Of a stretch of 64,000 nucleotides of DNA, positions 1-64,000 are shown piece by piece (positions within the stretch are counted from its first letter, which is position 1; each line of letters opens with the position of its first letter). This DNA is from an uncultured bacterium. GTDB taxonomy: Bacteria > Hydrothermota > UBA3072 > B12-G15. The translations under genes and the position numbers were made by a program. The stretch is taken from positions 6,113 through 70,112 of the forward strand of contig CBFDSV010000003.1 of assembly GCA_965612735.1 (NCBI GenBank), in the 5' to 3' direction. Under the pieces are notes generated by a model. That model was not told where the DNA came from and searched no databases. It saw only the letters and a list, made by a program, of their open reading frames with translations.

Positions 1-669
1 AAAGGCAAGTTTCTCAAGTGCAGAGGCAAGATAAAGAGGATTACCACTTATCCTTGCCCCTCCCTCGTCTGCAAGGTACTCCCTTGACCGTGAAACAGCA
101 AGCCTTATGAGGAGTGCAGCAATTGGCAGGAAGATAAGTGCAAGGAAAACAAGCGGGTTTGCCCTGTTATCATCATCACCAAGATACATACCCCACATCC
201 CAAGCCTTGCAAGAAGTGTTATTGCACCTGCGAGTGTTGCAGTGAGTGTTGAGATAAGCGTATCCCTATCCTTAATATGGGTGAGTTCGTGTCCCAGTAC
301 ACCTTTAAGTTCTTCACGTGAGAGAAGGTCAAGGATTCCCTCTGTCACTGCAACTGCTGCATGGTTTGGGTCTCTGCCCGTTGCAAAGGCATTGGGTGTT
401 CTTGTTGGAACGATGTATATACGAGGCTTTGGAATACCTGCCTTGTGTGCCATCTCTTCAACCATCTGATGGAACCAGGGCATCTCATCCGGGGAAACCT
501 CCTTTGCCCTGTACATGGATAGGACAATTCTATCACTGAAAAAGTAGGCAAAGAAGTTCATTAAACCTGCAAATATAAAGGCAAAGATAGCCCCTTCCCT
601 TCCAAATAAACTTCCCAGGAAAACAAGAAGAACAGTGAGGATTATGAGAAGAAGACCAGTCTTCACCTG
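1..669 (-). CDS. htpX: HtpX-like M48 zinc metalloprotease (partial; C-terminus lies beyond the window start)
   Basis: Minus-strand frame translates to ...[19 protein letters not shown]...[27 protein letters not shown] (HExxH plus HtpX C-terminal signature). GTG start at 669 follows AGGAGG and overlaps the tal stop. The gene is missing from the ORF track because its stop is outside the window. Confidence 0.8.
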
Positions 670-670
670 A

Positions 671-1330
671 TTACCCACCCATTACCTCCTTCCAGTCGTT
701 CAAAAACCTTTCAATACCAATATCTGTGAGTGGATGCTTTGATATCTTTTCAAGCACCTTATATGGTGCGGTCACAATGTCAGCCCCAATCCTCGCTGCC
801 TCCACAATGTGCATAGGGTGCCTCACAGAAGCAACAATCACCTCTGTTTCAAATGCATAATTCTCATATATCTCCATGATTTCTTCAACAAGGAGCATGC
901 CCTCGTGCCCAACATCGTCAAGCCTTCCAATAAATGGACTGACAAAGGTTGTCCCTGCCTTTGCAGCCAGGAGTGCCTGATTGGGAGAGAAAACAAGGGT
1001 CATGTTTGTCATTATACCCTCAGAGCGAAGGATTTTTGTGGCCTTCAATCCATCAATGGTCATGGGCACCTTTATGGTGATGTATTCACTCAACTTTGCC
1101 AGTTCCTTTCCTTCCCTGACTATTCCTTCCCAGTCAAGGGCAGTAACCTCTGCACTCACAGGGCCTCTTACAATCTCACAGATCTCTTTCAGGATGTCCT
1201 CTGGTTTTCTTCCTGTCCTCTTAATCTCCCTTGCAAGGAGGGTAGGGTTTGTTGTCACACCGTCAAGTATTCCCCATGATGCAACCTCTTTTATCTCTTC
1301 AACATTCGCAGTGTCTATAAAGATTTTCAT
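671..1330 (-). CDS. tal: Transaldolase / fructose-6-phosphate aldolase family (short Tal type)
   Basis: [15 protein letters not shown]...GVTTNPTLL... is typical of Tal/FSA. GGAGG sits 6 nt upstream of the ATG at 1330; the annotated upstream M at 1363 is unlikely. Confidence 0.85.
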
Positions 1331-1447
1331 TGAGACCTCCTTTTTGGTTAAAATATATCCCAATAAGCATAAAATTCAACAGGTAAAAAAGATGTTGTCT
1401 TTTTTAAATAATTGAATATAATCCTCCAAATCTGAAGGAGGTGAAAT

Positions 1448-3619
1448 GTGATATTCTTAATCATTGCCAGTTTGATTTCAGGAAGGGTATTTGATAGTAA
1501 AGGAGAGCCAATCCCTGGAGCGAATGTTTTTATCCAGGGGACAGAACGTGGTGCTGCAACAGACCAGGATGGTTGGTTTGTGATAAAGGATGTTTCACCT
1601 GGTGTTTACACGGTTGTGGTCAGTTTTATAGGTTACAGAAGAAAGGTTATAACAGATGTGGTGGTAACAGGAAAGAGGCCAGCAGTTCTTGAGGTTCACC
1701 TTGAAGAGGAGGCATTGAACCTTGGAGGGGCTACAATAATAGATGACTACTTTGTGAGGGAGACAGATAATCCTGCAGGAAGTTTTGTTCTTTCCTACGA
1801 AGAGATAAGGAGAACAACAGGTGCAACAGAGGATATATCAAGGATAACCCATCTGTTCCCGGGTGTAACTGCTCCATCAGATGACAGGAATGACCTTGTT
1901 GTCAGGGGAGGGTCTCCACTGGAGAATGGATTTTATGTGGATGGAATAAGGATACCAAACCCAAACCATTTTTCATCACCTGGAAGTGGAGGGGGTCCCA
2001 TAGGTTTTCTCCAGACATACTTTGTTAAGGAACTGGATGTTCTTACAGGTGGATTCCCTGCAAAATTCGGGGATGCCCTTTCTTCAGTAATTGATATAAA
2101 ATGGAGGAATGGAATTTCAGGTGCCAGAATTTACACCTTTGACCTCTCTATGGCAGGGGCGGGAGTGATACTTGACGGCACAATCGGTGATGCTGGATAT
2201 ATGTTTTCTGGAAGAAGGAGTTATCTTTTCCTCCTGGAGAAGATAGGTGTTTTTGACCTTGAGGGTGTTCCTGAGTACTGGGATATTCAGGGTAAACTAA
2301 CCCTGCCATTCTCCAATGGAAGGATTGACCTTGTAGGGATTGATTCAGACAGCTGGATAAACATAACAGGTTTTGGTTCAGGGGAGGGTACCTTTGATAT
2401 ATGGAATAGGTCTTATCAATATGCAGGTGGAGTGTCTTGCAGATGGGGGATTGGAAATGGTGTAATCTCTATTTATCTTTACAGAACACGGAATAATTAT
2501 CATGTTGATACAGAAGTAAGGGACACCCTTGTTTACTTTAACAGGTCTTATGAGGTTAGAAATACAATGCATGCAGAATGGGAGAACAGTTTTGATAAGG
2601 TTAAACTTACTGTGGGATTTGAGCCATCAATACTCAATTTCAGGCACAGGGTATATGTCAGGAATGAAGTGGACATAGATAGTGATACCACAACCTGGTC
2701 GGGTTCATTATTTCTTCAGTCAAACATAAAAAAGGGCAGGTGGGCATTGAATACAGGGATCAGGTTTGACTACCTTGATATTACAGAGAAGTACTCCATA
2801 TCACCAAGGTGCTCCTTCTCATGGGAGATGAACCCTGTAACATACCTGAACCTTTCAGCAGGGCTTTACAGCCAGCATCCTCAGCCTGTATGGCTCACAT
2901 CAAATATAGGGGGTGAGAAACTTGAGGACATCAAGTGTATCCAGTTTGTTGGAGGGATTGAACATTTAATAAAAGAGGATGTGAAGTTAAAGATAGAGGC
3001 TTACACAAAACACTACAGGAACTATCCTGTTGACACTGTTGACTCAACAAGGATTCTTGCAAATGAGGGAGCATCATATGAGGGATTTATAAACTTTCAT
3101 CCCCTTTCCTCTCAGGGGAAGGGCTCTGCCCATGGTATGGACCTGGTTATCCAGAAGAAATTCACACATGGAAACCATTTTATTCTCTCGTACTCATACA
3201 TAAAAACAGGGTTTATCCCCCTTGATGGGAAAACATATCCATCTGTTTATGAAGTGCCACATACCCTTGATTTTGAAGCAGGTTTCACACCTCTCAAGAA
3301 TTTTGAGATTGGCATAAGGTTCGGATTTGGATATGGAAGAAAATACTTCCCGATTGATTCGCTTGCCTCTGCTACACAGGGGTATACTGTACGTGATTAC
3401 TCCCGTATGGAGACCTATCCACCATACCACAGGCTTGATATTAGAATTGAGAGAAGGGAGTTTAAAAAACACTATTCAGTTGTATGGTATTTTGAGATAG
3501 ACAATGTGTACGGGAGGAAGAATATAAGGGACTATTACTGGGATGATACTGATAAAACGATAAAAACAGCGTACCAGTGGGGCTTCATGCCCGTGGGTGG
3601 ATGCAAGATAGAGTTTTAG
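1448..3619 (+). CDS. TonB-dependent receptor-like outer-membrane protein (CarboxypepD_reg-like N-domain, plug, beta-barrel)
   Basis: GTG start after GGAGG. N-terminus GRVFDSKGEPIPGANVFIQGTERGAATDQDGWFVI matches the CarbopepD_reg fold of SusC/RagA-type receptors. The ...GSPLENGFYVDGIRI stretch is plug-like, and the terminal residue is F as in OM beta-barrels. Confidence 0.6.
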   Translation: MIFLIIASLISGRVFDSKGEPIPGANVFIQGTERGAATDQDGWFVIKDVSPGVYTVVVSFIGYRRKVITDVVVTGKRPAVLEVHLEEEALNLGGATIIDDYFVRETDNPAGSFVLSYEEIRRTTGATEDISRITHLFPGVTAPSDDRNDLVVRGGSPLENGFYVDGIRIPNPNHFSSPGSGGGPIGFLQTYFVKELDVLTGGFPAKFGDALSSVIDIKWRNGISGARIYTFDLSMAGAGVILDGTIGDAGYMFSGRRSYLFLLEKIGVFDLEGVPEYWDIQGKLTLPFSNGRIDLVGIDSDSWINITGFGSGEGTFDIWNRSYQYAGGVSCRWGIGNGVISIYLYRTRNNYHVDTEVRDTLVYFNRSYEVRNTMHAEWENSFDKVKLTVGFEPSILNFRHRVYVRNEVDIDSDTTTWSGSLFLQSNIKKGRWALNTGIRFDYLDITEKYSISPRCSFSWEMNPVTYLNLSAGLYSQHPQPVWLTSNIGGEKLEDIKCIQFVGGIEHLIKEDVKLKIEAYTKHYRNYPVDTVDSTRILANEGASYEGFINFHPLSSQGKGSAHGMDLVIQKKFTHGNHFILSYSYIKTGFIPLDGKTYPSVYEVPHTLDFEAGFTPLKNFEIGIRFGFGYGRKYFPIDSLASATQGYTVRDYSRMETYPPYHRLDIRIERREFKKHYSVVWYFEIDNVYGRKNIRDYYWDDTDKTIKTAYQWGFMPVGGCKIEF

Positions 3620-3844
3620 AGTGAGAAAAGCTTTCAGCAATTTTGCATAACTGTTAATTTTGTTGAAATATGGATCGGGATTGGTTGGTAACTTTATCAT
3701 TTCCTCTTTGAATGATTTAATAAATTCTTTTCTGCAAACCAAACCATTATCTGTTTAAATTTCAAAGAGTTGGGAAAAGAAAAAAACACTTGACAAATGA
3801 AAAAAATTTGTTTAACTAACAAAAAACCCAAAAAAGGAGCGCAA

Positions 3845-6800
3845 ATGTTTCTTTTCTTTCTCATTTCTCAAACTTTTAACTGGGTTCATGTTTCAAATGG
3901 AACTGCAAGTGCTGGTTCTTCTTCAGATTGTGATTATGCCTATTCTGTAGTTGTTTCAAACGATACCATTTTTTCTGGTGGTTTTATTGGAAACACCTAT
4001 AAGGCAGGCCACATTGTTGCCCTTGATACATCAGGAACATCTCTATGGACCTATACTGGTACCTATCCAACTTCTGACTGTGAGATATACGACATCGTTA
4101 GTGATGGTGAAGGAAATATCTATGCAACAGGATATTTAATTCAGAGTTCTCCTGATATCTGGATACTGAAGATAAAAGACGGTAGCCTTGTATGGGAAAA
4201 AACCTATGATGGTGGTGTCAGTGGGTTTGATATCGGACATTGTATCACATACGGAACAGATAGTTATATTTACATTGCTGGTGAAAACGAAGCCCCTTCA
4301 GATTCGGGTGCCAATATATGTATTCTGAAGGTGGATACAGCAGGAAATATCTTACACGAAATCACCATTGATGGCGGATACAGTGCAGACAGGCCAAACG
4401 ATATTCTTTACACAGAGGTGAATGGAGAACCCTATATATATGTTGCTGGATACATGATGAAAAAAAATCCTGTCAGTGGAATGCCTGAAAGAAGATTCTA
4501 TGTTTGCAAGTTTGATACTGCTTTATCCCCGACCTCTTTAGAAAGTTACATTTTTACGCAGGTTTCCAACAGCGAAGCCTATGCAATAACAAGATTCCCT
4601 GATGGTAACATCTATGTGGTGGGATACGAGAACAAAAGTTTGCCCTGGGGAGAAGAGATATCGGTCGTAGCACTCACACCAGATACCCTTGGAGAAGTAT
4701 TCCATTATTTCTATCACGGAACAAATGGTGATTCAAATGGAAATTCGGATAGGGGTTATGATATTGTTTCTGATAATTCAGGATACCTTTATTTATGCGG
4801 ATATTCATATTACGATGCACAACAGGTAAATAATGCAGTAATTATCTGTATAGATACCCTTGGAAATCAACAATGGCTATACGAATATAATCCGCATCTA
4901 TACACACCCGACGATATTTTCCGTTCCATTACCATTTATAAAAATTTTGTTTTTGCAACAGGTTATACACTTCCCTATGGCACTGTGTATAGAAAACTTC
5001 TACTTGCAGGATTGACCACTTCTGGAACAGAAATCTTTAACACCTATTACCCTGATGGCGATTCATCTGAAGGATACAATGTTGTTTATAGCAATGGTAA
5101 CCTTTATATTGCAGGAATGGTTGAAGAAACAAATGACCACAAGTTCGCAGTGTTCTCTTACAGTGTGGAGATTGACACCATTCCACCAGCAAAGGTTACA
5201 CTTATCTCTCCTGATAGTGGTATAATTTCTTCTCAGACCGCACAGGTGTTTACATGGAAGAGTGTTACAGATGCCTCTGGAATAAAAGGATACATTTTCC
5301 AGTTAAGTTATGAACCTTCTTTTGCTTCTACTATTATTGATACAATGCTTTCGGACACAGCCTTCTCACAGAACTTTTCCAATGACACAACCTTTTACTG
5401 GAGGGTTCAGGCTTTAGATTCTGCTGGCAATTATGGGGAATGGTCAAATATCTGGGACATAACAATTGACGGAACTGTTCCTACAACCCCTGTGCTTATC
5501 TCACCTGTTAATGACACAATACTTTACCTCTCAAGCGTTCAATTCCAGTGGACATCTTCATCAAAGGGAACACCTGTTCACTATGTAATCAAAATAGATT
5601 CAATAGGTCCAGGGTTTATTTCGCCTTTCCTTGTAGATACAGTGGACACAAACGTTTACAACTATACCTTTACACAGGATGGTGAATTCTGGTGGAGTAT
5701 TCTTGCCTTTGACGATGCAGGAAATACAAGTGGAACCAGTATAGACTCTTTTATTCTGGATAAAACCCCTCCTGTAATAGACTCTGTAACAATCTGGACT
5801 GATACAACCTACAGAGGTCCTTTTGAGGTGCGAATGAAGGTAGTGGATGTTTCACCATTATCAGCGGTTGAATTATATTATCATATTAACAGTGGAACCT
5901 CGGTTACATCCAATCCTGTTTCCATAGGCAACAACTGGTTTGTTGATACAATCCCTGAAATTCCTGGAACCGAAGAAGACACTGTTTATTATTCAATTTA
6001 TGCAGCAGACGCAGGAGGTAATGAATCAGAGTATCCATCTGCAGGTGCAATTTCTTTCCGTGTGCTTGAAGACACGACTTCATATACAATCGTCTGGGAG
6101 AATGACTTTGAATCCGATAGCGGGAATATGGAGGCCGCAGGTGACTGGGAGTGGGGAGACCCTGAATATTCAGGAAGTTACTCAGGTCCCTCTGATTCCC
6201 ACTCTGGAACCCTGTGCTGGGGAACTGTCCTCACAGGGGATTACTCAAATTCCTCCAATTCCATTCTGACAACACCACCTATAACCATACCTGCAACCTT
6301 AGATAGTTTTGTGTATCTTTCCTTCTATATGTGGTTTTACAGTGAAAATTATTATGATGGTGGAAATGTAAAAATCTCACTTGATAATACAACTTTCTCC
6401 GTTATCCAGCCGCTTTTCCCTTCTTATGATACAGTTATATATTCTGGAAACGCAGGAATTCCAGGAGAAAACGCGTGGACTGATACAATTGGTGCACATA
6501 ACTGGATACAAGCAAAGTTTGACCTCTCAAACTATGTGGGTGAGACAGTTTATATAAGATTCCACTTCGGAAGCGATGGAAGTGTTGTCCGTCCAGGATG
6601 GTATATTGATGATGTCACAATATATGGACTCGGACGAACAGGAACTGTGTCAAAGGATATACCTGAAAAAGACTTCTTATGTGTAGACCCCCTAAGTGAG
6701 AAACTTGAAATCACCTTTGGTCTCTCGCATCAGACTGATATCAGTATTAGGATATATGATATTACTGGCAGGCTTGTAAGAAAACCCATAAGAGGCAGTT

Positions 6801-6910
6801 ATCAGGCTGGAATTCATAGAACTGAATTTAAATTGAGACTTGGTGTATACTTTGTTGTTATGGAAGCCCAGGGAAAGATTTACAGGAAAAAGGTTATCAT
6901 TTTGAGGTAA
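3845..6910 (+). CDS. Very large secreted multidomain protein (beta-propeller-like repeats, Ig/FN3-like domains, MAM/anchor-like domain) with T9SS-type C-terminal sorting domain
   Basis: AAGGAG RBS precedes the ATG at 3845 and the N-terminus looks like a signal peptide. Repeated ...GNIYATGY/...YIAGY motifs are present. The C-terminal ~80 aa (ITFGLSHQTDISIRIYDITGRLV...GVYFVVMEAQGKIYRKKVII) resemble the Por/T9SS CTD. Confidence 0.65.
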   Translation: MFLFFLISQTFNWVHVSNGTASAGSSSDCDYAYSVVVSNDTIFSGGFIGNTYKAGHIVALDTSGTSLWTYTGTYPTSDCEIYDIVSDGEGNIYATGYLIQSSPDIWILKIKDGSLVWEKTYDGGVSGFDIGHCITYGTDSYIYIAGENEAPSDSGANICILKVDTAGNILHEITIDGGYSADRPNDILYTEVNGEPYIYVAGYMMKKNPVSGMPERRFYVCKFDTALSPTSLESYIFTQVSNSEAYAITRFPDGNIYVVGYENKSLPWGEEISVVALTPDTLGEVFHYFYHGTNGDSNGNSDRGYDIVSDNSGYLYLCGYSYYDAQQVNNAVIICIDTLGNQQWLYEYNPHLYTPDDIFRSITIYKNFVFATGYTLPYGTVYRKLLLAGLTTSGTEIFNTYYPDGDSSEGYNVVYSNGNLYIAGMVEETNDHKFAVFSYSVEIDTIPPAKVTLISPDSGIISSQTAQVFTWKSVTDASGIKGYIFQLSYEPSFASTIIDTMLSDTAFSQNFSNDTTFYWRVQALDSAGNYGEWSNIWDITIDGTVPTTPVLISPVNDTILYLSSVQFQWTSSSKGTPVHYVIKIDSIGPGFISPFLVDTVDTNVYNYTFTQDGEFWWSILAFDDAGNTSGTSIDSFILDKTPPVIDSVTIWTDTTYRGPFEVRMKVVDVSPLSAVELYYHINSGTSVTSNPVSIGNNWFVDTIPEIPGTEEDTVYYSIYAADAGGNESEYPSAGAISFRVLEDTTSYTIVWENDFESDSGNMEAAGDWEWGDPEYSGSYSGPSDSHSGTLCWGTVLTGDYSNSSNSILTTPPITIPATLDSFVYLSFYMWFYSENYYDGGNVKISLDNTTFSVIQPLFPSYDTVIYSGNAGIPGENAWTDTIGAHNWIQAKFDLSNYVGETVYIRFHFGSDGSVVRPGWYIDDVTIYGLGRTGTVSKDIPEKDFLCVDPLSEKLEITFGLSHQTDISIRIYDITGRLVRKPIRGSYQAGIHRTEFKLRLGVYFVVMEAQGKIYRKKVIILR

Positions 6911-6913
6911 AAA

Positions 6914-6938
6914 GGGGGCATATGCCCCCTTTTTAATT
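6914..6938 (+). terminator. Rho-independent terminator (GGGGGCATATGCCCCC hairpin followed by a T run)
   Basis: Perfect GC-rich hairpin 4 nt after the stop codon, followed by TTTTT. Confidence 0.8.
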
Positions 6939-7530
6939 TATTGCCCTTTCATATTCCATCAAAAGTTCAATGGAACCGTCGTAATCAACAAGCTCCATCC
7001 ACTCAAGTTTTTTCCAGACCCCTTGCTTCAAGGTCTTCTTTAAAGGAGATAAAACTTCATTTCTTTTGATTTCGCATTCTCAACAATCTATTCCATAACA
7101 TCCGGAACCTTCGTTACTATAACAACCCCATACTGTATGAAGGTTATAGCATCACCTTCGTTTGTTTTGCAGGGATGGAGGTTGAAAATTTTACATTTTG
7201 TTGAATTGATAAATTGCTCCTCCGTCGCTATATACTATAGACCACCTTGTGCACGATGTTGCCGCACAAAAAATCTTGGTTTGTGGTGGTACAGGGTGAG
7301 ATGAAGTTCACTTATAGGTCAAGGGAAAATCCCACACGACAAAGCCCAGGAACATATGTTCCCTGTACCCTCTTTATCTTGCATTATATCTTTGTTTTAA
7401 CAGGAAAGAGAAAACCAGCCCCATAATAGTATGAGTCACTATCATGTTTTAATAAAGGTGTTGAGTATTGCAAAGATTGCAGTTCAAAGAAGAAAAGCCC
7501 TTTTACTTTAAAAAGCGCATAGACTTCAAA

Positions 7531-9069
7531 TTATTTTATATACCCCAGAACCTTTTTTATAAGTTTCATGTTCAGGTCTGTTTTGTTTTCAAAAAGGCCC
7601 CTGTATGCAAGGGTTGCCTTATCCAGGTCATAGCATGTTGAATTCTCTATGTTAACAAGAAGACCTTTAAGCCTGCTCTCCCTGAACTCCTCCTGGTGTT
7701 TCACATAGAATGCCTCACAGCAACTCCCTATGTATTCATTTATTCCCTTTTTTTTCATATCCTCAAAATTGTCAAGAAGGTCTTCAAAACTTGTTACAGT
7801 TCTTGGTTCAAGCCCTGCTTCCTCTGTCCATTCATACCCCTCACCGACTTCACAATCACCGCATATTGTACACTCATCCTGGTGTCTGAAGGGACACTTT
7901 GCCTTCTTTGCACAGTACGGAAAGAGGAAGACTTCTGGGGTGAATTTATCACCCGGCCTGAAGTTCACATTGAAAAGGTTGTTGGCCTCATCAGGTGTGA
8001 AACCTTCCTTAACCCACCTCCATTTGTTGAATACCTCAGTGAATGCACCAAGAAAATCTTCAAGGGGGAGTCCGCCTTCCTTTTTTATAAATTTTTCCAC
8101 AGTTGAGATTATCTTCCTTTCATTGAACGGAATATTCTTGAGTAGCCTTTCAAGGTCAAATATTGATTCCCTATTTTCAATGAAAAAATCACCTGTTATA
8201 TATGTTGCCCTGAGCATATTGGTTCTTGCATTCACCACAGCATTCACCTTTATGGTGCCAAAGGAAGACCTGTATGTTCCTGTTAAAAGACCCTGTAATT
8301 CTTCTGGAAGGCTTATTCTGTATATCCATTCTTCAGACTCAAAGTATGGGAGTAATGACTCAATCCTCTTTTTTTCTTCAGGTGTCAACTTTTCAGGTCT
8401 GAATTCCAGACCCAGCACCTCTTCAAGCCCCTTCCTTATAGCATTTTTCAATTCTTCTCTTGTGGGAATCCTTCCAAGTTCATTCTCAATGCAGGTTACC
8501 CTTTCTCTCACAGAGTCAATCTCCTTTGGTTTTAATTTTTCTATGGGAACCTTCAGGGAATAAAGCATTTCCTGTATCCAGTCCTGAACCAGAAGTGTTC
8601 CCTGGAACAGAAAAGCACCCCTGTAAGACACACCACCCATACCGGAAATCTTCCTTCCCCCAACCTCAATGTCATTTCTCTTTTTGAAGACCGCTTTTAT
8701 CCCCAGGGTTCCAAGTCCCCTGGCAACTGCCTCTCCTATAACTGAATACATTTTTTGGGGTGGATAGGGGAACATTGATACAGGTGCAATGATTTCCCAC
8801 CCAATCTGGGATGGGTCAAAGAATATTGCACCACCACCAGTGATTCTTCTGTTTATATGGTATCCCTTTTTCTCACAATACTCCCTTCTTATCTCCTGTT
8901 CAACTGCCTGGAAATATCCAACCAGACATGCAGGTGGAGAGAAGGAGAGGAATCTTAATGTTGGCATTGGTTTTTCTGACTGCACTTCCAGGAGTGCCTG
9001 GTCAGCAGCCATGTTCCATGCACCTGTTCTGTGTCCAGTGTCAATCTCTCTCAGTACCATGTATATCAA
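7531..9069 (-). CDS. lplA: Lipoate-protein ligase A (LplA) fused to a ~180-aa Cys-rich C-terminal extension
   Basis: N-terminal ~330 aa carry the LplA catalytic motifs (NRRITGGGAIFFD; GRKISGMGGVS...GTLLV). The extra C-terminus contains CPFRHQDECTICGDCEVGEGYE...GSCCEAFYVKH. Confidence 0.75.
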   Translation of the reverse strand: MIYMVLREIDTGHRTGAWNMAADQALLEVQSEKPMPTLRFLSFSPPACLVGYFQAVEQEIRREYCEKKGYHINRRITGGGAIFFDPSQIGWEIIAPVSMFPYPPQKMYSVIGEAVARGLGTLGIKAVFKKRNDIEVGGRKISGMGGVSYRGAFLFQGTLLVQDWIQEMLYSLKVPIEKLKPKEIDSVRERVTCIENELGRIPTREELKNAIRKGLEEVLGLEFRPEKLTPEEKKRIESLLPYFESEEWIYRISLPEELQGLLTGTYRSSFGTIKVNAVVNARTNMLRATYITGDFFIENRESIFDLERLLKNIPFNERKIISTVEKFIKKEGGLPLEDFLGAFTEVFNKWRWVKEGFTPDEANNLFNVNFRPGDKFTPEVFLFPYCAKKAKCPFRHQDECTICGDCEVGEGYEWTEEAGLEPRTVTSFEDLLDNFEDMKKKGINEYIGSCCEAFYVKHQEEFRESRLKGLLVNIENSTCYDLDKATLAYRGLFENKTDLNMKLIKKVLGYIK

Positions 9070-9880
9070 CAGAACAACAAGTGTATTTGAAGTTCAATAA
9101 GTACCCTGATTTTTCAGCATGTGATAAAGCATCATCAGACCAGAGCGCCATTCTGTCAATAAGCCCTTCCTCTATCAGTCTTATTTCAAGTTCCCTTCTG
9201 TATCTACCCCTTGGCCTTGCACATCCTAATGAAACCTCCTGGAACCTTTGCCTTGCATACCTGAATACCTCAATAACCTCATCAATTGGTGGGGGTTCTG
9301 CACTCAGTATGTCTGGCATGAGAACAACGAGGACCACCCTTTTATTACTGAAATAATGAATGAGATTCAACGCCTCAAATTCACCTTTTATTTTTCCTCT
9401 ATTCACCCCAATGACAACATGAGGTACTATATCTGGCCCGTACATGTAAAGGTTATCAAGGCTTTTTTTAATAATGGAGTGGTCATTCAGGTGGTATATT
9501 TCTCTGAAGGTTTCTTCATCCCCAATCACATCTATCAGTGCCTGCCTTATCCCCGCCTTCTTTATGGCAGTGGCAAGTTCTCTGTTCACATTTAGCCCTG
9601 CGTGGCATGTAAGATAAAGGTTTGTTTTGAAGGTAGAAAGCCTTTCAAGAAAGGGCATAAGAGGGATTGTGCCATCTAAAAGACATCCTCCAGTTATCAA
9701 TGCACCAAGCATCCCATCCTTTTCAAGCATTTTAAGTGTATCAATCAGTTTTTCCGGTGTTTCACAATGGATCATACCCTGAAGAAGGTATCCCCTGCAG
9801 TGAACACATCCAAGTGCACAACTTCTTCCTGTTATGGAGATGGCAGGAAAGAGCCCTGTTTTTCCGTCAATGGTTATCAT
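9041..9880 (-). CDS. Radical SAM protein, BioB/LipS-like (candidate LipS-type lipoyl synthase subunit)
   Basis: CALGCVHC forms a CxxxCxxC motif. Additional C-terminal Cys residues (LGCARPRG, YTCCSVD) are present. The ATG at 9880 overlaps the upstream stop, although the long form starting at 9934 is also possible. Confidence 0.6.
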   Translation of the reverse strand: MITIDGKTGLFPAISITGRSCALGCVHCRGYLLQGMIHCETPEKLIDTLKMLEKDGMLGALITGGCLLDGTIPLMPFLERLSTFKTNLYLTCHAGLNVNRELATAIKKAGIRQALIDVIGDEETFREIYHLNDHSIIKKSLDNLYMYGPDIVPHVVIGVNRGKIKGEFEALNLIHYFSNKRVVLVVLMPDILSAEPPPIDEVIEVFRYARQRFQEVSLGCARPRGRYRRELEIRLIEEGLIDRMALWSDDALSHAEKSGYLLNFKYTCCSVDIHGTERD

Positions 9881-10809
9881 TCCGGGAAGATAGAAATCCA
9901 GTACCTTTCTACTGTGCTTTTCAGATAATTCCATTGTTCCTCCATGTCCTCTTTTCTTTTTTTTCTTCTCCTTATGAAAGGTATGTATGTTTTATTGAGT
10001 TCTTTCCTGTAATCTTCCATACTGATTGAACCGGTGACGAGTTTTCCTGCAAGTCTTCCAGTATCAATTGCAGAAAGAATACCAGCACCTGTTAAGGGGT
10101 CCGTAAATCCACCAGCGTCACCTACAAAAAGAATCTTTTGTTCCATAAAGGGATGTGGTTCTTCCTGTGGTATCAGACCACCAGTTATTTTGATGGGCTC
10201 ACCTTTTATAAATCCCATTTTCTTAAAAAATTCTATCACCCTGGGTATCATGGAACTGATTCTTCCCCTCATTCCAAGACCTACATTTACCATCTCTCCT
10301 CTGGGGAAGCACCAGGCATAACCGTGTTTTATTTCTTCAGTGAACCATACTATTGTGTATTCAAGTGGTTTTACCAGTTTGAACCTCATATTCACTGCAG
10401 AAAGGTGTTCCTTCTGTGGTATCAGGCCTTCTATTGCCCTGCCTGGACCTGATGCTATGCATATCCATTCTGTCCTGTACTCACCCCTATCTGTTCGCAC
10501 CCTGCCATTTTTTACATACAGTACTTTTTCTCCAGTATGGACATCACACTTCAGTGATGATAACCAGTTCTTCTGCCATGCTTTCCTGTCAATAACCTTT
10601 CCCTTTACTGGAGAAAACTTTTCACCACCAGGATATATGGTAAGCATACCCTCTGTTTTCTGAATACAGGGAATATCAAGGAATGGTGGTATCCATTCCG
10701 CACAGGAAATATTTTCATAGGGTGTTTTTTCTCTCTCCAGGAGCAAAACTCTCCCTTCAACAGTAGAAGCGCAGGACAGTCCTGCGGGACCTGCACCCAC
10801 CACAATCAG
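9877..10809 (-). CDS. FAD-dependent oxidoreductase, geranylgeranyl-reductase-like family
   Basis: VVGAGPAGLSCAS is a GxGxxG dinucleotide fold. The probable GTG start lies 2 nt after the upstream gene's TGA, suggesting translational coupling. Confidence 0.6.
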   Translation of the reverse strand: MIVVGAGPAGLSCASTVEGRVLLLEREKTPYENISCAEWIPPFLDIPCIQKTEGMLTIYPGGEKFSPVKGKVIDRKAWQKNWLSSLKCDVHTGEKVLYVKNGRVRTDRGEYRTEWICIASGPGRAIEGLIPQKEHLSAVNMRFKLVKPLEYTIVWFTEEIKHGYAWCFPRGEMVNVGLGMRGRISSMIPRVIEFFKKMGFIKGEPIKITGGLIPQEEPHPFMEQKILFVGDAGGFTDPLTGAGILSAIDTGRLAGKLVTGSISMEDYRKELNKTYIPFIRRRKKRKEDMEEQWNYLKSTVERYWISIFPE

Positions 10810-11834
10810 TCTATATATACCTTAAGCTCCTTTTTTATAGACTCTATCTCCTCTGGAGAGGGAGGAAAAGGAAAATTTCTAGGTTCCTCGGATGGTTTCT
10901 CATTTGCATAGGGTCTGTTGCAGGCAACCTCTCCGTCTCTTCCAGTGCACCCGGATGTCATGAAGGGTTTTCCAGATGCTATATATGGTCCAATCTCTAC
11001 CCCAAAGTCTATTATCCTGTCCTTTTCATCAAACCTCATTATGTCTGCCCTTGAAATGCCATTATCTATAAGAAACCTTGCAAGTTGTAGTCTTCTATAA
11101 GTGGAGATATGTGGTCTTGGATGTTCCTGAAGTTTTGAAAGGGGTTCTGGAAAAAATGAGAACAGGTGGGTTTCTCCACCCATATCCCTGATTTTCTGGA
11201 TTGCATACACCATTTCCTTCTCTGTTTCTCCAATACCAACGATGAAATGAGAACCCACATTCCCTTTACCAAAGTATTCAAGTGCAATCTCAAATGTTTT
11301 CCAGTATCTTTCCCAGTTGTGTGGTCCATTCACACCCCTTCCCCTGTGGTAATCAAAAAGAGTGTCTGTGGCAGCATCAATTGCAATACCTATTTTGTCT
11401 GCACCTGCTTCCTTGAAAGTGAGAAAGTCCCTTTCAAGGGTCACTGTGGGTGAAATAAGCATGGAGATGGGAACATCTGAAAACATCCTTATCTTTCTTG
11501 CAATCTTCACTGTATCCTCAACAGAGCGTCTTCTTGTCACCATTGATATGCACACCCTTTTAATCTCCTTTTTCTCTTCAAGTTGTGCAATCCTTTCTGC
11601 AATCAGGTCGGTGGGGAACACAGGCCAGTCAACCCTTATGAAGGATTTGTCCTGATACTCACCAGGTCTGATTCTGGATAGACCGCAATATGAACAGTTG
11701 GCAGTACATCCATCCCTGTATGTAACAAGAAGATTGATGCAGTAAAGTTTGGCATCCCTGTAAAATCTTCCAGGAACAAGGTTAAGGGTTATTCCTGCAG
11801 CAAGGCTTGTTCTCACATAATCAGGGCTTTCCAT
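10806..11834 (-). CDS. Radical SAM protein, biotin-synthase-like (candidate LipS-type lipoyl synthase subunit)
   Basis: CTANCSYCGLS forms a CxxxCxxC motif. The BioB-like block GSHFIVGIGETEKE lacks the BioB CSGG cysteine. A C-terminal Cys pair is present (SGCTGRDGEVACNRPY). Confidence 0.6.
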   Translation of the reverse strand: MESPDYVRTSLAAGITLNLVPGRFYRDAKLYCINLLVTYRDGCTANCSYCGLSRIRPGEYQDKSFIRVDWPVFPTDLIAERIAQLEEKKEIKRVCISMVTRRRSVEDTVKIARKIRMFSDVPISMLISPTVTLERDFLTFKEAGADKIGIAIDAATDTLFDYHRGRGVNGPHNWERYWKTFEIALEYFGKGNVGSHFIVGIGETEKEMVYAIQKIRDMGGETHLFSFFPEPLSKLQEHPRPHISTYRRLQLARFLIDNGISRADIMRFDEKDRIIDFGVEIGPYIASGKPFMTSGCTGRDGEVACNRPYANEKPSEEPRNFPFPPSPEEIESIKKELKVYID

Positions 11835-11952
11835 AACTTCCTCCGTGGTTGTTTTCGGTGAATGCTATCAGAAAACTGAAGAAAAATCAAGCGATGAATT
11901 GTTGACTTTTCGGGAAGATAATATTAAACTGTGAAAAAGAAAGGAGGAGGTC

Positions 11953-13197
11953 ATGGTGTTTTTATTTATGCTTTTTTCAGTTACAGTTGAGAAATTGCCA
12001 TTTGATTCAGGAAAGAGTATCTATGTCTGGACATTTTCCTATGAGAAGGATTGTCATCTATTCCCGGAGATTGAAGGTTTCAAAAAGGCAGAAATCTTGA
12101 GGAGGGAGAGGACAATTGTTTTAAGGATTGAGGGGGTGATGAATGGTCAACCTTTTGAGGATGAAAGAAACCTCACAGAGGAGGAATACAGCAATATTGT
12201 GTCAAGGGTTGATGTATACCTTTCAACCCATAAAAAACTCAACAGGGAGGGATGGGGGCTTTACCTGCTGGCCACCCTTGAGGTTGGACTTGTTGAATGG
12301 TCACCAATGGGTGCTATTGTTACAGAGAAGGCAGAACTATATCCCATTTTTGCAGCGGCAAGTTTCTTTGCCCCCATGTTTCTCACCAGGAATGTTGATA
12401 TTACCAATGGACAGGCGTGGTTTTCATGGATAATGGCACACCATGCATATCTATTTGGTGTTTCAACGAGTATGCTCTTGTTGGATTCCACAAACAGTAA
12501 ATTCATAGCAGGTTACATGCTTGGGACTGGAATACTTGGAGAGATAGCAGGGTTCAAACTTGCAAGGAAATGGAACCTATCCATGGGTAGTGCAGAGATG
12601 TACAATCATATACTTTTATCCTCCGAGATTTATGGAGGACTTCTTGCCAATGCACTCTTTTCAGGCAAACAGGATCTCTGGGATTATCTGTGGACAGGTG
12701 CATTGATTGGTGAGATCGCAGGGTTTACAGGATGGTACATGTGGGGAAAGGATGAGTACACATTTGGTGATGCCATTGCGTATGATTCATACGGTTTCCT
12801 TGCCCTGCTCACTTCCTATGCAACCATCTCCTCCATTTCAAACTCTGTGGATGATAAGTGGAAGAGTTTGATAGTGTTGGGGATGCATGCTCCAATGAAC
12901 CTTTACGGACTGAAGATATTCAGAAACAATCAGATACCCTTTACAGGAGGACTGGCAATCATTGGTGGAACAGCCGCTGGTCTACTTTTAGGGATTGGAA
13001 CAGGTGCACTCCTGGGTCTTGACATGAGCCGTGAAGGGTGGTGGGCTCTTGCAGCAGGTGGGTGGATTGGATTCATTCCCTCCTATCTTATGGCAAAGGG
13101 AATGAGTGGTGGTAATACAATGCTTGAGATTCACCCGGAGATAAGGTTTGCTGATTCAAAACCCATTTATGGGCTGGGAATCTCAGCAAGGTTTTAA
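11953..13197 (+). CDS. Hypothetical membrane protein with internal GxxGEIAGF repeats
   Basis: Hydrophobic N-terminus. Duplicated TGILGEIAGFKLARKW and GALIGEIAGFTGWYMWGK segments, plus Gly-rich transmembrane-like stretches. Confidence 0.45.
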   Translation: MVFLFMLFSVTVEKLPFDSGKSIYVWTFSYEKDCHLFPEIEGFKKAEILRRERTIVLRIEGVMNGQPFEDERNLTEEEYSNIVSRVDVYLSTHKKLNREGWGLYLLATLEVGLVEWSPMGAIVTEKAELYPIFAAASFFAPMFLTRNVDITNGQAWFSWIMAHHAYLFGVSTSMLLLDSTNSKFIAGYMLGTGILGEIAGFKLARKWNLSMGSAEMYNHILLSSEIYGGLLANALFSGKQDLWDYLWTGALIGEIAGFTGWYMWGKDEYTFGDAIAYDSYGFLALLTSYATISSISNSVDDKWKSLIVLGMHAPMNLYGLKIFRNNQIPFTGGLAIIGGTAAGLLLGIGTGALLGLDMSREGWWALAAGGWIGFIPSYLMAKGMSGGNTMLEIHPEIRFADSKPIYGLGISARF

Positions 13198-13236
13198 CAG
13201 GGTTTACGAGTTAAGGGTTTTGTATATACTATATGT

Positions 13237-14082
13237 ATGAGAAACTTGTTTATTCTCCTGCTCCTTGCAGGATGTGTTTTACATAAAAGTCCCATTGAGA
13301 ATGTTGATACATCTCCACCAGAAAGGGTAGTGAAACTTGTCTTCATACACCACAGTTGTGGAAGAAACGGGCTTGAAACAGGTAACGGAGATCTTGGTGA
13401 TTCCCTCAATGCAAATAACTATTTTGTGAGTGAATGCTACTATGGGTGGGATGAACATCCTGATACTGCCCATTATTCTGTAATGGGAGACCATACTGAT
13501 ACAGAGGATTGGCCGTACTGGTTCAATGATGTTGTGATGCCCTCTGTATATAAGTCAAATTCACATCCATCCTACGATAACAAAATCCCTGACCCTGGTG
13601 GAGAGAATGAGATAATCATGTTCAAGTCCTGTTTCCCATGCAGTTATGTTGGTGAATCCATTGAGGATGAGAAGGCTATATATAATGCCCTTCTTGACTA
13701 TTTCAGGCAACATCCTGAAAAGATGTTTGTTCTTGTAACCCCACCACCAATGAGAACAATTGAGAATAGCCATCTAACAAGGGAACTCACAAACTGGCTC
13801 TGTGATTATGAGAATGGGTGGCTCAAGGACTATCCATTGAATAATGTTTTTGTTTTTGATTTTTATAATGTGCTTACAGACCCAAACAATCATCATCGTG
13901 TAGAGGATGGAGAGATTCAACATATTGTGAGCGACAACCCTGTTGACCTGGAACATCCCAATGAACTTTACTATTACAGTGGGAGTGATAATCACCCCAC
14001 ACCAGAAGGCAACAGGAAGTCCACAGAGGAGTTTGTCCCCCTTTTGAATGCATACTGCCATATGTGGAAACAGGAGGAATGA
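13237..14082 (+). CDS. Hypothetical lipoprotein
   Basis: Signal peptide with lipobox LLLLAGC. No domain recognised. Confidence 0.5.
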   Translation: MRNLFILLLLAGCVLHKSPIENVDTSPPERVVKLVFIHHSCGRNGLETGNGDLGDSLNANNYFVSECYYGWDEHPDTAHYSVMGDHTDTEDWPYWFNDVVMPSVYKSNSHPSYDNKIPDPGGENEIIMFKSCFPCSYVGESIEDEKAIYNALLDYFRQHPEKMFVLVTPPPMRTIENSHLTRELTNWLCDYENGWLKDYPLNNVFVFDFYNVLTDPNNHHRVEDGEIQHIVSDNPVDLEHPNELYYYSGSDNHPTPEGNRKSTEEFVPLLNAYCHMWKQEE

Positions 14083-15497
14083 GGCAGCGTTCTTTGATTG
14101 AAGAGTATTTAAAGCGGATAAGGAGGCTTGAAAGGGCCGTTAAAAGAATAAACCAGATTAAGACCCCCGAAGCAATCATTAAGAATGTTCTCAAGGAGTG
14201 TAATAACATCCTGAAATCTTCTTCCTGTGCTTTGGTACTTAAAAGGGAAAAAAATCTATGGGATGCATTCGTATATAAAAAGGGTAGAAAAATCCTGAAG
14301 AATGATACGATTGTGTCCATTGAAAAACCAGATATTGTTTCCCTTTTCCCTGGAAGGGGTTTATTTATCGGGGAGATTTCAATAAACATTGATGATAAAG
14401 ATACAGGATATTTTTATGGAGCGTTTGATAACAGGGAAACACTTGAACACGCAGAAAAGTTTATCTTCTCCATTATAGAAACCATTCTGATAAGTGCACT
14501 CTCCAGGATTGAACTGCTGAAGGAGGTTAACTTTGCCCACAGGCATTTGAAGATTGTCTATGATATGAGCCAGTCCATCATATCCACAACAGGATTTGAT
14601 AAACTGATAGATAAACTCTTTAAGGAGATTCAACAGCATTTTGGTTATGAGAATATGGTGCTCTTTGTAAGGGAGGATGATGAAACCATGATCCTGAGAT
14701 ATTCAACCCGTCCGCTCCTTGGGCATATTGGTCTGAAATTCAAGATTGGGAAGGACGGCATCGTTGGGCATGTGGCAAAAACAGGCAAACCCTATTATGC
14801 GCCAGATGTGTGGAAAGACCCTTACTATATTATTGGAAGATTTCCTGCTCGTTCAGAATTCACCATACCACTGGTTCTTAAAGGGAAAGTAATTGGTGTG
14901 CTTGATATAGAGAGCACAAAACCCAATGCATTCCCCTCTGAAACAAGAGAGATTCTCAGTGCACTTGCAGCAAATATTGCAGTTGCCATGGAGAGGGCAA
15001 GACTATATGAGGAGACAGAGAGGCTTTCAATAATGGACCCATTAACAGGGGTTTCCAATAGAAGATTGCTGGAAAAGATGCTCCAGAATGCAATAGACCG
15101 TTCAACACGATACAATCGGAAGTTTGCTGTTCTCTTTATTGATTTTGACAATTTTAAGCCCTTCAATGATAGATATGGGCATGCAGAGGGGGACAAGGTA
15201 CTAATTTCACATGCACAGGTGATCAGGGAGCACCTGAGAAAGAGTGATACAATAGGAAGGTACGGTGGGGATGAATTTATTGTTATACTTTATAATGCAT
15301 CAAGGAAGTATGCAGAAAAGGTGGCAAACCGCATATTGAACAGTATTGCAAAGAGCAGATACAGAGAAGTCACTGTGTCCATAGGGGTATCTGTTTATCC
15401 TGAGGACGGAGAAAATGTTGAAGACCTTATCAGGTCGGCTGATGCTGCTTGCTACAAGGCAAAGAAGTTCGGTGGTCAGAGGGTTGATTTCGCCTGA
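14079..15497 (+). CDS. GAF-domain diguanylate cyclase (GGDEF)
   Basis: C-terminus carries RYGGDEF and DPLTGVSNRR motifs, with a central GAF domain. AGGAGG RBS precedes the ATG at 14079, which overlaps the upstream stop. Confidence 0.8.
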   Translation: MRQRSLIEEYLKRIRRLERAVKRINQIKTPEAIIKNVLKECNNILKSSSCALVLKREKNLWDAFVYKKGRKILKNDTIVSIEKPDIVSLFPGRGLFIGEISINIDDKDTGYFYGAFDNRETLEHAEKFIFSIIETILISALSRIELLKEVNFAHRHLKIVYDMSQSIISTTGFDKLIDKLFKEIQQHFGYENMVLFVREDDETMILRYSTRPLLGHIGLKFKIGKDGIVGHVAKTGKPYYAPDVWKDPYYIIGRFPARSEFTIPLVLKGKVIGVLDIESTKPNAFPSETREILSALAANIAVAMERARLYEETERLSIMDPLTGVSNRRLLEKMLQNAIDRSTRYNRKFAVLFIDFDNFKPFNDRYGHAEGDKVLISHAQVIREHLRKSDTIGRYGGDEFIVILYNASRKYAEKVANRILNSIAKSRYREVTVSIGVSVYPEDGENVEDLIRSADAACYKAKKFGGQRVDFA

Positions 15498-15567
15498 TTG
15501 TTTCATTATAAGACACACTGTTTCAAGTTAAATCATCCAGTAAAATAAACCCCTTTGATTATCAAGG

Positions 15568-15596
15568 TCTTATAACTGGCACAGAATATGTATAAT
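15568..15596 (+). promoter_or_regulatory. Candidate sigma-70 promoter with a perfect -10 TATAAT (15591-15596) preceded by TG
   Basis: TATAAT lies 22 nt upstream of the AGGAGG RBS of the Gly-rich gene. The -35 is weak (TCTTAT). TGGCAC at 15577-15582 also resembles a sigma-54 -24 element. Confidence 0.4.
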
Positions 15597-15618
15597 GTCT
15601 GCAAAAAGGAGGTGTGTT

Positions 15619-15900
15619 ATGTTTGGATATGGATGGTATGGTCCTGGTTTTGGATTTGGTTGGGGTAGAGGCTGGGGTAGAGGTTGGGGTAGAGGTTGGG
15701 GTTTTGGAGCAAGGCTTGGTTATTGCCCCTGGACAGGTCTTCCACGGGGATGGAGGTGGGCCTATGGTGGATTTTATCCCTACTGGGGTGCATATAATCC
15801 CTATTTTTATACAAATCCATATGTAAATCCATATGGATACTGGGGGTATCCACCAGAGCCCTACAACCCACAGCAACCTGAAACTTCAGGGAATAAGTGA
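15619..15900 (+). CDS. Small Gly/Trp/Arg/Tyr-rich low-complexity protein with (GWGR)4 and NPY-type repeats
   Basis: AGGAGG RBS, then MFGYGWYGPGFGFGWGRGWGRGWGRGWGFG...YNPYFYTNPYVNPYGYWGYPPEPYNPQQPE. Minus-strand and alternate-frame ORFs over the same DNA are repeat artefacts. Confidence 0.55.
   Translation: MFGYGWYGPGFGFGWGRGWGRGWGRGWGFGARLGYCPWTGLPRGWRWAYGGFYPYWGAYNPYFYTNPYVNPYGYWGYPPEPYNPQQPETSGNK
15658..15705 (+). repeat. 4x tandem 12-bp coding repeat (GGT/C TGG GGT AGA), encoding GWGR
   Basis: Direct tandem copies visible in the sequence. Confidence 0.9.
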
Positions 15901-15909
15901 GGTGGAGAA

Positions 15910-16515
15910 ATGAAGATACTTGTTACATCCACAGGGCCCACCCTTGATTCCCCTGTGGATATGAGGTTTGGAAGGTGTGCCTACTTCATACTTGTTGACC
16001 CTGAAACAATGGAGTATGAGGCAATCAGTAATCCCTATGCACAGGCACCGGGTGGTGCAGGTATTCAGACTGCACAGATGGCACTCCAGACAGGTGCTTC
16101 TGCGATTATCACTGGTTCTGTTGGTCCAAATGCATCTGGTGTACTTGGAACAACAGGGATAAGGGTCTTTGAAAGCCCGAATGTAAGTGTTGAAGAGGCA
16201 GTGAGGATGTACAAGGAAAATAAATTACAACCTTTAACTGTGGGAGGTGGTTTTATGCCAGGAGGATTTGGAATGGGAGCAGGGTTTGGTGGTGGATACG
16301 GTAGGGGTGGTGGTTTTGGAAGAGGTTATGGTAGAGGCGGAGGTTATGGAGGTTATGGTGCCTATGGTGGCTTTGGTCCAGGATACAATCAATGGACACC
16401 ACCCCAGATGAACCCTGCTGAAGAACTTCAGATATTGAGAACTCAGGCGGAGATGCTTAAAAGGCAACTTGATGCAATAGAAAGAAGAATCAGGGAACTT
16501 GAAAATTCAGGCTGA
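15910..16515 (+). CDS. NifX/NifB-family (dinitrogenase FeMo-cofactor-binding fold, PF02579-like) protein with RGG/YGG low-complexity tail and C-terminal coiled coil
   Basis: MKILVTSTGPTLDSPVDMRFGRCAYFILVD...IITGSVGPNASGVLGTTGIRVF matches the fold. The tail reads GGGYGRGGGFGRGYGRGGGYGGYGAYGG, followed by LQILRTQAEMLKRQLDAIERRIRELE. Confidence 0.7.
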   Translation: MKILVTSTGPTLDSPVDMRFGRCAYFILVDPETMEYEAISNPYAQAPGGAGIQTAQMALQTGASAIITGSVGPNASGVLGTTGIRVFESPNVSVEEAVRMYKENKLQPLTVGGGFMPGGFGMGAGFGGGYGRGGGFGRGYGRGGGYGGYGAYGGFGPGYNQWTPPQMNPAEELQILRTQAEMLKRQLDAIERRIRELENSG

Positions 16516-16546
16516 TGATGTATGATTGTGAAAAAGGAGGTGAAGA

Positions 16547-16861
16547 ATGAGGATAGCAGTGAGTGCTACAGAGGCAGATTATAATGTTGCTGGTGTTGAC
16601 CCGAGATTCGGAAGGTGTTCATTTTTCATAATATACGATACAGAAACAGGTGAATGGAGTTCCTTCCCCAATCCAGCAAAGGATGCAGTGGGTGGTGCTG
16701 CGATAAAGGCTGTGGAATTTCTTAAAAGTAAGAATGTTGATGTTGTTGTTACAGGTAACCTTGGTCCCAATGCAACATCTTCTCTTACAGCAGCAGGGAT
16801 AAGGGCAATAACAGGAGTAACTGGAAAAGTGCTGAATGCGGTGAAGAGGGCGGGTGAATGA
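16547..16861 (+). CDS. NifX/NifB-family small protein
   Basis: MRIAVSATE...DPRFGRCSFFIIYDTETGEW...VVTGNLGPNA matches the fold. Confidence 0.7.
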   Translation: MRIAVSATEADYNVAGVDPRFGRCSFFIIYDTETGEWSSFPNPAKDAVGGAAIKAVEFLKSKNVDVVVTGNLGPNATSSLTAAGIRAITGVTGKVLNAVKRAGE

Positions 16862-17691
16862 AGGTAGCCATTGGAAGTGGAAAGGGGGGGACGGGAAAGA
16901 CGCTGCTTTCAACCTCCCTTGCCCTTTCACTTGAATATGTGAGATACCTTGACCTTGATGTAGAGGAGCCCAATGGTCATATTTTCATAAAACCAGACAT
17001 CAGGGAAAAAATACCATTCTCAATCCCTGTACCAGAAATAGACTTCAACCGCTGTACATATTGTGGTGAGTGTGCAAAGGCATGCGAGTTCGGGGCAATA
17101 TTTGTAGGGACAAACACGGTGAATGTCTTTGAAAAACTCTGCCATGGGTGTGCCTCATGTAAACTTGCATGCCCTGAAAATGCAATAAGTGAAAGGCCAT
17201 ATGTTGTTGGTGAAATATCCATTGGAAGGCGTGACAAGATTGAATACATAATGGGATACCTGAAGTTGACAGAGGCATTATCAACCCCACTTATCAGATA
17301 CATAAAAAAAGAGTATGGAATGGTCTCAGGTGACATTATTATGGACGCTCCACCAGGGACTTCATGTCCATTTGTTCAGTCTATTTCTGACACTGATTTT
17401 GTTATTCTGATCACTGAACCCACCCCCTTTGGGCTCTCAGACCTTGAGATATCTGTTGAAATTGTCAGGGACATGAAATTGAAAGCGGGAATTGTGATAA
17501 ACAGGGCAGACCTTGGTTCAGAAGAAGTGAAGGAGAAGATAAAGGGGCTCGGGCTTCCTGTACTTCTTGAAATTCCATTCAGTAAGGATATTGCAGTGGG
17601 ATATTCAAAGGGTATTCCGCTTGTTGATGTACTGCCAGAATACAGGGAGAAGATGAAAAAACTGTGGGAGAGAATAAGGGAGATGGTATGA
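16858..17691 (+). CDS. MinD/ParA-family P-loop ATPase with inserted 2x[4Fe-4S] ferredoxin domain
   Basis: Deviant Walker A GSGKGGTGKT. Ferredoxin-type motifs CTYCGECAKAC and CHGCASCKLACP. Start overlaps the upstream stop. Confidence 0.75.
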   Translation: MKVAIGSGKGGTGKTLLSTSLALSLEYVRYLDLDVEEPNGHIFIKPDIREKIPFSIPVPEIDFNRCTYCGECAKACEFGAIFVGTNTVNVFEKLCHGCASCKLACPENAISERPYVVGEISIGRRDKIEYIMGYLKLTEALSTPLIRYIKKEYGMVSGDIIMDAPPGTSCPFVQSISDTDFVILITEPTPFGLSDLEISVEIVRDMKLKAGIVINRADLGSEEVKEKIKGLGLPVLLEIPFSKDIAVGYSKGIPLVDVLPEYREKMKKLWERIREMV

Positions 17692-18578
17692 TAAGGGAAG
17701 TTGCCATTGTCAGTGGAAAGGGTGGAACAGGAAAGTCAACAATTACGCTTGGACTTGCTTCTTTACTGAAAGACAAAGCAGTATTTGTTGATGCAGATGT
17801 TGATGCCCCTGATATGTACATTGTTATGGAGCCAGAACTTCTTAAAAAAGAGGATTTTGAAGGACCAAGATTCCCTGTTTATATACCTGATAAGTGTACA
17901 GGATGTGGATTGTGTGAGCAAAATTGCAGGTTTGATGCCATCAAAATAGTGGATATGAAACCTATTTTCAATGAATTTAAGTGCGATGCCTGTGGTGTAT
18001 GCTGGAGGGTCTGTCCATTTGATGCTATTGAGGTGAGGAGGGATATTTCAGGTGAAATATATATTTCCCGTTCAAGATTTGGCCCATTCGTCCATGCAAG
18101 ACTGTTCCCTGGAAGAGAGAATTCTGGAAAACTTGTAAGCAGGTTGAGGGTTGTGGCAAAGGCCGTGGCTGACGATGCAAAGAAAGATCTTATAATACTT
18201 GATGGTCCTCCTGGTGTTGGATGCCCTGTGATTTCAACCATCACAGGGGTGTCACTCACTGTGGGTATTGTGGAACCTACCCTTTCAGGGATACACGACA
18301 TTATCAGGGTTTATGAACTATCAACATTCTTTAATATTCCCTTTACAATTGTGATAAACAAGAGTAATATAAACCCTGATATGGTTCAACGGATAAAGGA
18401 GTTTGCCAGTGAAAATGGCATAAAGATACTTGGAGAGATACCATTTTCAAGGAGGATTGTAGAGGCACTTCTTCAGAGGAAAACCATAATTGAGGGTGAT
18501 GTTGAGGATGGAATTAAGGAGGAATTAAAAAGGATATGGAATGGAATCCAGTCAATGCTCTCGCTGACGGGATTATAA
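17688..18578 (+). CDS. MinD/ParA-family P-loop ATPase with ferredoxin insert (paralog)
   Basis: VSGKGGTGKST, CTGCGLCEQNC and CDACGVCWRVCP motifs. ATG at 17688 overlaps the upstream TGA. Confidence 0.75.
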   Translation: MIREVAIVSGKGGTGKSTITLGLASLLKDKAVFVDADVDAPDMYIVMEPELLKKEDFEGPRFPVYIPDKCTGCGLCEQNCRFDAIKIVDMKPIFNEFKCDACGVCWRVCPFDAIEVRRDISGEIYISRSRFGPFVHARLFPGRENSGKLVSRLRVVAKAVADDAKKDLIILDGPPGVGCPVISTITGVSLTVGIVEPTLSGIHDIIRVYELSTFFNIPFTIVINKSNINPDMVQRIKEFASENGIKILGEIPFSRRIVEALLQRKTIIEGDVEDGIKEELKRIWNGIQSMLSLTGL

Positions 18579-20170
18579 TTACAGATGAACATCTAAAGAT
18601 TATCAATTTTAATCAGGCTATACTAAGAATTACAGGTTTTTCTCCTGATGAATTGATGGGGAAAAATATAAAAGAGATACTACCTTACTTTAAGAAGGTT
18701 GAGAACAAGGTTATTCCTGCTGTTGAGACAGAGATGAAGACCTGGGAAGGAATGACAATCAAGGTTCTTGTTTCTGTGAATCCTGTTAAATCACCAGAAG
18801 GGAAAACAAATCAACACCTTTTTGTTATCAGGAATATTTTTGAGTACCTTTTTCTCCTGAAGCAACTCGTACAGGAAAGAAATTTCAAGGAGGCAATCCT
18901 TGAATCCATACTTGATGGTGTATTCACTATTGATAGTCAATTCAGGATAACTTCTTTTAACAAAGCAGCGGAAAATATCACAGGGTATAAAAAAGAAGAG
19001 GTTCTTGGCAAAAACTGCAGTGAGGTGATGAAGTCACCGGATGCAGATGCCTGCCCACTGAAAAAAACACTTGAGACAGGAGAGAATGTTTCAAATTATG
19101 AGATGGAAATTATAACAAAGAATGGGAAAAGAATCCCTGTATCTGTGAATACTGCAATTCTCTACGATGAAAAGGGTGAGGTGATAGGAGGTGTGGAAAC
19201 ATTCAGGGATATGTCCGAGATTGTGAGACTGAGGAACGAAGTAAGGCACAGATTTTCCTTCGGAAACATTATAGGGAAGTCTGATTGTATGCAGATCATC
19301 TATGACAAACTTGAGGTTATTTCTGTAACGGACTCAAATGTACTTATTGAAGGGGAAACAGGAACTGGTAAGGATTTGATTGCAAGAACAATCCACTACA
19401 ATTCAATGAGAAAGGATAAGCCCTTTGTGAAGATAAACTGTGCTGCAATCCCTGAGAATCTCCTTGAGAGTGAACTCTTTGGTTATAAGAAGGGCGCATT
19501 TACAGGTGCTGTGATGGATAAGATGGGGAAGTTTGAGGCTGCAGATGGTGGAACCATCTTCCTTGATGAGATAGGGGATATGCCACTCTCACTCCAGGCA
19601 AAAATATTGAGGGTGATAGAGGAGAGGGAGTTTGAGAGGCTTGGAGAGGTTGAGACAAGGAAGGTGGATGTGAGGGTGATTGCTGCTACAAACAGACCCC
19701 TTAAAGAACTTGTGGAACAGGGGAAATTCCGAATGGACCTTTATTACAGGTTGAATGTTGTGAGGATAAGGCTTCCTGCTTTGAGGGAAAGGGCAGAGGA
19801 TATACCACTTCTCCTTGACCACTTTATTGAGGTTTTTAATAAAAAATTCAACAAAAAGGTCAAAGGTGTTGAACAGAGGGTTATGGATTTTCTCCTTGAC
19901 TACTCCTGGCCAGGAAATGTAAGGGAACTTGAGAATGTGATTGAACATGCCATGATACATGCCAGGGGAGATTTGATAAGGTTTGATAATCTGCCTGATT
20001 ACCTGTTTGAAGAAGGGGAATCTGGTGCAGTCAGTCTGGTGGATGTTGAAAGGGAGCACATACTCAGGGTATTGAAAAGTGTAAACAATAACAAGACCAG
20101 GGCAAGCAAGATACTTGGTATATCTCGCTCCACACTCTGGAGAAAACTCAAAGAACTGAACATAGAATAA
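18536..20170 (+). CDS. Sigma-54-dependent transcriptional activator (2x PAS, AAA+ sigma-54 interaction domain, Fis-type HTH)
   Basis: GETGTGKDLIAR, ESELFGYKKGAFTGA and a C-terminal HTH (TRASKILGISRSTLWRKLK). Confidence 0.85.
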   Translation: MEWNPVNALADGIIITDEHLKIINFNQAILRITGFSPDELMGKNIKEILPYFKKVENKVIPAVETEMKTWEGMTIKVLVSVNPVKSPEGKTNQHLFVIRNIFEYLFLLKQLVQERNFKEAILESILDGVFTIDSQFRITSFNKAAENITGYKKEEVLGKNCSEVMKSPDADACPLKKTLETGENVSNYEMEIITKNGKRIPVSVNTAILYDEKGEVIGGVETFRDMSEIVRLRNEVRHRFSFGNIIGKSDCMQIIYDKLEVISVTDSNVLIEGETGTGKDLIARTIHYNSMRKDKPFVKINCAAIPENLLESELFGYKKGAFTGAVMDKMGKFEAADGGTIFLDEIGDMPLSLQAKILRVIEEREFERLGEVETRKVDVRVIAATNRPLKELVEQGKFRMDLYYRLNVVRIRLPALRERAEDIPLLLDHFIEVFNKKFNKKVKGVEQRVMDFLLDYSWPGNVRELENVIEHAMIHARGDLIRFDNLPDYLFEEGESGAVSLVDVEREHILRVLKSVNNNKTRASKILGISRSTLWRKLKELNIE

Positions 20171-20172
20171 GC

Positions 20173-21012
20173 GTGTCAGAAAGAAGGGGCATCAGAAGCG
20201 ACATCATACTTCTCACTGCCTCAATCATATGGGGGTTTGCCTTTGCCTTTCAGAAAAAAGGAATGGATTTTATTGGTCCATTTCTCTTCACAGGTTTACG
20301 ATTCCTTCTTGGAAGTCTGGTTGTTTTACCTTTTTTATTCAGAAAAGGAGAACAGGGTGGTTTTAAAGAGTCAATAATACTGGGTTTTCTACTCTTTGCA
20401 GGTGTCTCTCTCCAGCAGGTGGGCATTGTTTATACAACCGCCGGGAAGGCAGGGTTTATAACAGGGCTCTATGTTGTTTTTGTCCCAGTAGCAGGGTATT
20501 TAATGGGTATAAGAACCAGAAGGTTTACCTGGATTGGTGCCGGGCTTGCAATTGTAGGTCTATACCTCTTGAGTATCAGGGGAAGATTTTATCCTGAAAA
20601 GGGTGACCTTCTTGTACTCCTTGGTGCAGTTTTCTGGACCTTTCACGTAATCTACATATCAAAGTTTACAAAAGGGAAAGACCCCTTGAAACTCGCATTC
20701 GGTCAATTCCTTGTTTGTGGTATTCTTGGAATGGGTGTGGCATTTGTCCTTGAGGATATCTCAATGAGTGGAGTGTTTAACACAGGCATCCCTTTACTCT
20801 ATGCAGGTGTTTTGTCATCAGGTATTGCATACACATTACAGGTTGTTGGACAGAAAAGGGCACATCCATCCCATGCTGCTGTGATTTTGAGCCTTGAATC
20901 CCTGTTTGCTGCTATTGGTGGCTTTTTACTCCTCCACGAAGTCATGACCCCCAGAGAAATTCTGGGTGCAGCACTGATGCTCACAGGTATGATGATCTCC
21001 CATTTTTCATAA
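20173..21012 (+). CDS. DMT/EamA-family transporter
   Basis: Ten-TM profile with a duplicated EamA-like pattern. GTG start. Confidence 0.65.
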   Translation: MSERRGIRSDIILLTASIIWGFAFAFQKKGMDFIGPFLFTGLRFLLGSLVVLPFLFRKGEQGGFKESIILGFLLFAGVSLQQVGIVYTTAGKAGFITGLYVVFVPVAGYLMGIRTRRFTWIGAGLAIVGLYLLSIRGRFYPEKGDLLVLLGAVFWTFHVIYISKFTKGKDPLKLAFGQFLVCGILGMGVAFVLEDISMSGVFNTGIPLLYAGVLSSGIAYTLQVVGQKRAHPSHAAVILSLESLFAAIGGFLLLHEVMTPREILGAALMLTGMMISHFS

Positions 21013-21054
21013 CCTTATATTTCTCCTTGCATATGATTGGATTGAATGTAAAAT

Positions 21055-23244
21055 ATGGTTGGTATGGGTAAACTCCTTATTGTGTCCAACAGGCTTCCCC
21101 TTAGTGTTGAGAAGAAAAGGGGAAAGTTATACTTCCATCCGAGTATAGGAGGTCTTGCCACAGGGCTTTCATCCTTCTACAGGGAAAAGAAGGCACTATG
21201 GATTGGATGGCCTGGTGTCTCAACAGATAAGATTTCTGTTGAAGAAAAGGTGGAGATTGAAGAGAGGCTTTTCACTGATAATTGCCTCCCTGTATTTCTT
21301 ACATCCAAGGAGGTGGAAAGGTACTATGCAGGATTTTCAAACAGGACCATCTGGCCATTGTTCCATTATTTTTATCAGTATGCCCAGTTCAGGAAGGAGT
21401 ATTTTGAGGTATACAGATTGGTGAATGAAAAATTCTGTGATGTTATCACAGGGGTTGCAAAACCTGATGATACAATCTGGATTCACGATTACCAGTTGAT
21501 GCTTCTTCCTGGTCTTCTCAGAAAGAAGTTACCTTCAGCAACCATAGGGTTTTTCCTCCACATCCCATTCCCCTCCTTTGAGGTTTTCAGACTCCTTCCT
21601 TGGAGAAGGGAGATACTTGAGGGGTTGCTGGGTGCTGACCTTGTGGGATTCCACACATTTGGATATGCAAGGCACTTTCTATCCAGTGTTTTAAGGATTA
21701 TGGGATACGACAATACCCTTGGAAGAATAAATCTGAAAAACAGGGTGGTTCTTGTTGATGTTTTCCCCATGGGAATTGATTTTGACAGATTCAACAAAGT
21801 CGGTGAGAATAAAGAGGTACAATCAGAGGTTGAAAAGATAAAAAGCAATCTGAAGGCGGAAAAAATCATTATCTCAATAGATAGGCTGGACTATACAAAG
21901 GGAATTATAGAGCGACTTGAGGCATTTGACGATTTTCTGAAAAGGTTCAAGGAATACAGGGAAAGGGTCTCCATGATTTTGATAACTGCACCATCAAGGT
22001 CAGGGCTTGAGCATTACCAGTATCTTGAAAAGAGGGTGAATGAACTTGTTGGTAGCATCAATGGAAGGCATGGAAGGGTTGGATGGATGCCTGTGTGGTA
22101 TATACACAGGTCAATCCCGTTTGAATCAATTGTTGCACTCTACCTTGTTGCAGATGTTGCACTTGTGACACCATTAAGGGATGGTATGAACCTTATTGCC
22201 AAGGAATTTGTTGCATCAAAAAAGGATAAAAGGGGTGTGCTCGTCCTGAGTGAGATGGCAGGTGCAGCTATGGAACTTGGGGAGTCCATAATCGTGAATC
22301 CTAATAGCAGAGAGGAGATGGTCTCAGCAATCAAGCAGGCACTTGAGATGTCACTGGATGAACAGGTTGAAAGAATGGCAAGGATGCAGGAGAGATTGAA
22401 GAGATACAACATTATCCACTGGGCAGAGGACTTTACAAAGAAACTTGAAGAGGCAAGGAACATAAACACAGAACTCCGCTCGCGCAGATTAACAAAGGAT
22501 ATTGAAAAGAAACTTATTGAAGATTTCACTTCAGGGGAAAAGAGGCTTCTTCTCCTTGATTATGATGGAACACTTGTTCCCTTCAATGTGAGGCCTGAGA
22601 GGGCAGGTCCTGACAGGGAACTCCTCTCAATTATTGATTCACTGACATCAATCAATGGGGTATGCCTTGTGATTTCAAGTGGAAGGGACAGACAGACCCT
22701 TGATAGATGGTTTGGCAGGTTCAACATTGGTATAATTGCTGAACATGGGGTATGGATAAAAAAATCAAGGGATACCTGGAAGGAGTTTATACCCTTGAGC
22801 CAGGATTGGAAAAAGGAAATAATACCTGTACTTGAGATGTTCACAGATAGAACACCTGGCTCATTCATTGAAGAGAAGGAGTTCTCCCTTGTATGGCACT
22901 ACAGGGGTGCTGAACCTGGACTTGCTGATGTGAGGGCGAATGAACTCAAGGAGGAACTTATAACACTTATATCAAATCTTGAACTTGAGGTTCTGGAGGG
23001 AAATAAGGTTATAGAAATAAAGAGTGCAGGTATTGACAAGGGAAAGGCTTCCCTTCTATGGGTGGAGGAGGGATGGGATTTTATACTTGCAGCAGGGGAT
23101 GATAATACTGACGAGGATATATTTGCTGTTCTGCCAGAAACAGCTTATACAATCAAGGTGGGGCATGGACTTTCAAAGGCGAGGTTCAGGGTGAATTCCT
23201 ATCTGGAGATAAGGGGGATTTTGAGGAAAATCAAGGAGGTGTAA
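21055..23244 (+). CDS. otsA: Bifunctional trehalose-6-phosphate synthase / trehalose-6-phosphate phosphatase (OtsA-OtsB fusion)
   Basis: N-terminal GT20 motifs (LLIVSNRLP, IWIHDYQLMLLP). C-terminal HAD motif LLLDYDGTLVPF. Confidence 0.85.
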   Translation: MVGMGKLLIVSNRLPLSVEKKRGKLYFHPSIGGLATGLSSFYREKKALWIGWPGVSTDKISVEEKVEIEERLFTDNCLPVFLTSKEVERYYAGFSNRTIWPLFHYFYQYAQFRKEYFEVYRLVNEKFCDVITGVAKPDDTIWIHDYQLMLLPGLLRKKLPSATIGFFLHIPFPSFEVFRLLPWRREILEGLLGADLVGFHTFGYARHFLSSVLRIMGYDNTLGRINLKNRVVLVDVFPMGIDFDRFNKVGENKEVQSEVEKIKSNLKAEKIIISIDRLDYTKGIIERLEAFDDFLKRFKEYRERVSMILITAPSRSGLEHYQYLEKRVNELVGSINGRHGRVGWMPVWYIHRSIPFESIVALYLVADVALVTPLRDGMNLIAKEFVASKKDKRGVLVLSEMAGAAMELGESIIVNPNSREEMVSAIKQALEMSLDEQVERMARMQERLKRYNIIHWAEDFTKKLEEARNINTELRSRRLTKDIEKKLIEDFTSGEKRLLLLDYDGTLVPFNVRPERAGPDRELLSIIDSLTSINGVCLVISSGRDRQTLDRWFGRFNIGIIAEHGVWIKKSRDTWKEFIPLSQDWKKEIIPVLEMFTDRTPGSFIEEKEFSLVWHYRGAEPGLADVRANELKEELITLISNLELEVLEGNKVIEIKSAGIDKGKASLLWVEEGWDFILAAGDDNTDEDIFAVLPETAYTIKVGHGLSKARFRVNSYLEIRGILRKIKEV

Positions 23245-23278
23245 GGTTTATTGCCTATTTTGAATATTCTGTTTTTCA

Positions 23279-23307
23279 TTGACATTTGTTTAATTTTCAT
23301 TTATAAT
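23279..23307 (+). promoter_or_regulatory. Consensus sigma-70 promoter: TTGACA-N17-TATAAT
   Basis: Exact consensus hexamers with a 17-nt spacer, 30 nt upstream of the OMP gene. Confidence 0.7.
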
Positions 23308-23338
23308 CTTTCCACAACATCTAAAAAAGGAGGTGTTT

Positions 23339-23797
23339 ATGAAGAAGTTTCTTGTCCTTATTCTGCTTGTTCTTCCACTTCTGGCGTTCTCCCAGATTGA
23401 AGCAGGAAAACTGAATGTTGGTGTATCAGGAAGTATAATGATTAAACCAGACTTTCATATGAGTCTTGGTGGCCACTTTGGTAAGATGTTCACAGACAAC
23501 ATTGAATTTGGTATCAATGGTTCATTCTACACTGGTGGTGGAAGCACTGGTTTCAGTGCAGGTGTCCTTGCCTACTACCATATGATGCTTGCAGAAGGGA
23601 TTTTTGGTTTTGCTGGTGTTGAGGTTATGTTCCCGATACAGCCTACATTCTCCAATAATGAGAGTTTTAACCTTGGATTTGACTACTTTGTTGGAGATAA
23701 TGTTGCTTTAAGGCTCTACAATCAACTTTACATATCTGAATTTGACTTTGGGAACTTCTACGACTATATAAATATTGGAACAGTTGCCTATTTCTAA
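23339..23797 (+). CDS. Small outer-membrane beta-barrel protein (OmpW/OmpA-like barrel family)
   Basis: Signal peptide, alternating hydrophobic strands and terminal F. A paralog lies at 39209-39664. Confidence 0.55.
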   Translation: MKKFLVLILLVLPLLAFSQIEAGKLNVGVSGSIMIKPDFHMSLGGHFGKMFTDNIEFGINGSFYTGGGSTGFSAGVLAYYHMMLAEGIFGFAGVEVMFPIQPTFSNNESFNLGFDYFVGDNVALRLYNQLYISEFDFGNFYDYINIGTVAYF

Positions 23798-23814
23798 AAC
23801 ATAAACCATTCATG

Positions 23815-23838
23815 AAGGGGGCTTGTCCCCCTTTTTTA
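23815..23838 (+). terminator. Rho-independent terminator (GGGGGCTTGTCCCCC followed by T6)
   Basis: GC hairpin plus TTTTTT after the OMP stop. Confidence 0.8.
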
Positions 23839-23882
23839 ATTAAGACAAAACCCTTCTTCCAGTAACCCCATTGGTTCAAACA

Positions 23883-23911
23883 TTGACAACCCCACGGGTA
23901 AAAGTTATTAT
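23883..23911 (+). promoter_or_regulatory. Sigma-70-like promoter for tRNA-Leu (TTGACA-N17-TATTAT)
   Basis: Perfect -35 hexamer, 17-nt spacer and a near-consensus -10, 8 nt before the tRNA 5' end. Confidence 0.6.
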
Positions 23912-23919
23912 TAGTGCAG

Positions 23920-24002
23920 GCGAGAGTGGCGGAACTGGTATACGCGCTGGATTTAGGATCCAGTGCCCATAGGGCTTGGGGGTTCGAATCCCCCCTCTCG
24001 CA
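23920..24002 (+). tRNA. tRNA-Leu (anticodon UAG), class II with long variable arm
   Basis: Acceptor GCGAGAG/CTCTCGC. Anticodon stem-loop CTGGA-TTTAGGA-TCCAG. T arm GGGGG-TTCGAAT-CCCCC. Discriminator A, with no encoded CCA. Closely parallels E. coli tRNA-Leu. Confidence 0.85.
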
Positions 24003-24021
24003 GAGAATACAGGAAGGAAGG

Positions 24022-25140
24022 ATGGTTATGGCTGAATACACACTTGAGGTAAAGAAAGAAGAACTTGACAAGAAGATTAAAGAACTTGCAGAAAAGTATA
24101 GAAAGGATGTCATGATTCCTGGTTTCAGGAAGGGCAGGGCACCTGTTGAACTGATTAAGGTCAGATTCAGCAGAGAACTTGAGGCAGAGGGCTTTCAGGA
24201 GATTGCAGGTGCAAAACTTGAAGAAATCCTTGAGAAGCATAGACCATTCATTTATGCAGGACCTGATGTGCTTGATGTAAAAAAGGACGAAGAAAAGGGA
24301 AACATAACCCTGAAGGTTGGGCTTGAAGTGCCTCCGGAGATTGGAAAGATTGATTATAAGAAACTATCCAGGGAACTTCCCGGTGGTGAAGTTACAGAGA
24401 AGGATATTGAAAAGGAACTTGAGAAACTCAGGGAGATAAATGCCGAACTTAAACCGGTGAAGAGAAAGATTAAGAAGGGTGATAGTGTTCTTGTAGATAT
24501 TGAGATGGGTGATGTGAAGATGACCAATTATTCACTTGACATAGGGAATGACACACTCTCAAGGTTTATAAAGGGAATGAAGGCAGGTGAGGAGAAGAAG
24601 AAAGAGATAGAGTTCCCCGAGAAATTCTCAATACCCGAACTTGCAGGTAAGAAAGGCGAAATCAAGGTTAAGGTGCTTGATGTGAAGGAGAAGGTATTAC
24701 CAGAGATAGATGATGAGTTCGCAAAAAATATGGGGTTTGAAAACCTTGATGACATGAAGAATGAAATCAGGGCACAACTGGAAGAGGACTTAAAGGAGAA
24801 TCTTGAGAAGAAGATAAGGGAGAAGATTCTGGATAATCTAATTGAACAGTTTGACATTGAACCACCAGAAAGCCTGGTGAGGTCTCTATCTGTGAATATG
24901 ACAAGGGCAGATGCAGAGAAGGAGGCAAAGAGGATTGCAATCCTTGATGCCATCGCATTGAAGGAGAAGATTGAAATCACAGATGAGGATATTGACAGGA
25001 AACTTAATGAGGTGGCTGAAGGAAAGATTGATGAAGAAAAACTTCCCGGATACAGGGACAATTTAAGGCCGGTGTTAATCAGAGAGAAGACCATTGAATT
25101 TCTTATAAAAAAAGTGAGGGGTGAAGATGGAGATAATTGA
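24022..25140 (+). CDS. tig: Trigger factor
   Basis: [13 protein letters not shown] ribosome-binding signature. RBS AGGAAGGA precedes the ATG at 24022. The ORF-track start at 23914 runs through the tRNA and is rejected. Confidence 0.85.
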
Positions 25141-25741
25141 ACAGATACCGTTTGTGATTGAGAAGACTGCCCATGGAGAAAGGGCATACGACATATATTC
25201 AAGGCTTCTTAAGGACAGAATAATATTTCTGGGTTCACTTTTGAATGAGCAGGTTGCCAATGTGATTATAGCACAACTTCTCTTCCTTGAGGCACAGGAC
25301 CCTGACAGGGACATTTACCTTTACATAAACAGTCCTGGTGGTCTGGTGAGTGCAGGACTTGCCATATATGATACAATCCAGTACATAAAACCCGATGTTT
25401 CAACCATATGTATGGGTGTTGCAGCAAGCATGGCAGCGGTTCTACTTGCAGCAGGTGCACCTGGTAAGAGGTATGCCCTTCCCCATTCAAGGGTTCTGCT
25501 CCATCAACCAATGGGAGGTGCACAGGGAACTGCAGAGGATATAAAAATACATGCAGAGGAGATTTTAAAGATAAGAAAGATAATCAATGAGATACTGTCA
25601 CACCATACAAACCAGCCCCTGAAGAGGATTGAGAAGGATACTGACAGGGATTTCTGGATGTCAGCACCTGAAGCAAAGGAATATGGAATTGTTGATGAGG
25701 TGATTGCAAAGAGAGGGGAGATGAATGCCAAAGCAGATTAG
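25121..25741 (+). CDS. clpP: ATP-dependent Clp protease proteolytic subunit
   Basis: [19 protein letters not shown]...INSPGG...[12 protein letters not shown]. Confidence 0.95.
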
Positions 25742-26954
25742 ATGTTCCTTCTGTGGTAAATCATACAGAGAAACAGGAAGGATGTTCCATGGTATTGGGG
25801 ATGCATATATATGCCCTGATTGTGTGGAGTTGCTCCATGAGATTCTGGTGATTGAACCTGGTGCAAGGAAAAAGGGGAAGATAAAACTTCAAACTCCACA
25901 GGAGATAAAGAAAGAACTTGATAAATACATTATAGGTCAGGAGCATGCAAAGAAGGTTCTCTCTGTTGCAGTTTACAACCACTATAAAAGGATACTTAAC
26001 AAGACTAAAAGCGATGTGGATATAGAGAAGAGCAACATACTTTTGATTGGCCCAACAGGGGTTGGGAAAACATACCTTGTCCAGACACTTTCAAAGATAC
26101 TGAATGTTCCACTTGCAATAGGTGATGCAACCGCCCTTACAGAGGCAGGTTATGTGGGTGAGGATGTTGAGAATCTCCTTGTGAGGCTGCTGCAGGCATG
26201 CAACTATGATCTGGGTATGGCAGAGATGGGAATTGTTTATATAGACGAGATTGACAAGATTTCAAGAAAATCAGAGAATCCTTCCATTACAAGGGATGTT
26301 TCAGGTGAAGGTGTTCAGCAGGCACTCCTTAAAATTGTTGAAGGTGATAAGGTGAATGTACCTCCAAAGGGTGGAAGGAAACACCCTGAACAGGACTTCA
26401 TACAGGTTAACACAAAGAATATCCTCTTCATTGGTGGAGGAACATTTGATGGTATAGAGAGTGTTGTGAAACACAGGCTTGGAGAGACTGCTGTGGGTTT
26501 CAATGCACCAATTAAAGCACAGGAAGAAATGAGGAAGTATGAACTTTTGAAGTTGGTTGAACCTGAAGATCTGGTAAAGTATGGAATGATACCAGAACTT
26601 GTTGGAAGATTTCCTGTTATCACCCCACTCCATGACCTGACTGAGGACGACCTTGTAAAAATACTCACAGAACCAAAGAATGCACTTGTGAAGCAGTATC
26701 AGGAACTTATAAAAATGGATGGGGTGAAACTCTATTTTGAGGATGATGCACTCTATGCAATAGCAAAGAAGGCAATGAAATTGAAAACAGGTGCAAGGGG
26801 TTTGAGGGGTGCAATGGAGGATATTATGCTTGATATTATGTACAGGATACCCGGACTTAAAGGGGTTAAGGAATGTATTATAACAAAGTCTGTTGTTGAA
26901 AACAATGAAGAACCCATTTTTGTTTACAGAAAAACAAAAAGAAAGGCAGAATGA
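25725..26954 (+). CDS. clpX: ATP-dependent Clp protease ATP-binding subunit ClpX
   Basis: Zn-finger CSFCGK...CPDCV. Walker A GPTGVGKT. Walker [10 protein letters not shown]. Confidence 0.95.
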
Positions 26955-29212
26955 ACAGGTTTCCAGTCTTATATATTGAGGAAGAGGTTCTTTTCCCATT
27001 AAGTTCCATTCCCTATATTGTGAGCAATGGGCATGAACTTATCACCATTGAAAGAGCAATGGATAAGTTTAAGGGTAAGGTGGTTGTCCTTCCATCAGGT
27101 ATTTCAAATCTGGAAAGGAAATTCTGTACAATAGCAGAGGTTGTTTCACTGAATGAGACTGCAAGGGGCATAAGGATTGTTCTCCAGGGAGAGGATAGGT
27201 GCAGGATTAAATCATTAAGGGATACTGGTGGAATACCTATGGTAGATGTTGAGATTGTTTTTGAGGAAATAGAGAATTACAGGAAGGCACACGCACTCAT
27301 AAGGGCAATAAAGAGGCTTCTTGTGGAGTTTACAGACCTATCAGATGGGGAAAGTGCGCCAGGTATTGAGTCACTTATTCAGGAGAATGACCCTGTAATC
27401 TTTTTGTACAGAACCCTTTCAGCAATTCCACTGAACAACAATGTTAAATGGCATATATATCAACTGGAAGGTATTGAGACAAAACTGGATAAAATACTTG
27501 AGGCAATATCAACAGACCTTGAGGTTGCAAGGCTTGAGAAGGAGATACTTGACAAGGTTAAGGATAGACTGTCAAAGAATCAGAAGCAGTACCTGCTCCA
27601 TGAACAGTTGAAGGTAATACAGAAGGAACTGGGAAGGGAGGAGGATGAGGATATCCAGAAGTTGAAGGATACGATAGAAAAGTCTAATATGCCAGAGGAG
27701 GCAAGGGAGAAGGCGCTCTCTGAACTGGAAAGGCTCAAAAAAATCCCACCCATGTCCCCTGAGAGTGTTGTTATCAGGAATTACCTTGACTGGCTCCTTA
27801 AACTACCATGGAACAATGGAAAACAGGAAGAGATGGATATAAAGAAGGTTCAGGAGGTGCTTGAGAAGAACCACTACGGTCTGGAGAAGGTGAAGGAGAC
27901 CATCATTGAGTACCTGAGTGTTTTGAAACTCACAGGTTCTTCAAAAGGTCACATCCTTTGTTTTGTGGGACCACCAGGTGTTGGTAAGACATCCCTTGGA
28001 AGGTCTATTGCAGAGGCACTTGGGAGGAAGTTTGTCAGGGCATCACTTGGGGGTGTGAAGGATGAGGCTGAGATAAGGGGGCATAGAAGGACCTATGTTG
28101 GGTCTATGCCTGGAAAGATTATACAGGAGATTGCAAGGGCAGGTGTGAACAACCCTGTCTTCCTTCTTGATGAGGTGGATAAGATAGGTGTTGATTACAG
28201 GGGGGACCCTGCAAGTGCACTCCTTGAGGTGCTTGACCCAGAGGTGAACCAATCATTTATGGACCACTACATTGAGATTGGTTATGACCTCTCCCATGTT
28301 CTCTTCATCACCACTGCCAATGTTACTTATTCAATCCCGCCCCCACTCCTTGATAGAATGGAGATAATCAACCTTCCAGGCTACCTTGAGTTTGAAAAAA
28401 TTGAGATTGCAAAGAGGCATCTCATCCCAAAAATAATTGAGGATACAGGTTTAAGGCAGAGGGATTTCAGGGTTTCTGATGGGGTTATAAAGAAGATAAT
28501 AAAGGAGTACACACAGGAGGCAGGTGTCAGGAACCTTGAAAGGTCCCTGAGAAAGATAGCAAGGAAGATAGCAAGAGAGAAGGCATTTGGTTCCAGAAGA
28601 ATACCCAGAATAACCACTAAAAATATAGAGGATTTTCTGGGTGTGCCAAAATTCAAGGGTTTCAAGAAGAAACAGGGAGTTGGTGTTGCCACAGGGCTTG
28701 CATGGACACCTGTGGGAGGAGAAGTTATACAGGTGGAAACAAGGGTGATGGATGGTGAGGGTAATCTTATACTCACGGGACAGATGGGCGATGTGATGAA
28801 GGAGTCTGCAATGGCTGCATTGAGTGTTATAAGGAGCAATTACAAAAGATATGGACTGAACAGGGATTTTTATAGAAAACTGGATGTTCATGTTCATATA
28901 CCTGAGGGTGCTGTTCCAAAGGATGGTCCATCAGCAGGTGTAACCATTTTCTCATCAATACTCAGTGCACTCACAAAGAAACAGACAAGAGGGGATGTTG
29001 CAATGACAGGTGAAATCACATTGAGTGGCAGGGTCCTCGGGGTTGGTGGGCTCACTGCAAAACTAATGGCTGCAAGGAGTGCAGGAATAAAAAAGGTCAT
29101 TCTTCCTATTGATAATGAAAGGGATATAAAAGAGGTTCCAGAGGCTGTAAAGGCAGGGCTCAATCTGATATTTGTAAAAAACACAGAGGATGTAGTGGAG
29201 AATGCCTTCTAA
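26951..29212 (+). CDS. lon: ATP-dependent protease Lon
   Basis: GPPGVGKTS Walker A. C-terminal PKDGPSAG(V) catalytic Ser motif. Confidence 0.95.
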
Positions 29213-30557
29213 GTATCAGGTAAAAAATCCCTCAAGATACATAATATTGGTTTATCTTACAATGATTGTACTTGGAATGATTCTCTTATCTTTGCCCATT
29301 TCCTCAAATGGAATAAGTTCCATTGATGCACTGTTCACTTCAACATCCGCCTTCTGTGTAACAGGTCTGATTGTGAAGGATACTGCGGTTGATTTCACGC
29401 TCTTTGGAAAGATAGTTATTCTTATACTTATACAGATTGGTGGACTGGGATACATGGCTTTTTCCAACCTTCTCCTGATTATGTTCAGGAGGATACCAAA
29501 CCTGAGGCAGAGAATGGTGGCAAAGGAGGAGTATGGTCTTCTTTCCATGGAGGATATTGCCCAATTTTTGAAGTGGATTGTGGTAACAACAATTGTTTTT
29601 GAGGTTTCTGGTATGATTGTGCTATTCTCAGGGTTTTCACAGTTTCTTCCCTTCAAGGAGGCGTTGAATCAGTCTGTGTTCCATTCTGTGAGTGCATTTT
29701 GCAATGCAGGTTTCAGTACTTTTTCAACCAACCTGACAGGGTTTTACAGGTATCCTCTGGTGAGCATAACTGTTGCAGTCCTCGTTATTCTGGGCGGGAT
29801 TGGTTTTATTGTTTTGAGGGACATTGGTATGAGGCTTTCAGGTAGAAAGAGGTTCCTGGATGTGCATACAAGGATTGTACTTCTCACCACTGGCATTCTT
29901 ATCCTTGTTTATACGGGGCTTATTATGTTGACCGAAAGCGGTAACACACTCAAGGGGCTTTCCAGGGGCCATGCCTTCCTTGCTGGATTCTTCACAGCAA
30001 TAACACCAAGAACAGCAGGATTTAACCTTGTTAATACTGGTTCGCTACTTCCCATAACACTGCTTCTTGTGGTACTTGGAATGTACATAGGTGCATCACC
30101 TGGAGGCACAGGTGGAGGGGTTAAGACAACAACCTTTGTGGTTCTCCTTATGTGGTTGAAGAATAGATTGAAAGGTCGTCTCTACACGAATGTCTTTAAG
30201 AGAAGGATTTCAGAACCCACCCTGAACAAGGCATTCCTCCTTCTCTTCCTGTCTGCTCTGTTTATCTTCACAATGACTACCCTGTTGACATACACAGAGA
30301 AAAAGGTGTATAATGAGAGAGGCTTCCTGCCTCTACTTTTTGAAGAGGTTTCTGCCTTTGGGACAGTAGGGTTGTCCATGGGTTCAGGCCAGAGAAGTGA
30401 GGTGAGTCTTGCAGGTGACTTTACTGTTGCAGGGAAACTGATACTGATAGTGACCATGATATTTGGAAGGGCAGGACCACTGGTTATAGCCGCTTCTCTA
30501 TTCAGGCCAAGGGAAGAGGTGATAAAGTATCCTGCCGCAAAAATACTCATAGGATAG
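29202..30557 (+). CDS. trkH: TrkH/KtrB-family potassium uptake membrane subunit
   Basis: Repeated pore-loop architecture with GGLGY- and SAFCNAGFS-type motifs. Confidence 0.8.
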   Translation: MPSKYQVKNPSRYIILVYLTMIVLGMILLSLPISSNGISSIDALFTSTSAFCVTGLIVKDTAVDFTLFGKIVILILIQIGGLGYMAFSNLLLIMFRRIPNLRQRMVAKEEYGLLSMEDIAQFLKWIVVTTIVFEVSGMIVLFSGFSQFLPFKEALNQSVFHSVSAFCNAGFSTFSTNLTGFYRYPLVSITVAVLVILGGIGFIVLRDIGMRLSGRKRFLDVHTRIVLLTTGILILVYTGLIMLTESGNTLKGLSRGHAFLAGFFTAITPRTAGFNLVNTGSLLPITLLLVVLGMYIGASPGGTGGGVKTTTFVVLLMWLKNRLKGRLYTNVFKRRISEPTLNKAFLLLFLSALFIFTMTTLLTYTEKKVYNERGFLPLLFEEVSAFGTVGLSMGSGQRSEVSLAGDFTVAGKLILIVTMIFGRAGPLVIAASLFRPREEVIKYPAAKILIG

Positions 30558-30564
30558 GTGAAGA

Positions 30565-31257
30565 ATGAAGGATGTTGTTGTAATTGGGCTTGGAGCCTTT
30601 GGTTCAACTGTAGCACTTGAACTTGCAAAGAGGGGTTGCAATGTGTTGGTGATTGACAGGGATGAGGAGCAGGTTGAGGCACTCTCCCAGTATGTTGTGA
30701 ACGCCGTTACTGCGGATGCTACAGACCCAAGGGCACTTAAAGAAGCAGGGGTTGAAAACTTCAAGATAGCGGTTGTGAGTGTTGGTGAGGATATTGCATC
30801 AAGCATACTTATCACAATGAACCTTAAGGAACTTGGTGTTGATTATGTTGTTACAAAGGCCACAACAGAACTTCAGGGAAGGATATTGAGGAAGATTGGT
30901 GCGGATAAGGTTATCTTCCCTGAGAGGGATATTGCATTGAGAACTGCTGAGAGCATAGCAAACCCCTCAATCTTTGACTATATTGAACTTTCACCCTCCT
31001 ATGGTATAATTGAGATTGTGGCACCACCGCAGGTGATTGGAAAAACATTGAGAGAGAGCCAGATCAGGTCAAAGTATGGGTTGAATCTGATTGCAATTAA
31101 GAGGGAGGTGCCCATTATTGATGAGGGTGGTAAGACTGTTTTAAGCGAAGAGATAATTGTCTCTCCTGCTGGTGATGAGAAACTTATTGAGGGAGATGTG
31201 CTTGTTTTGATAGGTAAATACGATGATCTGGAGAGATTTAAGAAACTCAGGAGGTGA
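30565..31257 (+). CDS. trkA: TrkA/KtrA RCK-domain regulatory subunit
   Basis: VIGLGAFGSTVALEL Rossmann motif and an RCK C-domain. Confidence 0.8.
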   Translation: MKDVVVIGLGAFGSTVALELAKRGCNVLVIDRDEEQVEALSQYVVNAVTADATDPRALKEAGVENFKIAVVSVGEDIASSILITMNLKELGVDYVVTKATTELQGRILRKIGADKVIFPERDIALRTAESIANPSIFDYIELSPSYGIIEIVAPPQVIGKTLRESQIRSKYGLNLIAIKREVPIIDEGGKTVLSEEIIVSPAGDEKLIEGDVLVLIGKYDDLERFKKLRR

Positions 31258-31267
31258 TAGAGGAATA

Positions 31268-31543
31268 ATGAAGAAAGAAATAGACCCTGGAATCCTTGAT
31301 GACCTGAAGGAGGTGGGAAGGTTTTACCTTCTCCATCAGAGGTTTAAGGAGGCGATTGAGTCATTGAAGAAGGCGGATGAATCCAGTGATGTCCCTGACC
31401 CCGAGATTTATTATCTTCTTGGAATGGCCTATGAGAGTATAAGAAATTATGAGGAGGCAAGGAACTACTACGAGAAGGCCCTTCAGTATGACAAAGATTT
31501 TGCACTTGCTAAGGAAAGGCTTGAAAAGATTGTGGGTAAATAA
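31268..31543 (+). CDS. Small TPR-repeat protein
   Basis: YYLLGMAYESIRNYEEARNYYEKALQYD is a TPR motif. RBS GGAGG precedes the ATG at 31268. Confidence 0.55.
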   Translation: MKKEIDPGILDDLKEVGRFYLLHQRFKEAIESLKKADESSDVPDPEIYYLLGMAYESIRNYEEARNYYEKALQYDKDFALAKERLEKIVGK

Positions 31544-34500
31544 TGAAGATAAAAAGCTGTCCCCTCCCATTAGTGGGACTTGATAATGATGGTAAAATTG
31601 TTGAACACAATGAAATTCTTTCAAATATCCTTGGTTCAGACATAAAGGGAGCATATCTCAAGGATTTTATCCATCCATCTTCATTGAAAACATATGAAAA
31701 TTTGAGGAAAGGAGAAATTTCAAGGGGAATAGTTGTTGTCTATACTGTTGATGGGGAAAGGGACTTCAGGCTTTACCGAATTGAAGAGGAGGGAAGGACT
31801 GCCTTTGTTTTAGTTGACATCTCAACAGAGATAAAACTTACCTCACTCCTTGAGAAACAGAGGGATTATTTCACTGATTTTCTGAACTCACTGGATTACG
31901 GTGTTCTTATTGTTGATAACCGTATTAAACCCATAGGAAGAAACAAACTTTTCAATAGGATGCTTAAATATGGGGATATGGATGAGGAGGGGTTTATTGA
32001 TAAGTACAAGGAAGACCTTGTGCTTGTTAAGGATTCAAGAAAAGGAAAATCATTCTTTGTAAGATTCAAAGGGAATATGATAAAGATTCAATTAATACCA
32101 TTCATTCACAGAGGGGTTATTATACTACTCTCTGATGCAAACCAGTTGATAAGGGTGCAACTCGCTGACAACCTTTTCAGAATAGTTGTATCCCAGCCTT
32201 TCAAAAAGGCAGTTAAAATGATGGTTAAGGAGATAGTGAATACCCTCCAGATAGATTCAATATCCATAACAGTAACCTTCCCCCAGTTTGAATTTGCCGC
32301 TGGTAAAGGTGAACTTGTTTTTGAAAAGTTTGAAACAGACAGGTATTCAGTTATAATAGGTCTGCCCGGATATCTTGATGATGCACTTCTTCAGGGCGTT
32401 TTTGAGGATATAAGACTATCCCTTGGTGCACTTTTGAACTCAACCATCCTTGAATCAGAAAGAAACTTCTTCCACAGGGTGTTCACCCTTTCTGAAAGGC
32501 TTTTAACAGCAGAAAGTATTGAAGAGTTTGGGAAGAGACTTAAAACCGGGCTTGAGAGTATAACGGGTCACAGGGTAGGAATTGTTTTAACAGAAGATAC
32601 GAATAAGGTGAAACTGGGAAAAAGATTGATTGGCTTTGAGAGTTTAAAGTTCAATATTTCTGATTGTGAACTTAATGTCTGGTTAAACTGGGAAGGATTA
32701 ATAACATTTGAAAGAAGGCTGTTGCTTACATTCCTTGAGATTCACTTTTCAAGGTTCGTGCATAATATGAAGGTTCAGAACCTCTACAGGAGGTTTGCAA
32801 GTCTTTATGAAATGACAAACCTTCTCTTTAATAATGAATTCAAGAAGGTTTATAAAAAGGTTCTCAATCTTGCCACAGGTATAGGTGGAGACTATGTCTC
32901 TTTGATAAAATTGAGGGGTGATGGTTCAGGTTACTTTGTTTATTCAACAGGTTATTCAGACAAAGAGATTGAAGAGATAAACAGACAGCTCAAAGAGATA
33001 TACACACCCTTCAACAAATATGCATACAGGTTTTTCAATGAAACAATGAGGAAGGGTATGGTATATAAAAGGGTGAAGAAGGGGACAAACATTGCAAGAT
33101 TTGTTGTGCATAAGGACATAAAACACCTTTACATGTTTGCGATTGGAAGGGGTTCTCCAGAGCCCTACATTTTTACAGTGGGGTTTAAGTCGGAAAAGAA
33201 GCCTTCACAGGAACAGTTGATAATGTTCTCTGACCTCGCACATCAAATTTCCTTTGTTGGGTTCAGGGATGTTTACAAGAATATGAACAGAGGAGTATCA
33301 GTAATACTCAAGACCCTTTCCTCGGTTGATGAGTGGGTGAAGGATGAGGAGGAATTTAGAAAGAACATGATGGGTATTGCAAAGAAATTGGGTGAAATGA
33401 TTTCAGCAAAACAGGGTTATTTCTTTAAGGTTGAAAACAGTTATCTTAGACGTGTATTTTTGACAGAAAAAAGGTATGATGATGTTCCTGAAAGGATAAA
33501 ACTCTCATCTGTACCCACTGTAAAAAGGGCTTTGAAAAGGATGGAAACCCTTGTACTGAAAAAAGCATCTGGTGACCATCCACTTGTTGATGAGACAGAT
33601 TTCAGGCCGTTGATGGTGTTTATTCCTTTAGATATTCCTCTTCTTGGTAAATATGTCCTTGTTTACAAGAAGACGGGCTCAATACCTTTCACAGAGGATT
33701 TGATTAAACTCCTTTCATTGATTGGAATTCTGATAAACACACTGTCCGGGAAATATGCTTCCTTAAGAAAGATACATGAACTCCTTAGGTTTCTAAAAAT
33801 GTATCCAGAGAAATCTTCTTTGAAGAAGAAGGGCAGATTCTTTTACATCAAGAAGATGTCAAGGATAAAGAGCAAGAAGGTTCTTTCTGAGTTGAAACAA
33901 CATAACTGGGTACGCTCAGGAGATACAATATATTTCAAGATTGAACGCAGTAAGGATGATAATGACATTATGGTTCTGAAGGGCTTAAAAGATGAGGAAA
34001 TTAACTGTTTCAGGGAAATTTTAACCCTGTTTGTTAATTCCATATATGAGAAGAGCAGGATTGAGGAATTCAACAGCAAGTTTATCTCCCTTTCCAAATC
34101 ACTGAAATCAGTTTCAAGGATGTCACATACAGAGGCAAAGGAAGAGATTCTGAAGGAGATAGTTTCAGCACTGGACCTTGCTTATGCAGGGCTCTTTATC
34201 CGTGAAAATGACTATCTAAAACTTGATTCATTTTATGCCATGGCACCCCAGTCTGTGAAGGACCTCAGGATTCCATTGAAGAAGGATGCAGTTACAACAA
34301 AGGCATTTAATTCTGATAGGCCAATCCTTGTTCAGGATGTTGAAAGGTGTGATTTTTACTTTGAGGGTATAGTGGGTATAAAGAGTGAACTTGCCATACC
34401 AATAACTTTTGGGGATGAAAAACTTGGGGTTCTTGACCTTGGCAGGGAAACAAAGGAGGGCTTTTCAAACCTTGATATACTCTTTGCTGAGGATGTGAGC

Positions 34501-35550
34501 CATCTTTTGAGCGTGTGGCTCTGGATTTTATTAACAGGAGAAAAGATAATAAAGGAGGAAAGATTAACCTCCCTTATTATGGATAATATAACCACAGGTC
34601 TTATAATAACAGACAGGAGTGGATTGGTGCTCAAATCGAACAGATTTATTGAGGAATGGCTTGGAGAGAACCCTGAAGGAAGGAATATTGTTGAATATTT
34701 TAACCAGGAAACAATGAAGGAGCCACTTGAGGGGAGGTATGTTGACAGGGTTGTTTTCAACTTCAGGGATATGGTATTCGGGTACAGTGGCGCTCCCATG
34801 TATGATGAAAGCGGGAGGATAATAGGTGGGCTCTACATTATCAGAGATCTGACAGAAATCAGGGAAATGGAGGAGAGAATTAAGAGGCAGGAGAGACTTG
34901 CTGCACTTGGTGAGATGTCGGCAGGGATGGCACACGAGATTAAGAATCCTCTGGCAGCAGTAAAGGCAGGTATAGAGTATCTTATGCGTGGTGTTATAGA
35001 AGAGGAAAAGATTGAAAGTTTTAATCTTATAATGAAGGAGATCGACAGGGTTGACAGGATAGTTAAGGGCATGCTTGCATATGCAAGGAGACCCCCATTG
35101 AGGATGAAGGAATTTGACATATGTGAGTGTGTTGAAAAGGTTCTTGCCATCTATGGAATAAACAGCAGGGAGAAGAATATCAGGGTTGAAGTTCATTGTG
35201 TTGGTAATATAATAATGTATGGAGATGAAGACCAGATTACAGAGGTTATAACCAATCTATTCCTGAACGCAGTTGAGGCGACGCCTGAGGGTGGTAAAAT
35301 CTGGATAGAGATTGAAGAAAAGGATGAGCAAGTGGTAATTAGAGTATCAGATAATGGTCCTGGTATTTCAGAAGAGGTGAAGGAAAAAATATTTAATCCG
35401 TTCTTTACCACCAGGAGCCAGGGAACAGGACTTGGTCTTTCAATCACACACAGGATAGTCACCGACCATGGTGGTATGATAAGGGTTGAGAATAACAGAG
35501 AAGGTGGTGCAACATTCATAGTAATACTACCCAGGAGGAAAAATGGATGA
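31543..35550 (+). CDS. Very large sensor histidine kinase (~900-aa N-terminal sensory region, GAF, PAS, HisKA, HATPase_c)
   Basis: H-box GEMSAGMAHEIKNPL. N/G boxes LFLNAVEAT...DNGPGI...GTGLGLSI. An upstream GAF-like domain (LGVLDLGRE). Confidence 0.8.
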   Translation: MKIKSCPLPLVGLDNDGKIVEHNEILSNILGSDIKGAYLKDFIHPSSLKTYENLRKGEISRGIVVVYTVDGERDFRLYRIEEEGRTAFVLVDISTEIKLTSLLEKQRDYFTDFLNSLDYGVLIVDNRIKPIGRNKLFNRMLKYGDMDEEGFIDKYKEDLVLVKDSRKGKSFFVRFKGNMIKIQLIPFIHRGVIILLSDANQLIRVQLADNLFRIVVSQPFKKAVKMMVKEIVNTLQIDSISITVTFPQFEFAAGKGELVFEKFETDRYSVIIGLPGYLDDALLQGVFEDIRLSLGALLNSTILESERNFFHRVFTLSERLLTAESIEEFGKRLKTGLESITGHRVGIVLTEDTNKVKLGKRLIGFESLKFNISDCELNVWLNWEGLITFERRLLLTFLEIHFSRFVHNMKVQNLYRRFASLYEMTNLLFNNEFKKVYKKVLNLATGIGGDYVSLIKLRGDGSGYFVYSTGYSDKEIEEINRQLKEIYTPFNKYAYRFFNETMRKGMVYKRVKKGTNIARFVVHKDIKHLYMFAIGRGSPEPYIFTVGFKSEKKPSQEQLIMFSDLAHQISFVGFRDVYKNMNRGVSVILKTLSSVDEWVKDEEEFRKNMMGIAKKLGEMISAKQGYFFKVENSYLRRVFLTEKRYDDVPERIKLSSVPTVKRALKRMETLVLKKASGDHPLVDETDFRPLMVFIPLDIPLLGKYVLVYKKTGSIPFTEDLIKLLSLIGILINTLSGKYASLRKIHELLRFLKMYPEKSSLKKKGRFFYIKKMSRIKSKKVLSELKQHNWVRSGDTIYFKIERSKDDNDIMVLKGLKDEEINCFREILTLFVNSIYEKSRIEEFNSKFISLSKSLKSVSRMSHTEAKEEILKEIVSALDLAYAGLFIRENDYLKLDSFYAMAPQSVKDLRIPLKKDAVTTKAFNSDRPILVQDVERCDFYFEGIVGIKSELAIPITFGDEKLGVLDLGRETKEGFSNLDILFAEDVSHLLSVWLWILLTGEKIIKEERLTSLIMDNITTGLIITDRSGLVLKSNRFIEEWLGENPEGRNIVEYFNQETMKEPLEGRYVDRVVFNFRDMVFGYSGAPMYDESGRIIGGLYIIRDLTEIREMEERIKRQERLAALGEMSAGMAHEIKNPLAAVKAGIEYLMRGVIEEEKIESFNLIMKEIDRVDRIVKGMLAYARRPPLRMKEFDICECVEKVLAIYGINSREKNIRVEVHCVGNIIMYGDEDQITEVITNLFLNAVEATPEGGKIWIEIEEKDEQVVIRVSDNGPGISEEVKEKIFNPFFTTRSQGTGLGLSITHRIVTDHGGMIRVENNREGGATFIVILPRRKNG

Positions 35551-36970
35551 GGATAAAATCCTGATAATTGATGATGAGGAGGCTCTTGCCCAGTTTATTG
35601 AGAAGATACTCTCTGGTCTTGGAAGTTCTGAGAATCCTGTAACTATACAGGTTGCAAACACTGGTCAGGATGGTATCAACCTTGCAAGGGACATGCAACC
35701 TGATGTTGTTCTACTTGATATCAAACTTCCTGATATATCAGGGATTGATGTTCTCTCACAACTGAAGCAGATGGACTCTGATGTTCAGGTTATCATGATG
35801 ACAGGGTTTGCATCCCTTGAAACAGCAGTTGCCGCTGTGAGAGAGGGTGCATACGATTACATTAGCAAGCCTTTTGATTCCTCAGAGCAGTTGAAGACAA
35901 TAGTAAAGAATGCACTTGAGAGAAGGCACCTGATAATGGAAAAGAGAAGACTGATGACCGAACTCACTGAGGTGAATGAGGCACTTGAGGAGGCCAACAG
36001 GATACTTGAGGAGAAGAAAGCACTGGTTGACAAACAACTTGAGGAGAAGATTCAGGAACTTCAGCGTTTGAATGAGTTTTCAAGAAGACTCTCATCAGAG
36101 ATTGACCTGTCAAAACTCATAGGGATTATCTTTGAGGAAACAAAAAACACAACAGATGCAGATGCCTGTGCACTCCTGCTTATGGACAGGAAACAGAAGA
36201 CGCTTGTTGTGAGAAAAACGGACAGTGCATTTCCACTTGAGGTTGGGGGTGTTGTGGCGATAGGTTCAAAGCCCTTTGGTGAGTTGGATAATAAGGGTGC
36301 ATGGACCTTTGACGAAACCATATGTGCCCCCATAAGGTTTGGGAATGAGGACCTTGGTGTGGTTTGTGTGAAGAAGGAAGGGGTGCAGTCTTTGAGAGAC
36401 CTTTTTGAAACCATTGCATCCTATGTTTCAGTTTCCCTGCACAATGCAATGCTCTTTGAAAGTTTAAAGTCCAGTTACATTGAGGCTGTTCTCTCCCTTA
36501 TGCTTATAGAGGAGACAAAAGACCCTGGCATAAGGGAACATTCACTCCGTGTTTCTGAAATAGCCACAAGGATTGGTGGTGAACTTAAACTGGACGAAAG
36601 TGATTTGAACGATGTAAGATATGCTGCGCTCCTTCATGATATAGGAAAGGTGATCAATGAGAAGGAGAGTTTCATAACAGGTGAAAAGATTCTTGCCCCT
36701 ATTAAGTTTCTCAAGACAGCAAGCAGGTATGTTAGATATATGTCTGAACATTATGATGGTTCAGGAAAACCTGAAGGGCTTAAGGGGAGTGAAATACCCA
36801 TAGGTTCAAGGATTATTGCAGTTGCCAACAGGTTTGATGAGCTGCTCCAGGAAGGCAAGGATGAAGTAGCTGCCTTCAAGGAGATTGAATCTGGTGCAGA
36901 AAAGGAATTTGACCCAGAGATTGTTGAGGCATTGAGGAAAACACTGAGGAAAAAGGGATTAAGTGTTTAA
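35543..36970 (+). CDS. Response regulator with REC, GAF and HD-GYP (c-di-GMP phosphodiesterase-type) domains
   Basis: REC domain (ILIIDDEE...DVVLLDIKLPDISGIDVL). HD-GYP hallmarks (ALLHDIGKV; HYDGSGKPEG). Confidence 0.75.
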   Translation: MDEDKILIIDDEEALAQFIEKILSGLGSSENPVTIQVANTGQDGINLARDMQPDVVLLDIKLPDISGIDVLSQLKQMDSDVQVIMMTGFASLETAVAAVREGAYDYISKPFDSSEQLKTIVKNALERRHLIMEKRRLMTELTEVNEALEEANRILEEKKALVDKQLEEKIQELQRLNEFSRRLSSEIDLSKLIGIIFEETKNTTDADACALLLMDRKQKTLVVRKTDSAFPLEVGGVVAIGSKPFGELDNKGAWTFDETICAPIRFGNEDLGVVCVKKEGVQSLRDLFETIASYVSVSLHNAMLFESLKSSYIEAVLSLMLIEETKDPGIREHSLRVSEIATRIGGELKLDESDLNDVRYAALLHDIGKVINEKESFITGEKILAPIKFLKTASRYVRYMSEHYDGSGKPEGLKGSEIPIGSRIIAVANRFDELLQEGKDEVAAFKEIESGAEKEFDPEIVEALRKTLRKKGLSV

Positions 36971-36979
36971 CAAAGGAGG

Positions 36980-37741
36980 ATGGTTATGGTGTTTTTACTG
37001 CTTTCACTTACCTTATCTGGTTTTGATACACCAGAAAGCATGATTTCTGATGGAGAATTTATCTATGTCTCCTGTATAAATGGTTCTCCGACAAAGAAGG
37101 ATGAGAACGGGTATATTGCAAAACTCAAGATGGATGGAACGATTGTAAAAAAGGATTTTATCACAGGGCTTGATGCACCAAAGGGAATGTGGATAGTGGA
37201 TAGTTTCCTCCTTGTTACTGATATTGACAGGGTGAGAATAATAAATCTAAAAAAGGGAGACCTGATAAAAACAATAGATGTTGATGGTGCGCAGTTTCTC
37301 AACGACATAACAGGTGGAGATGGGAAGATATTCGTTAGTGATACAAAGGGCAATGTTGTATATCAGTTTGATTACACCCCACCATCTGGATTGAAACTTG
37401 AGACAAAGATAATTGTAACAGGTGGACCAAATGGCCTTTATTACAGATCACCGCATCTATATATCGTTACATGGAATAGCGGGAAGGTGATGTTTTACTG
37501 CACAAGGGGTAAGGAGTTTCATCCCCTGACAGATGGCTATAAACAACTTGATGGTGTATGGCTTGAGGGGAATGATATTATTTTCTCCTCCTGGGATGGT
37601 AATATTTACTCATTATCAGGGGATAAAAAGACGGTTCTCTTTAAGAGCCTTGTTTCTCCTGCTGACATTTCCCTTGTGAACCATGTTATCCTTATCCCTG
37701 AATTTATGGAGGACAGAATAAGGATAGAGAAACTGGAGTAA
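36980..37741 (+). CDS. Hypothetical secreted beta-propeller-like protein
   Basis: Signal peptide plus repeated beta-strand blades. No enzymatic motif recognised. Confidence 0.45.
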   Translation: MVMVFLLLSLTLSGFDTPESMISDGEFIYVSCINGSPTKKDENGYIAKLKMDGTIVKKDFITGLDAPKGMWIVDSFLLVTDIDRVRIINLKKGDLIKTIDVDGAQFLNDITGGDGKIFVSDTKGNVVYQFDYTPPSGLKLETKIIVTGGPNGLYYRSPHLYIVTWNSGKVMFYCTRGKEFHPLTDGYKQLDGVWLEGNDIIFSSWDGNIYSLSGDKKTVLFKSLVSPADISLVNHVILIPEFMEDRIRIEKLE

Positions 37742-37743
37742 GG

Positions 37744-39093
37744 TTAGATATTCAGTATTATTTTAGCAATTGAAAAATAGATAAAGAGTCCTGTCCAGTC
37801 AACAAGGGTGGAAAGGAGTGGGCTGGAGACCACTGCAGGGTCTAATTTCATTGTGGAGATTACAATGGGTAGAAGTGCACCTATTATGTTTGCCCAGATA
37901 ACAACAAAAAATATGGCAAGACCTATGACCAGCGAGACTTCAATCCCATAACCACCAAGATAACTTCTGAAGAAGAGGAATACACCAAGTGTAGAACCAA
38001 GAAGCATTCCAACAAGGATTTCCTTCCCAACAATCCTGACCCAGTCCCTCAGGGTAATATCACCAGTGGCAAGTGCCCTTATTATGAGGGTTGATGATTG
38101 GGTCCCTGTATTACCACCGGAACCATTAATAACAGGTATAAAGATTGCAAGAACTATTATGGACTGGAGTATATAAGAGAAATGCTGAATCACTGCAGAT
38201 GACAGGAAACTTGCAATGAGAAGTGCAACCAGCCATATCACCCTCTTCCTGTAAAGGATACCTGGGCCTGCACGAGAGTAATCAATCTGTAATGGTTCAA
38301 CTGAGGCTATCTTCTGGATGTCTTCGGTTGCCTCCTCTTCAACAACGTCCATTATGTCGTCAAAGGTAACAATACCAATAAGTTTACCTTCAGAATCAAC
38401 CACAGGAAGGGCGATTCTGTCGTATAGTTGCATTACCCTTGCTGCCTCTTCCTGGTCCTGATATGCAGAAAGCGCGTGGATGTGGGTATCCATAATGTTT
38501 TCAATCCTCTCCTCAGGGGAGGCAAGAACCAGGTCAGAGAGTTTCACCTCACCAATGAGTTTTCCTTCCCTGTCAACAACATACAGTATATCAATGGTTT
38601 CGGCCTGTGTCCCATAGTTTCTAACATGTTCAATTGCCCTTTCAGATGTCCAGTGAGATTTCACTTTCACATAATCAGGAGTCATCAACCTTCCAACACT
38701 GTCTTCTGGATACCCAAGGAGGCTCAAAGCCTCTTTCCTCTCCTCAGGTGGAAGCATATTTAGTAACTTACTTGTAATCTCTGCAGGGAGTTCTTCAAAC
38801 AGAGCAGTTCTGTCATCAGGGTCAAGTTCCTCAAGTATGTTTCTTATTGATTCCCCCTTCAGCCCCAGAAGAAGGTCTTCCTGTGCATCAGGGTCAAGGT
38901 AAGAGAAAACCTCTGCTGCCATTTTTTTGGGAAGAAGTCGGAATAGGATGGGCTGATCTTCCTCAGGTAACATCATCAGGAGTTCTGCAATGTCTGGTGC
39001 TTCCCAGTCAGAGATTGTCATTTTAAGGCTGGAGAAGTCTTTTGTTCTTATGAGTTCCTGTATCTCAGGTCCCAACAATTTATTAAGGCTCAT
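37744..39093 (-). CDS. mgtE: Magnesium transporter MgtE
   Basis: N-domain ([14 protein letters not shown]), tandem CBS ([23 protein letters not shown]) and a C-terminal TM domain. Preferred start is MSLNKLL at 39093, not the extended M at 39264. Confidence 0.85.
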
Positions 39094-39208
39094 GAACAAA
39101 TCCTTTCTTTTCTTTGAATTTAAGCCACATACCTGATAAGTCAATACAGAATTCCTTTTTCCTTGACTTTTTGTTGGCCTGGTGTAATATAAAACCCTGA
39201 AAAAGGAG

Positions 39209-39664
39209 GTGATGATGAGAAAGTTTTTTGTAATCATTCTTTTATTGAGTTTGCCAGTCTTCATGGGGCAGGCACGTTTTGGTCTTGTTCTTGGTGACCC
39301 TACCGGGATTGATTTCTACCTTCCTCAGGGTCAAAAAGCAGCAATTGATATTCAGGCAGGTTTCAGTTATTACTGGATTGGATACTGGAGACTCTCTGCT
39401 GGATATACCATGGATGTGGCTGAATTTGATCTGGGAAGTGATCTTCCAAAGATTACTGCTTATGGTAGGGGAGCACTTGCAGGGGAACTGGGGATTTTCT
39501 CTTATTATGAGAGGATAAAGGCTGGTGTTGAAGCAAGGATTGGATTTAAGTTTATCTACAATAATAAGTATGAAATCTTTATGGAGAGTGGGCCATGCAT
39601 CTGGCTCATTACAAGCCCCTATTTTGATTGGGGTGGTGTATTAGGGATAAGATTGTATAAGTAG
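39209..39664 (+). CDS. Small outer-membrane beta-barrel protein (paralog of 23339-23797)
   Basis: Signal peptide and a beta-strand pattern similar to the other OMP. Confidence 0.5.
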
Positions 39665-39675
39665 GCTGTTATTTT

Positions 39676-39705
39676 AGAGAGGTGGGATTTTTACTCCACC
39701 TCTCT
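39676..39705 (+). terminator. Hairpin terminator between convergent genes (AGAGAGGTGG...CCACCTCTCT)
   Basis: 10-bp perfect stem followed by a U-rich stretch on the + transcript. Confidence 0.55.
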
Positions 39706-41370
39706 TCCTTTCTGTATAAATAGATACCGCTTTATCTTCTTTGTACTTGTCTTGGGAAATTCCTCTTCTCTGATTACTATTCTTCTTATCCTCTTATAGT
39801 CAGCCATTTTTTCATTCACCTTTTTTATTTCACCCATGAGGATATCATAGATATTCTCTTCACAGGGCATTTCCCCCTTCTTCTGGCAGTACTCGTCAAC
39901 CGCCTCAAAATTCGGATAGATATGTGCTACAAGTTCATCAAGACCAGTATTCGCATTCTTCTCCATCAATACAAGAACCTCTTCAACAAATGGGGATTCC
40001 CCTATCTTTTCCTCTATCTCCTCTGGATATATATTTTTCCCACCTCTGGTCACTATTACGGATTTTGCCCTTCCGGTTATGTATATATACCCTTCGTCAT
40101 CAATATATCCAAGGTCACCTGTCCTGAACCATCCATCCTCTGAGAGGACTTCCCTTGTTGCCTTTGGGTTCTTGTAGTATCCCACCATAACATTGGGTCC
40201 TCTTACAACCAGTTCTCCAACCCCCTCAATCTCATCAATAAGTTTTACTTCCATACCAGGGAGTGGAAGACCAATGGATGCATTTTTAGGTCTTTTTGGT
40301 GGGTTCACAGAAACAACAGGTGAGGTTTCAGTTAGTCCATAACCCTGAAGGATTGGGAATCCCCATATCTCCAGTTTTCTTGACACCCACTCTGGAAGTG
40401 CTGCTCCACCAGATACAAGGTATCTCAGTTGGTCCATCCCCAGTGCCTCCCTTATGGCCTTAAACACCTTTTTTGATAGTCCCCTTATGTTCCTCTTTGT
40501 AAGTGGTGAAGCAATGGCTGAGAACATGCCAATTATCCCTTTTTTCAGTCCTTTCTGGTTCTTCAATTCCCTTTCTATACCCTGAACAATCTTCTCAAGT
40601 AAAAGTGGAACTGCCAGCACAATCAGGGGTTTTGTTGCCTGCATATCCTGTTTCAGTTCATTGGACTTGAATGACCTTGCAATTGTGAGGGTAACACCTG
40701 TAGTGAGTGAAAGTATAAATCCCACTGTGTAAGGGAACACATGGTGGAGAGGGAGAATGAGGAATTGATTATCACCAGGGTAGAATTCAAGTATCATATA
40801 TATCTGGTCAACATTGGACATGATGTTTCTGTGGGACAGCATCACACCCTTTGAGTTCCCTGTTGTTCCAGATGTAAAGAAAAGAACTGCGAGGTCTTCA
40901 AGTGTGAGGGCCTTCTCCCTTTCCATACCTGGACTTTTGTAGTAGTCCTTTATCTCGTCAAACCCCACCTGAGTGCATACCTTTGCAAACTCTTCAGAAG
41001 GTGAATCTGTAATAATGAGTTTTGAATCAGATAGCCTCAAAATGTGTACTGCCTCAGATTCAGTGAGCCTTGCATCTATTGGCACAACAACACCACCAAA
41101 CCAGTGAACAGCAAGTGCAGATATTATCCATTCAGGGCAGTTTGAACCCCTTATGGCAACATGGTCTCCCTTTTTCAATCCAAATGTTTCTGTTAATCCC
41201 TTTGCCAGCATCTTCACAATTGTATAGAGTTCACCATAGGTGTACCTCTCCCAGCCGTACTCCTTTCTCATCTGGAGGGCTGGGATGTCAGGGTGTTCCT
41301 GTGCAATCCTTTCAAACATTTCAGGGATTGGAATAATTCCCCTTGATTCTCTAATGATTTTAAATTCCAT
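39691..41370 (-). CDS. Long-chain-fatty-acid--CoA ligase (AMP-dependent synthetase/ligase)
   Basis: AMP-binding motif FTSGTTGNSKGVMLSHRN. GYGLTETS. C-terminal TGDLGYIDDEGY. Confidence 0.85.
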   Translation of the reverse strand: MEFKIIRESRGIIPIPEMFERIAQEHPDIPALQMRKEYGWERYTYGELYTIVKMLAKGLTETFGLKKGDHVAIRGSNCPEWIISALAVHWFGGVVVPIDARLTESEAVHILRLSDSKLIITDSPSEEFAKVCTQVGFDEIKDYYKSPGMEREKALTLEDLAVLFFTSGTTGNSKGVMLSHRNIMSNVDQIYMILEFYPGDNQFLILPLHHVFPYTVGFILSLTTGVTLTIARSFKSNELKQDMQATKPLIVLAVPLLLEKIVQGIERELKNQKGLKKGIIGMFSAIASPLTKRNIRGLSKKVFKAIREALGMDQLRYLVSGGAALPEWVSRKLEIWGFPILQGYGLTETSPVVSVNPPKRPKNASIGLPLPGMEVKLIDEIEGVGELVVRGPNVMVGYYKNPKATREVLSEDGWFRTGDLGYIDDEGYIYITGRAKSVIVTRGGKNIYPEEIEEKIGESPFVEEVLVLMEKNANTGLDELVAHIYPNFEAVDEYCQKKGEMPCEENIYDILMGEIKKVNEKMADYKRIRRIVIREEEFPKTSTKKIKRYLFIQKGREVE

Positions 41371-42643
41371 AATCTCTCCTCCATTCATCAATGAGTTTTA
41401 TTGCCCTTTCAGAGGCAATCCTCCTCTTTTCTTTACCCTTCCCAGGGGTTGGTGGCAGAAGTCCAAAATTTGCATTCATAGGCTGAAAATCTTTCTTCTC
41501 TTCATGAAGATGGTCAATCAGTCCTCTCATCATGGTTCCTTCTGGTGGAAGTACTGGTTCCTTACCAATCAGTTCTCTATAAATATTAATACCTGTTAGA
41601 AGACCTGTTGCCATGGCCTCCACATATCCTTCAACACCTGTGAGCGTCCCAATCACATAAACATTTTCCATCAATTTCAGGTATCTGTCAAGTACCTTTG
41701 GTGAGTTTATGTATGTGTTTCTGTGTATCTTCCCATACCTCAAAAATTCAGCCTTTTTCAGGCAGGGTATCATTCTAAAAACCCTCTTTTGTTCTCCTAT
41801 CTTCAGCCTTGTCTGGAATCCAACAATGTTCCACATGTTTCCTTCTCTGTTTTCCTTCCTCAGTTGAACAATGGCAAAGGTATTTTTGAATTTTTCAGGG
41901 ATTTTCAGCCCAACGGGTTTCATCAATGAAAAACGGAGTGTTTCTTTGCCTCTCCTTGCCATCTCCTCTATTGGGAGGCAACCTTCAAAAAATAAATCCT
42001 CCTTTATATGTGGTATGTACTTTTCAGCATTCAGGAGTGCCTCCACAAATTGATAGTATTCTTCCTTTGTGAGAGGACAGTTTATGTAGTCCTCTCCTGC
42101 ACCATACCTTGAACCCATAAATGCCCAATCCATATCAATGGATTCAGAAGAAACAATTGGAGAAACAGCATCATAGAAGTAAAGATATTCTCCTGTATAT
42201 TTTTTCAAGGAATGTGTAATTTTTTCAGATGCAAGTGGCCCTCCTGCAATCACAACAATACCATCAAGTTCATCAATCCCCTTTTCTTCCCTTACAACAT
42301 TGCAGACCCTCTCAGTGAATTCTGTTATGTCCCTGCTGAATCTCTCCCTGTCCACCACAAGGGCTTTACCACCAGGCACCCTGTGTTTTTCAGCAAAGGA
42401 AAGAAGGGTTGAACCCAGAATCTTCATTTCCGCCTTGAGCAACCCATGGGCATTTGTAATTTCCTCTGATTTCAAAGAATTGGAGCAAACCAGTTCAGCA
42501 AGATACCCTGTCTTATGGGCTGGGGTCATTTTTTTGGGTCTCATCTCGTAGATGGTTACATCAATCCCTCTATCAGCAAGGTAGAGGGCACATTCAACCC
42601 CTGAAAGACCTCCCCCAATTATGTTAACCCTTTTAGAATGCAT
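41360..42643 (-). CDS. trmFO: Methylenetetrahydrofolate--tRNA-(uracil54-C5)-methyltransferase TrmFO
   Basis: Near-colinear with B. subtilis TrmFO/Gid: VNIIGGGLSG, YEMRP, TPAHKT, AELVCSNSL, LYFYDA, FQPMNANFGLL. Confidence 0.9.
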   Translation of the reverse strand: MHSKRVNIIGGGLSGVECALYLADRGIDVTIYEMRPKKMTPAHKTGYLAELVCSNSLKSEEITNAHGLLKAEMKILGSTLLSFAEKHRVPGGKALVVDRERFSRDITEFTERVCNVVREEKGIDELDGIVVIAGGPLASEKITHSLKKYTGEYLYFYDAVSPIVSSESIDMDWAFMGSRYGAGEDYINCPLTKEEYYQFVEALLNAEKYIPHIKEDLFFEGCLPIEEMARRGKETLRFSLMKPVGLKIPEKFKNTFAIVQLRKENREGNMWNIVGFQTRLKIGEQKRVFRMIPCLKKAEFLRYGKIHRNTYINSPKVLDRYLKLMENVYVIGTLTGVEGYVEAMATGLLTGINIYRELIGKEPVLPPEGTMMRGLIDHLHEEKKDFQPMNANFGLLPPTPGKGKEKRRIASERAIKLIDEWRRDYGI

Positions 42644-45422
42644 AACCCAGATATATGGAGTAGTAGGTTTCCCTTGATATGGTGGCCAGGTCTGTTCTCT
42701 TTGCCACGTAGAAATTTACATCAGTAATCCCCAGATTTAACTTTGCCTCAAACCCTATGCTTGCTACAGGGTCAACAAGTCTGGGGAAACCTGTTGAGAA
42801 GTCAAATATTCTGTATTCATCCATGGAATAGGTTGCACCACCAGCATCAAAGAAGAATGCACCCATTATCCCTGATATGGAAACAGGGGGAAATCCCAGT
42901 TCAAGTTTCTTGACAAATGGGAACCTGAGTTCCATACTGAAAACCCCGGCCTTTGTCCCATACTGTTCGTAATAATCATAGCCCCTGACCCACCCAAGAT
43001 CACCAATTCCAACAGCACCCCCAAGGTGTAGAACATCCCTTCCCCATGAACTGATGAGCATTAACCGTGAGGCAAAACTCCATCTGTTCCCAAAGTAGTG
43101 ATACCACCTTAGATCTGTTGATATGCTCTTCAAATCCCATACATTTTCATAATATACAAGGGGGAAAATGAACTTCACATATCCCCTGAATCCCTTCACA
43201 GGTGCATACCCATACCAGAGGGTATTGTCGTGAACAAGCCATGTTTCACCAAACACACCAAATTCAGATACAGAACCGGTATAAAATAGTGTATCGTGGG
43301 ATGCACGGTAACTATCATATGTGAGGTAATTTGAAAGGGTATAAAAGTCAAACCTTGTGAATGTATCAAAGGGATATCTTATAAGTGTTCCCATTCCCCA
43401 GAGTGTCCCGAAATTGTAGTACAGGTCATTGCCATACTGGGAGAGGAATCCAACCGAATATTTACTTATTGAAAATCCGTAGTCTATTCTCCTTGGAAGA
43501 TACATGTATATAATCTCAAAGTCGCTGTTGATGATATCAGTATTATTGAAGTATGCAAAAATCTGGTGATTCCCGAGCATATCACTTATTCCCAGAAGGA
43601 ATTCTCCCCATAGACCGTAGTATGTATCGTAGAGCACATAAGACTGGAGGTAGTCAATACTCAACTCCACTGGAGCCCTTTTCCCATTCACCGTCTTTTC
43701 AGGTATCAATCTGAACCTGACCTCAGGGAATTCTCTGTATGGAAGGGGTTCTGTAGGTATAAAAGAGGATATGTCGTCCATATAGAATATATCCCATGCA
43801 CCATCAACAAAACATGAGAGGGCACAGGAGGTTCCATTCCTGTCTATTGAGTATCCCTGGATTGATTCAAGGAATCTTGTGAGTTGATAAATTCTACCTG
43901 AATTTACATTGTAAACAAATAGATTTTTGCTACCATCCCTTTCTGAAAGGAAGTATATCAAACTATCCCTTCCATAAGGTGAAAAAACAGAACCATCAAA
44001 GGATAAGAGTTTCTTTATAACCCCGTCCTCTATCACATACAGGTCATATTTATCGTAATCCCATTCATTCCCTGATGGTTTTGAGGAAACAAAGAGTACT
44101 TTATCACCCCAGAAGGAAGGATTCAATTCTGAATAAAAATCATTGGTCAGGTTGAATAAATCTTTATTTTCAAGATTGTAAAGGTAAATGTCAGGAGTCC
44201 CGTCAATAACCCCAGTCAGGACTATTCTTTTACCATCGGGTGAGAATTCTGGCCACATAATCCTGTCAAGTTTGAGTGAAATCCTGTTGATTATCCTTCC
44301 CTTTTTGAAACTGTAGAGGTATAGGACATCCCTTCCCATTTCCTTGGATGTAAAGCATATAGTATCACCAGTGGGAGAGACACCAATGTGACCTTCAAGG
44401 ATATGCAGGGATTCAAACTTCCTGCCTCTCCCCCCCGTTACTACCCTTCCAAGGTCCCTGTTGTTTATGGGACTAACAGCCCTTATCTCTATGTCTCCTT
44501 TTGAGTCTGTGTAGTAAATTATTCTTGAGCCATCCGATGATATAGAAGGTGCATAGTTCAGATAATTTTTCTTTACCCTGTGGTCAACCACCTTACTTGC
44601 GATCTCATCCACATACTCTCTCTCACTGAGTAAAGGCCAGTAATCCTTCTTTATCTTTCTCTGCCACATCTCATCAAGTTTCTGGATGTTTATTCCAAGA
44701 ACCTTCTCAACTGCCCTGTCAAAGGATTTTGTAACCCTGATCGCATTCACAATCTCACCGATTTTCTGTATTCCATACCTATCCTCAATGAACTTCAATA
44801 CACTCTGGCCTTCCTTGTATATCACAAGCCCACCATAGTATTCAAGCCTTGTCAGGGGTATGACATTCTGGTTGATTACAAGGTCCCTCATATAACTGTC
44901 AGATTCTCCATTCCATCCAATGGAATAAAATTCTGCCATTCCCTCTATAAACCACAGAGGAATATTCATTGTGAGCCTCTTGTTTAAAGCATTCAGTCCA
45001 GTTCCAAACCATATCCTGTTCTGGAACACATGGACAAGTTCGTGTGAAAGAACATGCCTCAATGATGACCAGTTTCCATCAAATGGGACAACCACCCTGT
45101 TCTTAAAACTCTCCGTAAACCCTCCAACAGATTCAGGAAGCCTTGAAAGAATAACATTTGTTTCTTCAAACTTGTTATAGGAGTTATAAATGATAACGGG
45201 TATCTTTTCTTCATCCCCCTCTGTCCTGTATGTGAGCCTTTTCCTGAGGTAAACATAGGTGGATTCAAGCACCTGAATAGAAAATCCTGCCATACCCTCA
45301 CTTCCATCCTGATAGTATAGTTTGAAGTGTTCGGATTCAATTATATTCCACTTAATGTTTTCGTACTGCACCTTGTTCTGTCCAAATGGATACTGCGATA
45401 AAAGGAGTAAAAGGTATATCAT
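42633..45422 (-). CDS. Large outer-membrane protein: Peptidase_MA-like HExxH domain, TolB/PD40-like beta-propeller repeats, C-terminal beta-barrel
   Basis: LSHELVHVF...WFIEGMAEFYS is zincin-like. PD40-like repeats (SSDGSRIIYYTD; FSPDGKRIVLTG). C-terminus ...IYLGYAF ends in an aromatic residue. Confidence 0.55.
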   Translation of the reverse strand: MIYLLLLLSQYPFGQNKVQYENIKWNIIESEHFKLYYQDGSEGMAGFSIQVLESTYVYLRKRLTYRTEGDEEKIPVIIYNSYNKFEETNVILSRLPESVGGFTESFKNRVVVPFDGNWSSLRHVLSHELVHVFQNRIWFGTGLNALNKRLTMNIPLWFIEGMAEFYSIGWNGESDSYMRDLVINQNVIPLTRLEYYGGLVIYKEGQSVLKFIEDRYGIQKIGEIVNAIRVTKSFDRAVEKVLGINIQKLDEMWQRKIKKDYWPLLSEREYVDEIASKVVDHRVKKNYLNYAPSISSDGSRIIYYTDSKGDIEIRAVSPINNRDLGRVVTGGRGRKFESLHILEGHIGVSPTGDTICFTSKEMGRDVLYLYSFKKGRIINRISLKLDRIMWPEFSPDGKRIVLTGVIDGTPDIYLYNLENKDLFNLTNDFYSELNPSFWGDKVLFVSSKPSGNEWDYDKYDLYVIEDGVIKKLLSFDGSVFSPYGRDSLIYFLSERDGSKNLFVYNVNSGRIYQLTRFLESIQGYSIDRNGTSCALSCFVDGAWDIFYMDDISSFIPTEPLPYREFPEVRFRLIPEKTVNGKRAPVELSIDYLQSYVLYDTYYGLWGEFLLGISDMLGNHQIFAYFNNTDIINSDFEIIYMYLPRRIDYGFSISKYSVGFLSQYGNDLYYNFGTLWGMGTLIRYPFDTFTRFDFYTLSNYLTYDSYRASHDTLFYTGSVSEFGVFGETWLVHDNTLWYGYAPVKGFRGYVKFIFPLVYYENVWDLKSISTDLRWYHYFGNRWSFASRLMLISSWGRDVLHLGGAVGIGDLGWVRGYDYYEQYGTKAGVFSMELRFPFVKKLELGFPPVSISGIMGAFFFDAGGATYSMDEYRIFDFSTGFPRLVDPVASIGFEAKLNLGITDVNFYVAKRTDLATISRETYYSIYLGYAF

Positions 45423-45859
45423 TTTATCATCTCTGCTATTACAAAGCCCATGAGGAGTCCCATCATGAATGTGATTGAAAGCATCTTTGCGTCAATCAGT
45501 TCCCTCTTATATCCCATTTTTATTGCGAAGAAGGTGAGCAGGTTACCAACACCATTCACAAGGAGAACCAGCGGGATTGCAAAGAACTTTACAATCAATG
45601 GTCCAACACCAGGAACAACGCTTATAGTTCCAAGGAGTGCCTGAATGCCCTGGCTCAAAATCCCTATGAGAAAGACAATAGAACCCACAAGGAATTTATC
45701 CCATCTGAATTTTATTGTGAGGAGTATCATTACAACTGCAAACACAAGCCATAGAACAAAGGAGATTACTTTTTTCTTATTCCTGGGAACCTTTGAAATT
45801 TCAAGTTCCTCAATCTCTTCTTCAAGTTCTTTTTCCAGTTCCTTTATATTTTTAGCCAT
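45419..45859 (-). CDS. Hypothetical small membrane protein (acidic coiled N-terminus plus 3-4 TM helices)
   Basis: ORF overlaps its neighbours by 4 and 16 bp. Hydrophobic helices are present. Confidence 0.4.
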   Translation of the reverse strand: MAKNIKELEKELEEEIEELEISKVPRNKKKVISFVLWLVFAVVMILLTIKFRWDKFLVGSIVFLIGILSQGIQALLGTISVVPGVGPLIVKFFAIPLVLLVNGVGNLLTFFAIKMGYKRELIDAKMLSITFMMGLLMGFVIAEMIK

Positions 45860-47394
45860 AGTTTTCTATCAAGTGTCCTGTACTGCACTGCCTCTGAAAC
45901 ATGCTCAACCTTAATAATATCACTTCCATCAATGTCCGCAATGGTCCTTGAAAGTTTGAGTATCCTGTCATAGGCCCTTGCAGAAAAACCGAATTTTTTC
46001 ATTGCTGTTTCCAGGATTGTCTCAGCATCGGATTGAAGTTTACAGAATTCTTTCATCATCTTTGGTGTGAGCATGCTATTTGTTGATATCCCCATGTCCC
46101 TGTACCTGTTTTTCTGAATCTCCCTTGCCCTTTTGACCCTTTCCCTCATGTCCTTTGAGGATGTTGAAGGTGTATCCCCTTTGAGGTCTTCAAACTTCAC
46201 CCTTGGAACATCAATGTGGATATCTATTCTATCAAGAAGGGGACCTGATATCTTCCCCACATATCTGTCTATCTGACCTGCTGTGCATGTACACTCAACA
46301 TAAGGGTCTCCAAAGTATCCACATGGGCATGGGTTCATTGCTGCAACAAGCATAAATCGTGCAGGGAATGTTGCGTGGTGATGTGCACGGGAAACAGTAA
46401 CAATGCCATCCTCCAGAGGCTGCCTCAAAACCTCAAGCACATCCCTTCTGAATTCAGGGAGTTCATCAAGGAATAAGACACCATTGTGGGCAAGGCTCAC
46501 CTCACCTGGTTTTGGGTGTGTCCCACCACCTATAAGCCCTGCATACGAAACAGTATGGTGAGGTGCCCTGAATGGCCTTGTATATACAATTGGGGTATCA
46601 GAGGGAAGCATACCAGCAGCAGAATGGATCTTTGTTGATTCAATGGCCTCCTCAAGTTCCATCTCTGGAAGTATGGTGGGAATCCTTCTTGCAAGCATGG
46701 TCTTGCCAGACCCTGGAGGACCAATCATCAGGATGTTATGCCCACCTGCTGCAGCAACCTCAATCGCCCTCTTTGCAGGCTCCTGGCCTTTAACATCGGA
46801 AAAATCTATGTGATAGATTGAGGAAATCCTGAAGATATTTTCCCTGTCAATCATAAAAGGCTGGGGGAGTGGAGGAGTGAGTATCTCAACTGCCTCTTTA
46901 AGGTCTCCAGCAGGAAAAACAGGAACCTCCACCATTGATGCCTCAACCGCATTCTTTCTGGGACAGAGTATTCCCTGCAGACCCTCCTCCCTTGCAAGTA
47001 TGGATGAGGCAAGTGCACCCCTGACACCTCTCAATTCACCATCAAGTGCCAGTTCACCAATAATGAGGAATTTCTCAAGATTTTCAGGGGAAATCTGACC
47101 ACTTGCCGCAAGAATACCAAGGGCAATGGAAAGGTCAAGTGCGGTCCCCTCCTTACGTATATCTGCTGGAGCAAGGTTCACTGTTATCCTTTTGTTGTTG
47201 GGGAATGAGAAGCCAGAGTTTTTTATTGCTGTTTCCACCCTCTCCCTTGATTCCTTCACAGCGGTTTCAGGGAGACCAACAATGGTGAATGCTGGAAGTC
47301 CCCTTCCAAGATTTACCTCAACAACAACCTTTTTTGCCTCAACACCATACAGGGTGTATGAATTCAATCTGAAAAACATTTCTGGATTATACAT
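45844..47394 (-). CDS. YifB/ComM-family Mg-chelatase-like AAA+ ATPase
   Basis: ChlI-type Walker A MIGPPGSGKTMLARR. N-terminal Lon-like domain. C-terminal Mg-chelatase domain. Confidence 0.85.
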   Translation of the reverse strand: MYNPEMFFRLNSYTLYGVEAKKVVVEVNLGRGLPAFTIVGLPETAVKESRERVETAIKNSGFSFPNNKRITVNLAPADIRKEGTALDLSIALGILAASGQISPENLEKFLIIGELALDGELRGVRGALASSILAREEGLQGILCPRKNAVEASMVEVPVFPAGDLKEAVEILTPPLPQPFMIDRENIFRISSIYHIDFSDVKGQEPAKRAIEVAAAGGHNILMIGPPGSGKTMLARRIPTILPEMELEEAIESTKIHSAAGMLPSDTPIVYTRPFRAPHHTVSYAGLIGGGTHPKPGEVSLAHNGVLFLDELPEFRRDVLEVLRQPLEDGIVTVSRAHHHATFPARFMLVAAMNPCPCGYFGDPYVECTCTAGQIDRYVGKISGPLLDRIDIHIDVPRVKFEDLKGDTPSTSSKDMRERVKRAREIQKNRYRDMGISTNSMLTPKMMKEFCKLQSDAETILETAMKKFGFSARAYDRILKLSRTIADIDGSDIIKVEHVSEAVQYRTLDRKLWLKI

Positions 47395-47499
47395 GCCTGC
47401 GATGAACAGTCAAGCCTCGCCGCCAGATTTTAGACATCTGGATTTGTCAATAATCATATGGGGTATTATTAAAGTTTCCCAAATTTTTTTGGAAATGGC

Positions 47500-47527
47500 T
47501 TGACTTTTTACTTCTCTTTTCTATAAA
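47500..47527 (+). promoter_or_regulatory. Sigma-70-like promoter TTGACT-N16-TATAAA(AT)
   Basis: Good -35 and -10 hexamers about 55 nt upstream of the HTH ORF. Confidence 0.5.
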
Positions 47528-47583
47528 ATCATTAAGTGATATTAAATGATAAGCTCTGGCAGGTTCAAAAGGAGATAAAAATA

Positions 47584-47759
47584 ATGATCCTTGAAGAGAC
47601 CGCAAGATATCTAAAAAAAGAAAAATTACTCTTTATAAAACGGCAAGAGAAGGTAAAATCCCTACGGAGGTGACAATGTTTATAGTATTAAAAGATTTTG
47701 TTTGTTTTTCCAGAGGATGCACTAAGTGCGGATATAACCACGTTAGACGCAATGGTTAA
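47584..47759 (+). pseudogene. Excisionase/AlpA-type HTH (HTH_17-like) gene disrupted by a -1 frameshift
   Basis: Frame A reads MILEETARYLKKEKLLFIKR... and stops after 28 aa. A -1 shift continues as ...AREGKIPTEVTMF...CTKCGYNHVRRNG*. Joined, this gives the Xis motif (..YLK..K.LY.LI.EGKIP). Confidence 0.45.
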
Positions 47760-48332
47760 ATGGAGAGGATGGCTATGATTAAAATTAGAACGCTAAAGAA
47801 CCTCAATGCTAATGACTTGAGACAACTTTCAAGAAACTATGTTTCAACGGCCAAATATGTCGTCAAAAAGACCGAAACGCACGAACGTACAGTCATCACC
47901 CTCAAACTCACTGCCTTAGATAAGCCTTATGTAAAACATGATGATCTCGATGACACATTGTTGGATCGGTATGAACAAGTTGTTCAGCAGGGGTTATCTC
48001 TGGGAGCATACGATGGTGACCGGCTGGTTGGTATCGTTATTGCGGAGCAGGAGAGTTGGAATCGTAGCCTATGGGTCTGGGAATTCTGTGTTGCCGAGAC
48101 GCATAGGAGGAGGGGCATAGGAAAACAACTTATGGAGGCCCTGGCTGATAAAGCTAAAGAGGTTGGTATGCGAGTCATTGTTTGCGAGACTCAAAATTAT
48201 AATGTGCCTGCAATCGAATTCTATCGCAAGGTTGGTTTCGAGATTGAAGGGATTGACCTTTCCTACTACTCCAATAGAGATATGACGGAAGGGGAAGTGG
48301 CAATTTTCATGAAGAGGAAGCTGGAATCGTAG
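47760..48332 (+). CDS. GNAT-family N-acetyltransferase resembling streptothricin acetyltransferase (Sat/STAT) family
   Basis: WNRSLWVWEFCVAETHRRRGIGKQLMEAL...VIVCETQNYNVPAIEFYRKVGFEIEGIDLSYY aligns block-for-block with Sat/Nat1-type acetyltransferases. Arg/Ala codon choice (CGT, CGC, GCG) differs from the neighbouring genes. Confidence 0.7.
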   Translation: MERMAMIKIRTLKNLNANDLRQLSRNYVSTAKYVVKKTETHERTVITLKLTALDKPYVKHDDLDDTLLDRYEQVVQQGLSLGAYDGDRLVGIVIAEQESWNRSLWVWEFCVAETHRRRGIGKQLMEALADKAKEVGMRVIVCETQNYNVPAIEFYRKVGFEIEGIDLSYYSNRDMTEGEVAIFMKRKLES

Positions 48333-48442
48333 AAATAGGATATCTTCAGATAGTCACTGCGCCTAACAGCATATTTGCGACGCTTCGCTAAATTGCCTAA
48401 AGGCAACTTCGCAAACACGCTTGCCGTTATCGGAAAGAAATG

Positions 48443-48471
48443 GGTGCCGAGCGTTCACAAGTTCACAACTC
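48443..48471. repeat. Left copy of a perfect 29-bp inverted repeat (GGTGCCGAGCGTTCACAAGTTCACAACTC)
   Basis: Exact reverse complement occurs at 48783-48811. Confidence 0.95.
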
Positions 48472-48782
48472 ACATTCTTTATTTTTTTTATCCCCATTTT
48501 TCTAATTTGCTGATTTTTAGACTGATGCAGTTAATTGATATGTATTTTGTCCTTTTTCTTTTTTTGTTTTGCATATATGTTTACAAGTGTTAGGGTGCTT
48601 TTATAGTTGATTTTTTAATTATGATTTTAATAACAGGGGTATTATTTTTGTCAGAGAAATTATTAACAGGGATGATTTTTAAGTTTATTGTGATGAGTAC
48701 CTTAGATGGGTGGTATGGGTTAGTGGAGGCTGTGGTGGTAAGGTATAAATTTCTGGTAAAATGGGAATGGATGATAGGGATA

Positions 48783-48811
48783 GAGTTGTGAACTTGTGAA
48801 CGCTCGGCACC
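48783..48811. repeat. Right copy of the perfect 29-bp inverted repeat
   Basis: GAGTTGTGAACTTGTGAACGCTCGGCACC is the reverse complement of 48443-48471. The 311-bp spacer is AT-rich. Confidence 0.95.
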
Positions 48812-48859
48812 ATGGGGTTTATTGATTGACTAATTCCCTTTTTTTTGTATATTTCTCCT

Positions 48860-50308
48860 ATGGAAAAGGAACTTGACCAGGTAAGAATAAGGAAAGAAAA
48901 GGTGCAGAGATTGAGGGAGATGGGGATTGACCCATTCCCCTATATCTTTTTTAGAACCCATTTTTCTGAGGAGGTCAAAGAAAACTTTGATTCCCTTGAG
49001 GAGAAAGAGGTTGTTGTAGCGGGAAGGCTTGTTTCCAGAAGACTGCATGGCAAGGCAGGTTTTGTGCATATTGAGGATGACAGGGGTAGAATACAGATTT
49101 ACTTCAAGTACGACACCCTTCAGGATAGATACGCACTGGTAAAACTCCTTGACCTGGGAGATTTTATTGGTGTAAAGGGTAAAGTTTTCAGGACAAAGAC
49201 AGGTGAGGTCACTGTCTGGGCAGAGAATGTGGAACTCCTCTCAAAGGCACTCCATCCGCCACCAGAAAAGTATCATGGATTGAAGGATATTGAATTGAGG
49301 TACAGGAACAGACACCTTGACCTCATGGCGAACCCTGAGGTGAGGGATAGATTCAGGATGAGAACAAGGATAATTCAGGGTATCAGAGAATTCTTTGTTA
49401 AGGAAGGATTCCTTGAGGTTGAGACACCCGTTCTCCAGCCAAGGTATGGTGGGGCATTTGCAAGGCCATTCATAACCCATTACAATGCACTTGACAGGGA
49501 TTACTTTCTGAGGATAGCCAATGAGATTTACTTAAAGAGATTAATCATAGGTGGATTTGAGAAGGTTTTTGAGATGGGTAAGATGTTCAGAAACGAAGGG
49601 CTTGACAGATTCCATAATCCTGAATTCACGAACCTTGAGGCATACCAGGCTTATGCGGATTACAATGTGATGATGGAACTAGTGGAAAATCTATTTTTAT
49701 ACCTTTCAAAGGATGTCCTGAAAAAAGATAGTTTCACCTTCCAGGGTATGGAAATCGTGATAAAGGAAAAATGGGAAAGGATTACATACTTTGGTGCACT
49801 TGAGAAGTACACAGGTATTGACTTTTATCCACTTGACAAGGAAGAGACAAAGAGGAAGGCAGAGGAACTGGGTGTTGATACAGAGGGTAAGGTAACAAAG
49901 GGCAAGATACTGGATGCCATCTTTGATAAGTGTGTCCAGCCAGACCTTGTTCAACCTGTGTTTGTTATTGATTATCCTGTTGATATAACACCACTTGCAA
50001 AGAAGAAGAGGGGGGATGACAATCTTGTTGAGAGGTTTGAACCCTTCATGGCAATGACCGAGATAGGTAATGCTTACTCAGAACTGAACAATCCTGAGGA
50101 ACAGAAGGAGAGATTCCTCTTTCAGCAGTCGTTGAGGGAAAAGGGAGACATGGAGGCTACCCCCATAGATGAGGACTTTATTCAGGCAATGATGTATGGT
50201 ATGCCACCCACTGGTGGCCTTGGTCTTGGTGTTGATAGAGTAGTGATGCTTCTCCTTGATGTCCCCAGTATCAGGGATGCAATCCTCTTCCCCCAGTTAA
50301 GGGAATGA
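48860..50308 (+). CDS. lysS: Lysine--tRNA ligase (class II)
   Basis: OB-fold N-domain. Class II motifs (FRNEG; ...GGLGLGVDRVVMLL). Confidence 0.95.
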   Translation: MEKELDQVRIRKEKVQRLREMGIDPFPYIFFRTHFSEEVKENFDSLEEKEVVVAGRLVSRRLHGKAGFVHIEDDRGRIQIYFKYDTLQDRYALVKLLDLGDFIGVKGKVFRTKTGEVTVWAENVELLSKALHPPPEKYHGLKDIELRYRNRHLDLMANPEVRDRFRMRTRIIQGIREFFVKEGFLEVETPVLQPRYGGAFARPFITHYNALDRDYFLRIANEIYLKRLIIGGFEKVFEMGKMFRNEGLDRFHNPEFTNLEAYQAYADYNVMMELVENLFLYLSKDVLKKDSFTFQGMEIVIKEKWERITYFGALEKYTGIDFYPLDKEETKRKAEELGVDTEGKVTKGKILDAIFDKCVQPDLVQPVFVIDYPVDITPLAKKKRGDDNLVERFEPFMAMTEIGNAYSELNNPEEQKERFLFQQSLREKGDMEATPIDEDFIQAMMYGMPPTGGLGLGVDRVVMLLLDVPSIRDAILFPQLRE

Positions 50309-51519
50309 ATTTTATTTTTTTCATAGCAAAGAGATATATAAGGATAAAAAAGGGAGAATTTTTCCGTTCCCTGATAACCATTTTCTCTGTAACGGGAGTA
50401 GCCCTTGGTGTTGCCACACTCATCGTTGTCCTCTCTGTGATGAACGGTATGAGCAATGATTTAAGGGAAAAGATTCTGGGAACAAATGGTCACATCATGG
50501 TATCAAAATTCTACGGTGAGGAGATATACAATGTGAATGCTGTGATTGATAGTATAAAACATAATATACCTGAAGTGGTGGGAGCAACACCCTATATCTT
50601 CTCAAAGATTCTGATAAGGCATGGGAATTTCACAGATGGCGTGATTATAAGAGGGGTGGACACTCTCACAATGGACCAGGTGAGCAACCTTAGAAAGAAG
50701 GTTATCCTTGGAAGGTTTGATGTCTCTGATAATGGGGTTGTGCTGGGGAATTACCTTGCTGATGGTCTCAGGGCACATGTGGGTGATACTGTGGAGATTG
50801 CAGTCCCATTCGGTGGGATACCAACACCCTTTGGTATCCTTCCAAGGGCTGAAAGGTTTATTGTGAAGGGTATCTTTGATGTTGGTATGTATGAATTCAA
50901 TGCAACCCTTGCCCTTGTATCCATTGAGAAGGCAAAGGGACTCCTTGGAAGGAGTGGTGTAACAGGTATAGAACTATCCATAAAGGACATCTACAAGGCA
51001 CCTGAAGTTTCAAGAAAACTTGTCCTTCTGCTGGGTTATCCTTACAGGGTGAGGAACTGGATTGAGATGAACAGAAATCTATTTGCTGCCCTGAAACTTG
51101 AGAAGTTCGCCATGTTCATTATCCTTGCTTTAATTGTTGTTGTGGCTGCTTTCAACATAGCCAGCATCCTTATAATGATAGTGCTTGAGAAGACAAGGGA
51201 AATAGGAATACTAAGGGCAATGGGTGCAACGGGCAGGAAGATAATGAGGATTTTCATGATAGATGGACTCTTTGTTGGAGGTATAGGCACAACAACAGGG
51301 CTTATTATAGGGTATGTCCTTTGCTGGGCACTTGGAAAGTACAAGTTTATATCCCTTCCAGCAGACGTTTACTTCCTTGACAAACTCCCTGTAAAAATGC
51401 AACCCCTTGACTTTGTGATTGTAGGGGTTTCTGCAATCATAATATCCTTTCTTGCCACCATATACCCTGCATTGAGGGCATCAAAAATGGACCCTGTGGA
51501 GGCAATAAGGAATGAGTGA
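50305..51519 (+). CDS. FtsX-like ABC transporter permease of the LolC/LolE type
   Basis: MacB/Lol topology: N-terminal TM, large periplasmic domain, three C-terminal TM helices. Confidence 0.75.
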   Translation: MNFIFFIAKRYIRIKKGEFFRSLITIFSVTGVALGVATLIVVLSVMNGMSNDLREKILGTNGHIMVSKFYGEEIYNVNAVIDSIKHNIPEVVGATPYIFSKILIRHGNFTDGVIIRGVDTLTMDQVSNLRKKVILGRFDVSDNGVVLGNYLADGLRAHVGDTVEIAVPFGGIPTPFGILPRAERFIVKGIFDVGMYEFNATLALVSIEKAKGLLGRSGVTGIELSIKDIYKAPEVSRKLVLLLGYPYRVRNWIEMNRNLFAALKLEKFAMFIILALIVVVAAFNIASILIMIVLEKTREIGILRAMGATGRKIMRIFMIDGLFVGGIGTTTGLIIGYVLCWALGKYKFISLPADVYFLDKLPVKMQPLDFVIVGVSAIIISFLATIYPALRASKMDPVEAIRNE

Positions 51520-52180
51520 AATTTTAAGACTTGTGGATGTGAAAAAGAGTTTCATAACGGATGTGGAGAGAATAGATGTGCTTAAAGGTATAGACCTTAC
51601 AATAAAAAGAGGGAAAAGAATATCAATAACAGGTCCGTCTGGTTCTGGAAAATCAACACTTCTGCATATAATGGGAGGGCTTGAGCATCCAAGTTCAGGC
51701 GATGTAATCTTTCAGGGTTCACCCCTTTACCAGAGGAGTGAAGAAGATATTTCATATATAAGGAATAGGTCATTTGGTTTTGTGTTCCAGTTCCACCATC
51801 TTTTACAGGATTTTACCGCCCTTGAAAATGTAATGATACCAGCACTTATTGCGGGTGAGGGATTGAAAACAGCAGAAGAAAAGGCAAAAGGCCTGCTGGA
51901 GAGGTTTGGGCTTGGTGGTAGATTGAATCACAAACCAGCAAAACTTTCAGGGGGAGAGAGGCAGAGGGTGGCAATAGCAAGGGCACTGATAAATTCGCCT
52001 GATGTTCTTTTCCTTGACGAACCCACAGGTAACCTTGACCCAGAACATTCTCAGGAGGTTCTTGATGTTATCAGAGCCCTGGAGGATGTGAGCATTGTTA
52101 TTGTGACACATGATACTGGGGTTGCCAAATTATGTGAAAACAGGTATAATTTAAAAAACGGAATACTGGAGGAAGTATGA
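51512..52180 (+). CDS. lolD: ABC transporter ATP-binding protein, LolD-like
   Basis: Walker A GPSGSGKST. Signature LSGGERQRVAIARAL. Walker B LFLDEPTGNLD. Confidence 0.8.
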   Translation: MSEILRLVDVKKSFITDVERIDVLKGIDLTIKRGKRISITGPSGSGKSTLLHIMGGLEHPSSGDVIFQGSPLYQRSEEDISYIRNRSFGFVFQFHHLLQDFTALENVMIPALIAGEGLKTAEEKAKGLLERFGLGGRLNHKPAKLSGGERQRVAIARALINSPDVLFLDEPTGNLDPEHSQEVLDVIRALEDVSIVIVTHDTGVAKLCENRYNLKNGILEEV

Positions 52181-52653
52181 AATGCGATAGATGTGGTAAA
52201 AGGGAAGCAGAGTTCAATTACATAGAGATAGAGAGGGATGGTACAAGGAAGGAACATCACCTGTGCAGGAGATGTGCCATAGAAACTGGTATCCTCAAGG
52301 ACCTATCCCATGACAGTCATGAGGGTAAAGAGGCACTCACTGTGTCCAACTGCCCTTCTTGTGGCATGAGTTTTGAGGATTTCAAGAGAGAGGAACTCTT
52401 TGGGTGCGCTGATTGTTATGATGCATTCAGACCAGCACTTTATGCCTACTTCAGGAAAATTCAGGGGAGTGAGAGATACAGGGGGAAGATACTTGCCCAG
52501 AATGAAAAGGTCCTTGCAATAAAGAAGAATTTAAGACTTTTGCGGAAGAAACTTGAAAAGTTTGTTGAAGAGGAGAAGTATGAGGAGGCAATCAAGATAA
52601 GGGATGAGATTGAAAGATATGAAGCGGAGCTCAAAAGTTATGAACAGGGATGA
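52177..52653 (+). CDS. mcsA: McsA-like protein-arginine-kinase activator (Zn-finger and UVR domains)
   Basis: CDRCGK...CRRC and CPSCG...CADCY zinc fingers. UVR motif EEKYEEAIKIRDEIERYEAEL. Confidence 0.75.
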   Translation: MKCDRCGKREAEFNYIEIERDGTRKEHHLCRRCAIETGILKDLSHDSHEGKEALTVSNCPSCGMSFEDFKREELFGCADCYDAFRPALYAYFRKIQGSERYRGKILAQNEKVLAIKKNLRLLRKKLEKFVEEEKYEEAIKIRDEIERYEAELKSYEQG

Positions 52654-53680
52654 TATGATTGAACTGATTCCTTCATTTTTGCAGAAACCCGGTAAGTACA
52701 GTGATATTGTCCTCTTCACAAAGGTTCAGTTGAGAAGGAATGTGAGGGAGTTTCTCTTCATACCAAAGGCTGATGATGATGAGAGAAAGGAGATACTCTC
52801 TTCAATCAGGGCAATGTATTCAGATATAAAGGGTTTTGAATACTCAGGCCTACAGAACATGGATGCTGGAGTGAGGATACTCCTCAGGGAGAAATTCATC
52901 CTTCCATCAAGTGCCACCAATGACCCATTTTTCAAGGGAATGTTTTATACAGAAGGGCTTGATAGGGTGATTATCATAGGTGACCAGGACCATGTGAAAC
53001 TGATAGGTTTCATGCAGGGGCTTGCACCATCAGAGGCTTACACATCCATTGAGGAACTTGACATTATGCTCTCAAAGGAGATGGGGGTTGCATTTGATAA
53101 GGATTTCGGCTACCTCACTGCTTCCCCTCACTTTACAGGCACTGGGCTGACAATATCTGCCTATGTGCACCTTCCTGGTCTTGTGGTAACAGACAGGATT
53201 CGTGAGGTAAAGGATAGAACACTGAGGAGCAACGCAGGGATAAGGCCTGTTTATGAAACAGGAGGAAAGGTTCCTGGTGCACTCTTCATTATAGAGAACA
53301 CAAAAACAATGAACCGTTCTGAGGAGGAACTGATTGATGAAATGAATACACTTGTTCAGGATGTGGTAAAACTTGAGTATGAAGCAAGGTCTTTTCTTAT
53401 GGAAAAGGCAAGGATTGAGATAGAGGACAGAATCTGGAGGGCATACGGTGTGCTCAGGTATGCAATGTGTCTTGATGTGGAGGAGTTTTTGAACCTGATA
53501 TCAGCAATCAGGATGGGAGCAGGATATGGAATACTCAAAGGTATGGATACAGGGGACCTGAACAGGTTACACATTGTTTGCCAGCCTGAGCACATCAGGA
53601 CGTTGATTGATTTGACCTCTGAAGAAACCGATGAGTGTACAAAGAGGGCAGAACTTGTTCATTCCGCCCTGGGAGGTTGA
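52640..53680 (+). CDS. mcsB: Protein arginine kinase McsB (ATP:guanido phosphotransferase family)
   Basis: Phosphagen-kinase C-domain pattern (GTGLTISAYVHLPGL). Confidence 0.8.
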   Translation: MNRDDMIELIPSFLQKPGKYSDIVLFTKVQLRRNVREFLFIPKADDDERKEILSSIRAMYSDIKGFEYSGLQNMDAGVRILLREKFILPSSATNDPFFKGMFYTEGLDRVIIIGDQDHVKLIGFMQGLAPSEAYTSIEELDIMLSKEMGVAFDKDFGYLTASPHFTGTGLTISAYVHLPGLVVTDRIREVKDRTLRSNAGIRPVYETGGKVPGALFIIENTKTMNRSEEELIDEMNTLVQDVVKLEYEARSFLMEKARIEIEDRIWRAYGVLRYAMCLDVEEFLNLISAIRMGAGYGILKGMDTGDLNRLHIVCQPEHIRTLIDLTSEETDECTKRAELVHSALGG

Positions 53681-53682
53681 AA

Positions 53683-56115
53683 ATGTTTGAAAGAAAGGAA
53701 TACACCCCGCAACTGAATAAGATTATCATAATTGCAGAGAGAGAGGCAAGGGCAAGGAATATGGATATTATAACCTCAGAATTGCTCCTGCTTGCCATAA
53801 TCCAGGAGGGTCAAAACCTTGCACTCACAATACTTAAAGAAGCAGAGGTGGATATTCCCCAGTTGAGGAAGGTTCTTGAAGGATACATCATGAGGGATGA
53901 ACTTGTGATGGCAGGCTCATCCCTTGATCTTTCAATGGATGCAAGGGTTAGCCTTGAGAATGCAAGAAAAGAGGCAATTGGATTTGGGGACAACCAGATA
54001 GGTGCTGAACACCTTCTCCTTGGTATCATTGCAAATCAGGATACACGTGCCTCTGAGATACTCCTTGAGGAGTACGACCTTGACCTGATGAGGGCAAGGA
54101 ATATTCTTCTCAGCCTTGGAACAAAGGGAAGGAAGGTTAAGAAGGTAAGGCCTTCTGCATTGAATTTCTACACAAGAGACCTCACCCAGCTGGCAGAAGA
54201 GGGTAAACTTGACCCTATAATTGGAAGGGAAAAGGAGATTGAGAGGGTTATACAGATACTCTCAAGGAGGAAGAAGAATAATCCAGTTCTCATTGGAGAA
54301 CCGGGGGTTGGTAAGACTGCCATTGTTGAAGGGCTTGCCCAGAAGATAGCAAGAAAGGATGTTCCTGACCCGCTGCTGAACAAAAGGGTGTTGAGCCTTG
54401 ACCTTGCAGCAGTGATTGCAGGAACAAAATACAGGGGTCAGTTTGAGGAGAGGCTGAAGGCTATCCTCTCAGAGATACAGGAATCAAAAAACATAATAAT
54501 GTTCATAGACGAACTCCATACAATTGTTGGGGCTGGTGCTGCTGAAGGGGCAATTGATGCCTCAAACATACTGAAACCAGCACTTGCAAGGGGTGAGATT
54601 CAATGTATTGGTGCAACAACCATGGAGGAGTACAGAAAATACATTGAAAAGGACGGGGCACTTGAGAGAAGATTCCAGATAATCATTGTCGACCCACCAT
54701 CTGTTGAAGAAACCATTGACATACTGAAGGGCCTGAAACCTGCATATGAGGCACACCACAGGGTGAGATATACAGATGCTGCAATAGAGGCTGCTGCAAA
54801 ACTTTCAGATAGATACATAAATGACAGATTCCTGCCGGATAAGGCAATTGATGTGATTGATGAAGCAGGTGCAAGGGTTAAACTCCAGAATTCAAGGATT
54901 CCTGAAGAGATACTTGAACTGGAGGATGAACTCAAGAAGATTAAAGAGGAACTTGAAGCAGCAAGGACAAGGGGTGATTTTGAAAAGGCAATAACATTGA
55001 GGGATAGGAAAGAAAAGCTGGATGAGGAACTAACAGAACACCTTGAGGAGTGGAAATCAAGCAGGACAGGTATTGTTGGTGAGGTGACAGAGGAGGATGT
55101 CAGGCATGTGATATCCATGTGGACAGGTATTCCCCTTGTGAAACTTGAGGAGAAGGAAACAGAAAAACTGCTGAGGATGGAGGAAGAATTAAAGAAGAGG
55201 ATTGTGGGTCAGGACGAGGCAATAGAGGTTATCTCCAGGGCAATAAGAAGGGGCAGGACAGGGCTTAAGGACCCGAGAAAGCCCATTGGTTCCTTCCTGT
55301 TCCTCGGACCAACAGGTGTTGGTAAGACAGAACTTGCAAGGCAACTTGCACTATTCCTATTCAACAGTGAGAACTCACTTATAAGGCTTGATATGAGTGA
55401 ATACATGGAGAAGTTCAATGTTTCAAAACTCATAGGTGCACCCCCTGGTTATGTTGGGTATGATGAAGGTGGACAACTCACAGAAAAAGTGAGGAGAAGG
55501 CCTTACAGCGTTGTGCTCCTTGATGAGATTGAGAAGGCGCATCCTGAGGTTTTCAACCTGCTTCTCCAGATACTTGATGATGGAAGCCTCACTGATGCAT
55601 ATGGAAGGAGGGTGAGTTTCAAGAACTGTGTTATTATTATGACTTCAAATATTGGAACACGGGAACTCATGAAGGGAACAGCAATGGGATTCAGGAAAGA
55701 GGACAGGGAGATTACATACCAGCAGATGAAGGAGTATCTCCTTGAAGAGGTGAAAAGGGTGTTCAATCCTGAATTTGTAAACAGGCTTGATGAGGTTGTT
55801 GTATTCAGGCAACTCGGGAAAGAGACAATGAAGAGGATAGTGGAGATTCTGTTTGAGGATATAAGGGAGAGGGTGAAGGAGAAGGGATTTGAGATTTCAC
55901 TCACAGATGAGGCAAAGGAATTTATTATTGAGAAGGGGTTTGACCCTGAATATGGAGCAAGACCACTGCACAGGACATTCCAGAGATACCTTGAGGACCC
56001 ACTTGCAGAAGAGATCCTCAAGGGCAAGTGGAAGTCTGGTATGAAGATTGTTGTTTCAAGAGAGGATGATAAATTGATATTCCTCTCCTCTGAGCCTATC
56101 TCCGTTGAGGTATGA
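53683..56115 (+). CDS. clpC: ATP-dependent Clp protease ATP-binding subunit ClpC
   Basis: Two Clp_N repeats, two AAA+ modules ([10 protein letters not shown]; [12 protein letters not shown]) and a UVR-like linker. RBS GGGAGG precedes the ATG at 53683. Confidence 0.9.
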
Positions 56116-57719
56116 CAAAGATAGGCATTGTTCTCCATTCACACATACCCTATGTAATGGGGCATGGTGTGTGGCCTCATGGTGCAAATTATCTTATGGA
56201 GGCTGTTTCAGAATCATACCTGCCTCTACTTGAGGTCCTTGAATCAATTGATGGAGAGAATCTTCTAACCTTTTCCATTACACCTGTCCTGCTTGAACAA
56301 CTGTTGCATCCGGAATTTGAAGCCACACTCAAATCCTACCTTGAAGAGAGGCTTGATGCTGCCATTGAGGATTATCACTATTTCAGGAGGATTGGGGATG
56401 AACAGGGGGAGGTGCTTTCAAAGTTCTGGATAGACTTTTATGAAAAACAACTTCTCTCAAATCTTGACATAGCAGGCAGGTTCAAAAAACTTTATCTACA
56501 TGGAAAGATTGAGATAATCACCTCTGCTGCAACACATGGCTACCTGCCATTGCTGGGATATGACAGGTGTGTGGATGCACAGATAAAGGTGGGAATTAAG
56601 GCATTTGAGAGGTTCTTTGGTAAAAGAGCTGATGGGATATGGCTACCAGAATGTGCATACAGACCATCCTATGAGTGGGTTAATCCAGTAACAGGTGAGA
56701 AATCAAAGAGAGAGGGAATAGAGTATTTCCTGGCAAAGTACGGTATAAAGTACTTCATTGTTGATTCTCACCTTATTGAGGGGGGTGAAGCAGTTGGTGT
56801 TTATATTGAAAGATTCAATGCACTCAGGCTGCTGTATGAAAGGATGAAGGGTGAGAAAAGGGTGGAGAGGAAGGCCCTTTCTGTTTATACGCCCTACCTT
56901 GTGACCACGCATCCCTCACCTGTTGCTGTTTTTGGCAGGGATAAAAGAACAGGGCTACAGGTGTGGAGTGGTGAGCATGGTTATCCAGGTGATGAGTGGT
57001 ACCTTGAATTCCATAAAAAGAGATTCCCCTCTGGTCATAGATACTGGAGGGTTACACACCCAAAGTGTGACCTGGCTGATAAGAAGATATATGAAAGGAA
57101 AAGGGCGCTTGAAAGGATTAAATCCCATGCCTATCACTTCAGGACACTTGTTGAGGAGATAGCAGGCAGAATAGATGATGGGTTTATACTTGCACCATAT
57201 GATACAGAACTCTTCGGACACTGGTGGTTTGAAGGTCCCCTGTTCATTGGTGAGGTGATAGAGCAATTCAAGGGTTCTGATGTTTCTGTTGACACACCTG
57301 GGAATTATCTGAAGGAACGCATGCCTGAGGAGATTATAAACCTTCCTGAAGGATCATGGGGGAAGGGTGGTTTTCACTGGATATGGTTCAATGAATGGAC
57401 AGAGTGGTGCTGGGATAAAATCTATACATGTGAGAGGATTATGATTGATGTTGCAAATAGTAAAGGGGATGAAAGGATAAAGTCTTTGATGGCAAGGGAA
57501 CTTTTGCTCCTCGAATCATCTGACTGGGAGTTTTTAATAAGCACAATAAGTGCAAAGGACTATGCTGAAAACAGGATAATCCAGCATTATGAGGATTTTA
57601 TGAAGCTTTACGAACTCCTGAAAAAGAAGGAATTGACAGAGCAGGATATAAAATACCTTAATTTTATTGATGAAAGGGACAGGGTATTCACATTTGTGAA
57701 GGCCGATTACTATGTATAG
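56112..57719 (+). CDS. Glycoside hydrolase family 57 protein (archaeal-type alpha-glucan branching enzyme / amylase-like)
   Basis: GH57 N-terminal signature (IVLHSHIPYV), ECAY and DTELFGHWWFEG motifs. Confidence 0.8.
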   Translation: MTKIGIVLHSHIPYVMGHGVWPHGANYLMEAVSESYLPLLEVLESIDGENLLTFSITPVLLEQLLHPEFEATLKSYLEERLDAAIEDYHYFRRIGDEQGEVLSKFWIDFYEKQLLSNLDIAGRFKKLYLHGKIEIITSAATHGYLPLLGYDRCVDAQIKVGIKAFERFFGKRADGIWLPECAYRPSYEWVNPVTGEKSKREGIEYFLAKYGIKYFIVDSHLIEGGEAVGVYIERFNALRLLYERMKGEKRVERKALSVYTPYLVTTHPSPVAVFGRDKRTGLQVWSGEHGYPGDEWYLEFHKKRFPSGHRYWRVTHPKCDLADKKIYERKRALERIKSHAYHFRTLVEEIAGRIDDGFILAPYDTELFGHWWFEGPLFIGEVIEQFKGSDVSVDTPGNYLKERMPEEIINLPEGSWGKGGFHWIWFNEWTEWCWDKIYTCERIMIDVANSKGDERIKSLMARELLLLESSDWEFLISTISAKDYAENRIIQHYEDFMKLYELLKKKELTEQDIKYLNFIDERDRVFTFVKADYYV

Positions 57720-59835
57720 CCTGTATTTTCTCCCTGTTTTTGTACTGATTCCCCATAAGCCCGAAAAAATCAACCTCTCTAAATATTTTACATCACCTGT
57801 TGATAGTATCCAGATTTTATCAACAGATGGGGTGGACATGTATCCTATTATTGAGGGTAAGATAATGGTTCAACTTAAAGGAAATGTGGGGAGCGCAAGA
57901 ATAAATGTCTTTTCTGGAGGGGATTCATTTGTGAAGGATATGCTCTTTGTCAGGTCAAGAAGTAGAAAGATAAAATTCATTTACAGGGGGAGTGGAAGGA
58001 ATGTTTATCTTGCCGGGAGTTTTAATGGATGGAACAGTAATGCTCTCCCCATGATAAAAACAGATTCTGGATTTGTTGCAGAGATTCAGTTGAGTCCGGG
58101 CAGGTATGCGTACAAGTTTGTTGTTGATGGGAAATGGATTCAGGATACGAACAACCCCCTTTCTGAGGATGATGGATACGGTGGAAGGAATTCTATTCTG
58201 ATTGTGAAAGGAGGACATGAATTTATTGATGATATTTCACCCTCCCATTACAGGTTTCCTTTCACCTTGAGCAGGGTTTACATCCTTAATGGTGATAGAC
58301 TTCTTGATGAGGAAAACTATTCAATAAAAGGAAGGGATGTTTTCTTAAAAAATTTAAAAACAGATGTAATAAGGATTGTTGGCATTGGAAGGAAGGGTGA
58401 GATTTCAGGTCCATTTACCTTCAATATAAAACCCGAACCACCCATTGGTGGAATAATGTATTTCCTCTTTGTTGATAGATTCTTTGAGGGTGATGGCAGG
58501 AATATGAGGAAGATAAAAGACCCTGAAGTTCCAGATATTGCAAATTTTATGGGTGGTGATTTGAAGGGTGTTATATTGAAACTTAAGGATGGATATTTTG
58601 ATTCACTTGGTATAAGTGTTCTCTGGATTTCACCTGTATTCCTCTGTCCTGAAGGTGCATACAGGGATGCACTACCTCCCCATAGAAAATTCACAGGTTA
58701 TCATGGCTACTGGCCTGTTGACCTTTACAGGATAGACCCCTCCTTCGGGGATATGGATGACCTTAAAGAACTTGTTCAGGAGTGCCACAAAAGGGGCATA
58801 AAGGTCTTCCTTGATATGGTCTTAAACCATGTGCATGAGAGTTCACGGGTTTACAAAAAACACAGGGACTGGTTTACCTCAATCTATCTCCCTGATGGAC
58901 AAAAGAACATAAGGCTTTTTGATGAGCATCCCTTCACAACATGGTTTGATGAGTTTCTCCCCTCTTTTGATTTCTCAAAGGACAGTGTGGTTGAATATCT
59001 TTCCTCTGCTGCTAAGTTCTGGATTAAGGAAGTGGGTATAGATGGATTCAGGCTTGATGCAGTGAAGCATATTCCCCATGAATTCTGGAGGGTATTAAGG
59101 AGAAGGATGGAGGTAGAAAGACATGTCTGGATGATAGGTGAGACAATATCATCAAGGGAGAAGATAAATGAATGGATATCTCCTTCAGAACTTGATGGTC
59201 AGTTTGACTTTCCTCTTTTCTGGGTGTTGAGGGATGCACTTGCTGGAAGGACTGGCATGGACAGGCTCATGCAGGAGATCGTTCGTTCACAGGATGCCTT
59301 TTCAGATGGGCTCTGGGTCCCATTTATGGACAACCATGACTTCGGAAGGCTTGTCTCCTTTATAAATGGTGACCTTCTGGGGAATGAAAAGGAACTTGCC
59401 TTTGTATCCCCTCCCGGAAAGCCTGAGAAAAAATCCTATCACCTTATGAAGATAGGGTTTGCCATCCTCTACTCCCTGCCAGGACTTCCAATGATTTACT
59501 ATGGTGATGAGATAGGGCTTCCAGGTGCTGGAGACCCTGATAACAGAAGGATGATGAGGTTTAAACATGATTCTGATGAGGAACTGCTTCTCAAAGAGGT
59601 GAAGAAACTCGCAGGTTTAAGAAGGAAGAGCAGGGCCTTAAGATTTGGAAGGGTGGTACCCATAAAGGCAGGGAATGAATACATGGTATATATGAAAAAG
59701 TACTTTTCCGAGAAGGTTGTGTGTGGGTTCAACAGGGGTGAGAAGGATATTGTTGTGGGATTCAAAGACCCATTCACGGGTAAACATATAAAATTAACCA
59801 TACCCGGTGAAGGGTATAGAATGGAGGAGATATGA
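57712..59835 (+). CDS. GH13 alpha-amylase-family enzyme with N-terminal CBM48/E-set glycogen-binding domain
   Basis: CBM48-like (VYLAGSFNGWN...YKFVVDGKW). GH13 regions (DMVLNHV; GFRLDAVKHI; GETI; MDNHD). Confidence 0.8.
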   Translation: MYSLYFLPVFVLIPHKPEKINLSKYFTSPVDSIQILSTDGVDMYPIIEGKIMVQLKGNVGSARINVFSGGDSFVKDMLFVRSRSRKIKFIYRGSGRNVYLAGSFNGWNSNALPMIKTDSGFVAEIQLSPGRYAYKFVVDGKWIQDTNNPLSEDDGYGGRNSILIVKGGHEFIDDISPSHYRFPFTLSRVYILNGDRLLDEENYSIKGRDVFLKNLKTDVIRIVGIGRKGEISGPFTFNIKPEPPIGGIMYFLFVDRFFEGDGRNMRKIKDPEVPDIANFMGGDLKGVILKLKDGYFDSLGISVLWISPVFLCPEGAYRDALPPHRKFTGYHGYWPVDLYRIDPSFGDMDDLKELVQECHKRGIKVFLDMVLNHVHESSRVYKKHRDWFTSIYLPDGQKNIRLFDEHPFTTWFDEFLPSFDFSKDSVVEYLSSAAKFWIKEVGIDGFRLDAVKHIPHEFWRVLRRRMEVERHVWMIGETISSREKINEWISPSELDGQFDFPLFWVLRDALAGRTGMDRLMQEIVRSQDAFSDGLWVPFMDNHDFGRLVSFINGDLLGNEKELAFVSPPGKPEKKSYHLMKIGFAILYSLPGLPMIYYGDEIGLPGAGDPDNRRMMRFKHDSDEELLLKEVKKLAGLRRKSRALRFGRVVPIKAGNEYMVYMKKYFSEKVVCGFNRGEKDIVVGFKDPFTGKHIKLTIPGEGYRMEEI

Positions 59836-60218
59836 TAAGGATTGCTTGTGCAACAGATGATGATGTACACTTTTACCATGGTCATTTTGGTGATGCACCG
59901 TACTACCTTATCTATGAGATGGAGGAGGACGGCAGGTACAGTGTGGCGGAGAGAATAGAGAATACAGCACCAGAGGAAAGGATGCACGGAGACCCTGAGA
60001 AGGCAAAGGGAATAATGGAGATTATGAAAAAGGAATTTGTGGATGTCCTGATAAATATCCAGTTTGGTCCAAACATAAAGAGAATAAGGAAGAACTTTGT
60101 ACCTGTTCTCTCCAATATTAAGGAGATTGAGCCAGCATTAAATCATCTGGCAAACCGCATGGGAGAAATCAAGGAAGAGTTAAAAAACCAGGAAAAAAAG
60201 ATTATTATTCTTCCTTAG
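59832..60218 (+). CDS. NifX/NifB-family domain protein (third copy in window)
   Basis: MIRIACATDDD...HFGDAPYYLIYEMEEDG...INIQFGPN fits the PF02579-like pattern. Confidence 0.55.
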   Translation: MIRIACATDDDVHFYHGHFGDAPYYLIYEMEEDGRYSVAERIENTAPEERMHGDPEKAKGIMEIMKKEFVDVLINIQFGPNIKRIRKNFVPVLSNIKEIEPALNHLANRMGEIKEELKNQEKKIIILP

Positions 60219-60417
60219 GCTCCATGCATGCCTCAAGGCAGCACTCAAGGCACTCCTCGTAGAGTTCCTCAAGTTTATCTATGTGTTCCCTGTAACACTG
60301 AATCTTTTCCTGGTCTTCAACCCCTTTTACTGCCTCAAGCACGTCCTTTGCAGCAAGTATGGCTTCTCCAAGGGAGTTTAAGGCCTTTATTTTTAACTTC
60401 AGAAGTTCTTTGTTCAT
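60205..60417 (-). CDS. Hypothetical small Cys-rich protein (70 aa)
   Basis: ORF only, with a C-terminal CYREH...CLECCLEAC cluster. Convergent with 59832-60218. Confidence 0.3.
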   Translation of the reverse strand: MNKELLKLKIKALNSLGEAILAAKDVLEAVKGVEDQEKIQCYREHIDKLEELYEECLECCLEACMEPKEE

Positions 60418-60483
60418 ATAGCCTCCTTTTTGTCAAAGATTAACACCCTTAAATCTTTAGTCAACCCCTCCCGCCCTCCTGAG

Positions 60484-61450
60484 GGACGGAGGTTGACTCT
60501 ATGACACCCTGCTTTTCTCCTTAGTCCTTATATATATTTTCGCCAGGGAAGAGTATTTTAACGTGCGATACGGAGCAAGTTTAATAATCTCAGAATACTT
60601 CATTCCTGCTTCATCCTTTAATAATACAAGAAGTTTGTTACGTAACTCTTTCCCTTTCATGGTATTGGGATTAATTTGTTCTATCTTTATACCATACTGT
60701 TTTTCAAAATCATTTATAACATCTTCAACTGGTCTCATAATGAAATCCTGTCTCCTTTTACGCATAGAAGTTTCTACTTGCTTTCTTCTGTTAAAGTTCT
60801 TTTCTATCTCTGTTTCAAACCCTGAATTTCCCAGAATAAAGCCAAAGCGAGTTTTTACAGGTTTTAGTTTTTTATCCGTTAAAAGCCATTCCTTAAGCAT
60901 TGTTTGGAACTGAGTCTCGCTTCCATAGATGCTCTCGACGAATTCGTTATCAACGAAATCAGAGTTTTCATCTCTGAAATATATGCCCAGGCTTGTCCAT
61001 GGATAATTATAGGGATTATATACAATACCAGCCCTTACCGGATTAAGGAGTACATATATTATAGCGGTTGTTAAATAGTTTTCTTTCTGAATTAAGGTGG
61101 AGAGAAACCTGTTCTGAAATACATACCCAATTCCACCATGTTGCTTCCTATAATAAATAGCATAGGTTCCGTTGAGATAACGCATAAAATCACTCAATCG
61201 TCCGGAGGAGTTTTGAAGGATTAAATGGTAATGGTTGTCAAGAATAGTGTAAGCCAATAGTCTTATGCGGTACTTTTTTACAGATTCTCTTAGAAGATTT
61301 AAAAAGTATTCTTTTGTTTTCTTCCCGAAAAAGATAAATTCGCCTCTTAAGCCCCGGGACATGACATGATGATATGCTCCTTCGTAGGTTACCCTTGAAC
61401 TTCTCATTTTTCTATTATAGTGGAAGGTGTCATAGAGTCAACCTCCGTCC
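60484..61450 (-). mobile_element. IS200/RAYT-like element: HUH tyrosine-transposase gene flanked by perfect 25-bp inverted repeats (GGACGGAGGTTGACTCTATGACACC)
   Basis: IRs at 60484-60508 and 61426-61450 are exact reverse complements. The left end also forms an imperfect hairpin with 60460-60476. The internal gene carries the HUH motif. The element is AT-rich relative to its flanks. Confidence 0.7.
60499..61407 (-). CDS. IS200-like / REP-associated tyrosine (Y1, HUH) transposase-family protein, 302 aa
   Basis: LLAYTILDNHYHLILQ is the HUH motif. YHHVMSRG N-terminal motif and GYVFQNRFLSTLIQKENYL tyrosine region, typical of Y1_Tnp with a long C-terminal extension. Confidence 0.7.
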   Translation of the reverse strand: MRSSRVTYEGAYHHVMSRGLRGEFIFFGKKTKEYFLNLLRESVKKYRIRLLAYTILDNHYHLILQNSSGRLSDFMRYLNGTYAIYYRKQHGGIGYVFQNRFLSTLIQKENYLTTAIIYVLLNPVRAGIVYNPYNYPWTSLGIYFRDENSDFVDNEFVESIYGSETQFQTMLKEWLLTDKKLKPVKTRFGFILGNSGFETEIEKNFNRRKQVETSMRKRRQDFIMRPVEDVINDFEKQYGIKIEQINPNTMKGKELRNKLLVLLKDEAGMKYSEIIKLAPYRTLKYSSLAKIYIRTKEKSRVS

Positions 61451-62513
61451 TTATGAAGGTGAAGATGTCAATTCTACCTGAATAGCAGGAGACCCATGCT
61501 TCTATTGTGTTTCCATCCTGATAAATTGCCACGCCAACTGGTTCATATCCAGTTTTCAATCTGTATAACCTTTTCAGGTTATCTGCCTGGAACACATCAA
61601 GGATATTATCCCTGTAACTCACAACAAACACATATTTTCCATCCGGTGAAATTGTCAGGGTTCTTGCAAGCCTTCCAGTTTTTGAACTTTTTATCACCTT
61701 ACCTGCTTTAAGGTCAATCTTAGCCACCTTCCCGCCTATATTAATTGATGCGTATAGATAGTTATCCTTTATAACCAGATGTCTGGGATTTACACCTGCA
61801 TGGATAAATCCAGTTGTTTTCCATGTGCCCATCTCAACAATCCTGATAAGGTCACTGCTCATCTCAGCAATATATAGAAGTTTATTGTCCATTGATACGG
61901 CAATACCCCTGGGTATTCTACCAGTTGGAATATCTGTGATTTTTTTCCAAGTGAAGGGGTCTTCAGCAGATATATCAATCACGGATACATTGTTTGAATG
62001 CCAGTTTGCGACAAACAGATACTTTCCATCCCTTGACTTTTCAATGACTTTGGGTGTTTTACCTGTTTCAATAAATAAAAGGTCACCTGTTTTTACATAA
62101 TCTGTTTCCATGTATTTCAGAGAAACCCTTTTGTGGGGATAATTTTCTATTGGTTTAAGTGTATCCTTTAAATCCCAGACAACCACCCCACCAGCATTGT
62201 GTAATGATATCCAGAGGAATCTCCCATTATGGGTGAAGCATGCCTCAACAGGCTTTTCCTGATAAGAATTTATCCATATCTTTTTCCTGTAATTATACCC
62301 TTTACCAGGTGTTTTTTTGAATCTCAGAATCCTTAAAAGTTTCCGTGATTTTCTGTCAAACTCATACACACTCATATCCTCAAGATTCTGGGCATAAACC
62401 CTTTCTCCATCAGGGCTTATCACAATGGATTTTGTTCCTGAACCACTCCTTATTACCTGATGATGTACCATATCAAGTTGTGCCATGGTTATGAATAAAA
62501 GCATAAAACCCAT
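61404..62513 (-). CDS. Secreted YVTN/lactonase-type beta-propeller protein; C-terminal 16 aa encoded by the transposon IR
   Basis: Signal peptide and repeated SPDGKY-type beta-propeller blades. The last codons (...TEVDSMTPSTIIEK*) lie inside the right IR. Confidence 0.55.
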   Translation of the reverse strand: MGFMLLFITMAQLDMVHHQVIRSGSGTKSIVISPDGERVYAQNLEDMSVYEFDRKSRKLLRILRFKKTPGKGYNYRKKIWINSYQEKPVEACFTHNGRFLWISLHNAGGVVVWDLKDTLKPIENYPHKRVSLKYMETDYVKTGDLLFIETGKTPKVIEKSRDGKYLFVANWHSNNVSVIDISAEDPFTWKKITDIPTGRIPRGIAVSMDNKLLYIAEMSSDLIRIVEMGTWKTTGFIHAGVNPRHLVIKDNYLYASINIGGKVAKIDLKAGKVIKSSKTGRLARTLTISPDGKYVFVVSYRDNILDVFQADNLKRLYRLKTGYEPVGVAIYQDGNTIEAWVSCYSGRIDIFTFIRTEVDSMTPSTIIEK

Positions 62514-62590
62514 ATATCCTCCTTGTTTATGAACCTGATTATATGTTCATCAATAGAGATGTCAATCAAACAAAAAATTCTGCTTGACTT

Positions 62591-63523
62591 GTGAAGAAAT
62601 ATGTATATAATAACATCATGAAAAGATGGTCAATCGTTGTCTACAGGGGTGAAAGGTCCTCATGTATGGGGTTTTCTGTCTCTGATTCCTTTCTGACTGC
62701 AGGGGTTGTATTCCTTTCCCTGTTCTTTGCATTTTTTGCTTACCTTGCAGTGGAGGGATACAGGAACAGAAGCATGCTATCCCATATTATCAGACTGAAA
62801 ATGGAGAGGGATAAACTTCTCAGGGAGACTGAATGTATAATGTCCAGCCTTGAAAAACTCAATACCGAGATACAGGAAACAATTTCAAGGACAAGCCTCC
62901 TTGCTTCACTTGCCAGAAGGCCTATACCAGATAGATACACACTTATGATGGGTACCGGTGGTTTTCCTGAAAAGATGCCATTTCATGACCAGACTGTTTC
63001 CAGCAATGTCTTGAAGTTAAAGAATGAAACAGAAAAACTGAAGAATATACTTGCCTTTGAAAATAAAGAGACTGATAGGGCAATCAGAAAGTTGAGGGAG
63101 AAGGAGAGACTCCTTATGGCCACCCCCTCAATATGGCCAACATATGGCCGAGTGACTGCAACCTTTGGATGGAGAAGGCATCCCATTCTTAAAAGGCGTG
63201 AATTCCATAAAGGGCTGGATATTGCCAATTTCCGAGGAACCCCAATTTATGCCACTGCCTATGGAAGGGTTACATTCACCGGTGTAAGGAATGGATATGG
63301 CTACACTGTGGAGATAGACCACGGTTATGGATTCTCTACCAGATATGCTCATCTGAAAAAAATCCTTGTAAGAAAGGGTGAGTATGTTAAGAGGGGTCAA
63401 CTCATAGGACTTATGGGTGCAACAGGGCTTGCAACAGGCCCCCACCTCCATTACGAGGTCAGAATTCTTGGAAAGGCAGTCAATCCCATAAGGTATCTTG
63501 ATAATTCACCTGTAGTTTATTGA
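62591..63523 (+). CDS. M23-family (LytM-like) metallo-endopeptidase with N-terminal TM segment and coiled coil
   Basis: HKGLDIA...GTPIYATAYGRV...GYTVEIDHGYGFSTRYAHL...GATGLATGPHLHYEV matches the HxxxD / HxH M23 motifs. Confidence 0.85.
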   Translation: MKKYVYNNIMKRWSIVVYRGERSSCMGFSVSDSFLTAGVVFLSLFFAFFAYLAVEGYRNRSMLSHIIRLKMERDKLLRETECIMSSLEKLNTEIQETISRTSLLASLARRPIPDRYTLMMGTGGFPEKMPFHDQTVSSNVLKLKNETEKLKNILAFENKETDRAIRKLREKERLLMATPSIWPTYGRVTATFGWRRHPILKRREFHKGLDIANFRGTPIYATAYGRVTFTGVRNGYGYTVEIDHGYGFSTRYAHLKKILVRKGEYVKRGQLIGLMGATGLATGPHLHYEVRILGKAVNPIRYLDNSPVVY

Positions 63524-64000
63524 TGTTTCCATATCTCTTTCTTGCTCCCCTTGCTGGATACACAACCTCCTCTGTGAGGCTTTTTTTTCGCCTCCATGGT
63601 GCTGATATGGTGTTCACAGAGATGGTCTCTGCAAAGGCAATCCTTCTTGGGAGCAAAAAGACCCTTTCCCTTGCTGCCTTTAAGGAGAAAGAGAGACCCA
63701 TTGGTGTACAGATTTTTGGGGGTGACCCGATTCTTTTATCAGAGGCTGCACAGGTTATTGAAGAAAATCTTAAACCTGATATGATTGATATTAACATGGG
63801 TTGTCCTGTTCGTAAGGTGATAAAACAGGGTTATGGTGCTGCCCTGCTTGAGAACAAGGAGACGGCTCTGAGGATTGCACATGATGTTTCAAGGGCTGTA
63901 AAAATACCTGTCTCTGTTAAAACAAGAACGGGTTTTGATAGACCCATTGGTCTCGGTTTCTTCCTTGAACTTGCAAGTACAGGGATAAGCCTGCTCACCA
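63523..64000 (+). CDS. tRNA-dihydrouridine synthase (Dus family), N-terminal part; continues beyond window
   Basis: LAPLAGYTTSSVRLFFRLHGADMVFTEMVSAK...IGVQIFGGDP...DINMGCPVRKV is a Dus TIM-barrel with the catalytic Cys. ATG overlaps the upstream TGA by 1 nt. Confidence 0.85.
   Translation, partial: MFPYLFLAPLAGYTTSSVRLFFRLHGADMVFTEMVSAKAILLGSKKTLSLAAFKEKERPIGVQIFGGDPILLSEAAQVIEENLKPDMIDINMGCPVRKVIKQGYGAALLENKETALRIAHDVSRAVKIPVSVKTRTGFDRPIGLGFFLELASTGISLLT

Follow-up and report, generated by a model that had tools for sequence, protein, structure and literature searches.

In the 64,000-nucleotide stretch of DNA analysed here (the window), the gene directly upstream of a NifX-type fusion gene carries the tail signature of P. 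furiosus IssA, and this is the main new observation of our analysis. The fusion gene itself occupies the second place in a conserved operon, which encodes a small protein, the fusion, a bare NifX protein and two MinD-type ATPases with 2x[4Fe-4S] domains. On balance we lean towards reading the fusion as one subunit of a modular, split IssA-like scaffold for Fe-S binding, storage or trafficking. We infer this function from the homology with P. furiosus IssA and with the ORP/MrpORP proteins of Desulfovibrio. The features of the region are as follows.

15619..15900, + strand: small partner gene (module A), 93 aa; ribosome-binding site, homologs, codon differences and HMM
15658..15702, + strand: 12-nt tandem array coding for the small protein's GWGR repeats; TRF period 12, 3.8 copies, 93% matches
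15709..15759, + strand: Cys motif A31-W47 of the small protein, ARLGYCPWTGLPRGWRW; conservation in 36 sequences
15910..16515, + strand: NifX-DUF5320 fusion gene, 201 aa; ORF, Pfam matches, homolog and NCBI searches
15910..16239, + strand: predicted NifX/MTH1175/ORP-type domain, residues 1-110; PF02579, AlphaFold2, Foldseek and PDB sequence matches
16240..16401, + strand: disordered Gly/Tyr/Phe/Arg linker, residues 111-164, middle part of DUF5320; AlphaFold2, composition
16414..16506, + strand: amphipathic heptad helix, residues 169-199, C-terminal part of DUF5320; DSSP, conservation, spacing
16547..16861, + strand: second NifX-type protein, 104 aa, tail-less; PF02579 E 1.1e-22, conserved in L005
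16858..17691, + strand: MinD/ParA-type P-loop ATPase with an inserted 2x[4Fe-4S] ferredoxin domain; CbiA/ParA and two Fer4 matches
17688..18578, + strand: second MinD/ParA-type ATPase with a 2x[4Fe-4S] insertion; Pfam, ortholog in L005
18536..20170, + strand: PAS-PAS / sigma-54 AAA+ / HTH_8 enhancer-binding protein; Pfam, position conserved in L005

The fusion gene and its domains

An earlier note on this DNA had assigned the N-terminal ~110 aa of the fusion to a NifX/MTH1175-type fold, and the domain search and both structural approaches agreed with it. PF02579 (Nitro_FeMo-Co) matched residues 13-102 with an E-value of 1.5e-21 and 77 bits, against a gathering score of 26.3, and residues 1-110 of the AlphaFold2 model showed pLDDT values of 88-96. 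The top Foldseek match of the domain was the D. gigas orange protein (ORP, 2wfb; TM 0.86, rmsd 1.3 Å, 38% identity), with further matches to 1rdu, 1t3v and 1eo1, of the MTH1175/ORP alpha/beta fold. In the PDB sequence search, MTH1175 was matched with an E-value of 6e-21 and the D. gigas orange protein with one of 2e-17. The identity of the NifX domain was 38-40% to MTH1175 and ORP (40% for MTH1175), compared with 32% to IssA (E 1e-11). We are confident in the predicted NifX/MTH1175/orange-protein fold of residues 1-110, and by family the domain is predicted to be of the cofactor-binding type.

The tail corresponds to a curated Pfam family. DUF5320 (PF17253) matched residues 114-197 with 44.9 bits (cut-off 27), covering profile positions 13-99 of 99. 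Within it, the low-complexity stretch 111-160 consists of 56% Gly and 22% aromatic residues, with 3 Arg and 0 acidic residues; the linker 111-164 has a net charge of +3 and no Cys, and AlphaFold2 gave residues 113-164 a pLDDT below 50. The peptide GGGYGRGGGFGRGYGRGGGYGGYGAYGGFGPGY occupies residues 127-159, and arrays of 9- and 12-nt repeats lie inside the linker at 16312-16377. Residues 169-199 formed a helix in the AlphaFold2 model according to DSSP, with pLDDT 80-86. This helix contains AEELQILRTQAEMLKRQLDAIERRIRELE (residues 170-198) and places L173, L176, A180, L183, L187, I190, I194 and L197 at a/d positions with 3-4 spacing; L176, Q186, R193 and L197 were nearly invariant across 68 fusions. 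The tail as a whole (109-201) has a pI of 9.2, with 31% Gly and 13% aromatic residues. The disordered Gly/aromatic/Arg stretch and the amphipathic heptad helix of the earlier note were thus both recovered, while the term 'prion-like' describes the composition of the tail only. Absent from the fusion is the N-terminal segment of DUF5320, the site of the Cys motif in members that cover the whole profile, for example P0131 (positions 1-99): the match starts at position 13 and the tail is Cys-free.

The open reading frame begins with an ATG preceded by GAGGTGGAG, and the frame and both peptides were present as the earlier note had described them. That note had also set a check for a frameshift. 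The 9- and 12-nt G-rich repeats are error-prone, and a tail readable only through a frameshift or assembly error across them is conceivable, but we give such an artefact a negligible probability. The DUF5320 match is significant and lies in the very frame of the NifX domain. The exact protein is deposited as RKZ16165.1, with identical copies on 4 contigs from several sources, and full-length homologs number more than 100, among them relatives at 97, 88 and 56% identity, which all carry both domains. Compared with the 88% relative, the tail codons showed 21 synonymous and 10 non-synonymous differences, and the length variants of 201, 207 and 210 aa among near-identical relatives differ by in-frame FGRGGG or YGG units. 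The Pfam match, the full-length homologs, the codon differences and the in-frame variants exclude a frameshifted or alternative-frame origin of the tail.

What did not stand of the earlier note, which was right about a NifX-type fold, a disordered stretch and a heptad helix in one frame, was its view that this architecture is unusual for the family. Its own suggestion to look for the tail in homologs led to the opposite result, since 114 of the 120 best database matches combine PF02579 with PF17253. According to their source names, the bearers include Poribacteria, Methanosarcinales, Actinomycetota, Planctomycetes, Desulfobacterales, Hecatellaceae and WOR-3; judging from these domain matches, the NifX+DUF5320 fusion is common in Bacteria and Archaea. 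Methanosarcina spp. are cultivable bearers of it. Most tails of the family are of the GMGRG type, with Met in place of the aromatic residue. In distant relatives, the fusion lies in a FeoA-FeoB-DtxR-Fur context (L012), in a FeoB/DtxR context (L014), in a Zip/Mrp/Fer4 context (L013) and with NifU_N, DsrE/TusA and a CsoR-like repressor (L016).

The upstream small gene and the IssA tail

The small gene starts at ATG 15619, 3' of the ribosome-binding site AAAGGAGGTG; the alternative ATG at 15595 given by the ORF finder reads ATA in the 88% relative. Its product of 93 aa begins with GWGRG repeats, continues with the Cys motif, which holds the sole Cys, and finishes with a Tyr/Pro-rich end. A coiled coil is absent, the AlphaFold2 model had no fold and was disordered (mean pLDDT 48), and searches of Pfam and NCBIfam gave no match. 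The Cys motif was present in all 36 homologs, with C36, P37, T39, P42, R43, G44 and R46 invariant (36/36), and the comparison with L005 yielded 16 synonymous and 5 non-synonymous codon differences. A small Cys-motif protein is encoded immediately 5' of a PF02579 gene in L005, L006/L007/L009, L008, L010/L011 and L017, so that the pairing of small gene and NifX gene recurs in other lineages. In L012 and L016, DUF5320-like small genes other than the Cys-motif type lie directly 5' of the fusion.

GWGRG repeats and the motif LGYCPWTG(L/M)P are common to the small protein and to the characterised IssA of P. furiosus (P0281), where the motif reads SILGYCPWTGMPSRRALRW; the first gene of the operon combines the repeats with LGYCPWTGLPRGWRW. 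This IssA tail signature (GWGRG repeats and LGYCPWTG.P with a single Cys) is not found on the fusion and is present on gene 15619-15900. When the small protein was compared with an IssA ortholog by plain BLASTP, the E-value was 0.058, a weak result that we attribute to composition adjustment, and a profile HMM was used instead, with 120 Gly/Arg-rich fusion tails as control. Built from the standalone small proteins alone, the HMM matched P. furiosus IssA with E 2.4e-7 (Z=1e6) and 83 of 120 Thermococcales-type proteins at E<=1e-3 (Z=1e6), and there were 0 matches at E<7 among the 120 control tails. A reciprocal profile search of 1.84e9 representatives returned only 30 proteins, one of which was of the Thermococcales IssA type. 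The exact IssA cloning primer (PMC5524996 supplement) had no match in the genome contigs; a degenerate back-translation of KIAIPTNGGG found four Thermococci loci, and a protein search then gave P. furiosus IssA.

The Pfam DUF5320 profile recognised neither the small protein nor the IssA tail. Coil-bearing members of the small-protein family matched DUF5320 proper, P0131 for instance over profile positions 1-99. In addition, P0296 and P0303 possess a NifX domain 50% identical to that of IssA (E 6e-29) followed by a DUF5320 tail with a coil, and P0296 aligned with the fusion of the window over its full length at 36% identity (E 3e-17). By sequence identity, NifX domains of the IssA clade with full DUF5320 tails do exist. 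By profile and motif comparison, the small protein is homologous both to the P. furiosus IssA tail and to the N-terminal half of a DUF5320 subfamily. Among NCBIfam models, none for IssA or DUF5320 gave a match, and within the literature that could be searched, DUF5320 / PF17253 had two incidental mentions and no earlier functional link. Neither the upstream partner gene nor the comparison with IssA figured in the earlier note; we find this comparison more informative than the 'prion-like' label.

The operon and its possible function

Downstream of the fusion and the bare NifX gene, the second ATPase gene probably starts at ATG 17688, overlapping the preceding stop by 4 nt, rather than at GTG 17664 as given by the ORF finder; its L005 ortholog of 296 aa likewise shows a 4-nt overlap. 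The pair of MinD/Fer4 ATPase genes adjoins the fusion in L005, L010, L012, L013 and L016. The PAS/sigma-54 activator, encoded 3' of the ATPases, also flanks a related cluster in L008 and is a possible regulator of the cluster. Genes of the feo, fur and suf groups were not found near the operon in the window.

In the IssA-like scaffold that we favour, the NifX domains would nucleate or bind anionic Fe-S species, in the form of clusters or of a thioferrate-like polymer. The disordered segments of the fusion and of its small partner, cationic and made up of Gly, Arg and aromatic residues, would hold these species electrostatically and could drive multivalent assembly, while the coiled coil would multimerise the NifX subunits and the Fe-S ATPases would load or unload clusters. 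The Cys-motif half of DUF5320 would reside on the small protein and the other half on the NifX subunit. The small partner has no coiled coil, and its physical association with the fusion is therefore a conjecture.

The reading that overlaps partly with this scaffold, and which we judge unlikely although it deserves serious weight, takes the NifX domain as a homolog of the orange protein with a non-covalent heterometallic sulfide cluster (Mo/Cu or similar). Together with the MinD-like Fe-S ATPases it would form a redox-regulated division or morphology complex, in which the DUF5320 tail would serve only for oligomerisation or localisation. ORP is indeed the closest structure, the adjacent pair of CbiA/ParA ATPases with two Fer4 motifs fits the architecture of Orp3/Orp4, and a PAS/sigma-54 activator adjoins the ATPases as OrpR does (PMC6345978, PMC8359166). 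NCBIfam MrpORP was also hit, in its NifX-like C-domain, by both NifX proteins of the window; the matches were weak and partial (27-40 bits, cut-off 450). The Mrp-NifX fusion (Orp9) itself is absent from the operon. The activator has two PAS Cys, C161 and C173, which differ from C52/C61/C65 in OrpR (PMC8359166). A promoter scan gave a candidate sigma-54 site, TGGCAC-N5-ATGT at 15577-15591, with 2 mismatches, and such sites occurred genome-wide at chance frequency (46 found, 44.9 expected). Moreover, the physiological meaning of the Mo-Cu cluster of ORP is itself uncertain, and this reading offers no role for the neighbouring IssA tail motif.

The remaining explanations concern the tail or the family name. 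We consider it improbable that the RGG/YGG tail is a nucleic-acid binding (e.g. G-quadruplex) or phase-separating prion-like regulatory module with the NifX domain as redox or metal sensor. Its Gly and aromatic content and its GRG triplets do resemble eukaryotic RGG/FG regions, a scan in M. mazei for an RG-rich putative quadruplex-binding motif flagged one DUF5320 and one DUF134 protein (PMC7565180), and DUF134 genes adjoin several fusions. The quadruplex link, however, comes from this motif scan alone, the majority of the family tails have Met and not an aromatic residue, and in the neighbourhoods it is Fe-S, Feo, DtxR and NifU genes that prevail, not nucleic-acid enzymes; IssA, furthermore, shows that such a tail can serve mineral binding. 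Still less probable, to a degree that makes it very doubtful, is a true chaperone of the nitrogenase cofactor (NifX/NafY) to which a tail is attached, a role suggested by the name of the Pfam family and by the product name at NCBI, 'dinitrogenase iron-molybdenum cofactor biosynthesis protein'. The neighbours examined, which span 1.4-31 kb of the window, include no nif genes, NifX of the NifEN complex (9ian_F) ranked behind ORP, TM1290 and MTH1175 with a weak structural match (E 2e-3), and many hosts of the family appear to lie outside known diazotroph lineages. A true nitrogenase role was rejected on gene context and structural ranking.

Iron and sulfide storage or buffering in strict anaerobes is little understood. 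To our knowledge, IssA is the sole protein for Fe-S storage to have been characterised, and searches for its homologs have until now followed the NifX domain alone. If the scaffold that we favour is correct, the IssA principle exists as modular multi-gene operons with their own Fe-S ATPases. If the IssA tail belongs to DUF5320, a domain of unknown function of many anaerobic Bacteria and Archaea gains a concrete function, and fusion-type genes should then not be annotated as nitrogenase cofactor biosynthesis proteins. A wider proposal, which we put forward tentatively and with more doubt than belief, is that DUF5320 might be a modular domain for iron-sulfide-mineral binding and assembly, of which the IssA tail would be a truncated copy. 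Its Cys/Trp motif, Gly-Arg linker and coiled coil would have been shuffled between small proteins and NifX paralogs, and together with the MinD-type Fe-S ATPases they would make up a condensate-like body for Fe-S storage, serviced by ATP, which would occur widely among anaerobic Bacteria and Archaea and not in the Thermococcales alone.

Comparison with known systems

MTH1175, TM1290 and TM1816 belong to the same fold and sequence family as the NifX domain of the fusion, but each consists of a single domain, with a PDB chain length of 116-124 aa, and has no tail. MTH1175 was placed by Vaccaro et al. in the IssA clade, as a member without tail (PMC5524996). DUF5320 shares with the tail of the fusion the profile including the C-terminal coiled coil. 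Here the module is fused to NifX rather than standalone; other genomes have standalone DUF5320 genes alongside the fusion.

The Desulfovibrio ORP complex (Orp3/4/5/8/9, OrpR) likewise combines an ORP-like NifX protein with two MinD-like 2x[4Fe-4S] ATPases in an anaerobe-specific setting, a likeness at the level of architecture only. Within it, MrpORP passes Fe-S clusters to the proteins of the complex (PMC6345978). ORP is a tail-less chain of 120 residues (PDB 2wfb), whereas the fusion has a tail, and DUF5320 modules are not described for the complex in PMC6345978 and PMC8359166. The complex has an MrpORP fusion and a sigma-54 promoter, while the operon here has no MrpORP and a sigma-54 promoter was not demonstrable.

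IssA of P. furiosus (PF2025) is a storage protein that holds Fe and S in the form of thioferrate nanoparticles (Vaccaro et al. 2017, PMC5524996). On its own, the NifX domain of IssA binds as many as 25 Fe per monomer, and thioferrate binding is proposed for the cationic Gly/aromatic tail (PMC5524996). Since Delta-issA P. furiosus still makes thioferrate-like iron, the role of IssA may be sequestration or detoxification and not obligatory storage (PMC8219758). [quoted passage not shown] IssA lacks this coiled coil and the fusion lacks the Pro-rich spacer of IssA; its linker is a Cys-free GYG/GFG/GRG stretch. The host of the fusion is a bacterial WOR-3-type MAG, that of IssA a hyperthermophilic archaeon. 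Both proteins nevertheless share an N-terminal IPR003731/PF02579 domain followed by a disordered Gly/aromatic/cationic tail and few Cys, and both have CbiA/ParA and Fer4 genes nearby, fragments of which adjoin issA in P. furiosus. The NifX domain and the Cys-motif tail, which form one polypeptide in Thermococcales, are encoded in the window by separate, adjacent genes.

The NifX-DUF5320 fusion and its reading frame

The gene under study lies in the following context.

14064-15497, +, GAF-GGDEF diguanylate cyclase, ending 121 nt 5' of the small gene
15619-15900, +, small gene, 93 aa, Gly/Trp/Arg/Tyr-rich, with ribosome-binding site AAAGGAGGTG ahead of ATG 15619
15910-16515, +, NifX-DUF5320 fusion, 201 aa, ATG start preceded by ribosome-binding site GAGGTGGAG
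16547-16861, bare NifX protein, following the small gene-fusion pair
16858-17691, MinD/ParA ATPase with a 2x[4Fe-4S] insertion
17688-18578, second MinD/ParA ATPase with a 2x[4Fe-4S] insertion
18536-20170, +, PAS-PAS/sigma-54 activator, closing the cluster
20173-21012, EamA transporter
21055-29212, +, bifunctional trehalose-6-phosphate synthase/phosphatase, then trigger factor, ClpP, ClpX and Lon, a chromosomal housekeeping context

Pfam assigned fusion residues 13-102 to PF02579 (Nitro_FeMo-Co, the NifX domain; E 1.5e-21) and residues 114-197 to PF17253 (DUF5320; 44.9 bits against a cut-off of 27, profile positions 13-99 of 99). A sequence search of the PDB matched MTH1175 (E 6e-21) and Desulfovibrio gigas orange protein (ORP; E 2e-17), along with TM1290. 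With 68 family members as input, AlphaFold2 gave a model that was confident for residues 1-110 (pLDDT 88-96), disordered for 113-164 (pLDDT <50) and helical for 169-199 (pLDDT 80-86); its top Foldseek match was ORP (2wfb; TM 0.86, rmsd 1.3 A, 38% identity). In linker 111-160, Gly accounts for 56% of the residues and aromatic side chains for 22%; the segment contains three Arg and is free of acidic residues. The hydrophobic positions of the C-terminal helix (L173, L176, A180, L183, L187, I190, I194, L197) follow a clean 3-4 spacing. The observation of the earlier note is thus confirmed: both peptides it quoted are present in the ORF, and Pfam, AlphaFold2 and Foldseek agree with its description of a NifX-type domain with a Gly-rich tail and heptad helix.

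Its interpretation stood only in part, since the architecture, which it held to be unusual for the family, is shared by 114 of the 120 best matches (PF02579 plus PF17253, about 185-225 aa). Source names among these 120 include Poribacteria, Methanosarcinales, Actinomycetota, Planctomycetes, Desulfobacterales and Hecatellaceae. There is nothing out of the ordinary about the gene within its fusion family, which is widespread and uncharacterised. Family tails are mostly cationic and of GMGRG type (median tail pI 9.6), that of the window fusion being an aromatic variant. Eleven of the best 120 matches have extra Fer4 (4Fe-4S ferredoxin) domains, placed after the coiled coil in P0044. In homologs P0044, P0052, P0085, P0086 and P0103, NifX and DUF5320 are joined to a 2x[4Fe-4S] ferredoxin domain at the C terminus, giving triple fusions of 255-295 aa; listed with them is a Planctomycetota variant, P0305, in which a Cys-rich, zinc-ribbon-like end (CVCPSCG...CPQCG) replaces the coiled coil.

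A frameshift or assembly artefact as the origin of the tail was rejected on several grounds. The exact same protein is deposited at NCBI (RKZ16165.1/RKZ20757.1, uncultured bacterium), and its 90% cluster takes in candidate division WOR-3 MAG proteins. Full-length relatives with both domains exist at 97, 88 and 56% identity. Against the 88% relative, synonymous codon differences exceed non-synonymous ones by 38 to 18 over the whole gene; for just the tail, the figures are 21 and 10. Finally, near-identical members (P0001, P0159-P0164; 90%-identity cluster) measure 201, 207 or 210 aa through in-frame variation of FGRGGG or YGG units. This repeat-number polymorphism maps to the Gly-rich linker (16294-16377), and the length variants fit tandem arrays of 9- and 12-nt units at the DNA level.

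The small upstream gene and the tail of IssA

[quoted passage not shown] It consists of an IPR003731/NifX domain and a 70-residue disordered tail whose Pro-rich first part gives way to a cationic, aromatic and Gly-rich one; the tail holds the protein's sole Cys. The isolated NifX domain bound up to 25 Fe per monomer, and the authors proposed that the tail holds the anionic polymer electrostatically (PMC5524996). Thermococci orthologs were found via the primer peptide of that paper, and then IssA itself (P0281, 179 aa), whose tail reads ...FGWGRGWGKGRGWGRGWGSILGYCPWTGMPSRRALRWYYGWW.

The small gene ends ten nucleotides before the fusion; its alternative ATG at 15595 is not conserved. The protein (MFGYGWYGPGFGFGWGRGWGRGWGRGWGFGARLGYCPWTGLPRGWRW..., then a Tyr/Pro-rich end) had no Pfam or NCBIfam match, and it carries the signature of the IssA tail, GWGRG repeats plus ARLGYCPWTGLPRGWRW with a single Cys. 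Both these repeats and LGYCPWTG(L/M)P, a string that is not repetitive, are shared with IssA. All 36 small-protein homologs (60-128 aa) contain the motif GA(R/T)LGYCPWTGLPRGWRW, with C, P, T, P, R, G and R invariant. About half add a C-terminal coiled coil, and these coil-bearing forms pass Pfam DUF5320 (e.g. P0131, profile positions 1-99). Two DUF5320 small proteins, P0122 and P0126, gave compositional matches that were weak and not significant (E about 0.5); the families concerned, PF17228 sulphur globule protein and keratin head domains, are likewise Gly/Tyr-rich coat proteins of inclusions.

A motif-region HMM trained on standalone small proteins only (Z=1e6) gave E 2.4e-7 for IssA and, at a threshold of E<=1e-3, recovered 83 of 120 Thermococcales-type proteins; none of 120 Gly/Arg-rich fusion tails matched (best E 7.4). 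A profile search of 1.84 billion representatives returned only 30 proteins; apart from a 201-aa IssA-type protein from Thermococcales, all were small. Precomputed Pfam lists PF02579 alone for every Thermococcales IssA, and in our own scans DUF5320 was sub-threshold at best. Judging from the shared motif, the coil-bearing DUF5320 homologs and the HMM and profile searches, the IssA tail seems to belong, in truncated form, to a DUF5320 subfamily. In two bridging forms, P0296 and P0303, the NifX domain is 50% identical to that of IssA (E 6e-29), and the GW/GM-Arg tail with its coiled coil scores as DUF5320; P0296 and the window fusion align over their whole length (36% identity, E 3e-17). It is well supported that the protein is a NifX-DUF5320 fusion related to IssA and lies in a conserved operon with an IssA-tail-like partner. 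Our search of the available literature library found no paper tying DUF5320 to IssA; this link and the split two-gene arrangement are what the analysis adds, and both are testable.

Tail modules and gene neighbourhood

How the three tail modules are shared out between the small protein and the NifX paralogs varies from locus to locus.

Arrangement of module A (Cys/Trp motif with GW-R repeats), module B (Gly-Arg linker) and module C (coiled coil)
Window and L005 (locus of the 88% relative): [A] + [NifX-B-C] + [NifX]
L017: [A] + [IssA-like NifX-B-C]
L008: [A] + [NifX-C] + [NifX-B]
L010: [A-C] + [NifX-C] + [NifX-B]
L006/L009: [A-C] + [NifX-C]
Thermococcales: [NifX-Pro-A]

Other DUF5320-like small genes lie immediately 5' of the fusion in L012 and L016. 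The related L008 cluster (1832-6294) contains genes for a PAS/sigma-54 activator, a pyridine-nucleotide-disulfide oxidoreductase and the small Cys-motif protein. Its NifX genes comprise one with a short GW/RK tail and a pair of tailed paralogs; of that pair, one member has a coiled coil and the other a GMGRG/GWGRG tail that is strongly cationic. Upstream of the cluster is an ABC-type metal uptake system (ZnuA/ABC-3).

The two MinD/Fer4 ATPase genes are found as a pair in L005, L010, L012, L013 and L016 too. Distant fusions neighbour FeoA-FeoB-DtxR-Fur (L012), FeoB/DtxR (L014), Zip/Mrp/ferredoxin (L013), or NifU_N, DsrE/TusA and a CsoR-like repressor (L016). P. furiosus issA is flanked by CbiA/ParA and Fer4 gene fragments. 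In the COM1 strain (L015, 3084-4836 and 5697-7572), several short CbiA/ParA and Fer4 calls on one side of issA look like a fragmented MinD/Fer4 ATPase, and a resolvase and an IS605 OrfB/TnpB-type gene lie on the other side. DUF134 (UPF0251, predicted to bind DNA) is repeatedly encoded ahead of the DUF5320/NifX genes in loci from archaea and some bacteria (L014, L016, L017); the window ORFs scanned with Pfam gave no DUF134 match. Upstream of the small gene, a sigma-54 -24/-12-like element (TGGCACAGAATATGT, 15577-15591, +) has two mismatches, including the -12 C, and such matches are not above chance.

Proposed function and comparison with known systems

In the mechanism we propose, NifX domains would bind anionic Fe-S species, disordered cationic and aromatic segments would hold these species and drive multivalent assembly, the coiled coil would multimerise, and the MinD/ParA Fe-S ATPases may load or unload clusters. 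Several caveats apply. With pI 5.6 and 2.5% Gly among its last 40 residues, the window fusion does not pass the published IssA/IssX screen; it also lacks the Cys motif, and its NifX domain is nearer to MTH1175 and ORP than to that of IssA. Delta-issA cells still make thioferrate-like iron (PMC8219758), and neither feo nor suf genes were found near the operon in the window.

Other functions have to be weighed. That the protein is a true nitrogenase chaperone is very improbable, as no nif genes turned up among the neighbours examined across 1.4-31 kb of the window and the structural match to NifX is weak. A nucleic-acid-binding or phase-separating RGG module, for which a motif scan is the sole support, is improbable as well. 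An ORP-like heterometal or cell-division complex is a possible, if doubtful, reading, and one partly compatible with Fe-S binding and assembly as proposed here. The architecture of the Desulfovibrio ORP system (ORP protein, Orp3/Orp4, OrpR) resembles that of the window operon, although three Cys are reported for OrpR and the second PAS domain of the window activator has two (C161 and C173). In that system, MrpORP hands Fe-S clusters to members of its complex (PMC6345978, PMC8359166).

Follow-up and report, generated by a model that had tools for sequence, protein, structure and literature searches.

A probable worn-out integron-like capture site with one GNAT cassette, and a separate non-coding transposon, between yifB and lysS of a candidate division WOR-3 bacterium

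Between yifB and lysS of a candidate division WOR-3 bacterium lie 1.45 kb which an earlier note had taken for a single decayed integrative or mobile element, with an inverted repeat as its possible ends and an antibiotic-modifying enzyme as its cargo. The question raised by this locus is whether its features belong together. The best explanation, with a probability of roughly 0.8, is that they represent two independent and ordinary mobile systems, namely a worn-out integron-like capture site carrying one GNAT cassette and a non-coding transposon; this figure is attached to the whole (a platform with a dead recombinase, the cassette and a 369-bp terminal inverted repeat (TIR) element) as one joint claim. 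Cassette, platform and TIR element are members of already known kinds. Here, the window is the whole stretch of 64,000 nt (64 kb) that was analysed, and related loci are designated L001, L002 and so on.

The suspicion that the interval is not core genome is borne out, as it is strain-variable: contigs with an identical YifB differ here, and at 70% YifB identity lysS is not beside yifB. The window is matched by L001, an independent assembly of the same organism, with 1 mismatch and 0 gaps over 3983 nt, and the lysS gene, whose ATG lies at 48860, is called there with 482 aa. The margins of the interval consist of the following features:

47395 to 47479, no strand: yifB-proximal intergenic segment, common to all strain variants and 98-99% identical in L008-L013, with divergence after 47479
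47413 to 47386, minus strand: yifB promoter-like site, TTGACT, 16 nt, TATAAT (promoter scan)
48826 to 48853, plus strand: lysS promoter-like site, TTGACT, 16 nt, TATATT (promoter scan), directly right of the TIR element

A second copy of 47401-47479 is held by L008. A replication origin near 47.3 kb was considered and rejected, as the GC-skew sign change goes with the strand of the genes and is one of several along the window. A search of Rfam with positions 47300-49000 (E <= 1) returned no match, and viral collections gave 0 matches for the core of the inverted repeat and 0 for the leader pattern of the platform.

To the right of the shared segment lies the platform, which is composed as follows:

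47480 to 47748: integron-like platform, with a sigma-70-type promoter, a recombinase stump reading towards the cassettes and an attI-like end, GATATAACCAC G|TTA
47500 to 47529, plus strand: platform promoter P1, -35 TTGACT (47500-47505), 18 nt, -10 TAAAAT/TATAAA (TAAAAT at 47524-47529)
47584 to 47759, plus strand: tyrosine-recombinase stump, an N-terminal HTH_17-like piece of about 58 codons with two deletions
47718 to 47748, plus strand: attI-like site, TGCACTAAGTGCGGATATAACCAC G|TTAGAC (crossover G47742|T47743)

P1 had been called near-consensus, and indeed 10 of the 12 consensus positions are matched. At least 12 related loci (L002-L004, L007, L008, L011, L020, L026, L027, L035, L036, L042, L053) have the same -35 hexamer and keep the leader GATAARCNCTGGCAGG. 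P1 would drive the recombinase stump and, via read-through, the cassette; no terminator-like site was found ahead of the GNAT gene in the scan.

The reading frame behind P1 had been described as an excisionase (Xis)-like HTH gene in need of a -1 frameshift. The frame that opens with the ATG at 47584 stops at 47671-47673, and the -1 frame runs from 47622 to a TAA at 47757-47759. Four relatives (L011, L008, L036, L053) have A7GG in place of the A7G run of the window (47613-47620), which establishes a real 1-nt deletion, and the L001 assembly carries the same one. The repaired frame also gives a weak match to Pfam HTH_17 (E 0.023, 15.4 bits, cut-off 27). However, what is preserved is the stump of a tyrosine recombinase and not a gene one frameshift away from intact. 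A further internal deletion of about 140 nt lies near 47664, and the less deleted copies of L008, L013 and L036 start with an HTH-like N-terminus and then read ...GVKIG-IGEEEI.GHKSSKTTEIYTH...SP.D; behind the N-terminal piece these copies keep only the C-terminal motif of the recombinase, which is gone in the window. The HTH_17 scores (13-16.5 bits vs 27) cover only the first half of the model, and in the less deleted copies the frame enters the recombinase C-terminus.

Homologues of the stump, collected with a 76-aa remnant as query, are all fragments of 48-131 aa, many of them with PF00589, and these fragments match the C-terminal end of TIGR02249, XerA, XerC and XerD (E 1e-25 to 1e-33). The fullest relative, in L054, is a near-full-length recombinase gene interrupted by a single frameshift; a homologous attI-like site and a cassette come immediately after it. 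It scores 216 bits against TIGR02249 (cut-off 265), in two stretches which skip model positions 177-230, where the IntI-specific domain lies, and the platform does not qualify as a canonical integron. Beside the platform copies no intact integrase came to light, all copies seen having a dead recombinase, and the search for an intact recombinase via P0260, P0251 and P0270 led to a frameshifted copy or truncated copies. Within the window, no tyrosine-recombinase motif was detected in the six-frame ORFs, and no PF00589 match in ten candidate ORFs. An adjacent functional IntI with its specific domain, the mark of a complete integron, is thus missing, with only a stump in the window and a frameshifted gene in L054.

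The GNAT gene does not belong to the platform; it is part of a unit of its own, followed by a short leftover:

47743 to 48426, plus strand: integron-type gene cassette of 684 bp, with RBS GGAGAGGA (47763-47770) and GNAT CDS at 47775-48332 (185 aa)
48361 to 48432, plus strand: attC of the GNAT cassette, 72 nt, with R'' GCCTAAC (48361-48367), stem TTTGCGA/TCGCAAA and R' G|TTATCG (48426-48432)
48427 to 48442, plus strand: 16-nt remnant TTATCGGAAAGAAATG, left from whatever came after the cassette

The foreign look of this block is confirmed by two statistics which are both outlying for the host. Its CpG o/e of 0.95 is the highest among 317 windows of 683 nt (host 0.24), and, in agreement with the claim that its codon usage is unlike that of its neighbours, CGN makes up 43% of its Arg codons against a host mean of 7% and a maximum of 32%. 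The gene had further been said to start right after the HTH stop. A literal ORF does begin at 47760, after the TAA, but nearly all GNAT homologues have 181-186 aa, a length that favours the ATG at 47775 behind GGAGAGGA as the likely start and makes the abutment incidental.

In L002, L003 and L004 the same cassette is found at 95%, 89% and 88% nucleotide identity, respectively (window 47740-48429), and the homology is confined to 47740/41 through 48420/29, in other words to the span between G|TT crossovers. There, in other metagenomes, the GNAT gene stands behind the attC of other cassettes, in same-strand arrays of small unrelated genes split by RYYYAAC...GTTRRRY. The cassette is hence a discrete G|TT-bounded unit which lies behind an attI-like site in the window and behind the attC sites of other cassettes elsewhere. 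The first 11 nt of the 16-nt remnant equal the start of a cassette in L002, which reads GTTATCGGAAATGG... after its first attC.

The attC was recognised by manual criteria, namely its boxes, its inner palindrome and the pairing between R'' and the cassette 5' end. It aligns with the attC sites of L002, L003 and L004. The cassette 5' end TTAGACGC can pair with the R'' GCGCCTAA of the same cassette, and the two covary in L003; set against the reverse complement of R'' TTAGGCGC, 8 of 9 positions pair, with the crossover G counted. The bottom strand of the L002 attC forms a hairpin with GCCTAAC/GTTAGGC paired (z = -3.8), whereas the attC of the window, its inner stem kept, has a hybrid R' half and, as a consequence, does not fold better than its shuffled counterparts (z = -0.6 and -1.6). 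For the same reason it was missed by a strict scan of the window for RYYYAAC...GTTRRRY with pairing, which returned only a few sites inside coding regions.

At the attI-like junction, ten distinct right-hand sequences are joined at GTTA to a kept GATATAAMCRV, and mean pairwise identity falls from 0.70 over the 25 nt to the left to 0.36 over the same length on the right. After this G|TT junction, other cassettes or genes are present in contigs whose YifB is 100% identical. L011 is 95% identical to the window up to 47735 and then continues with other cassettes (one of 212 aa, whose attC is clear, and after it a PEMT-family gene). In L008 and L013 the junction leads to a 523-aa secreted protein, and L026 holds a HicAB cassette with attC behind the same attI-like site. 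Such a variety of partners is what an attI site would produce, and points to recombination of different cassettes at one site. Integrases can also place cassettes at genomic GTT sites beyond integrons, according to a preprint (bioRxiv 10.1101/2022.09.11.507474), and a window with one attC only and no integrase would suit a GNAT cassette inserted at such a secondary attG-type site (any 5'-GTT-3'), with the kept upstream sequence unrelated to capture. This is nonetheless very unlikely, as the ten different partners meet at the same GATATAAMCRV|GTTA, after the same promoter and recombinase remnant at many loci, and in L054 the homologous site is immediately preceded by a recombinase gene that is nearly complete.

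The strain differences may, on the other hand, have arisen only through homologous recombination of whole segments, for which the platform and the repeat element would supply the homology arms, with no site-specific recombination since the recombinase died. The dead recombinase in all platform copies seen fits this proposal, as do the different cassettes found behind one and the same deletion junction in L008, L036, L042 and L053. Moreover, one copy of the inverted repeat in L008 (copy B) has a truncated HIT-like gene as its left flank and the lysS promoter, as in the window, as its right flank, and this mixture of flanks indicates a rearrangement at the repeat. Against it, the left breakpoints fall exactly at G|TT and are not scattered through the platform, a site-specific signature, although such exchange could also have preceded the import of the segment, in another genome. 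We consider homologous exchange as the sole source of these differences rather unlikely.

The right part is occupied by the second system:

48443 to 48811, no strand: non-autonomous TIR element of 369 bp (MITE-like TIRtron derivative), with arms at 48443-48471 and 48783-48811 and an AT-rich interior of 311 nt

The perfect 29-bp inverted repeat around a 311-nt spacer is there as described, both arms being exact; they are the only two copies of the arm in the window (0 expected by chance). The interior has no conserved ORF, its sole ORF being an unconserved 56-aa frame, and folding of the region is dominated by the trivial 29-bp stem. The element-lysS junction is kept in L008. The idea of a MITE was to be tested by searching for the repeat elsewhere, and the search uncovered a multi-copy family at many sites. 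For the arm core, 3 genome loci and 36 metagenome loci were recovered, at many unrelated positions in WOR-3 MAGs and vent metagenomes and often at contig ends, and 21 complete elements of 355-442 nt with at least 35 distinct flanks were counted across the vent community, as opposed to within one finished genome. Interiors are 70-94% identical to that of the window copy and arms are identical at 27 or more of 29 positions, the latter value being inflated by the gathering of loci through an exact 21-nt core. GCCTAAC-type boxes lie within 150 nt of 4 of the 42 element flanks, against about 0.1 expected.

A presumed autonomous form of 1048 bp with the same arms is present in L031 (3805-4852) and L047 (7986-9033), where it encodes a 321-aa protein that matches Y1_Tnp (36.8 bits, cut-off 23) and, weakly, Bac_DnaA_C. 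The element of the window thus has arms identical to those around a Y1 gene, belongs to a multi-copy family and has no transposase of its own. No target-site duplication consistent across copies was seen. For Y1 enzymes of the IS200/IS605 family, the absence of such a duplication is expected. A 3-bp 'ATG' duplication is present around the window copy and a single L008 copy; as the others lack it, it was rejected as a general feature. The window does include a Y1 gene (60502-61437); it is 30% identical to the L031 protein and has different flanking repeats, and the cognate TIRYT gene was not found in the window. Between a 62-aa fragment from L006 and the Y1 gene of the window, no direct similarity was detected.

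Two perfect 29-bp inverted arms about 300 bp apart, which enclose promoter-like sites and lie just upstream of the lysS promoter, could equally bring to mind an invertible switch (inverton) controlling lysS or the read-through of the cassette. However, the orientation relative to lysS is the same in the window, L001 and L008, the element stands at many unrelated loci and exists in a transposase-bearing form, and no invertase was found nearby (motif scan and Pfam, 64-kb window), which leaves this explanation scarcely credible.

All features of the earlier note are present, but they are split between two mobile systems. Its single decayed island, in which a promoter, a frameshifted Xis gene and a resistance GNAT would be enclosed by the inverted repeat as ends or recombination sites, drew on the adjacency of all parts, the accessory nature of the interval and the weak HTH_17 match of the repaired frame. 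It is now extremely improbable. Both arms lie downstream of the GNAT gene, around only 311 nt of non-coding DNA, and the same arms bound separate elements at 17 or more other sites; moreover, the GNAT block moves alone with its attC boundaries, and the supposed Xis runs on into a recombinase C-terminus in less deleted copies. What had been read as one element is an independent cassette, delimited by G|TT and equipped with an attC, followed by a separate 369-bp element.

The protein encoded by the cassette is a member of the GNAT superfamily (Pfam Acetyltransf_1, E 2e-20, 73.5 bits vs a gathering threshold of 20.7). The parallel drawn to Sat/Nat1 holds in so far as the nearest characterised relatives are streptothricin/nourseothricin acetyltransferases (PDB 3pp9, SatA, and 5c82, NAT), the alignment with 3pp9 being full-length (residues 4-179 vs 8-181, E 1e-18). 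However, the scores remain far below the cut-offs of the streptothricin NCBIfam families, with 60.1 bits vs 420 for STAT and 47.9, 49.0 and 47.0 vs 360, 360 and 380 for Sat2, Sat3 and Sat4, and the RimI score (57.5 bits, cut-off 86.4) is about level with them. The closest homologues (55-65% identity) are uncharacterised proteins of Chloroflexota, Desulfobacterota and archaea, and plasmid-borne relatives reach 35% identity at most. Taken together with the low family scores, this does not uphold the claim of an antibiotic-modifying enzyme. A streptothricin-like amine is the best guess for the substrate, but a doubtful one, and the gene should be regarded as a free-moving cassette and not be counted as an antibiotic-resistance determinant.

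The anatomy, the homologies and the junctions, together with the number of copies and the variety of insertion sites of the element, are observed; from them a history of the locus can be proposed. P1 would read into the recombinase stump and then into the attI-like site, and the promoterless cassette probably entered by site-specific recombination of its attC with that site. For the acetyl-CoA-dependent GNAT that it encodes, transcription would probably start at P1 and translation at the RBS of the cassette. As the local recombinase is inactive, cassette exchange requires either a recombinase from elsewhere or homologous recombination, for which the platform to the left of the cassette and the repeat element to its right could serve as homology. 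The 369-bp element, in turn, is a non-autonomous relative of the 1048-bp TIRYT/TIRtron (Y1, HUH, IS200-like, with a DnaA_C-like C-terminal HTH), and is presumably moved in trans by that Y1 enzyme through single-stranded DNA intermediates.

A bolder proposal, which we regard as quite unlikely, is that WOR-3 bacteria of hydrothermal sites have a distinct capture system, made up of a promoter plus attI pad and, beside it in the same orientation, a recombinase of the Xer/IntI clade without the IntI-specific domain and sometimes with an N-terminal HTH, and that this pad still swaps canonical attC cassettes though every local recombinase is dead. If true, this would imply either a trans-acting enzyme which is not of the IntI type or a pad that is selected for expression and homology. 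As a weaker addition, in view of the boxes near 4 of the 42 flanks, TIRYT-type elements may prefer to land in or beside attC hairpins.

With the reading as a resistance island giving way to a precise anatomy, the locus becomes a worked example, from a phylum without cultivated members, of how cassettes turn over between strains at a single chromosomal junction. The platform is kept and apparently still used, its recombinase is always dead, and the nearest relative is not a canonical IntI; if this pattern holds, it bears on how integrase-less cassette arrays (CALINs) are maintained and supplied. A full-text literature search for 'WOR-3' together with 'integron' returned no paper. The TIR element adds a well-populated repeat family of the TIRYT type with a clear autonomous partner, and offers a possible test case for the handling of terminal inverted repeats by Y1 transposases.

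Among known systems, the streptothricin acetyltransferases (3pp9, 5c82, Sat2-4, STAT) share the size and core of the GNAT and are its best structural and family matches, but with 47-60 bits against cut-offs of 360-420, and RimI about equal, it is no clear member. The left part of the interval resembles integron cassettes, CALIN/SALIN arrays and chromosomal integrons with decayed intI (Cury et al.) in its promoterless single-gene G|TT unit, in an attC with R''/R' and inner stem, in the occurrence of the same cassette in different arrays, in the strain-specific content at one junction and in the upstream promoter and recombinase pseudogene in the window. With one attC and no intI in the 64-kb window it falls under CALIN/SALIN, and a single attC without an integrase makes it a SALIN case. 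It differs from integrons in that single attC, in a stump with an HTH_17-like N-terminus, in a nearest near-complete relative that lacks the IntI-specific insertion and scores below the cut-off, in the inactivation of every platform copy seen, and in its host, a member of candidate division WOR-3.

For the right part, REPINs and RAYTs offer one comparison, with two inverted copies of a short sequence and a single-copy Y1 transposase gene flanked likewise (Bertels and Rainey 2011, PMC3116915). The element shares with them an inverted pair of a short sequence as a non-autonomous unit attributed to a Y1 transposase; unlike theirs, its arms are not palindromic REPs and have no GTAG tag, and its spacer is 311 nt vs tens of nt. 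TIRtrons offer another. In these, RAYT-like Y1 genes (TIRYT) lie between terminal inverted repeats, which may in turn make up repeat families (Di Nocera et al. 2013, PMC3733652); in the scheme of Quentin et al. 2018 (PMC6006769) they correspond to HUH subclass 2.1, whose C-terminus is Bac_DnaA_C-like. Here the arm, which starts GGTGCCGA, does not fit the published GGGGWSAS motif (PMC3733652), and the non-autonomous interior is long (300-380 nt) and fast-diverging, in contrast to close TIR dimers. The Y1_Tnp proteins of L031 and L047, however, have the HUH motif (HYH), the tyrosine motif RYIHLNP and a DnaA_C-like tail, the 29-nt TIRs extend into the 3' end of the gene, and, as in TIRtrons, gene-less TIR pairs are dispersed as a repeat family.

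The interval between yifB and lysS combines two already known kinds of mobile DNA, each with new members, in the genome of a candidate-division WOR-3 bacterium. All MAG contigs that share the repeat arm, and the nearest YifB homologues with a name, are WOR-3 as well. Every feature listed in the earlier note is present and its reading of the interval as mobile DNA holds, although what it took for one decayed element is a combination and its Xis reading probably fails. L001, a contig from an independent metagenome assembly of this organism, agrees with window 46844-50826 but for one mismatch, with no gaps, so an assembly error confined to a single data set does not explain the following features:

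45844-47394, minus strand: yifB (NCBIfam TIGR00368, 638 bits)
47500-47529: platform promoter, TTGACT-18-TAAAAT (10/12 consensus positions)
ATG 47584, stop 47673, -1 frame on to TAA 47757-47759: HTH frame, putative recombinase stump
G47742/T47743 (GTTAGAC) to G48426/T48427: GNAT cassette block
48361-48432: GNAT attC (R'' GCCTAAC, inner stem TTTGCGA/TCGCAAA, R' GTTATCG)
48443-48471 and 48783-48811: perfect 29-nt inverted repeat, spacer 311 nt (two sites in the window against none expected)
ATG 48860, plus strand: lysS (NCBIfam PRK00484, 648 bits)

Over the whole window the host genome is strongly depleted in CpG (average observed/expected ratio 0.24), about 93% of its Arg codons are AGA or AGG, and GC skew closely follows gene strand, its sign change at the yifB-lysS locus merely tracking that strand. 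The cassette is foreign to this background, as had been claimed: CGN makes up 43% of the Arg codons of the GNAT gene against a host mean of 7%, and the CpG ratio of 0.95 is the highest among 317 windows. As for the flanking genes, the lysS -10 hexamer TATATT (48826-48862 region) ends 6 nt ahead of the ATG, and the mRNA would be leaderless or nearly so. The listed yifB ORF (516 aa) exceeds its homologues (509-513 aa) by 5-6 residues, a promoter-like -10 on the minus strand overlaps its first codons (47377-47394), and translation probably begins at the second Met (codon 6).

The GNAT ORF is confirmed (Acetyltransf_1, E 2e-20), but it starts at ATG 47775, behind GGAGAGGA, and not at 47760 as first placed, because its homologues are 181-186 aa long. 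Judged from its boundaries and neighbours elsewhere, the gene is an integron-type cassette. On the contigs that encode its nearest homologues (96%, 89% and 88% identical in amino acids) the neighbours are wholly different: the gene there belongs to same-strand arrays of small unrelated genes (methyltransferases, other GNATs, BioY). The DNA common to the window and those contigs is 47740-48429 only (95%, 88% and 89% identity). Spacers between the array genes are typical attC sites, e.g. CCGATAAC...GTTAGGC, the GNAT's own attC there reading GCCTAAC...GTTAGGC. The 5' end of the cassette, (G)TTAGACGC, can pair with the R'' of that cassette (reverse complement GTTAGGCGC), and in the related locus L003 both partners have changed together, to TTATACA and TGTATAA, a covariation predicted for a unit circularising through attC. 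The attC copy of locus L002, with R' intact, folds into a hairpin (z = -3.8); that of the window, with the hybrid R' expected for a cassette inside an array, folds no better than shuffles.

By homology, the product is an acetyl-CoA-dependent N-acetyltransferase, for which a streptothricin-like substrate, as proposed in the earlier note, is possible. Its best structural relatives by sequence are 3pp9 (putative streptothricin acetyltransferase, E 1e-18, full length) and 5c82 (nourseothricin acetyltransferase). The best NCBIfam matches, STAT (60 bits) and RimI (57.5 bits), both fall far under their cut-offs, plasmid-borne relatives reach at most 35% identity, and family members at 55-65% identity are widespread among MAGs of Chloroflexota, Desulfobacterota and Thermoplasmata.

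Contigs whose YifB is 100% identical to that of the window differ between yifB and lysS. Locus L011 is 95% identical to the window up to 47735. Beyond that point come a 212-aa gene, its attC clear (GCCTAAC...GTTATAT), and next another cassette, which codes for an 85-aa protein and a PEMT-family protein; L008 and L013 have a 523-aa secreted protein at the position of the window's cassette. Among all loci fetched, a conserved GATATAAMCRV is joined at GTTA to 10 different right-hand sequences, with mean pairwise identities at the junction of 0.70 over the left 25 nt versus 0.36 over the right 25 nt, and the platform promoter and leader are conserved throughout. On these alignments, the GATATAAMCRV/GTTA site behaves as an attI. 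Three contigs with identical yifB (L009, L010, L012) start at window 47479 and 47505, at most 26 nt from the point of strain divergence, which is consistent with population heterogeneity disrupting assembly at the locus.

Longer arrangements also occur. The L008 interval (Ga0190359_1000056, 1700-6010, reverse strand; YifB identical) spans 4.2 kb, in the order yifB, 79-nt segment, promoter module, PEGA lipoprotein, 107-aa cassette, repeat copy A cutting an attC, second 79-nt segment, platform, 523-aa BNR/T9SS protein, truncated HIT-like gene, repeat copy B and lysS. Contig L026 (1-3768) holds two platform copies 3.5 kb apart, the first leading into a HicB/HicA cassette that has a typical attC, after which comes a repeat element. 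In L026 and L007 a paralogous promoter module (TTGACAAAGGCAAA...) would drive a 70-aa gene and a 580-aa HD-domain gene; units made up of promoter, genes and repeat element seem to be repeated there.

The upstream part reads as a dead recombination platform. The HTH frame described in the earlier note exists, but probably as a recombinase stump and not a frameshifted Xis; the HTH_17 match of the repaired frame is weak (E 0.023). Less-deleted copies (L008, L013, L036, L053) carry M(T/I)L.E..KYLKKGKITLYKTA.E.KI.GVKIG-IGEEEI.GHKSSKTTEIYTH...SP.D...* between promoter and attI. By its motifs this is an HTH_17-like N-terminus that an old deletion has fused to the tyrosine-recombinase end bearing box II and the catalytic tyrosine. 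The window copy has lost an additional ~140 nt near 47664, and 1 nt within an A7GG run (47613-47620), the latter deletion also found in L042. All matches to the 76-aa remnant as protein query are fragments (48-131 aa), many with PF00589, and the longer ones match integron-integrase, XerA, XerC and XerD models to their C-termini (E 1e-25 to 1e-33). Locus L054 retains a near-full-length recombinase in the same orientation, with one frameshift; ~95 nt beyond the gene lie a homologous attI-like site and a cassette. Once repaired, this recombinase exceeds the XerA cut-off (228 bits against 220) and stays under that of the integron-integrase model (216 bits against 265), where its match consists of two stretches that skip model positions 177-230 (IntI-specific domain region). 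For the rest of the 64-kb window, a motif scan and Pfam matching of ten candidate ORFs gave no tyrosine recombinase. The main residual puzzle is that the platform is conserved and apparently still used despite a dead recombinase in every copy seen and a nearest relative that lacks the IntI hallmark domain. In a related WOR-3 genome (L056-L058, 6001-7335), the conserved peptidase/GIDA/AMP-binding block that flanks yifB in the window has at its far end an 82-aa recombinase remnant and, after it, an APH-family (aminoglycoside phosphotransferase-like) gene.

The inverted-repeat pair, to judge from its copies, is a separate non-autonomous transposon. Another WOR-3 MAG has the 23-nt arm core on two of its contigs, and one mis-binned contig has it too, always near a contig end, with differing flanks. 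A 21-nt core matches 36 metagenome loci, which hold 21 complete elements (19 of 355-442 nt, two of 1048 nt) and, where contigs break, 21 solo ends; the arms have at least 35 distinct flanking sequences overall. Interiors range from 94% down to 70% identity with that of the window, or to none detectable; arms are identical at 27-29 of 29 positions, a figure pushed upwards by the exact-core search. Consistent target-site duplication is absent, the window copy's ATG...ATG being seen at just one other copy. In the 1048-bp form (L031, L047, partly L006), a coding sequence that ends within the right arm specifies a protein of 321 aa matching Y1_Tnp (36.8 bits, cut-off 23); HYH as the HUH motif, RYIHLNP as the tyrosine motif and a weak Bac_DnaA_C tail are present as well.

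The element points the same way with respect to lysS in the window, L001 and L008, and there is therefore no sign of an invertible switch. In L008 a second repeat copy truncates an attC and copy B lies directly between the truncated HIT-like gene and an unchanged lysS promoter, so rearrangement also takes place at the repeats. A GCCTAAC-type box lies within 150 nt in 4 of 42 flanks against ~0.1 expected; the link with cassette arrays is real but confined to a minority of copies. A different, second TIRtron occupies window 60485-61449 (minus strand), with a 312-aa ORF (60502-61437; Y1_Tnp, E 1.8e-9) between the arms of a 24-nt inverted repeat (GGACGGAGGTTGACTCTATGACAC / GTGTCATAGAGTCAACCTCCGTCC); the ORF is 30% identical (E 2e-38) to the L031 TIRYT, whose arms are those of the window's repeat element.

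Anatomy, boundaries, homologies, population variation and the copy number and diversity of the element are direct observations; the working of the locus may be proposed from them. The cassette would have entered by attC x attI-like recombination, and would be transcribed from the platform promoter, read-through being expected because no terminator-like site lies in between, and translated from its own ribosome-binding site. For present-day exchange, either a recombinase whose gene lies at another place or homologous recombination via the conserved platform and the repeat element would be needed. A TIRYT would have put the 369-bp element in place in trans, acting on single-stranded DNA, and read-through transcripts may in addition fold at the 29-bp stem, immediately before the lysS promoter.

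Integrons of same-orientation layout have been described, and so have CALINs in which intI is a pseudogene (PMC4889954). The platform is like integrons in layout, yet it cannot be filed as canonical, the nearest relative of its recombinase lacking the IntI hallmark domain. The long attI-like form of L011, L013 and L042, in which a 47-nt insertion directly repeats AGTGCKGATAT, recalls the accessory direct repeats of attI1. For the repeat element, the arrangement of the 1048-bp form is that published for TIRYT/TIRtrons (PMC3733652), and the DnaA_C-like C-terminus of HUH subclass 2.1 (PMC6006769) fits its protein.

Follow-up and report, generated by a model that had tools for sequence, protein, structure and literature searches.

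Elements of the IS200/IS605 type lack terminal inverted repeats and carry subterminal hairpins instead; their transposases are about 130–155 aa in length with a YxxxQ motif, they are usually multi-copy, and they are often accompanied by tnpB. The REPs of the REPtrons are short self-folding palindromes with a GTAG tag, which are present in hundreds of copies and are recognised as single-strand hairpins by an enzyme of about 165 aa. The descriptions of the REPtron and of its RAYT protein reportedly go back to Nunvar in 2010, and to Ton-Hoang and Messing in 2012. [quoted passage not shown] Either the distance between repeat and ORF is fixed or the two overlap; many of the repeats contain GGGGWSAS while others are unrelated, and small families of solo, dimeric or clustered repeats are occasionally found (PMC3733652). 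Most TIRYTs have been equated with TnpA_Y1 subclass 2.1, which comprises long proteins, not accompanied by REPs, whose C-terminus is extended by a DnaA_C/HTH-like region (Quentin, Siguier, Chandler & Fichant 2018, BMC Genomics 19:475; PMC6006769). A literature search found no functional study of, or experiment on, TIRYTs.

The window (the whole 64-kb stretch of DNA which was analysed) contains an element of 967 bp from outer tip to outer tip. With a probability of roughly 75% we regard it as a TIRtron, that is, a single-copy cassette in which the gene for a RAYT-like Y1 ssDNA nuclease-ligase with a C-terminal module of DNA-binding type lies between two TIRs of 26 nt. Its parts are as follows:

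61426 to 61451, minus strand: 5' terminal inverted repeat (upstream arm in the orientation of the gene), AGGACGGAGGTTGACTCTATGACACC; an exact 25-nt match to the other arm, with family-wide covariation of a core of about 23 nt

60483 to 60508, plus strand: 3' terminal inverted repeat (downstream arm), GGGACGGAGGTTGACTCTATGACACC; matches the 5' arm

60499 to 61407, minus strand: Y1/HUH gene (TIRYT) of 302 aa, matching Pfam Y1_Tnp and under purifying selection

60460 to 60481, plus strand: incomplete, degenerate copy of the repeat's outer half in inverted orientation; it pairs with the 3' arm to form a hairpin

The 25-bp inverted repeat, GGACGGAGGTTGACTCTATGACACC, is exact (60484–60508 on the plus strand and 61426–61450 on the minus strand) and can be extended to 34 nt at 88% complementarity. 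The pair is unique within the window even when 3–5 mismatches are allowed, and 100 shuffles of the window yielded no matching repeat pair. The –35 hexamer lies in the 5' arm, through which the ORF of the neighbouring beta-propeller gene continues; the 3' arm overlaps the last three codons and the stop of the Y1 gene. An earlier note on this DNA had described an AT-rich element with exact 25-bp inverted repeats around a 302-aa HUH/Y1 gene, and all of this was confirmed, the G+C content being 36.3%, where the window as a whole has 41.8%, which places the element among the lowest 0.3% of 967-nt segments. A scan of the region with Rfam gave no match at gathering thresholds, on which ground its reading as an RNA element was rejected.

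The 302-aa protein matches Pfam Y1_Tnp [E 1.7e-9; 38 bits, cut-off 23], with the HYH motif at residues 59–61. It comprises an N-terminal RAYT-like core of approximately residues 1–145 (H59, H61, Y118, N122, Y135-x-W-S-S), a middle region, a disordered linker (residues 209–221) and a C-terminal helical domain (residues 227–301). H59, H61, Y118, N122, W137 and S139 are invariant in 49 sequences; Y118 and N122 form part of the motif YxxxNP, and Y135-x-W-S-S is invariant or nearly so. The best NCBIfam match is to REP_Tyr_transpos over the full length of the model [NF047646; 62.8 bits, under the cut-off of 80], while the cut-off of the IS200 model is not reached [NF033573; 22.8 bits, cut-off 55]. 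The closest solved structure by sequence, using a profile of 49 homologs, is E. coli TnpA_REP [4er8], which is also the top fold match to the AlphaFold model of the protein [pLDDT 88; E 6e-7, TM 0.69], ahead of ISDra2 and IS608. These matches support a HUH/Y1 gene of the RAYT-like branch and not an IS200/IS605 transposase, as had been stated in the earlier note. At 302 aa the protein may be compared with the 146 positions of the RAYT model and the 165-aa chain of 4er8. Between strains pN/pS is 0.15–0.21, and the gene is under purifying selection. The homologs are approximately 300 aa in length and come mostly from candidate division WOR-3. A scan of viral contigs gave two distant matches only, to the N-terminal domain.

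With the IS200/IS605 elements (IS608, ISDra2) the element thus shares the HUH/Y1 fold and the lack of a target-site duplication, but it differs from them in possessing TIRs, in having no 5' hairpin, in its Y118-x-x-x-N122 motif, in the 302-aa length of its protein, in being single-copy and in carrying no tnpB. From the classical DDE insertion sequences it differs in its enzyme, which is HUH/Y1 and not DDE, and again in the lack of a target-site duplication. A left-end hairpin at 60460–60497 had been reported, and folding was confirmed (dG between –11 and –13 kcal/mol, with z about –3.5), but its left half lies outside the conserved element and is missing in the sister strains L001–L003. There is no hairpin counterpart at the 5' end of the element, where self-folding of the arm (–2.9 kcal/mol; z 0.39) is no better than that of shuffles. 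Because L001–L003 do not keep its outer half and nothing equivalent lies at the opposite end, the hairpin was rejected as a subterminal structure of the IS200 type.

Beyond the core, residues 146–302 have no Pfam match and no PDB match by sequence profile. When the C-terminal region was modelled alone, a confident helical domain was obtained over residues 227–301 (AF2; pLDDT about 94). DnaA accounts for six of the top seven fold matches to this domain, with Foldseek E-values of 0.1–0.4, and the match to the DNA-bound domain IV of DnaA [3pvp_A] has a probability of 0.98, a TM of 0.64 and an rmsd of 2.3 Å over 80 columns. At the sequence level Bac_DnaA_C, HTH_23 and HTH_28 of Pfam gave no match at E≤1 in the 49 members, the hhalign comparison with E. 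coli DnaA domain IV, for which an approximate sequence of that domain was used, was negative, and the exhaustive profile search recovered no proteins of DnaA length. On the negative results of Pfam, the PDB profile, hhalign and the exhaustive search, homology of the C-terminus to DnaA at the sequence level was rejected. The predicted structure nevertheless suggests, weakly, that the last domain is most like DnaA domain IV, and this at the level of the fold only. Among 1.84 billion proteins the exhaustive profile search, which was run on representatives, found the C-terminal region in only 332 clusters. Since all 332 are proteins of about 300 aa in which the match covers approximately residues 147–300, or fragments of such proteins, the module is private to this subfamily and always occurs together with the Y1 core.

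These properties agree in part with subclass 2.1. The protein is among the longest Y1 proteins, a serine motif follows the catalytic tyrosine, there is a conserved C-terminal extension (for which a DnaA_C-type helix-turn-helix is predicted in subclass 2.1), and no REPs are found nearby: the 64 kb hold no dispersed copies, and the sole nearby palindrome is the partial copy of the repeat tip. The differences are that the three Pfam models miss this protein and its 48 relatives, so that the likeness to DnaA stays at the fold level, and that the C-terminal module here forms a small clade of its own.

A survey of the family covered the window and nine further repeat-flanked genes with protein identities of 27–63%. 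All ten are flanked by exact or near-exact arms of 23–35 nt; the elements are 967–1056 bp long and the 3' arm is placed from –21 to +19 nt relative to the stop codon. When the arms of nine members were anchored on the –35 hexamer, the two arms of a locus proved identical at essentially every position from –10 to +12. At least ten positions of this core differ between loci, always in both arms together, and outside the core the identity is that expected by chance. The core of about 23 nt, identical within a locus and different between loci, is found across loci in 9 of 11 full-length homologous genes. Exceptions are two related loci. L031/L032 has no 3' arm, and three direct 5' units stand there in tandem, as do two Y1 genes; in L026 the gene is truncated. 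A leader with a Shine-Dalgarno sequence is present in both. The consensus of the repeat is GGG(G)[AT]CGG[ATG]G[GC]TTGAC[AT]-N3-4-TGACA. Because the arms covary across the family, the view that the inverted repeats are real and probably functional is supported; since they are identical within loci and diverge between them, both arms must fit the same partner. The earlier note had allowed that the pair might be a coincidental structured element, and this is excluded.

As in the published TIRtrons, the RAYT-like Y1 gene is longer than those of RAYTs, the long TIRs are unrelated to GTAG REPs and have G-rich tips, the gap between TIR and ORF is short and fixed or the two overlap, copies of the repeat occasionally occur alone, as dimers or in clusters, and divergent paralogs with repeats of their own are possible in one genome. 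The tip, by contrast with the published GGGGWSAS, reads GGG(G)[AT]CGG here, or GGG(G)[AT]CGG[ATG]G in full; the published motif is thus matched in part, some members agreeing with GGGGWS, but with G in place of A at the seventh position. The motif is not obligatory, given the unrelated repeats of other TIRYTs. The host, a member of candidate phylum WOR-3, comes from a group which was unsampled in Di Nocera 2013. Two further features, the instability of the tips and the location of a promoter in the repeat, are also not in the text of that paper.

The predicted promoter of the Y1 gene is located as follows:

61414 to 61441, minus strand: predicted Y1 promoter; TTGACT at 61441–61436, a 16-nt spacer, TATAAT at 61419–61414, and 6 nt to the ATG at 61407

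With 11 of 12 consensus matches, TTGACT-16-TATAAT is the best such sequence in the region, and its –35 box together with most of the spacer lies inside the 5' arm. The same geometry (–35, 16 nt, –10, 6 nt, ATG) is present in 9 of the 10 repeat-flanked genes surveyed, at 10–12 of 12 consensus matches, even in the paralog with 27% identity. The spacing of 6 nt between the –10 box and the ATG therefore predicts that this near-consensus, presumably strong promoter gives rise to a leaderless mRNA. Neither a promoter within the repeat nor the leaderless geometry is mentioned in the text of PMC3733652 or in PMC6006769.

The earlier note had taken the flanking repeats for the hallmark of a REPtron. 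The part of this claim which stands is the RAYT-like Y1 core: compared with the E. coli TnpA_REP/RAYT system and its REPs or BIMEs (PDB 4er8), the locus has the closest catalytic core, a helix with YxxxNP, and a single-copy gene with inverted cognate repeats to either side. If it were a true REPtron, the repeats would be REPs spread genome-wide by the RAYT, and it can be said for this reading that a solo copy may follow a gene as a terminator-like hairpin (L027) and that doublets fold like REPINs. The arms, however, are not self-complementary and do not self-fold, and they are essentially unique in the genome rather than dispersed. No further copies were found in the 64-kb window with five mismatches allowed, or in the 20-kb neighbourhoods of L036, L040 and L043. 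The expectation that the 25-bp sequence would belong to a REP family of many copies was not borne out either: the exact 25-mer was matched once among 185,579 species genomes, the match lying in a WOR-3 MAG which is 94–96% identical to the window, and a tolerant 22-mer pattern finds 10 loci in the entire JGI metagenome collection. The protein, moreover, scores under the RAYT cut-off and is twice the length of a RAYT, with approximately 160 additional residues. The REPtron reading is thereby largely refuted, and we consider it most improbable. The element is neither a REPtron nor of the IS200 type, but a WOR-3-centred TIRtron of a type which has been named and is uncharacterised.

The beta-propeller gene lies next to the Y1 gene, and its 3' end has the following form:

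61404 to 61454, minus strand: end of the beta-propeller gene, namely its last 16 codons, IRTEVDSMTPSTIIEK, and the stop; encoded by the 5' arm and the promoter, as seen in the alignment of orthologs

The 16 codons proper span 61407–61454, and the TGA overlaps the ATG of the Y1 gene as ATGA. Twelve orthologs can be aligned up to ...SGxIxIFTF (residue 353 in the window), after which they continue for 2–5, and at most 14, unrelated residues. Judged from this alignment the tail is derived from the element, as an extension or replacement of about 11–14 residues. The earlier note was therefore correct in deriving the last 16 codons from the repeat, here the arm with its promoter, but of its two proposals (truncation or replacement) truncation fails: because homology ends at ...IFTF and is followed by few and variable residues, the propeller fold is intact and the C-terminus was extended or replaced.

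Such a junction could be read as a recent insertion by an active, autonomous insertion sequence combining a HUH enzyme with TIRs, in which the whole 967 bp transposes. The terminal inverted repeats, the distinct base composition and the compact layout are what one would look for in such an element, cassettes occupy unrelated contexts in every lineage, beta-propeller orthologs without the cassette exist, and both a decayed second copy (L037) and miniature repeat-only derivatives are known. The distribution of the cassette speaks against it. Within each population the cassette is present once and always at the same site, as seen in up to 24 contigs or samples; the high contig counts of P0006, P0008 and P0051 represent the same site in many samples, and the exact 25-mer, as noted, occurs once in 185,579 genomes. 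Logan contigs of 976 and 1009 bp end exactly at repeats of 30–31 nt. That many contigs of about 1 kb mean many copies was rejected, since the assembly graph breaks at inverted repeats of at least 30 nt and the same site recurs across samples. At the tips of the 10 genes there is no direct repeat of more than 2 nt, so that the check for target-site duplications which the earlier note had proposed gave a negative result, and the same intact cassette was not found at two sites. Nor was an empty site recovered: the closest beta-propeller orthologs (59–65% identity; L021 and L023) have no Y1 neighbour, and because they share no synteny with the locus no pre-insertion site can be aligned. The consensus promoter and the purifying selection also suit a maintained gene better than a selfish insertion sequence. 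Mobility of this element is putative, and an autonomous insertion sequence is in our opinion unlikely. The orientation of the gene with respect to both flanks is constant in three populations, without inversion polymorphism, and the idea of an invertible switch was accordingly rejected.

The tips of the repeats do not remain constant. One of the changes is the following:

57917 to 60481, no strand assigned: segment deleted in the sister strains L001, L002 and L003, from blastn breakpoints and alignment of the junction

The deleted segment of about 2.55 kb carries the greater part of an amylase gene together with a NifX-like gene and an ORF of 70 aa. Its right-hand breakpoint lies within 10 nt of the tip of the 3' repeat, which is joined to codon ~70 of the amylase gene, and the three strains retain the junction of the beta-propeller and Y1 genes as well as both arms. 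A deletion that ends near a repeat could arise without the enzyme. In another lineage some populations, but not all, carry an 18-nt tandem duplication over the 3' tip and its flank. In L037 a stretch of 25 nt covering the flank and the 5' tip is duplicated in tandem, in L016 the tip recurs 13 nt downstream, and in the window the degenerate inverted copy at 60460–60481 abuts the 3' tip. The repeat tips are hotspots of rearrangement, with deletions or duplications in several independent lineages.

Rare copies of the repeat without an intact gene are also present. L027 has a solo repeat directly after a stop codon, with a tip palindrome and a run of seven T residues (z –6). In L033 there is a 68-bp head-to-head doublet which folds as a hairpin, and in addition two repeats separated by 818 nt, with a truncated nucleoside-hydrolase fragment between them. 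L030 contains a pair approximately 200 nt apart and one extra arm. The decayed second cassette of L037 consists of an arm with two mismatches, a TATAAT box and the corrupted start of a Y1 ORF. Because gene-less doublets and a decayed duplicate cassette exist, repeat units must at times be copied. This tells against a domesticated, immobile gene whose arms serve as a promoter/operator and as a terminator-associated site for a host nuclease, the changes at the tips being due to replication slippage. Such a gene would be expected, as is the case here, to occur once per genome, to be under purifying selection and to have a conserved promoter geometry, and some 3' tips do form hairpins with a T-run; but most 3' arms have no hairpin partner, and a terminator need not mirror the –35 region over 23 nt across nine lineages. 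We give this explanation very little weight.

For the TIRtron the following course of events may be envisaged. The protein would recognise the two arms, probably in duplex form and by means of its C-terminal helical domain, and would in this way also repress its own strong promoter. The HUH/Tyr centre would then nick and rejoin one strand at the repeat tips. This activity would rarely copy the cassette or give rise to repeat-only derivatives, and would more often leave rearrangements next to the tips. In the window the cassette would have become fixed immediately after the beta-propeller gene, whose reading frame takes its last 16 codons from the 5' arm and the promoter, the conserved fold being retained. 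In its fullest form the proposal is that of a distinct, WOR-3-centred HUH family in which the C-terminal duplex-DNA module reads TIRs of 23 nt, represses a leaderless promoter and positions Y1 nicking at the tips, the footprint being deletions and duplications adjacent to the tips together with rare repeat-only derivatives. We put this forward tentatively, as a possibility with the odds against it; if true, it would be the first mechanistic model for the TIRYT class.

Some practical consequences follow for annotation and assembly. Genes of this kind should not by default be named IS200 transposases or RayT, and neighbouring ORFs may be extended through the repeat, artificially or genuinely. 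Repeats of at least 30 nt fragment short-read assemblies into contigs of about 1 kb.

Genomes commonly encode RAYT-like Y1 proteins without REPs (TIRYTs, subclass 2.1). The present locus and the related ones offer sharp predictions, in the form of a 23-nt core which covaries with the protein, a promoter in one arm, a private C-terminal module and natural variants with deletions or duplications at the tip, and they constitute a minimal system for asking what TIR-associated Y1 nucleases do to DNA.

At the strain level, the region at 57917-60481 of the window is a 2.5-kb presence/absence polymorphism, as seen by comparison with three sister strains (L001, L002 and L003). It takes in most of a 707-amino acid alpha-amylase-type gene, a NifX-like (Nitro_FeMo-Co) gene and a Cys-rich ORF, which the sister strains lack through their deletion. 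The junction in L001 is shorter than that in L002 by an additional 15-nt deletion. No match to the Cys-rich product was found in Pfam or NCBIfam:

window 60205-60417, minus strand, Cys-rich ORF of 70 amino acids with a good Shine-Dalgarno sequence, immediately downstream of the cassette

Repeat units without a Y1 gene were also found. In L033, a locus from an organism of higher GC content, a head-to-head repeat doublet of 68 bp (4363-4430) is flanked by convergent genes, and a second inverted pair (4881-5722), its members 818 nt apart, surrounds a truncated IU_nuc_hydro fragment; the Y1 gene is absent from the 11.8 kb of this locus. The window contains a degenerate doublet resembling the repeat at 7172-7228 (GGGATGGAGGTTGAAAATTTTACA ... 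CTCCTCCGTCGC), placed in a 620-nt gap (6911-7530) with convergent genes on both sides. Folding gives an imperfect hairpin (z -2.7), and a repeat doublet without a gene may have decayed here to leave this remnant.

Three cassettes or relics lie within a single 6-kb stretch of L037 (4806-10894):

L037, within 4806-10894, Y1 paralog of 27% identity with its own, unrelated-looking repeats (GGGTCAAATCTCGACACTTGACAA)
L037, 7690-7780, decayed copy
L037, within 4806-10894, intact gene for the homologous Y1 protein P0045

A Nitro_FeMo-Co gene adjoins a Y1 gene in L037, and likewise in the window. L031 (1259-3570) and L032 (2583-4894) represent one and the same locus, in which the 5' repeat unit occurs three times as direct copies in tandem, with periods of 175 and 156 nt, ahead of two tandem, divergent Y1 genes, the first having a Shine-Dalgarno leader instead of the leaderless layout; the 3' arm was not found at this locus (L031 1259-3570).

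Two contigs of the viral collection IMG/VR (L034 and L035) encode, close to their ends, proteins which match only the N-terminal Y1 core (residues 1-160; 32-41% identity). Three Logan contigs of 976-1009 bp (L019, L020 and L044), found again in at least 20 samples, have both ends exactly at the 30-31-nt repeat arms, because an assembly graph with k=31 is interrupted at inverted repeats this long. Contigs of about 1 kb bounded by repeat arms thus offer a practical way of recognising these cassettes in assemblies of short reads.
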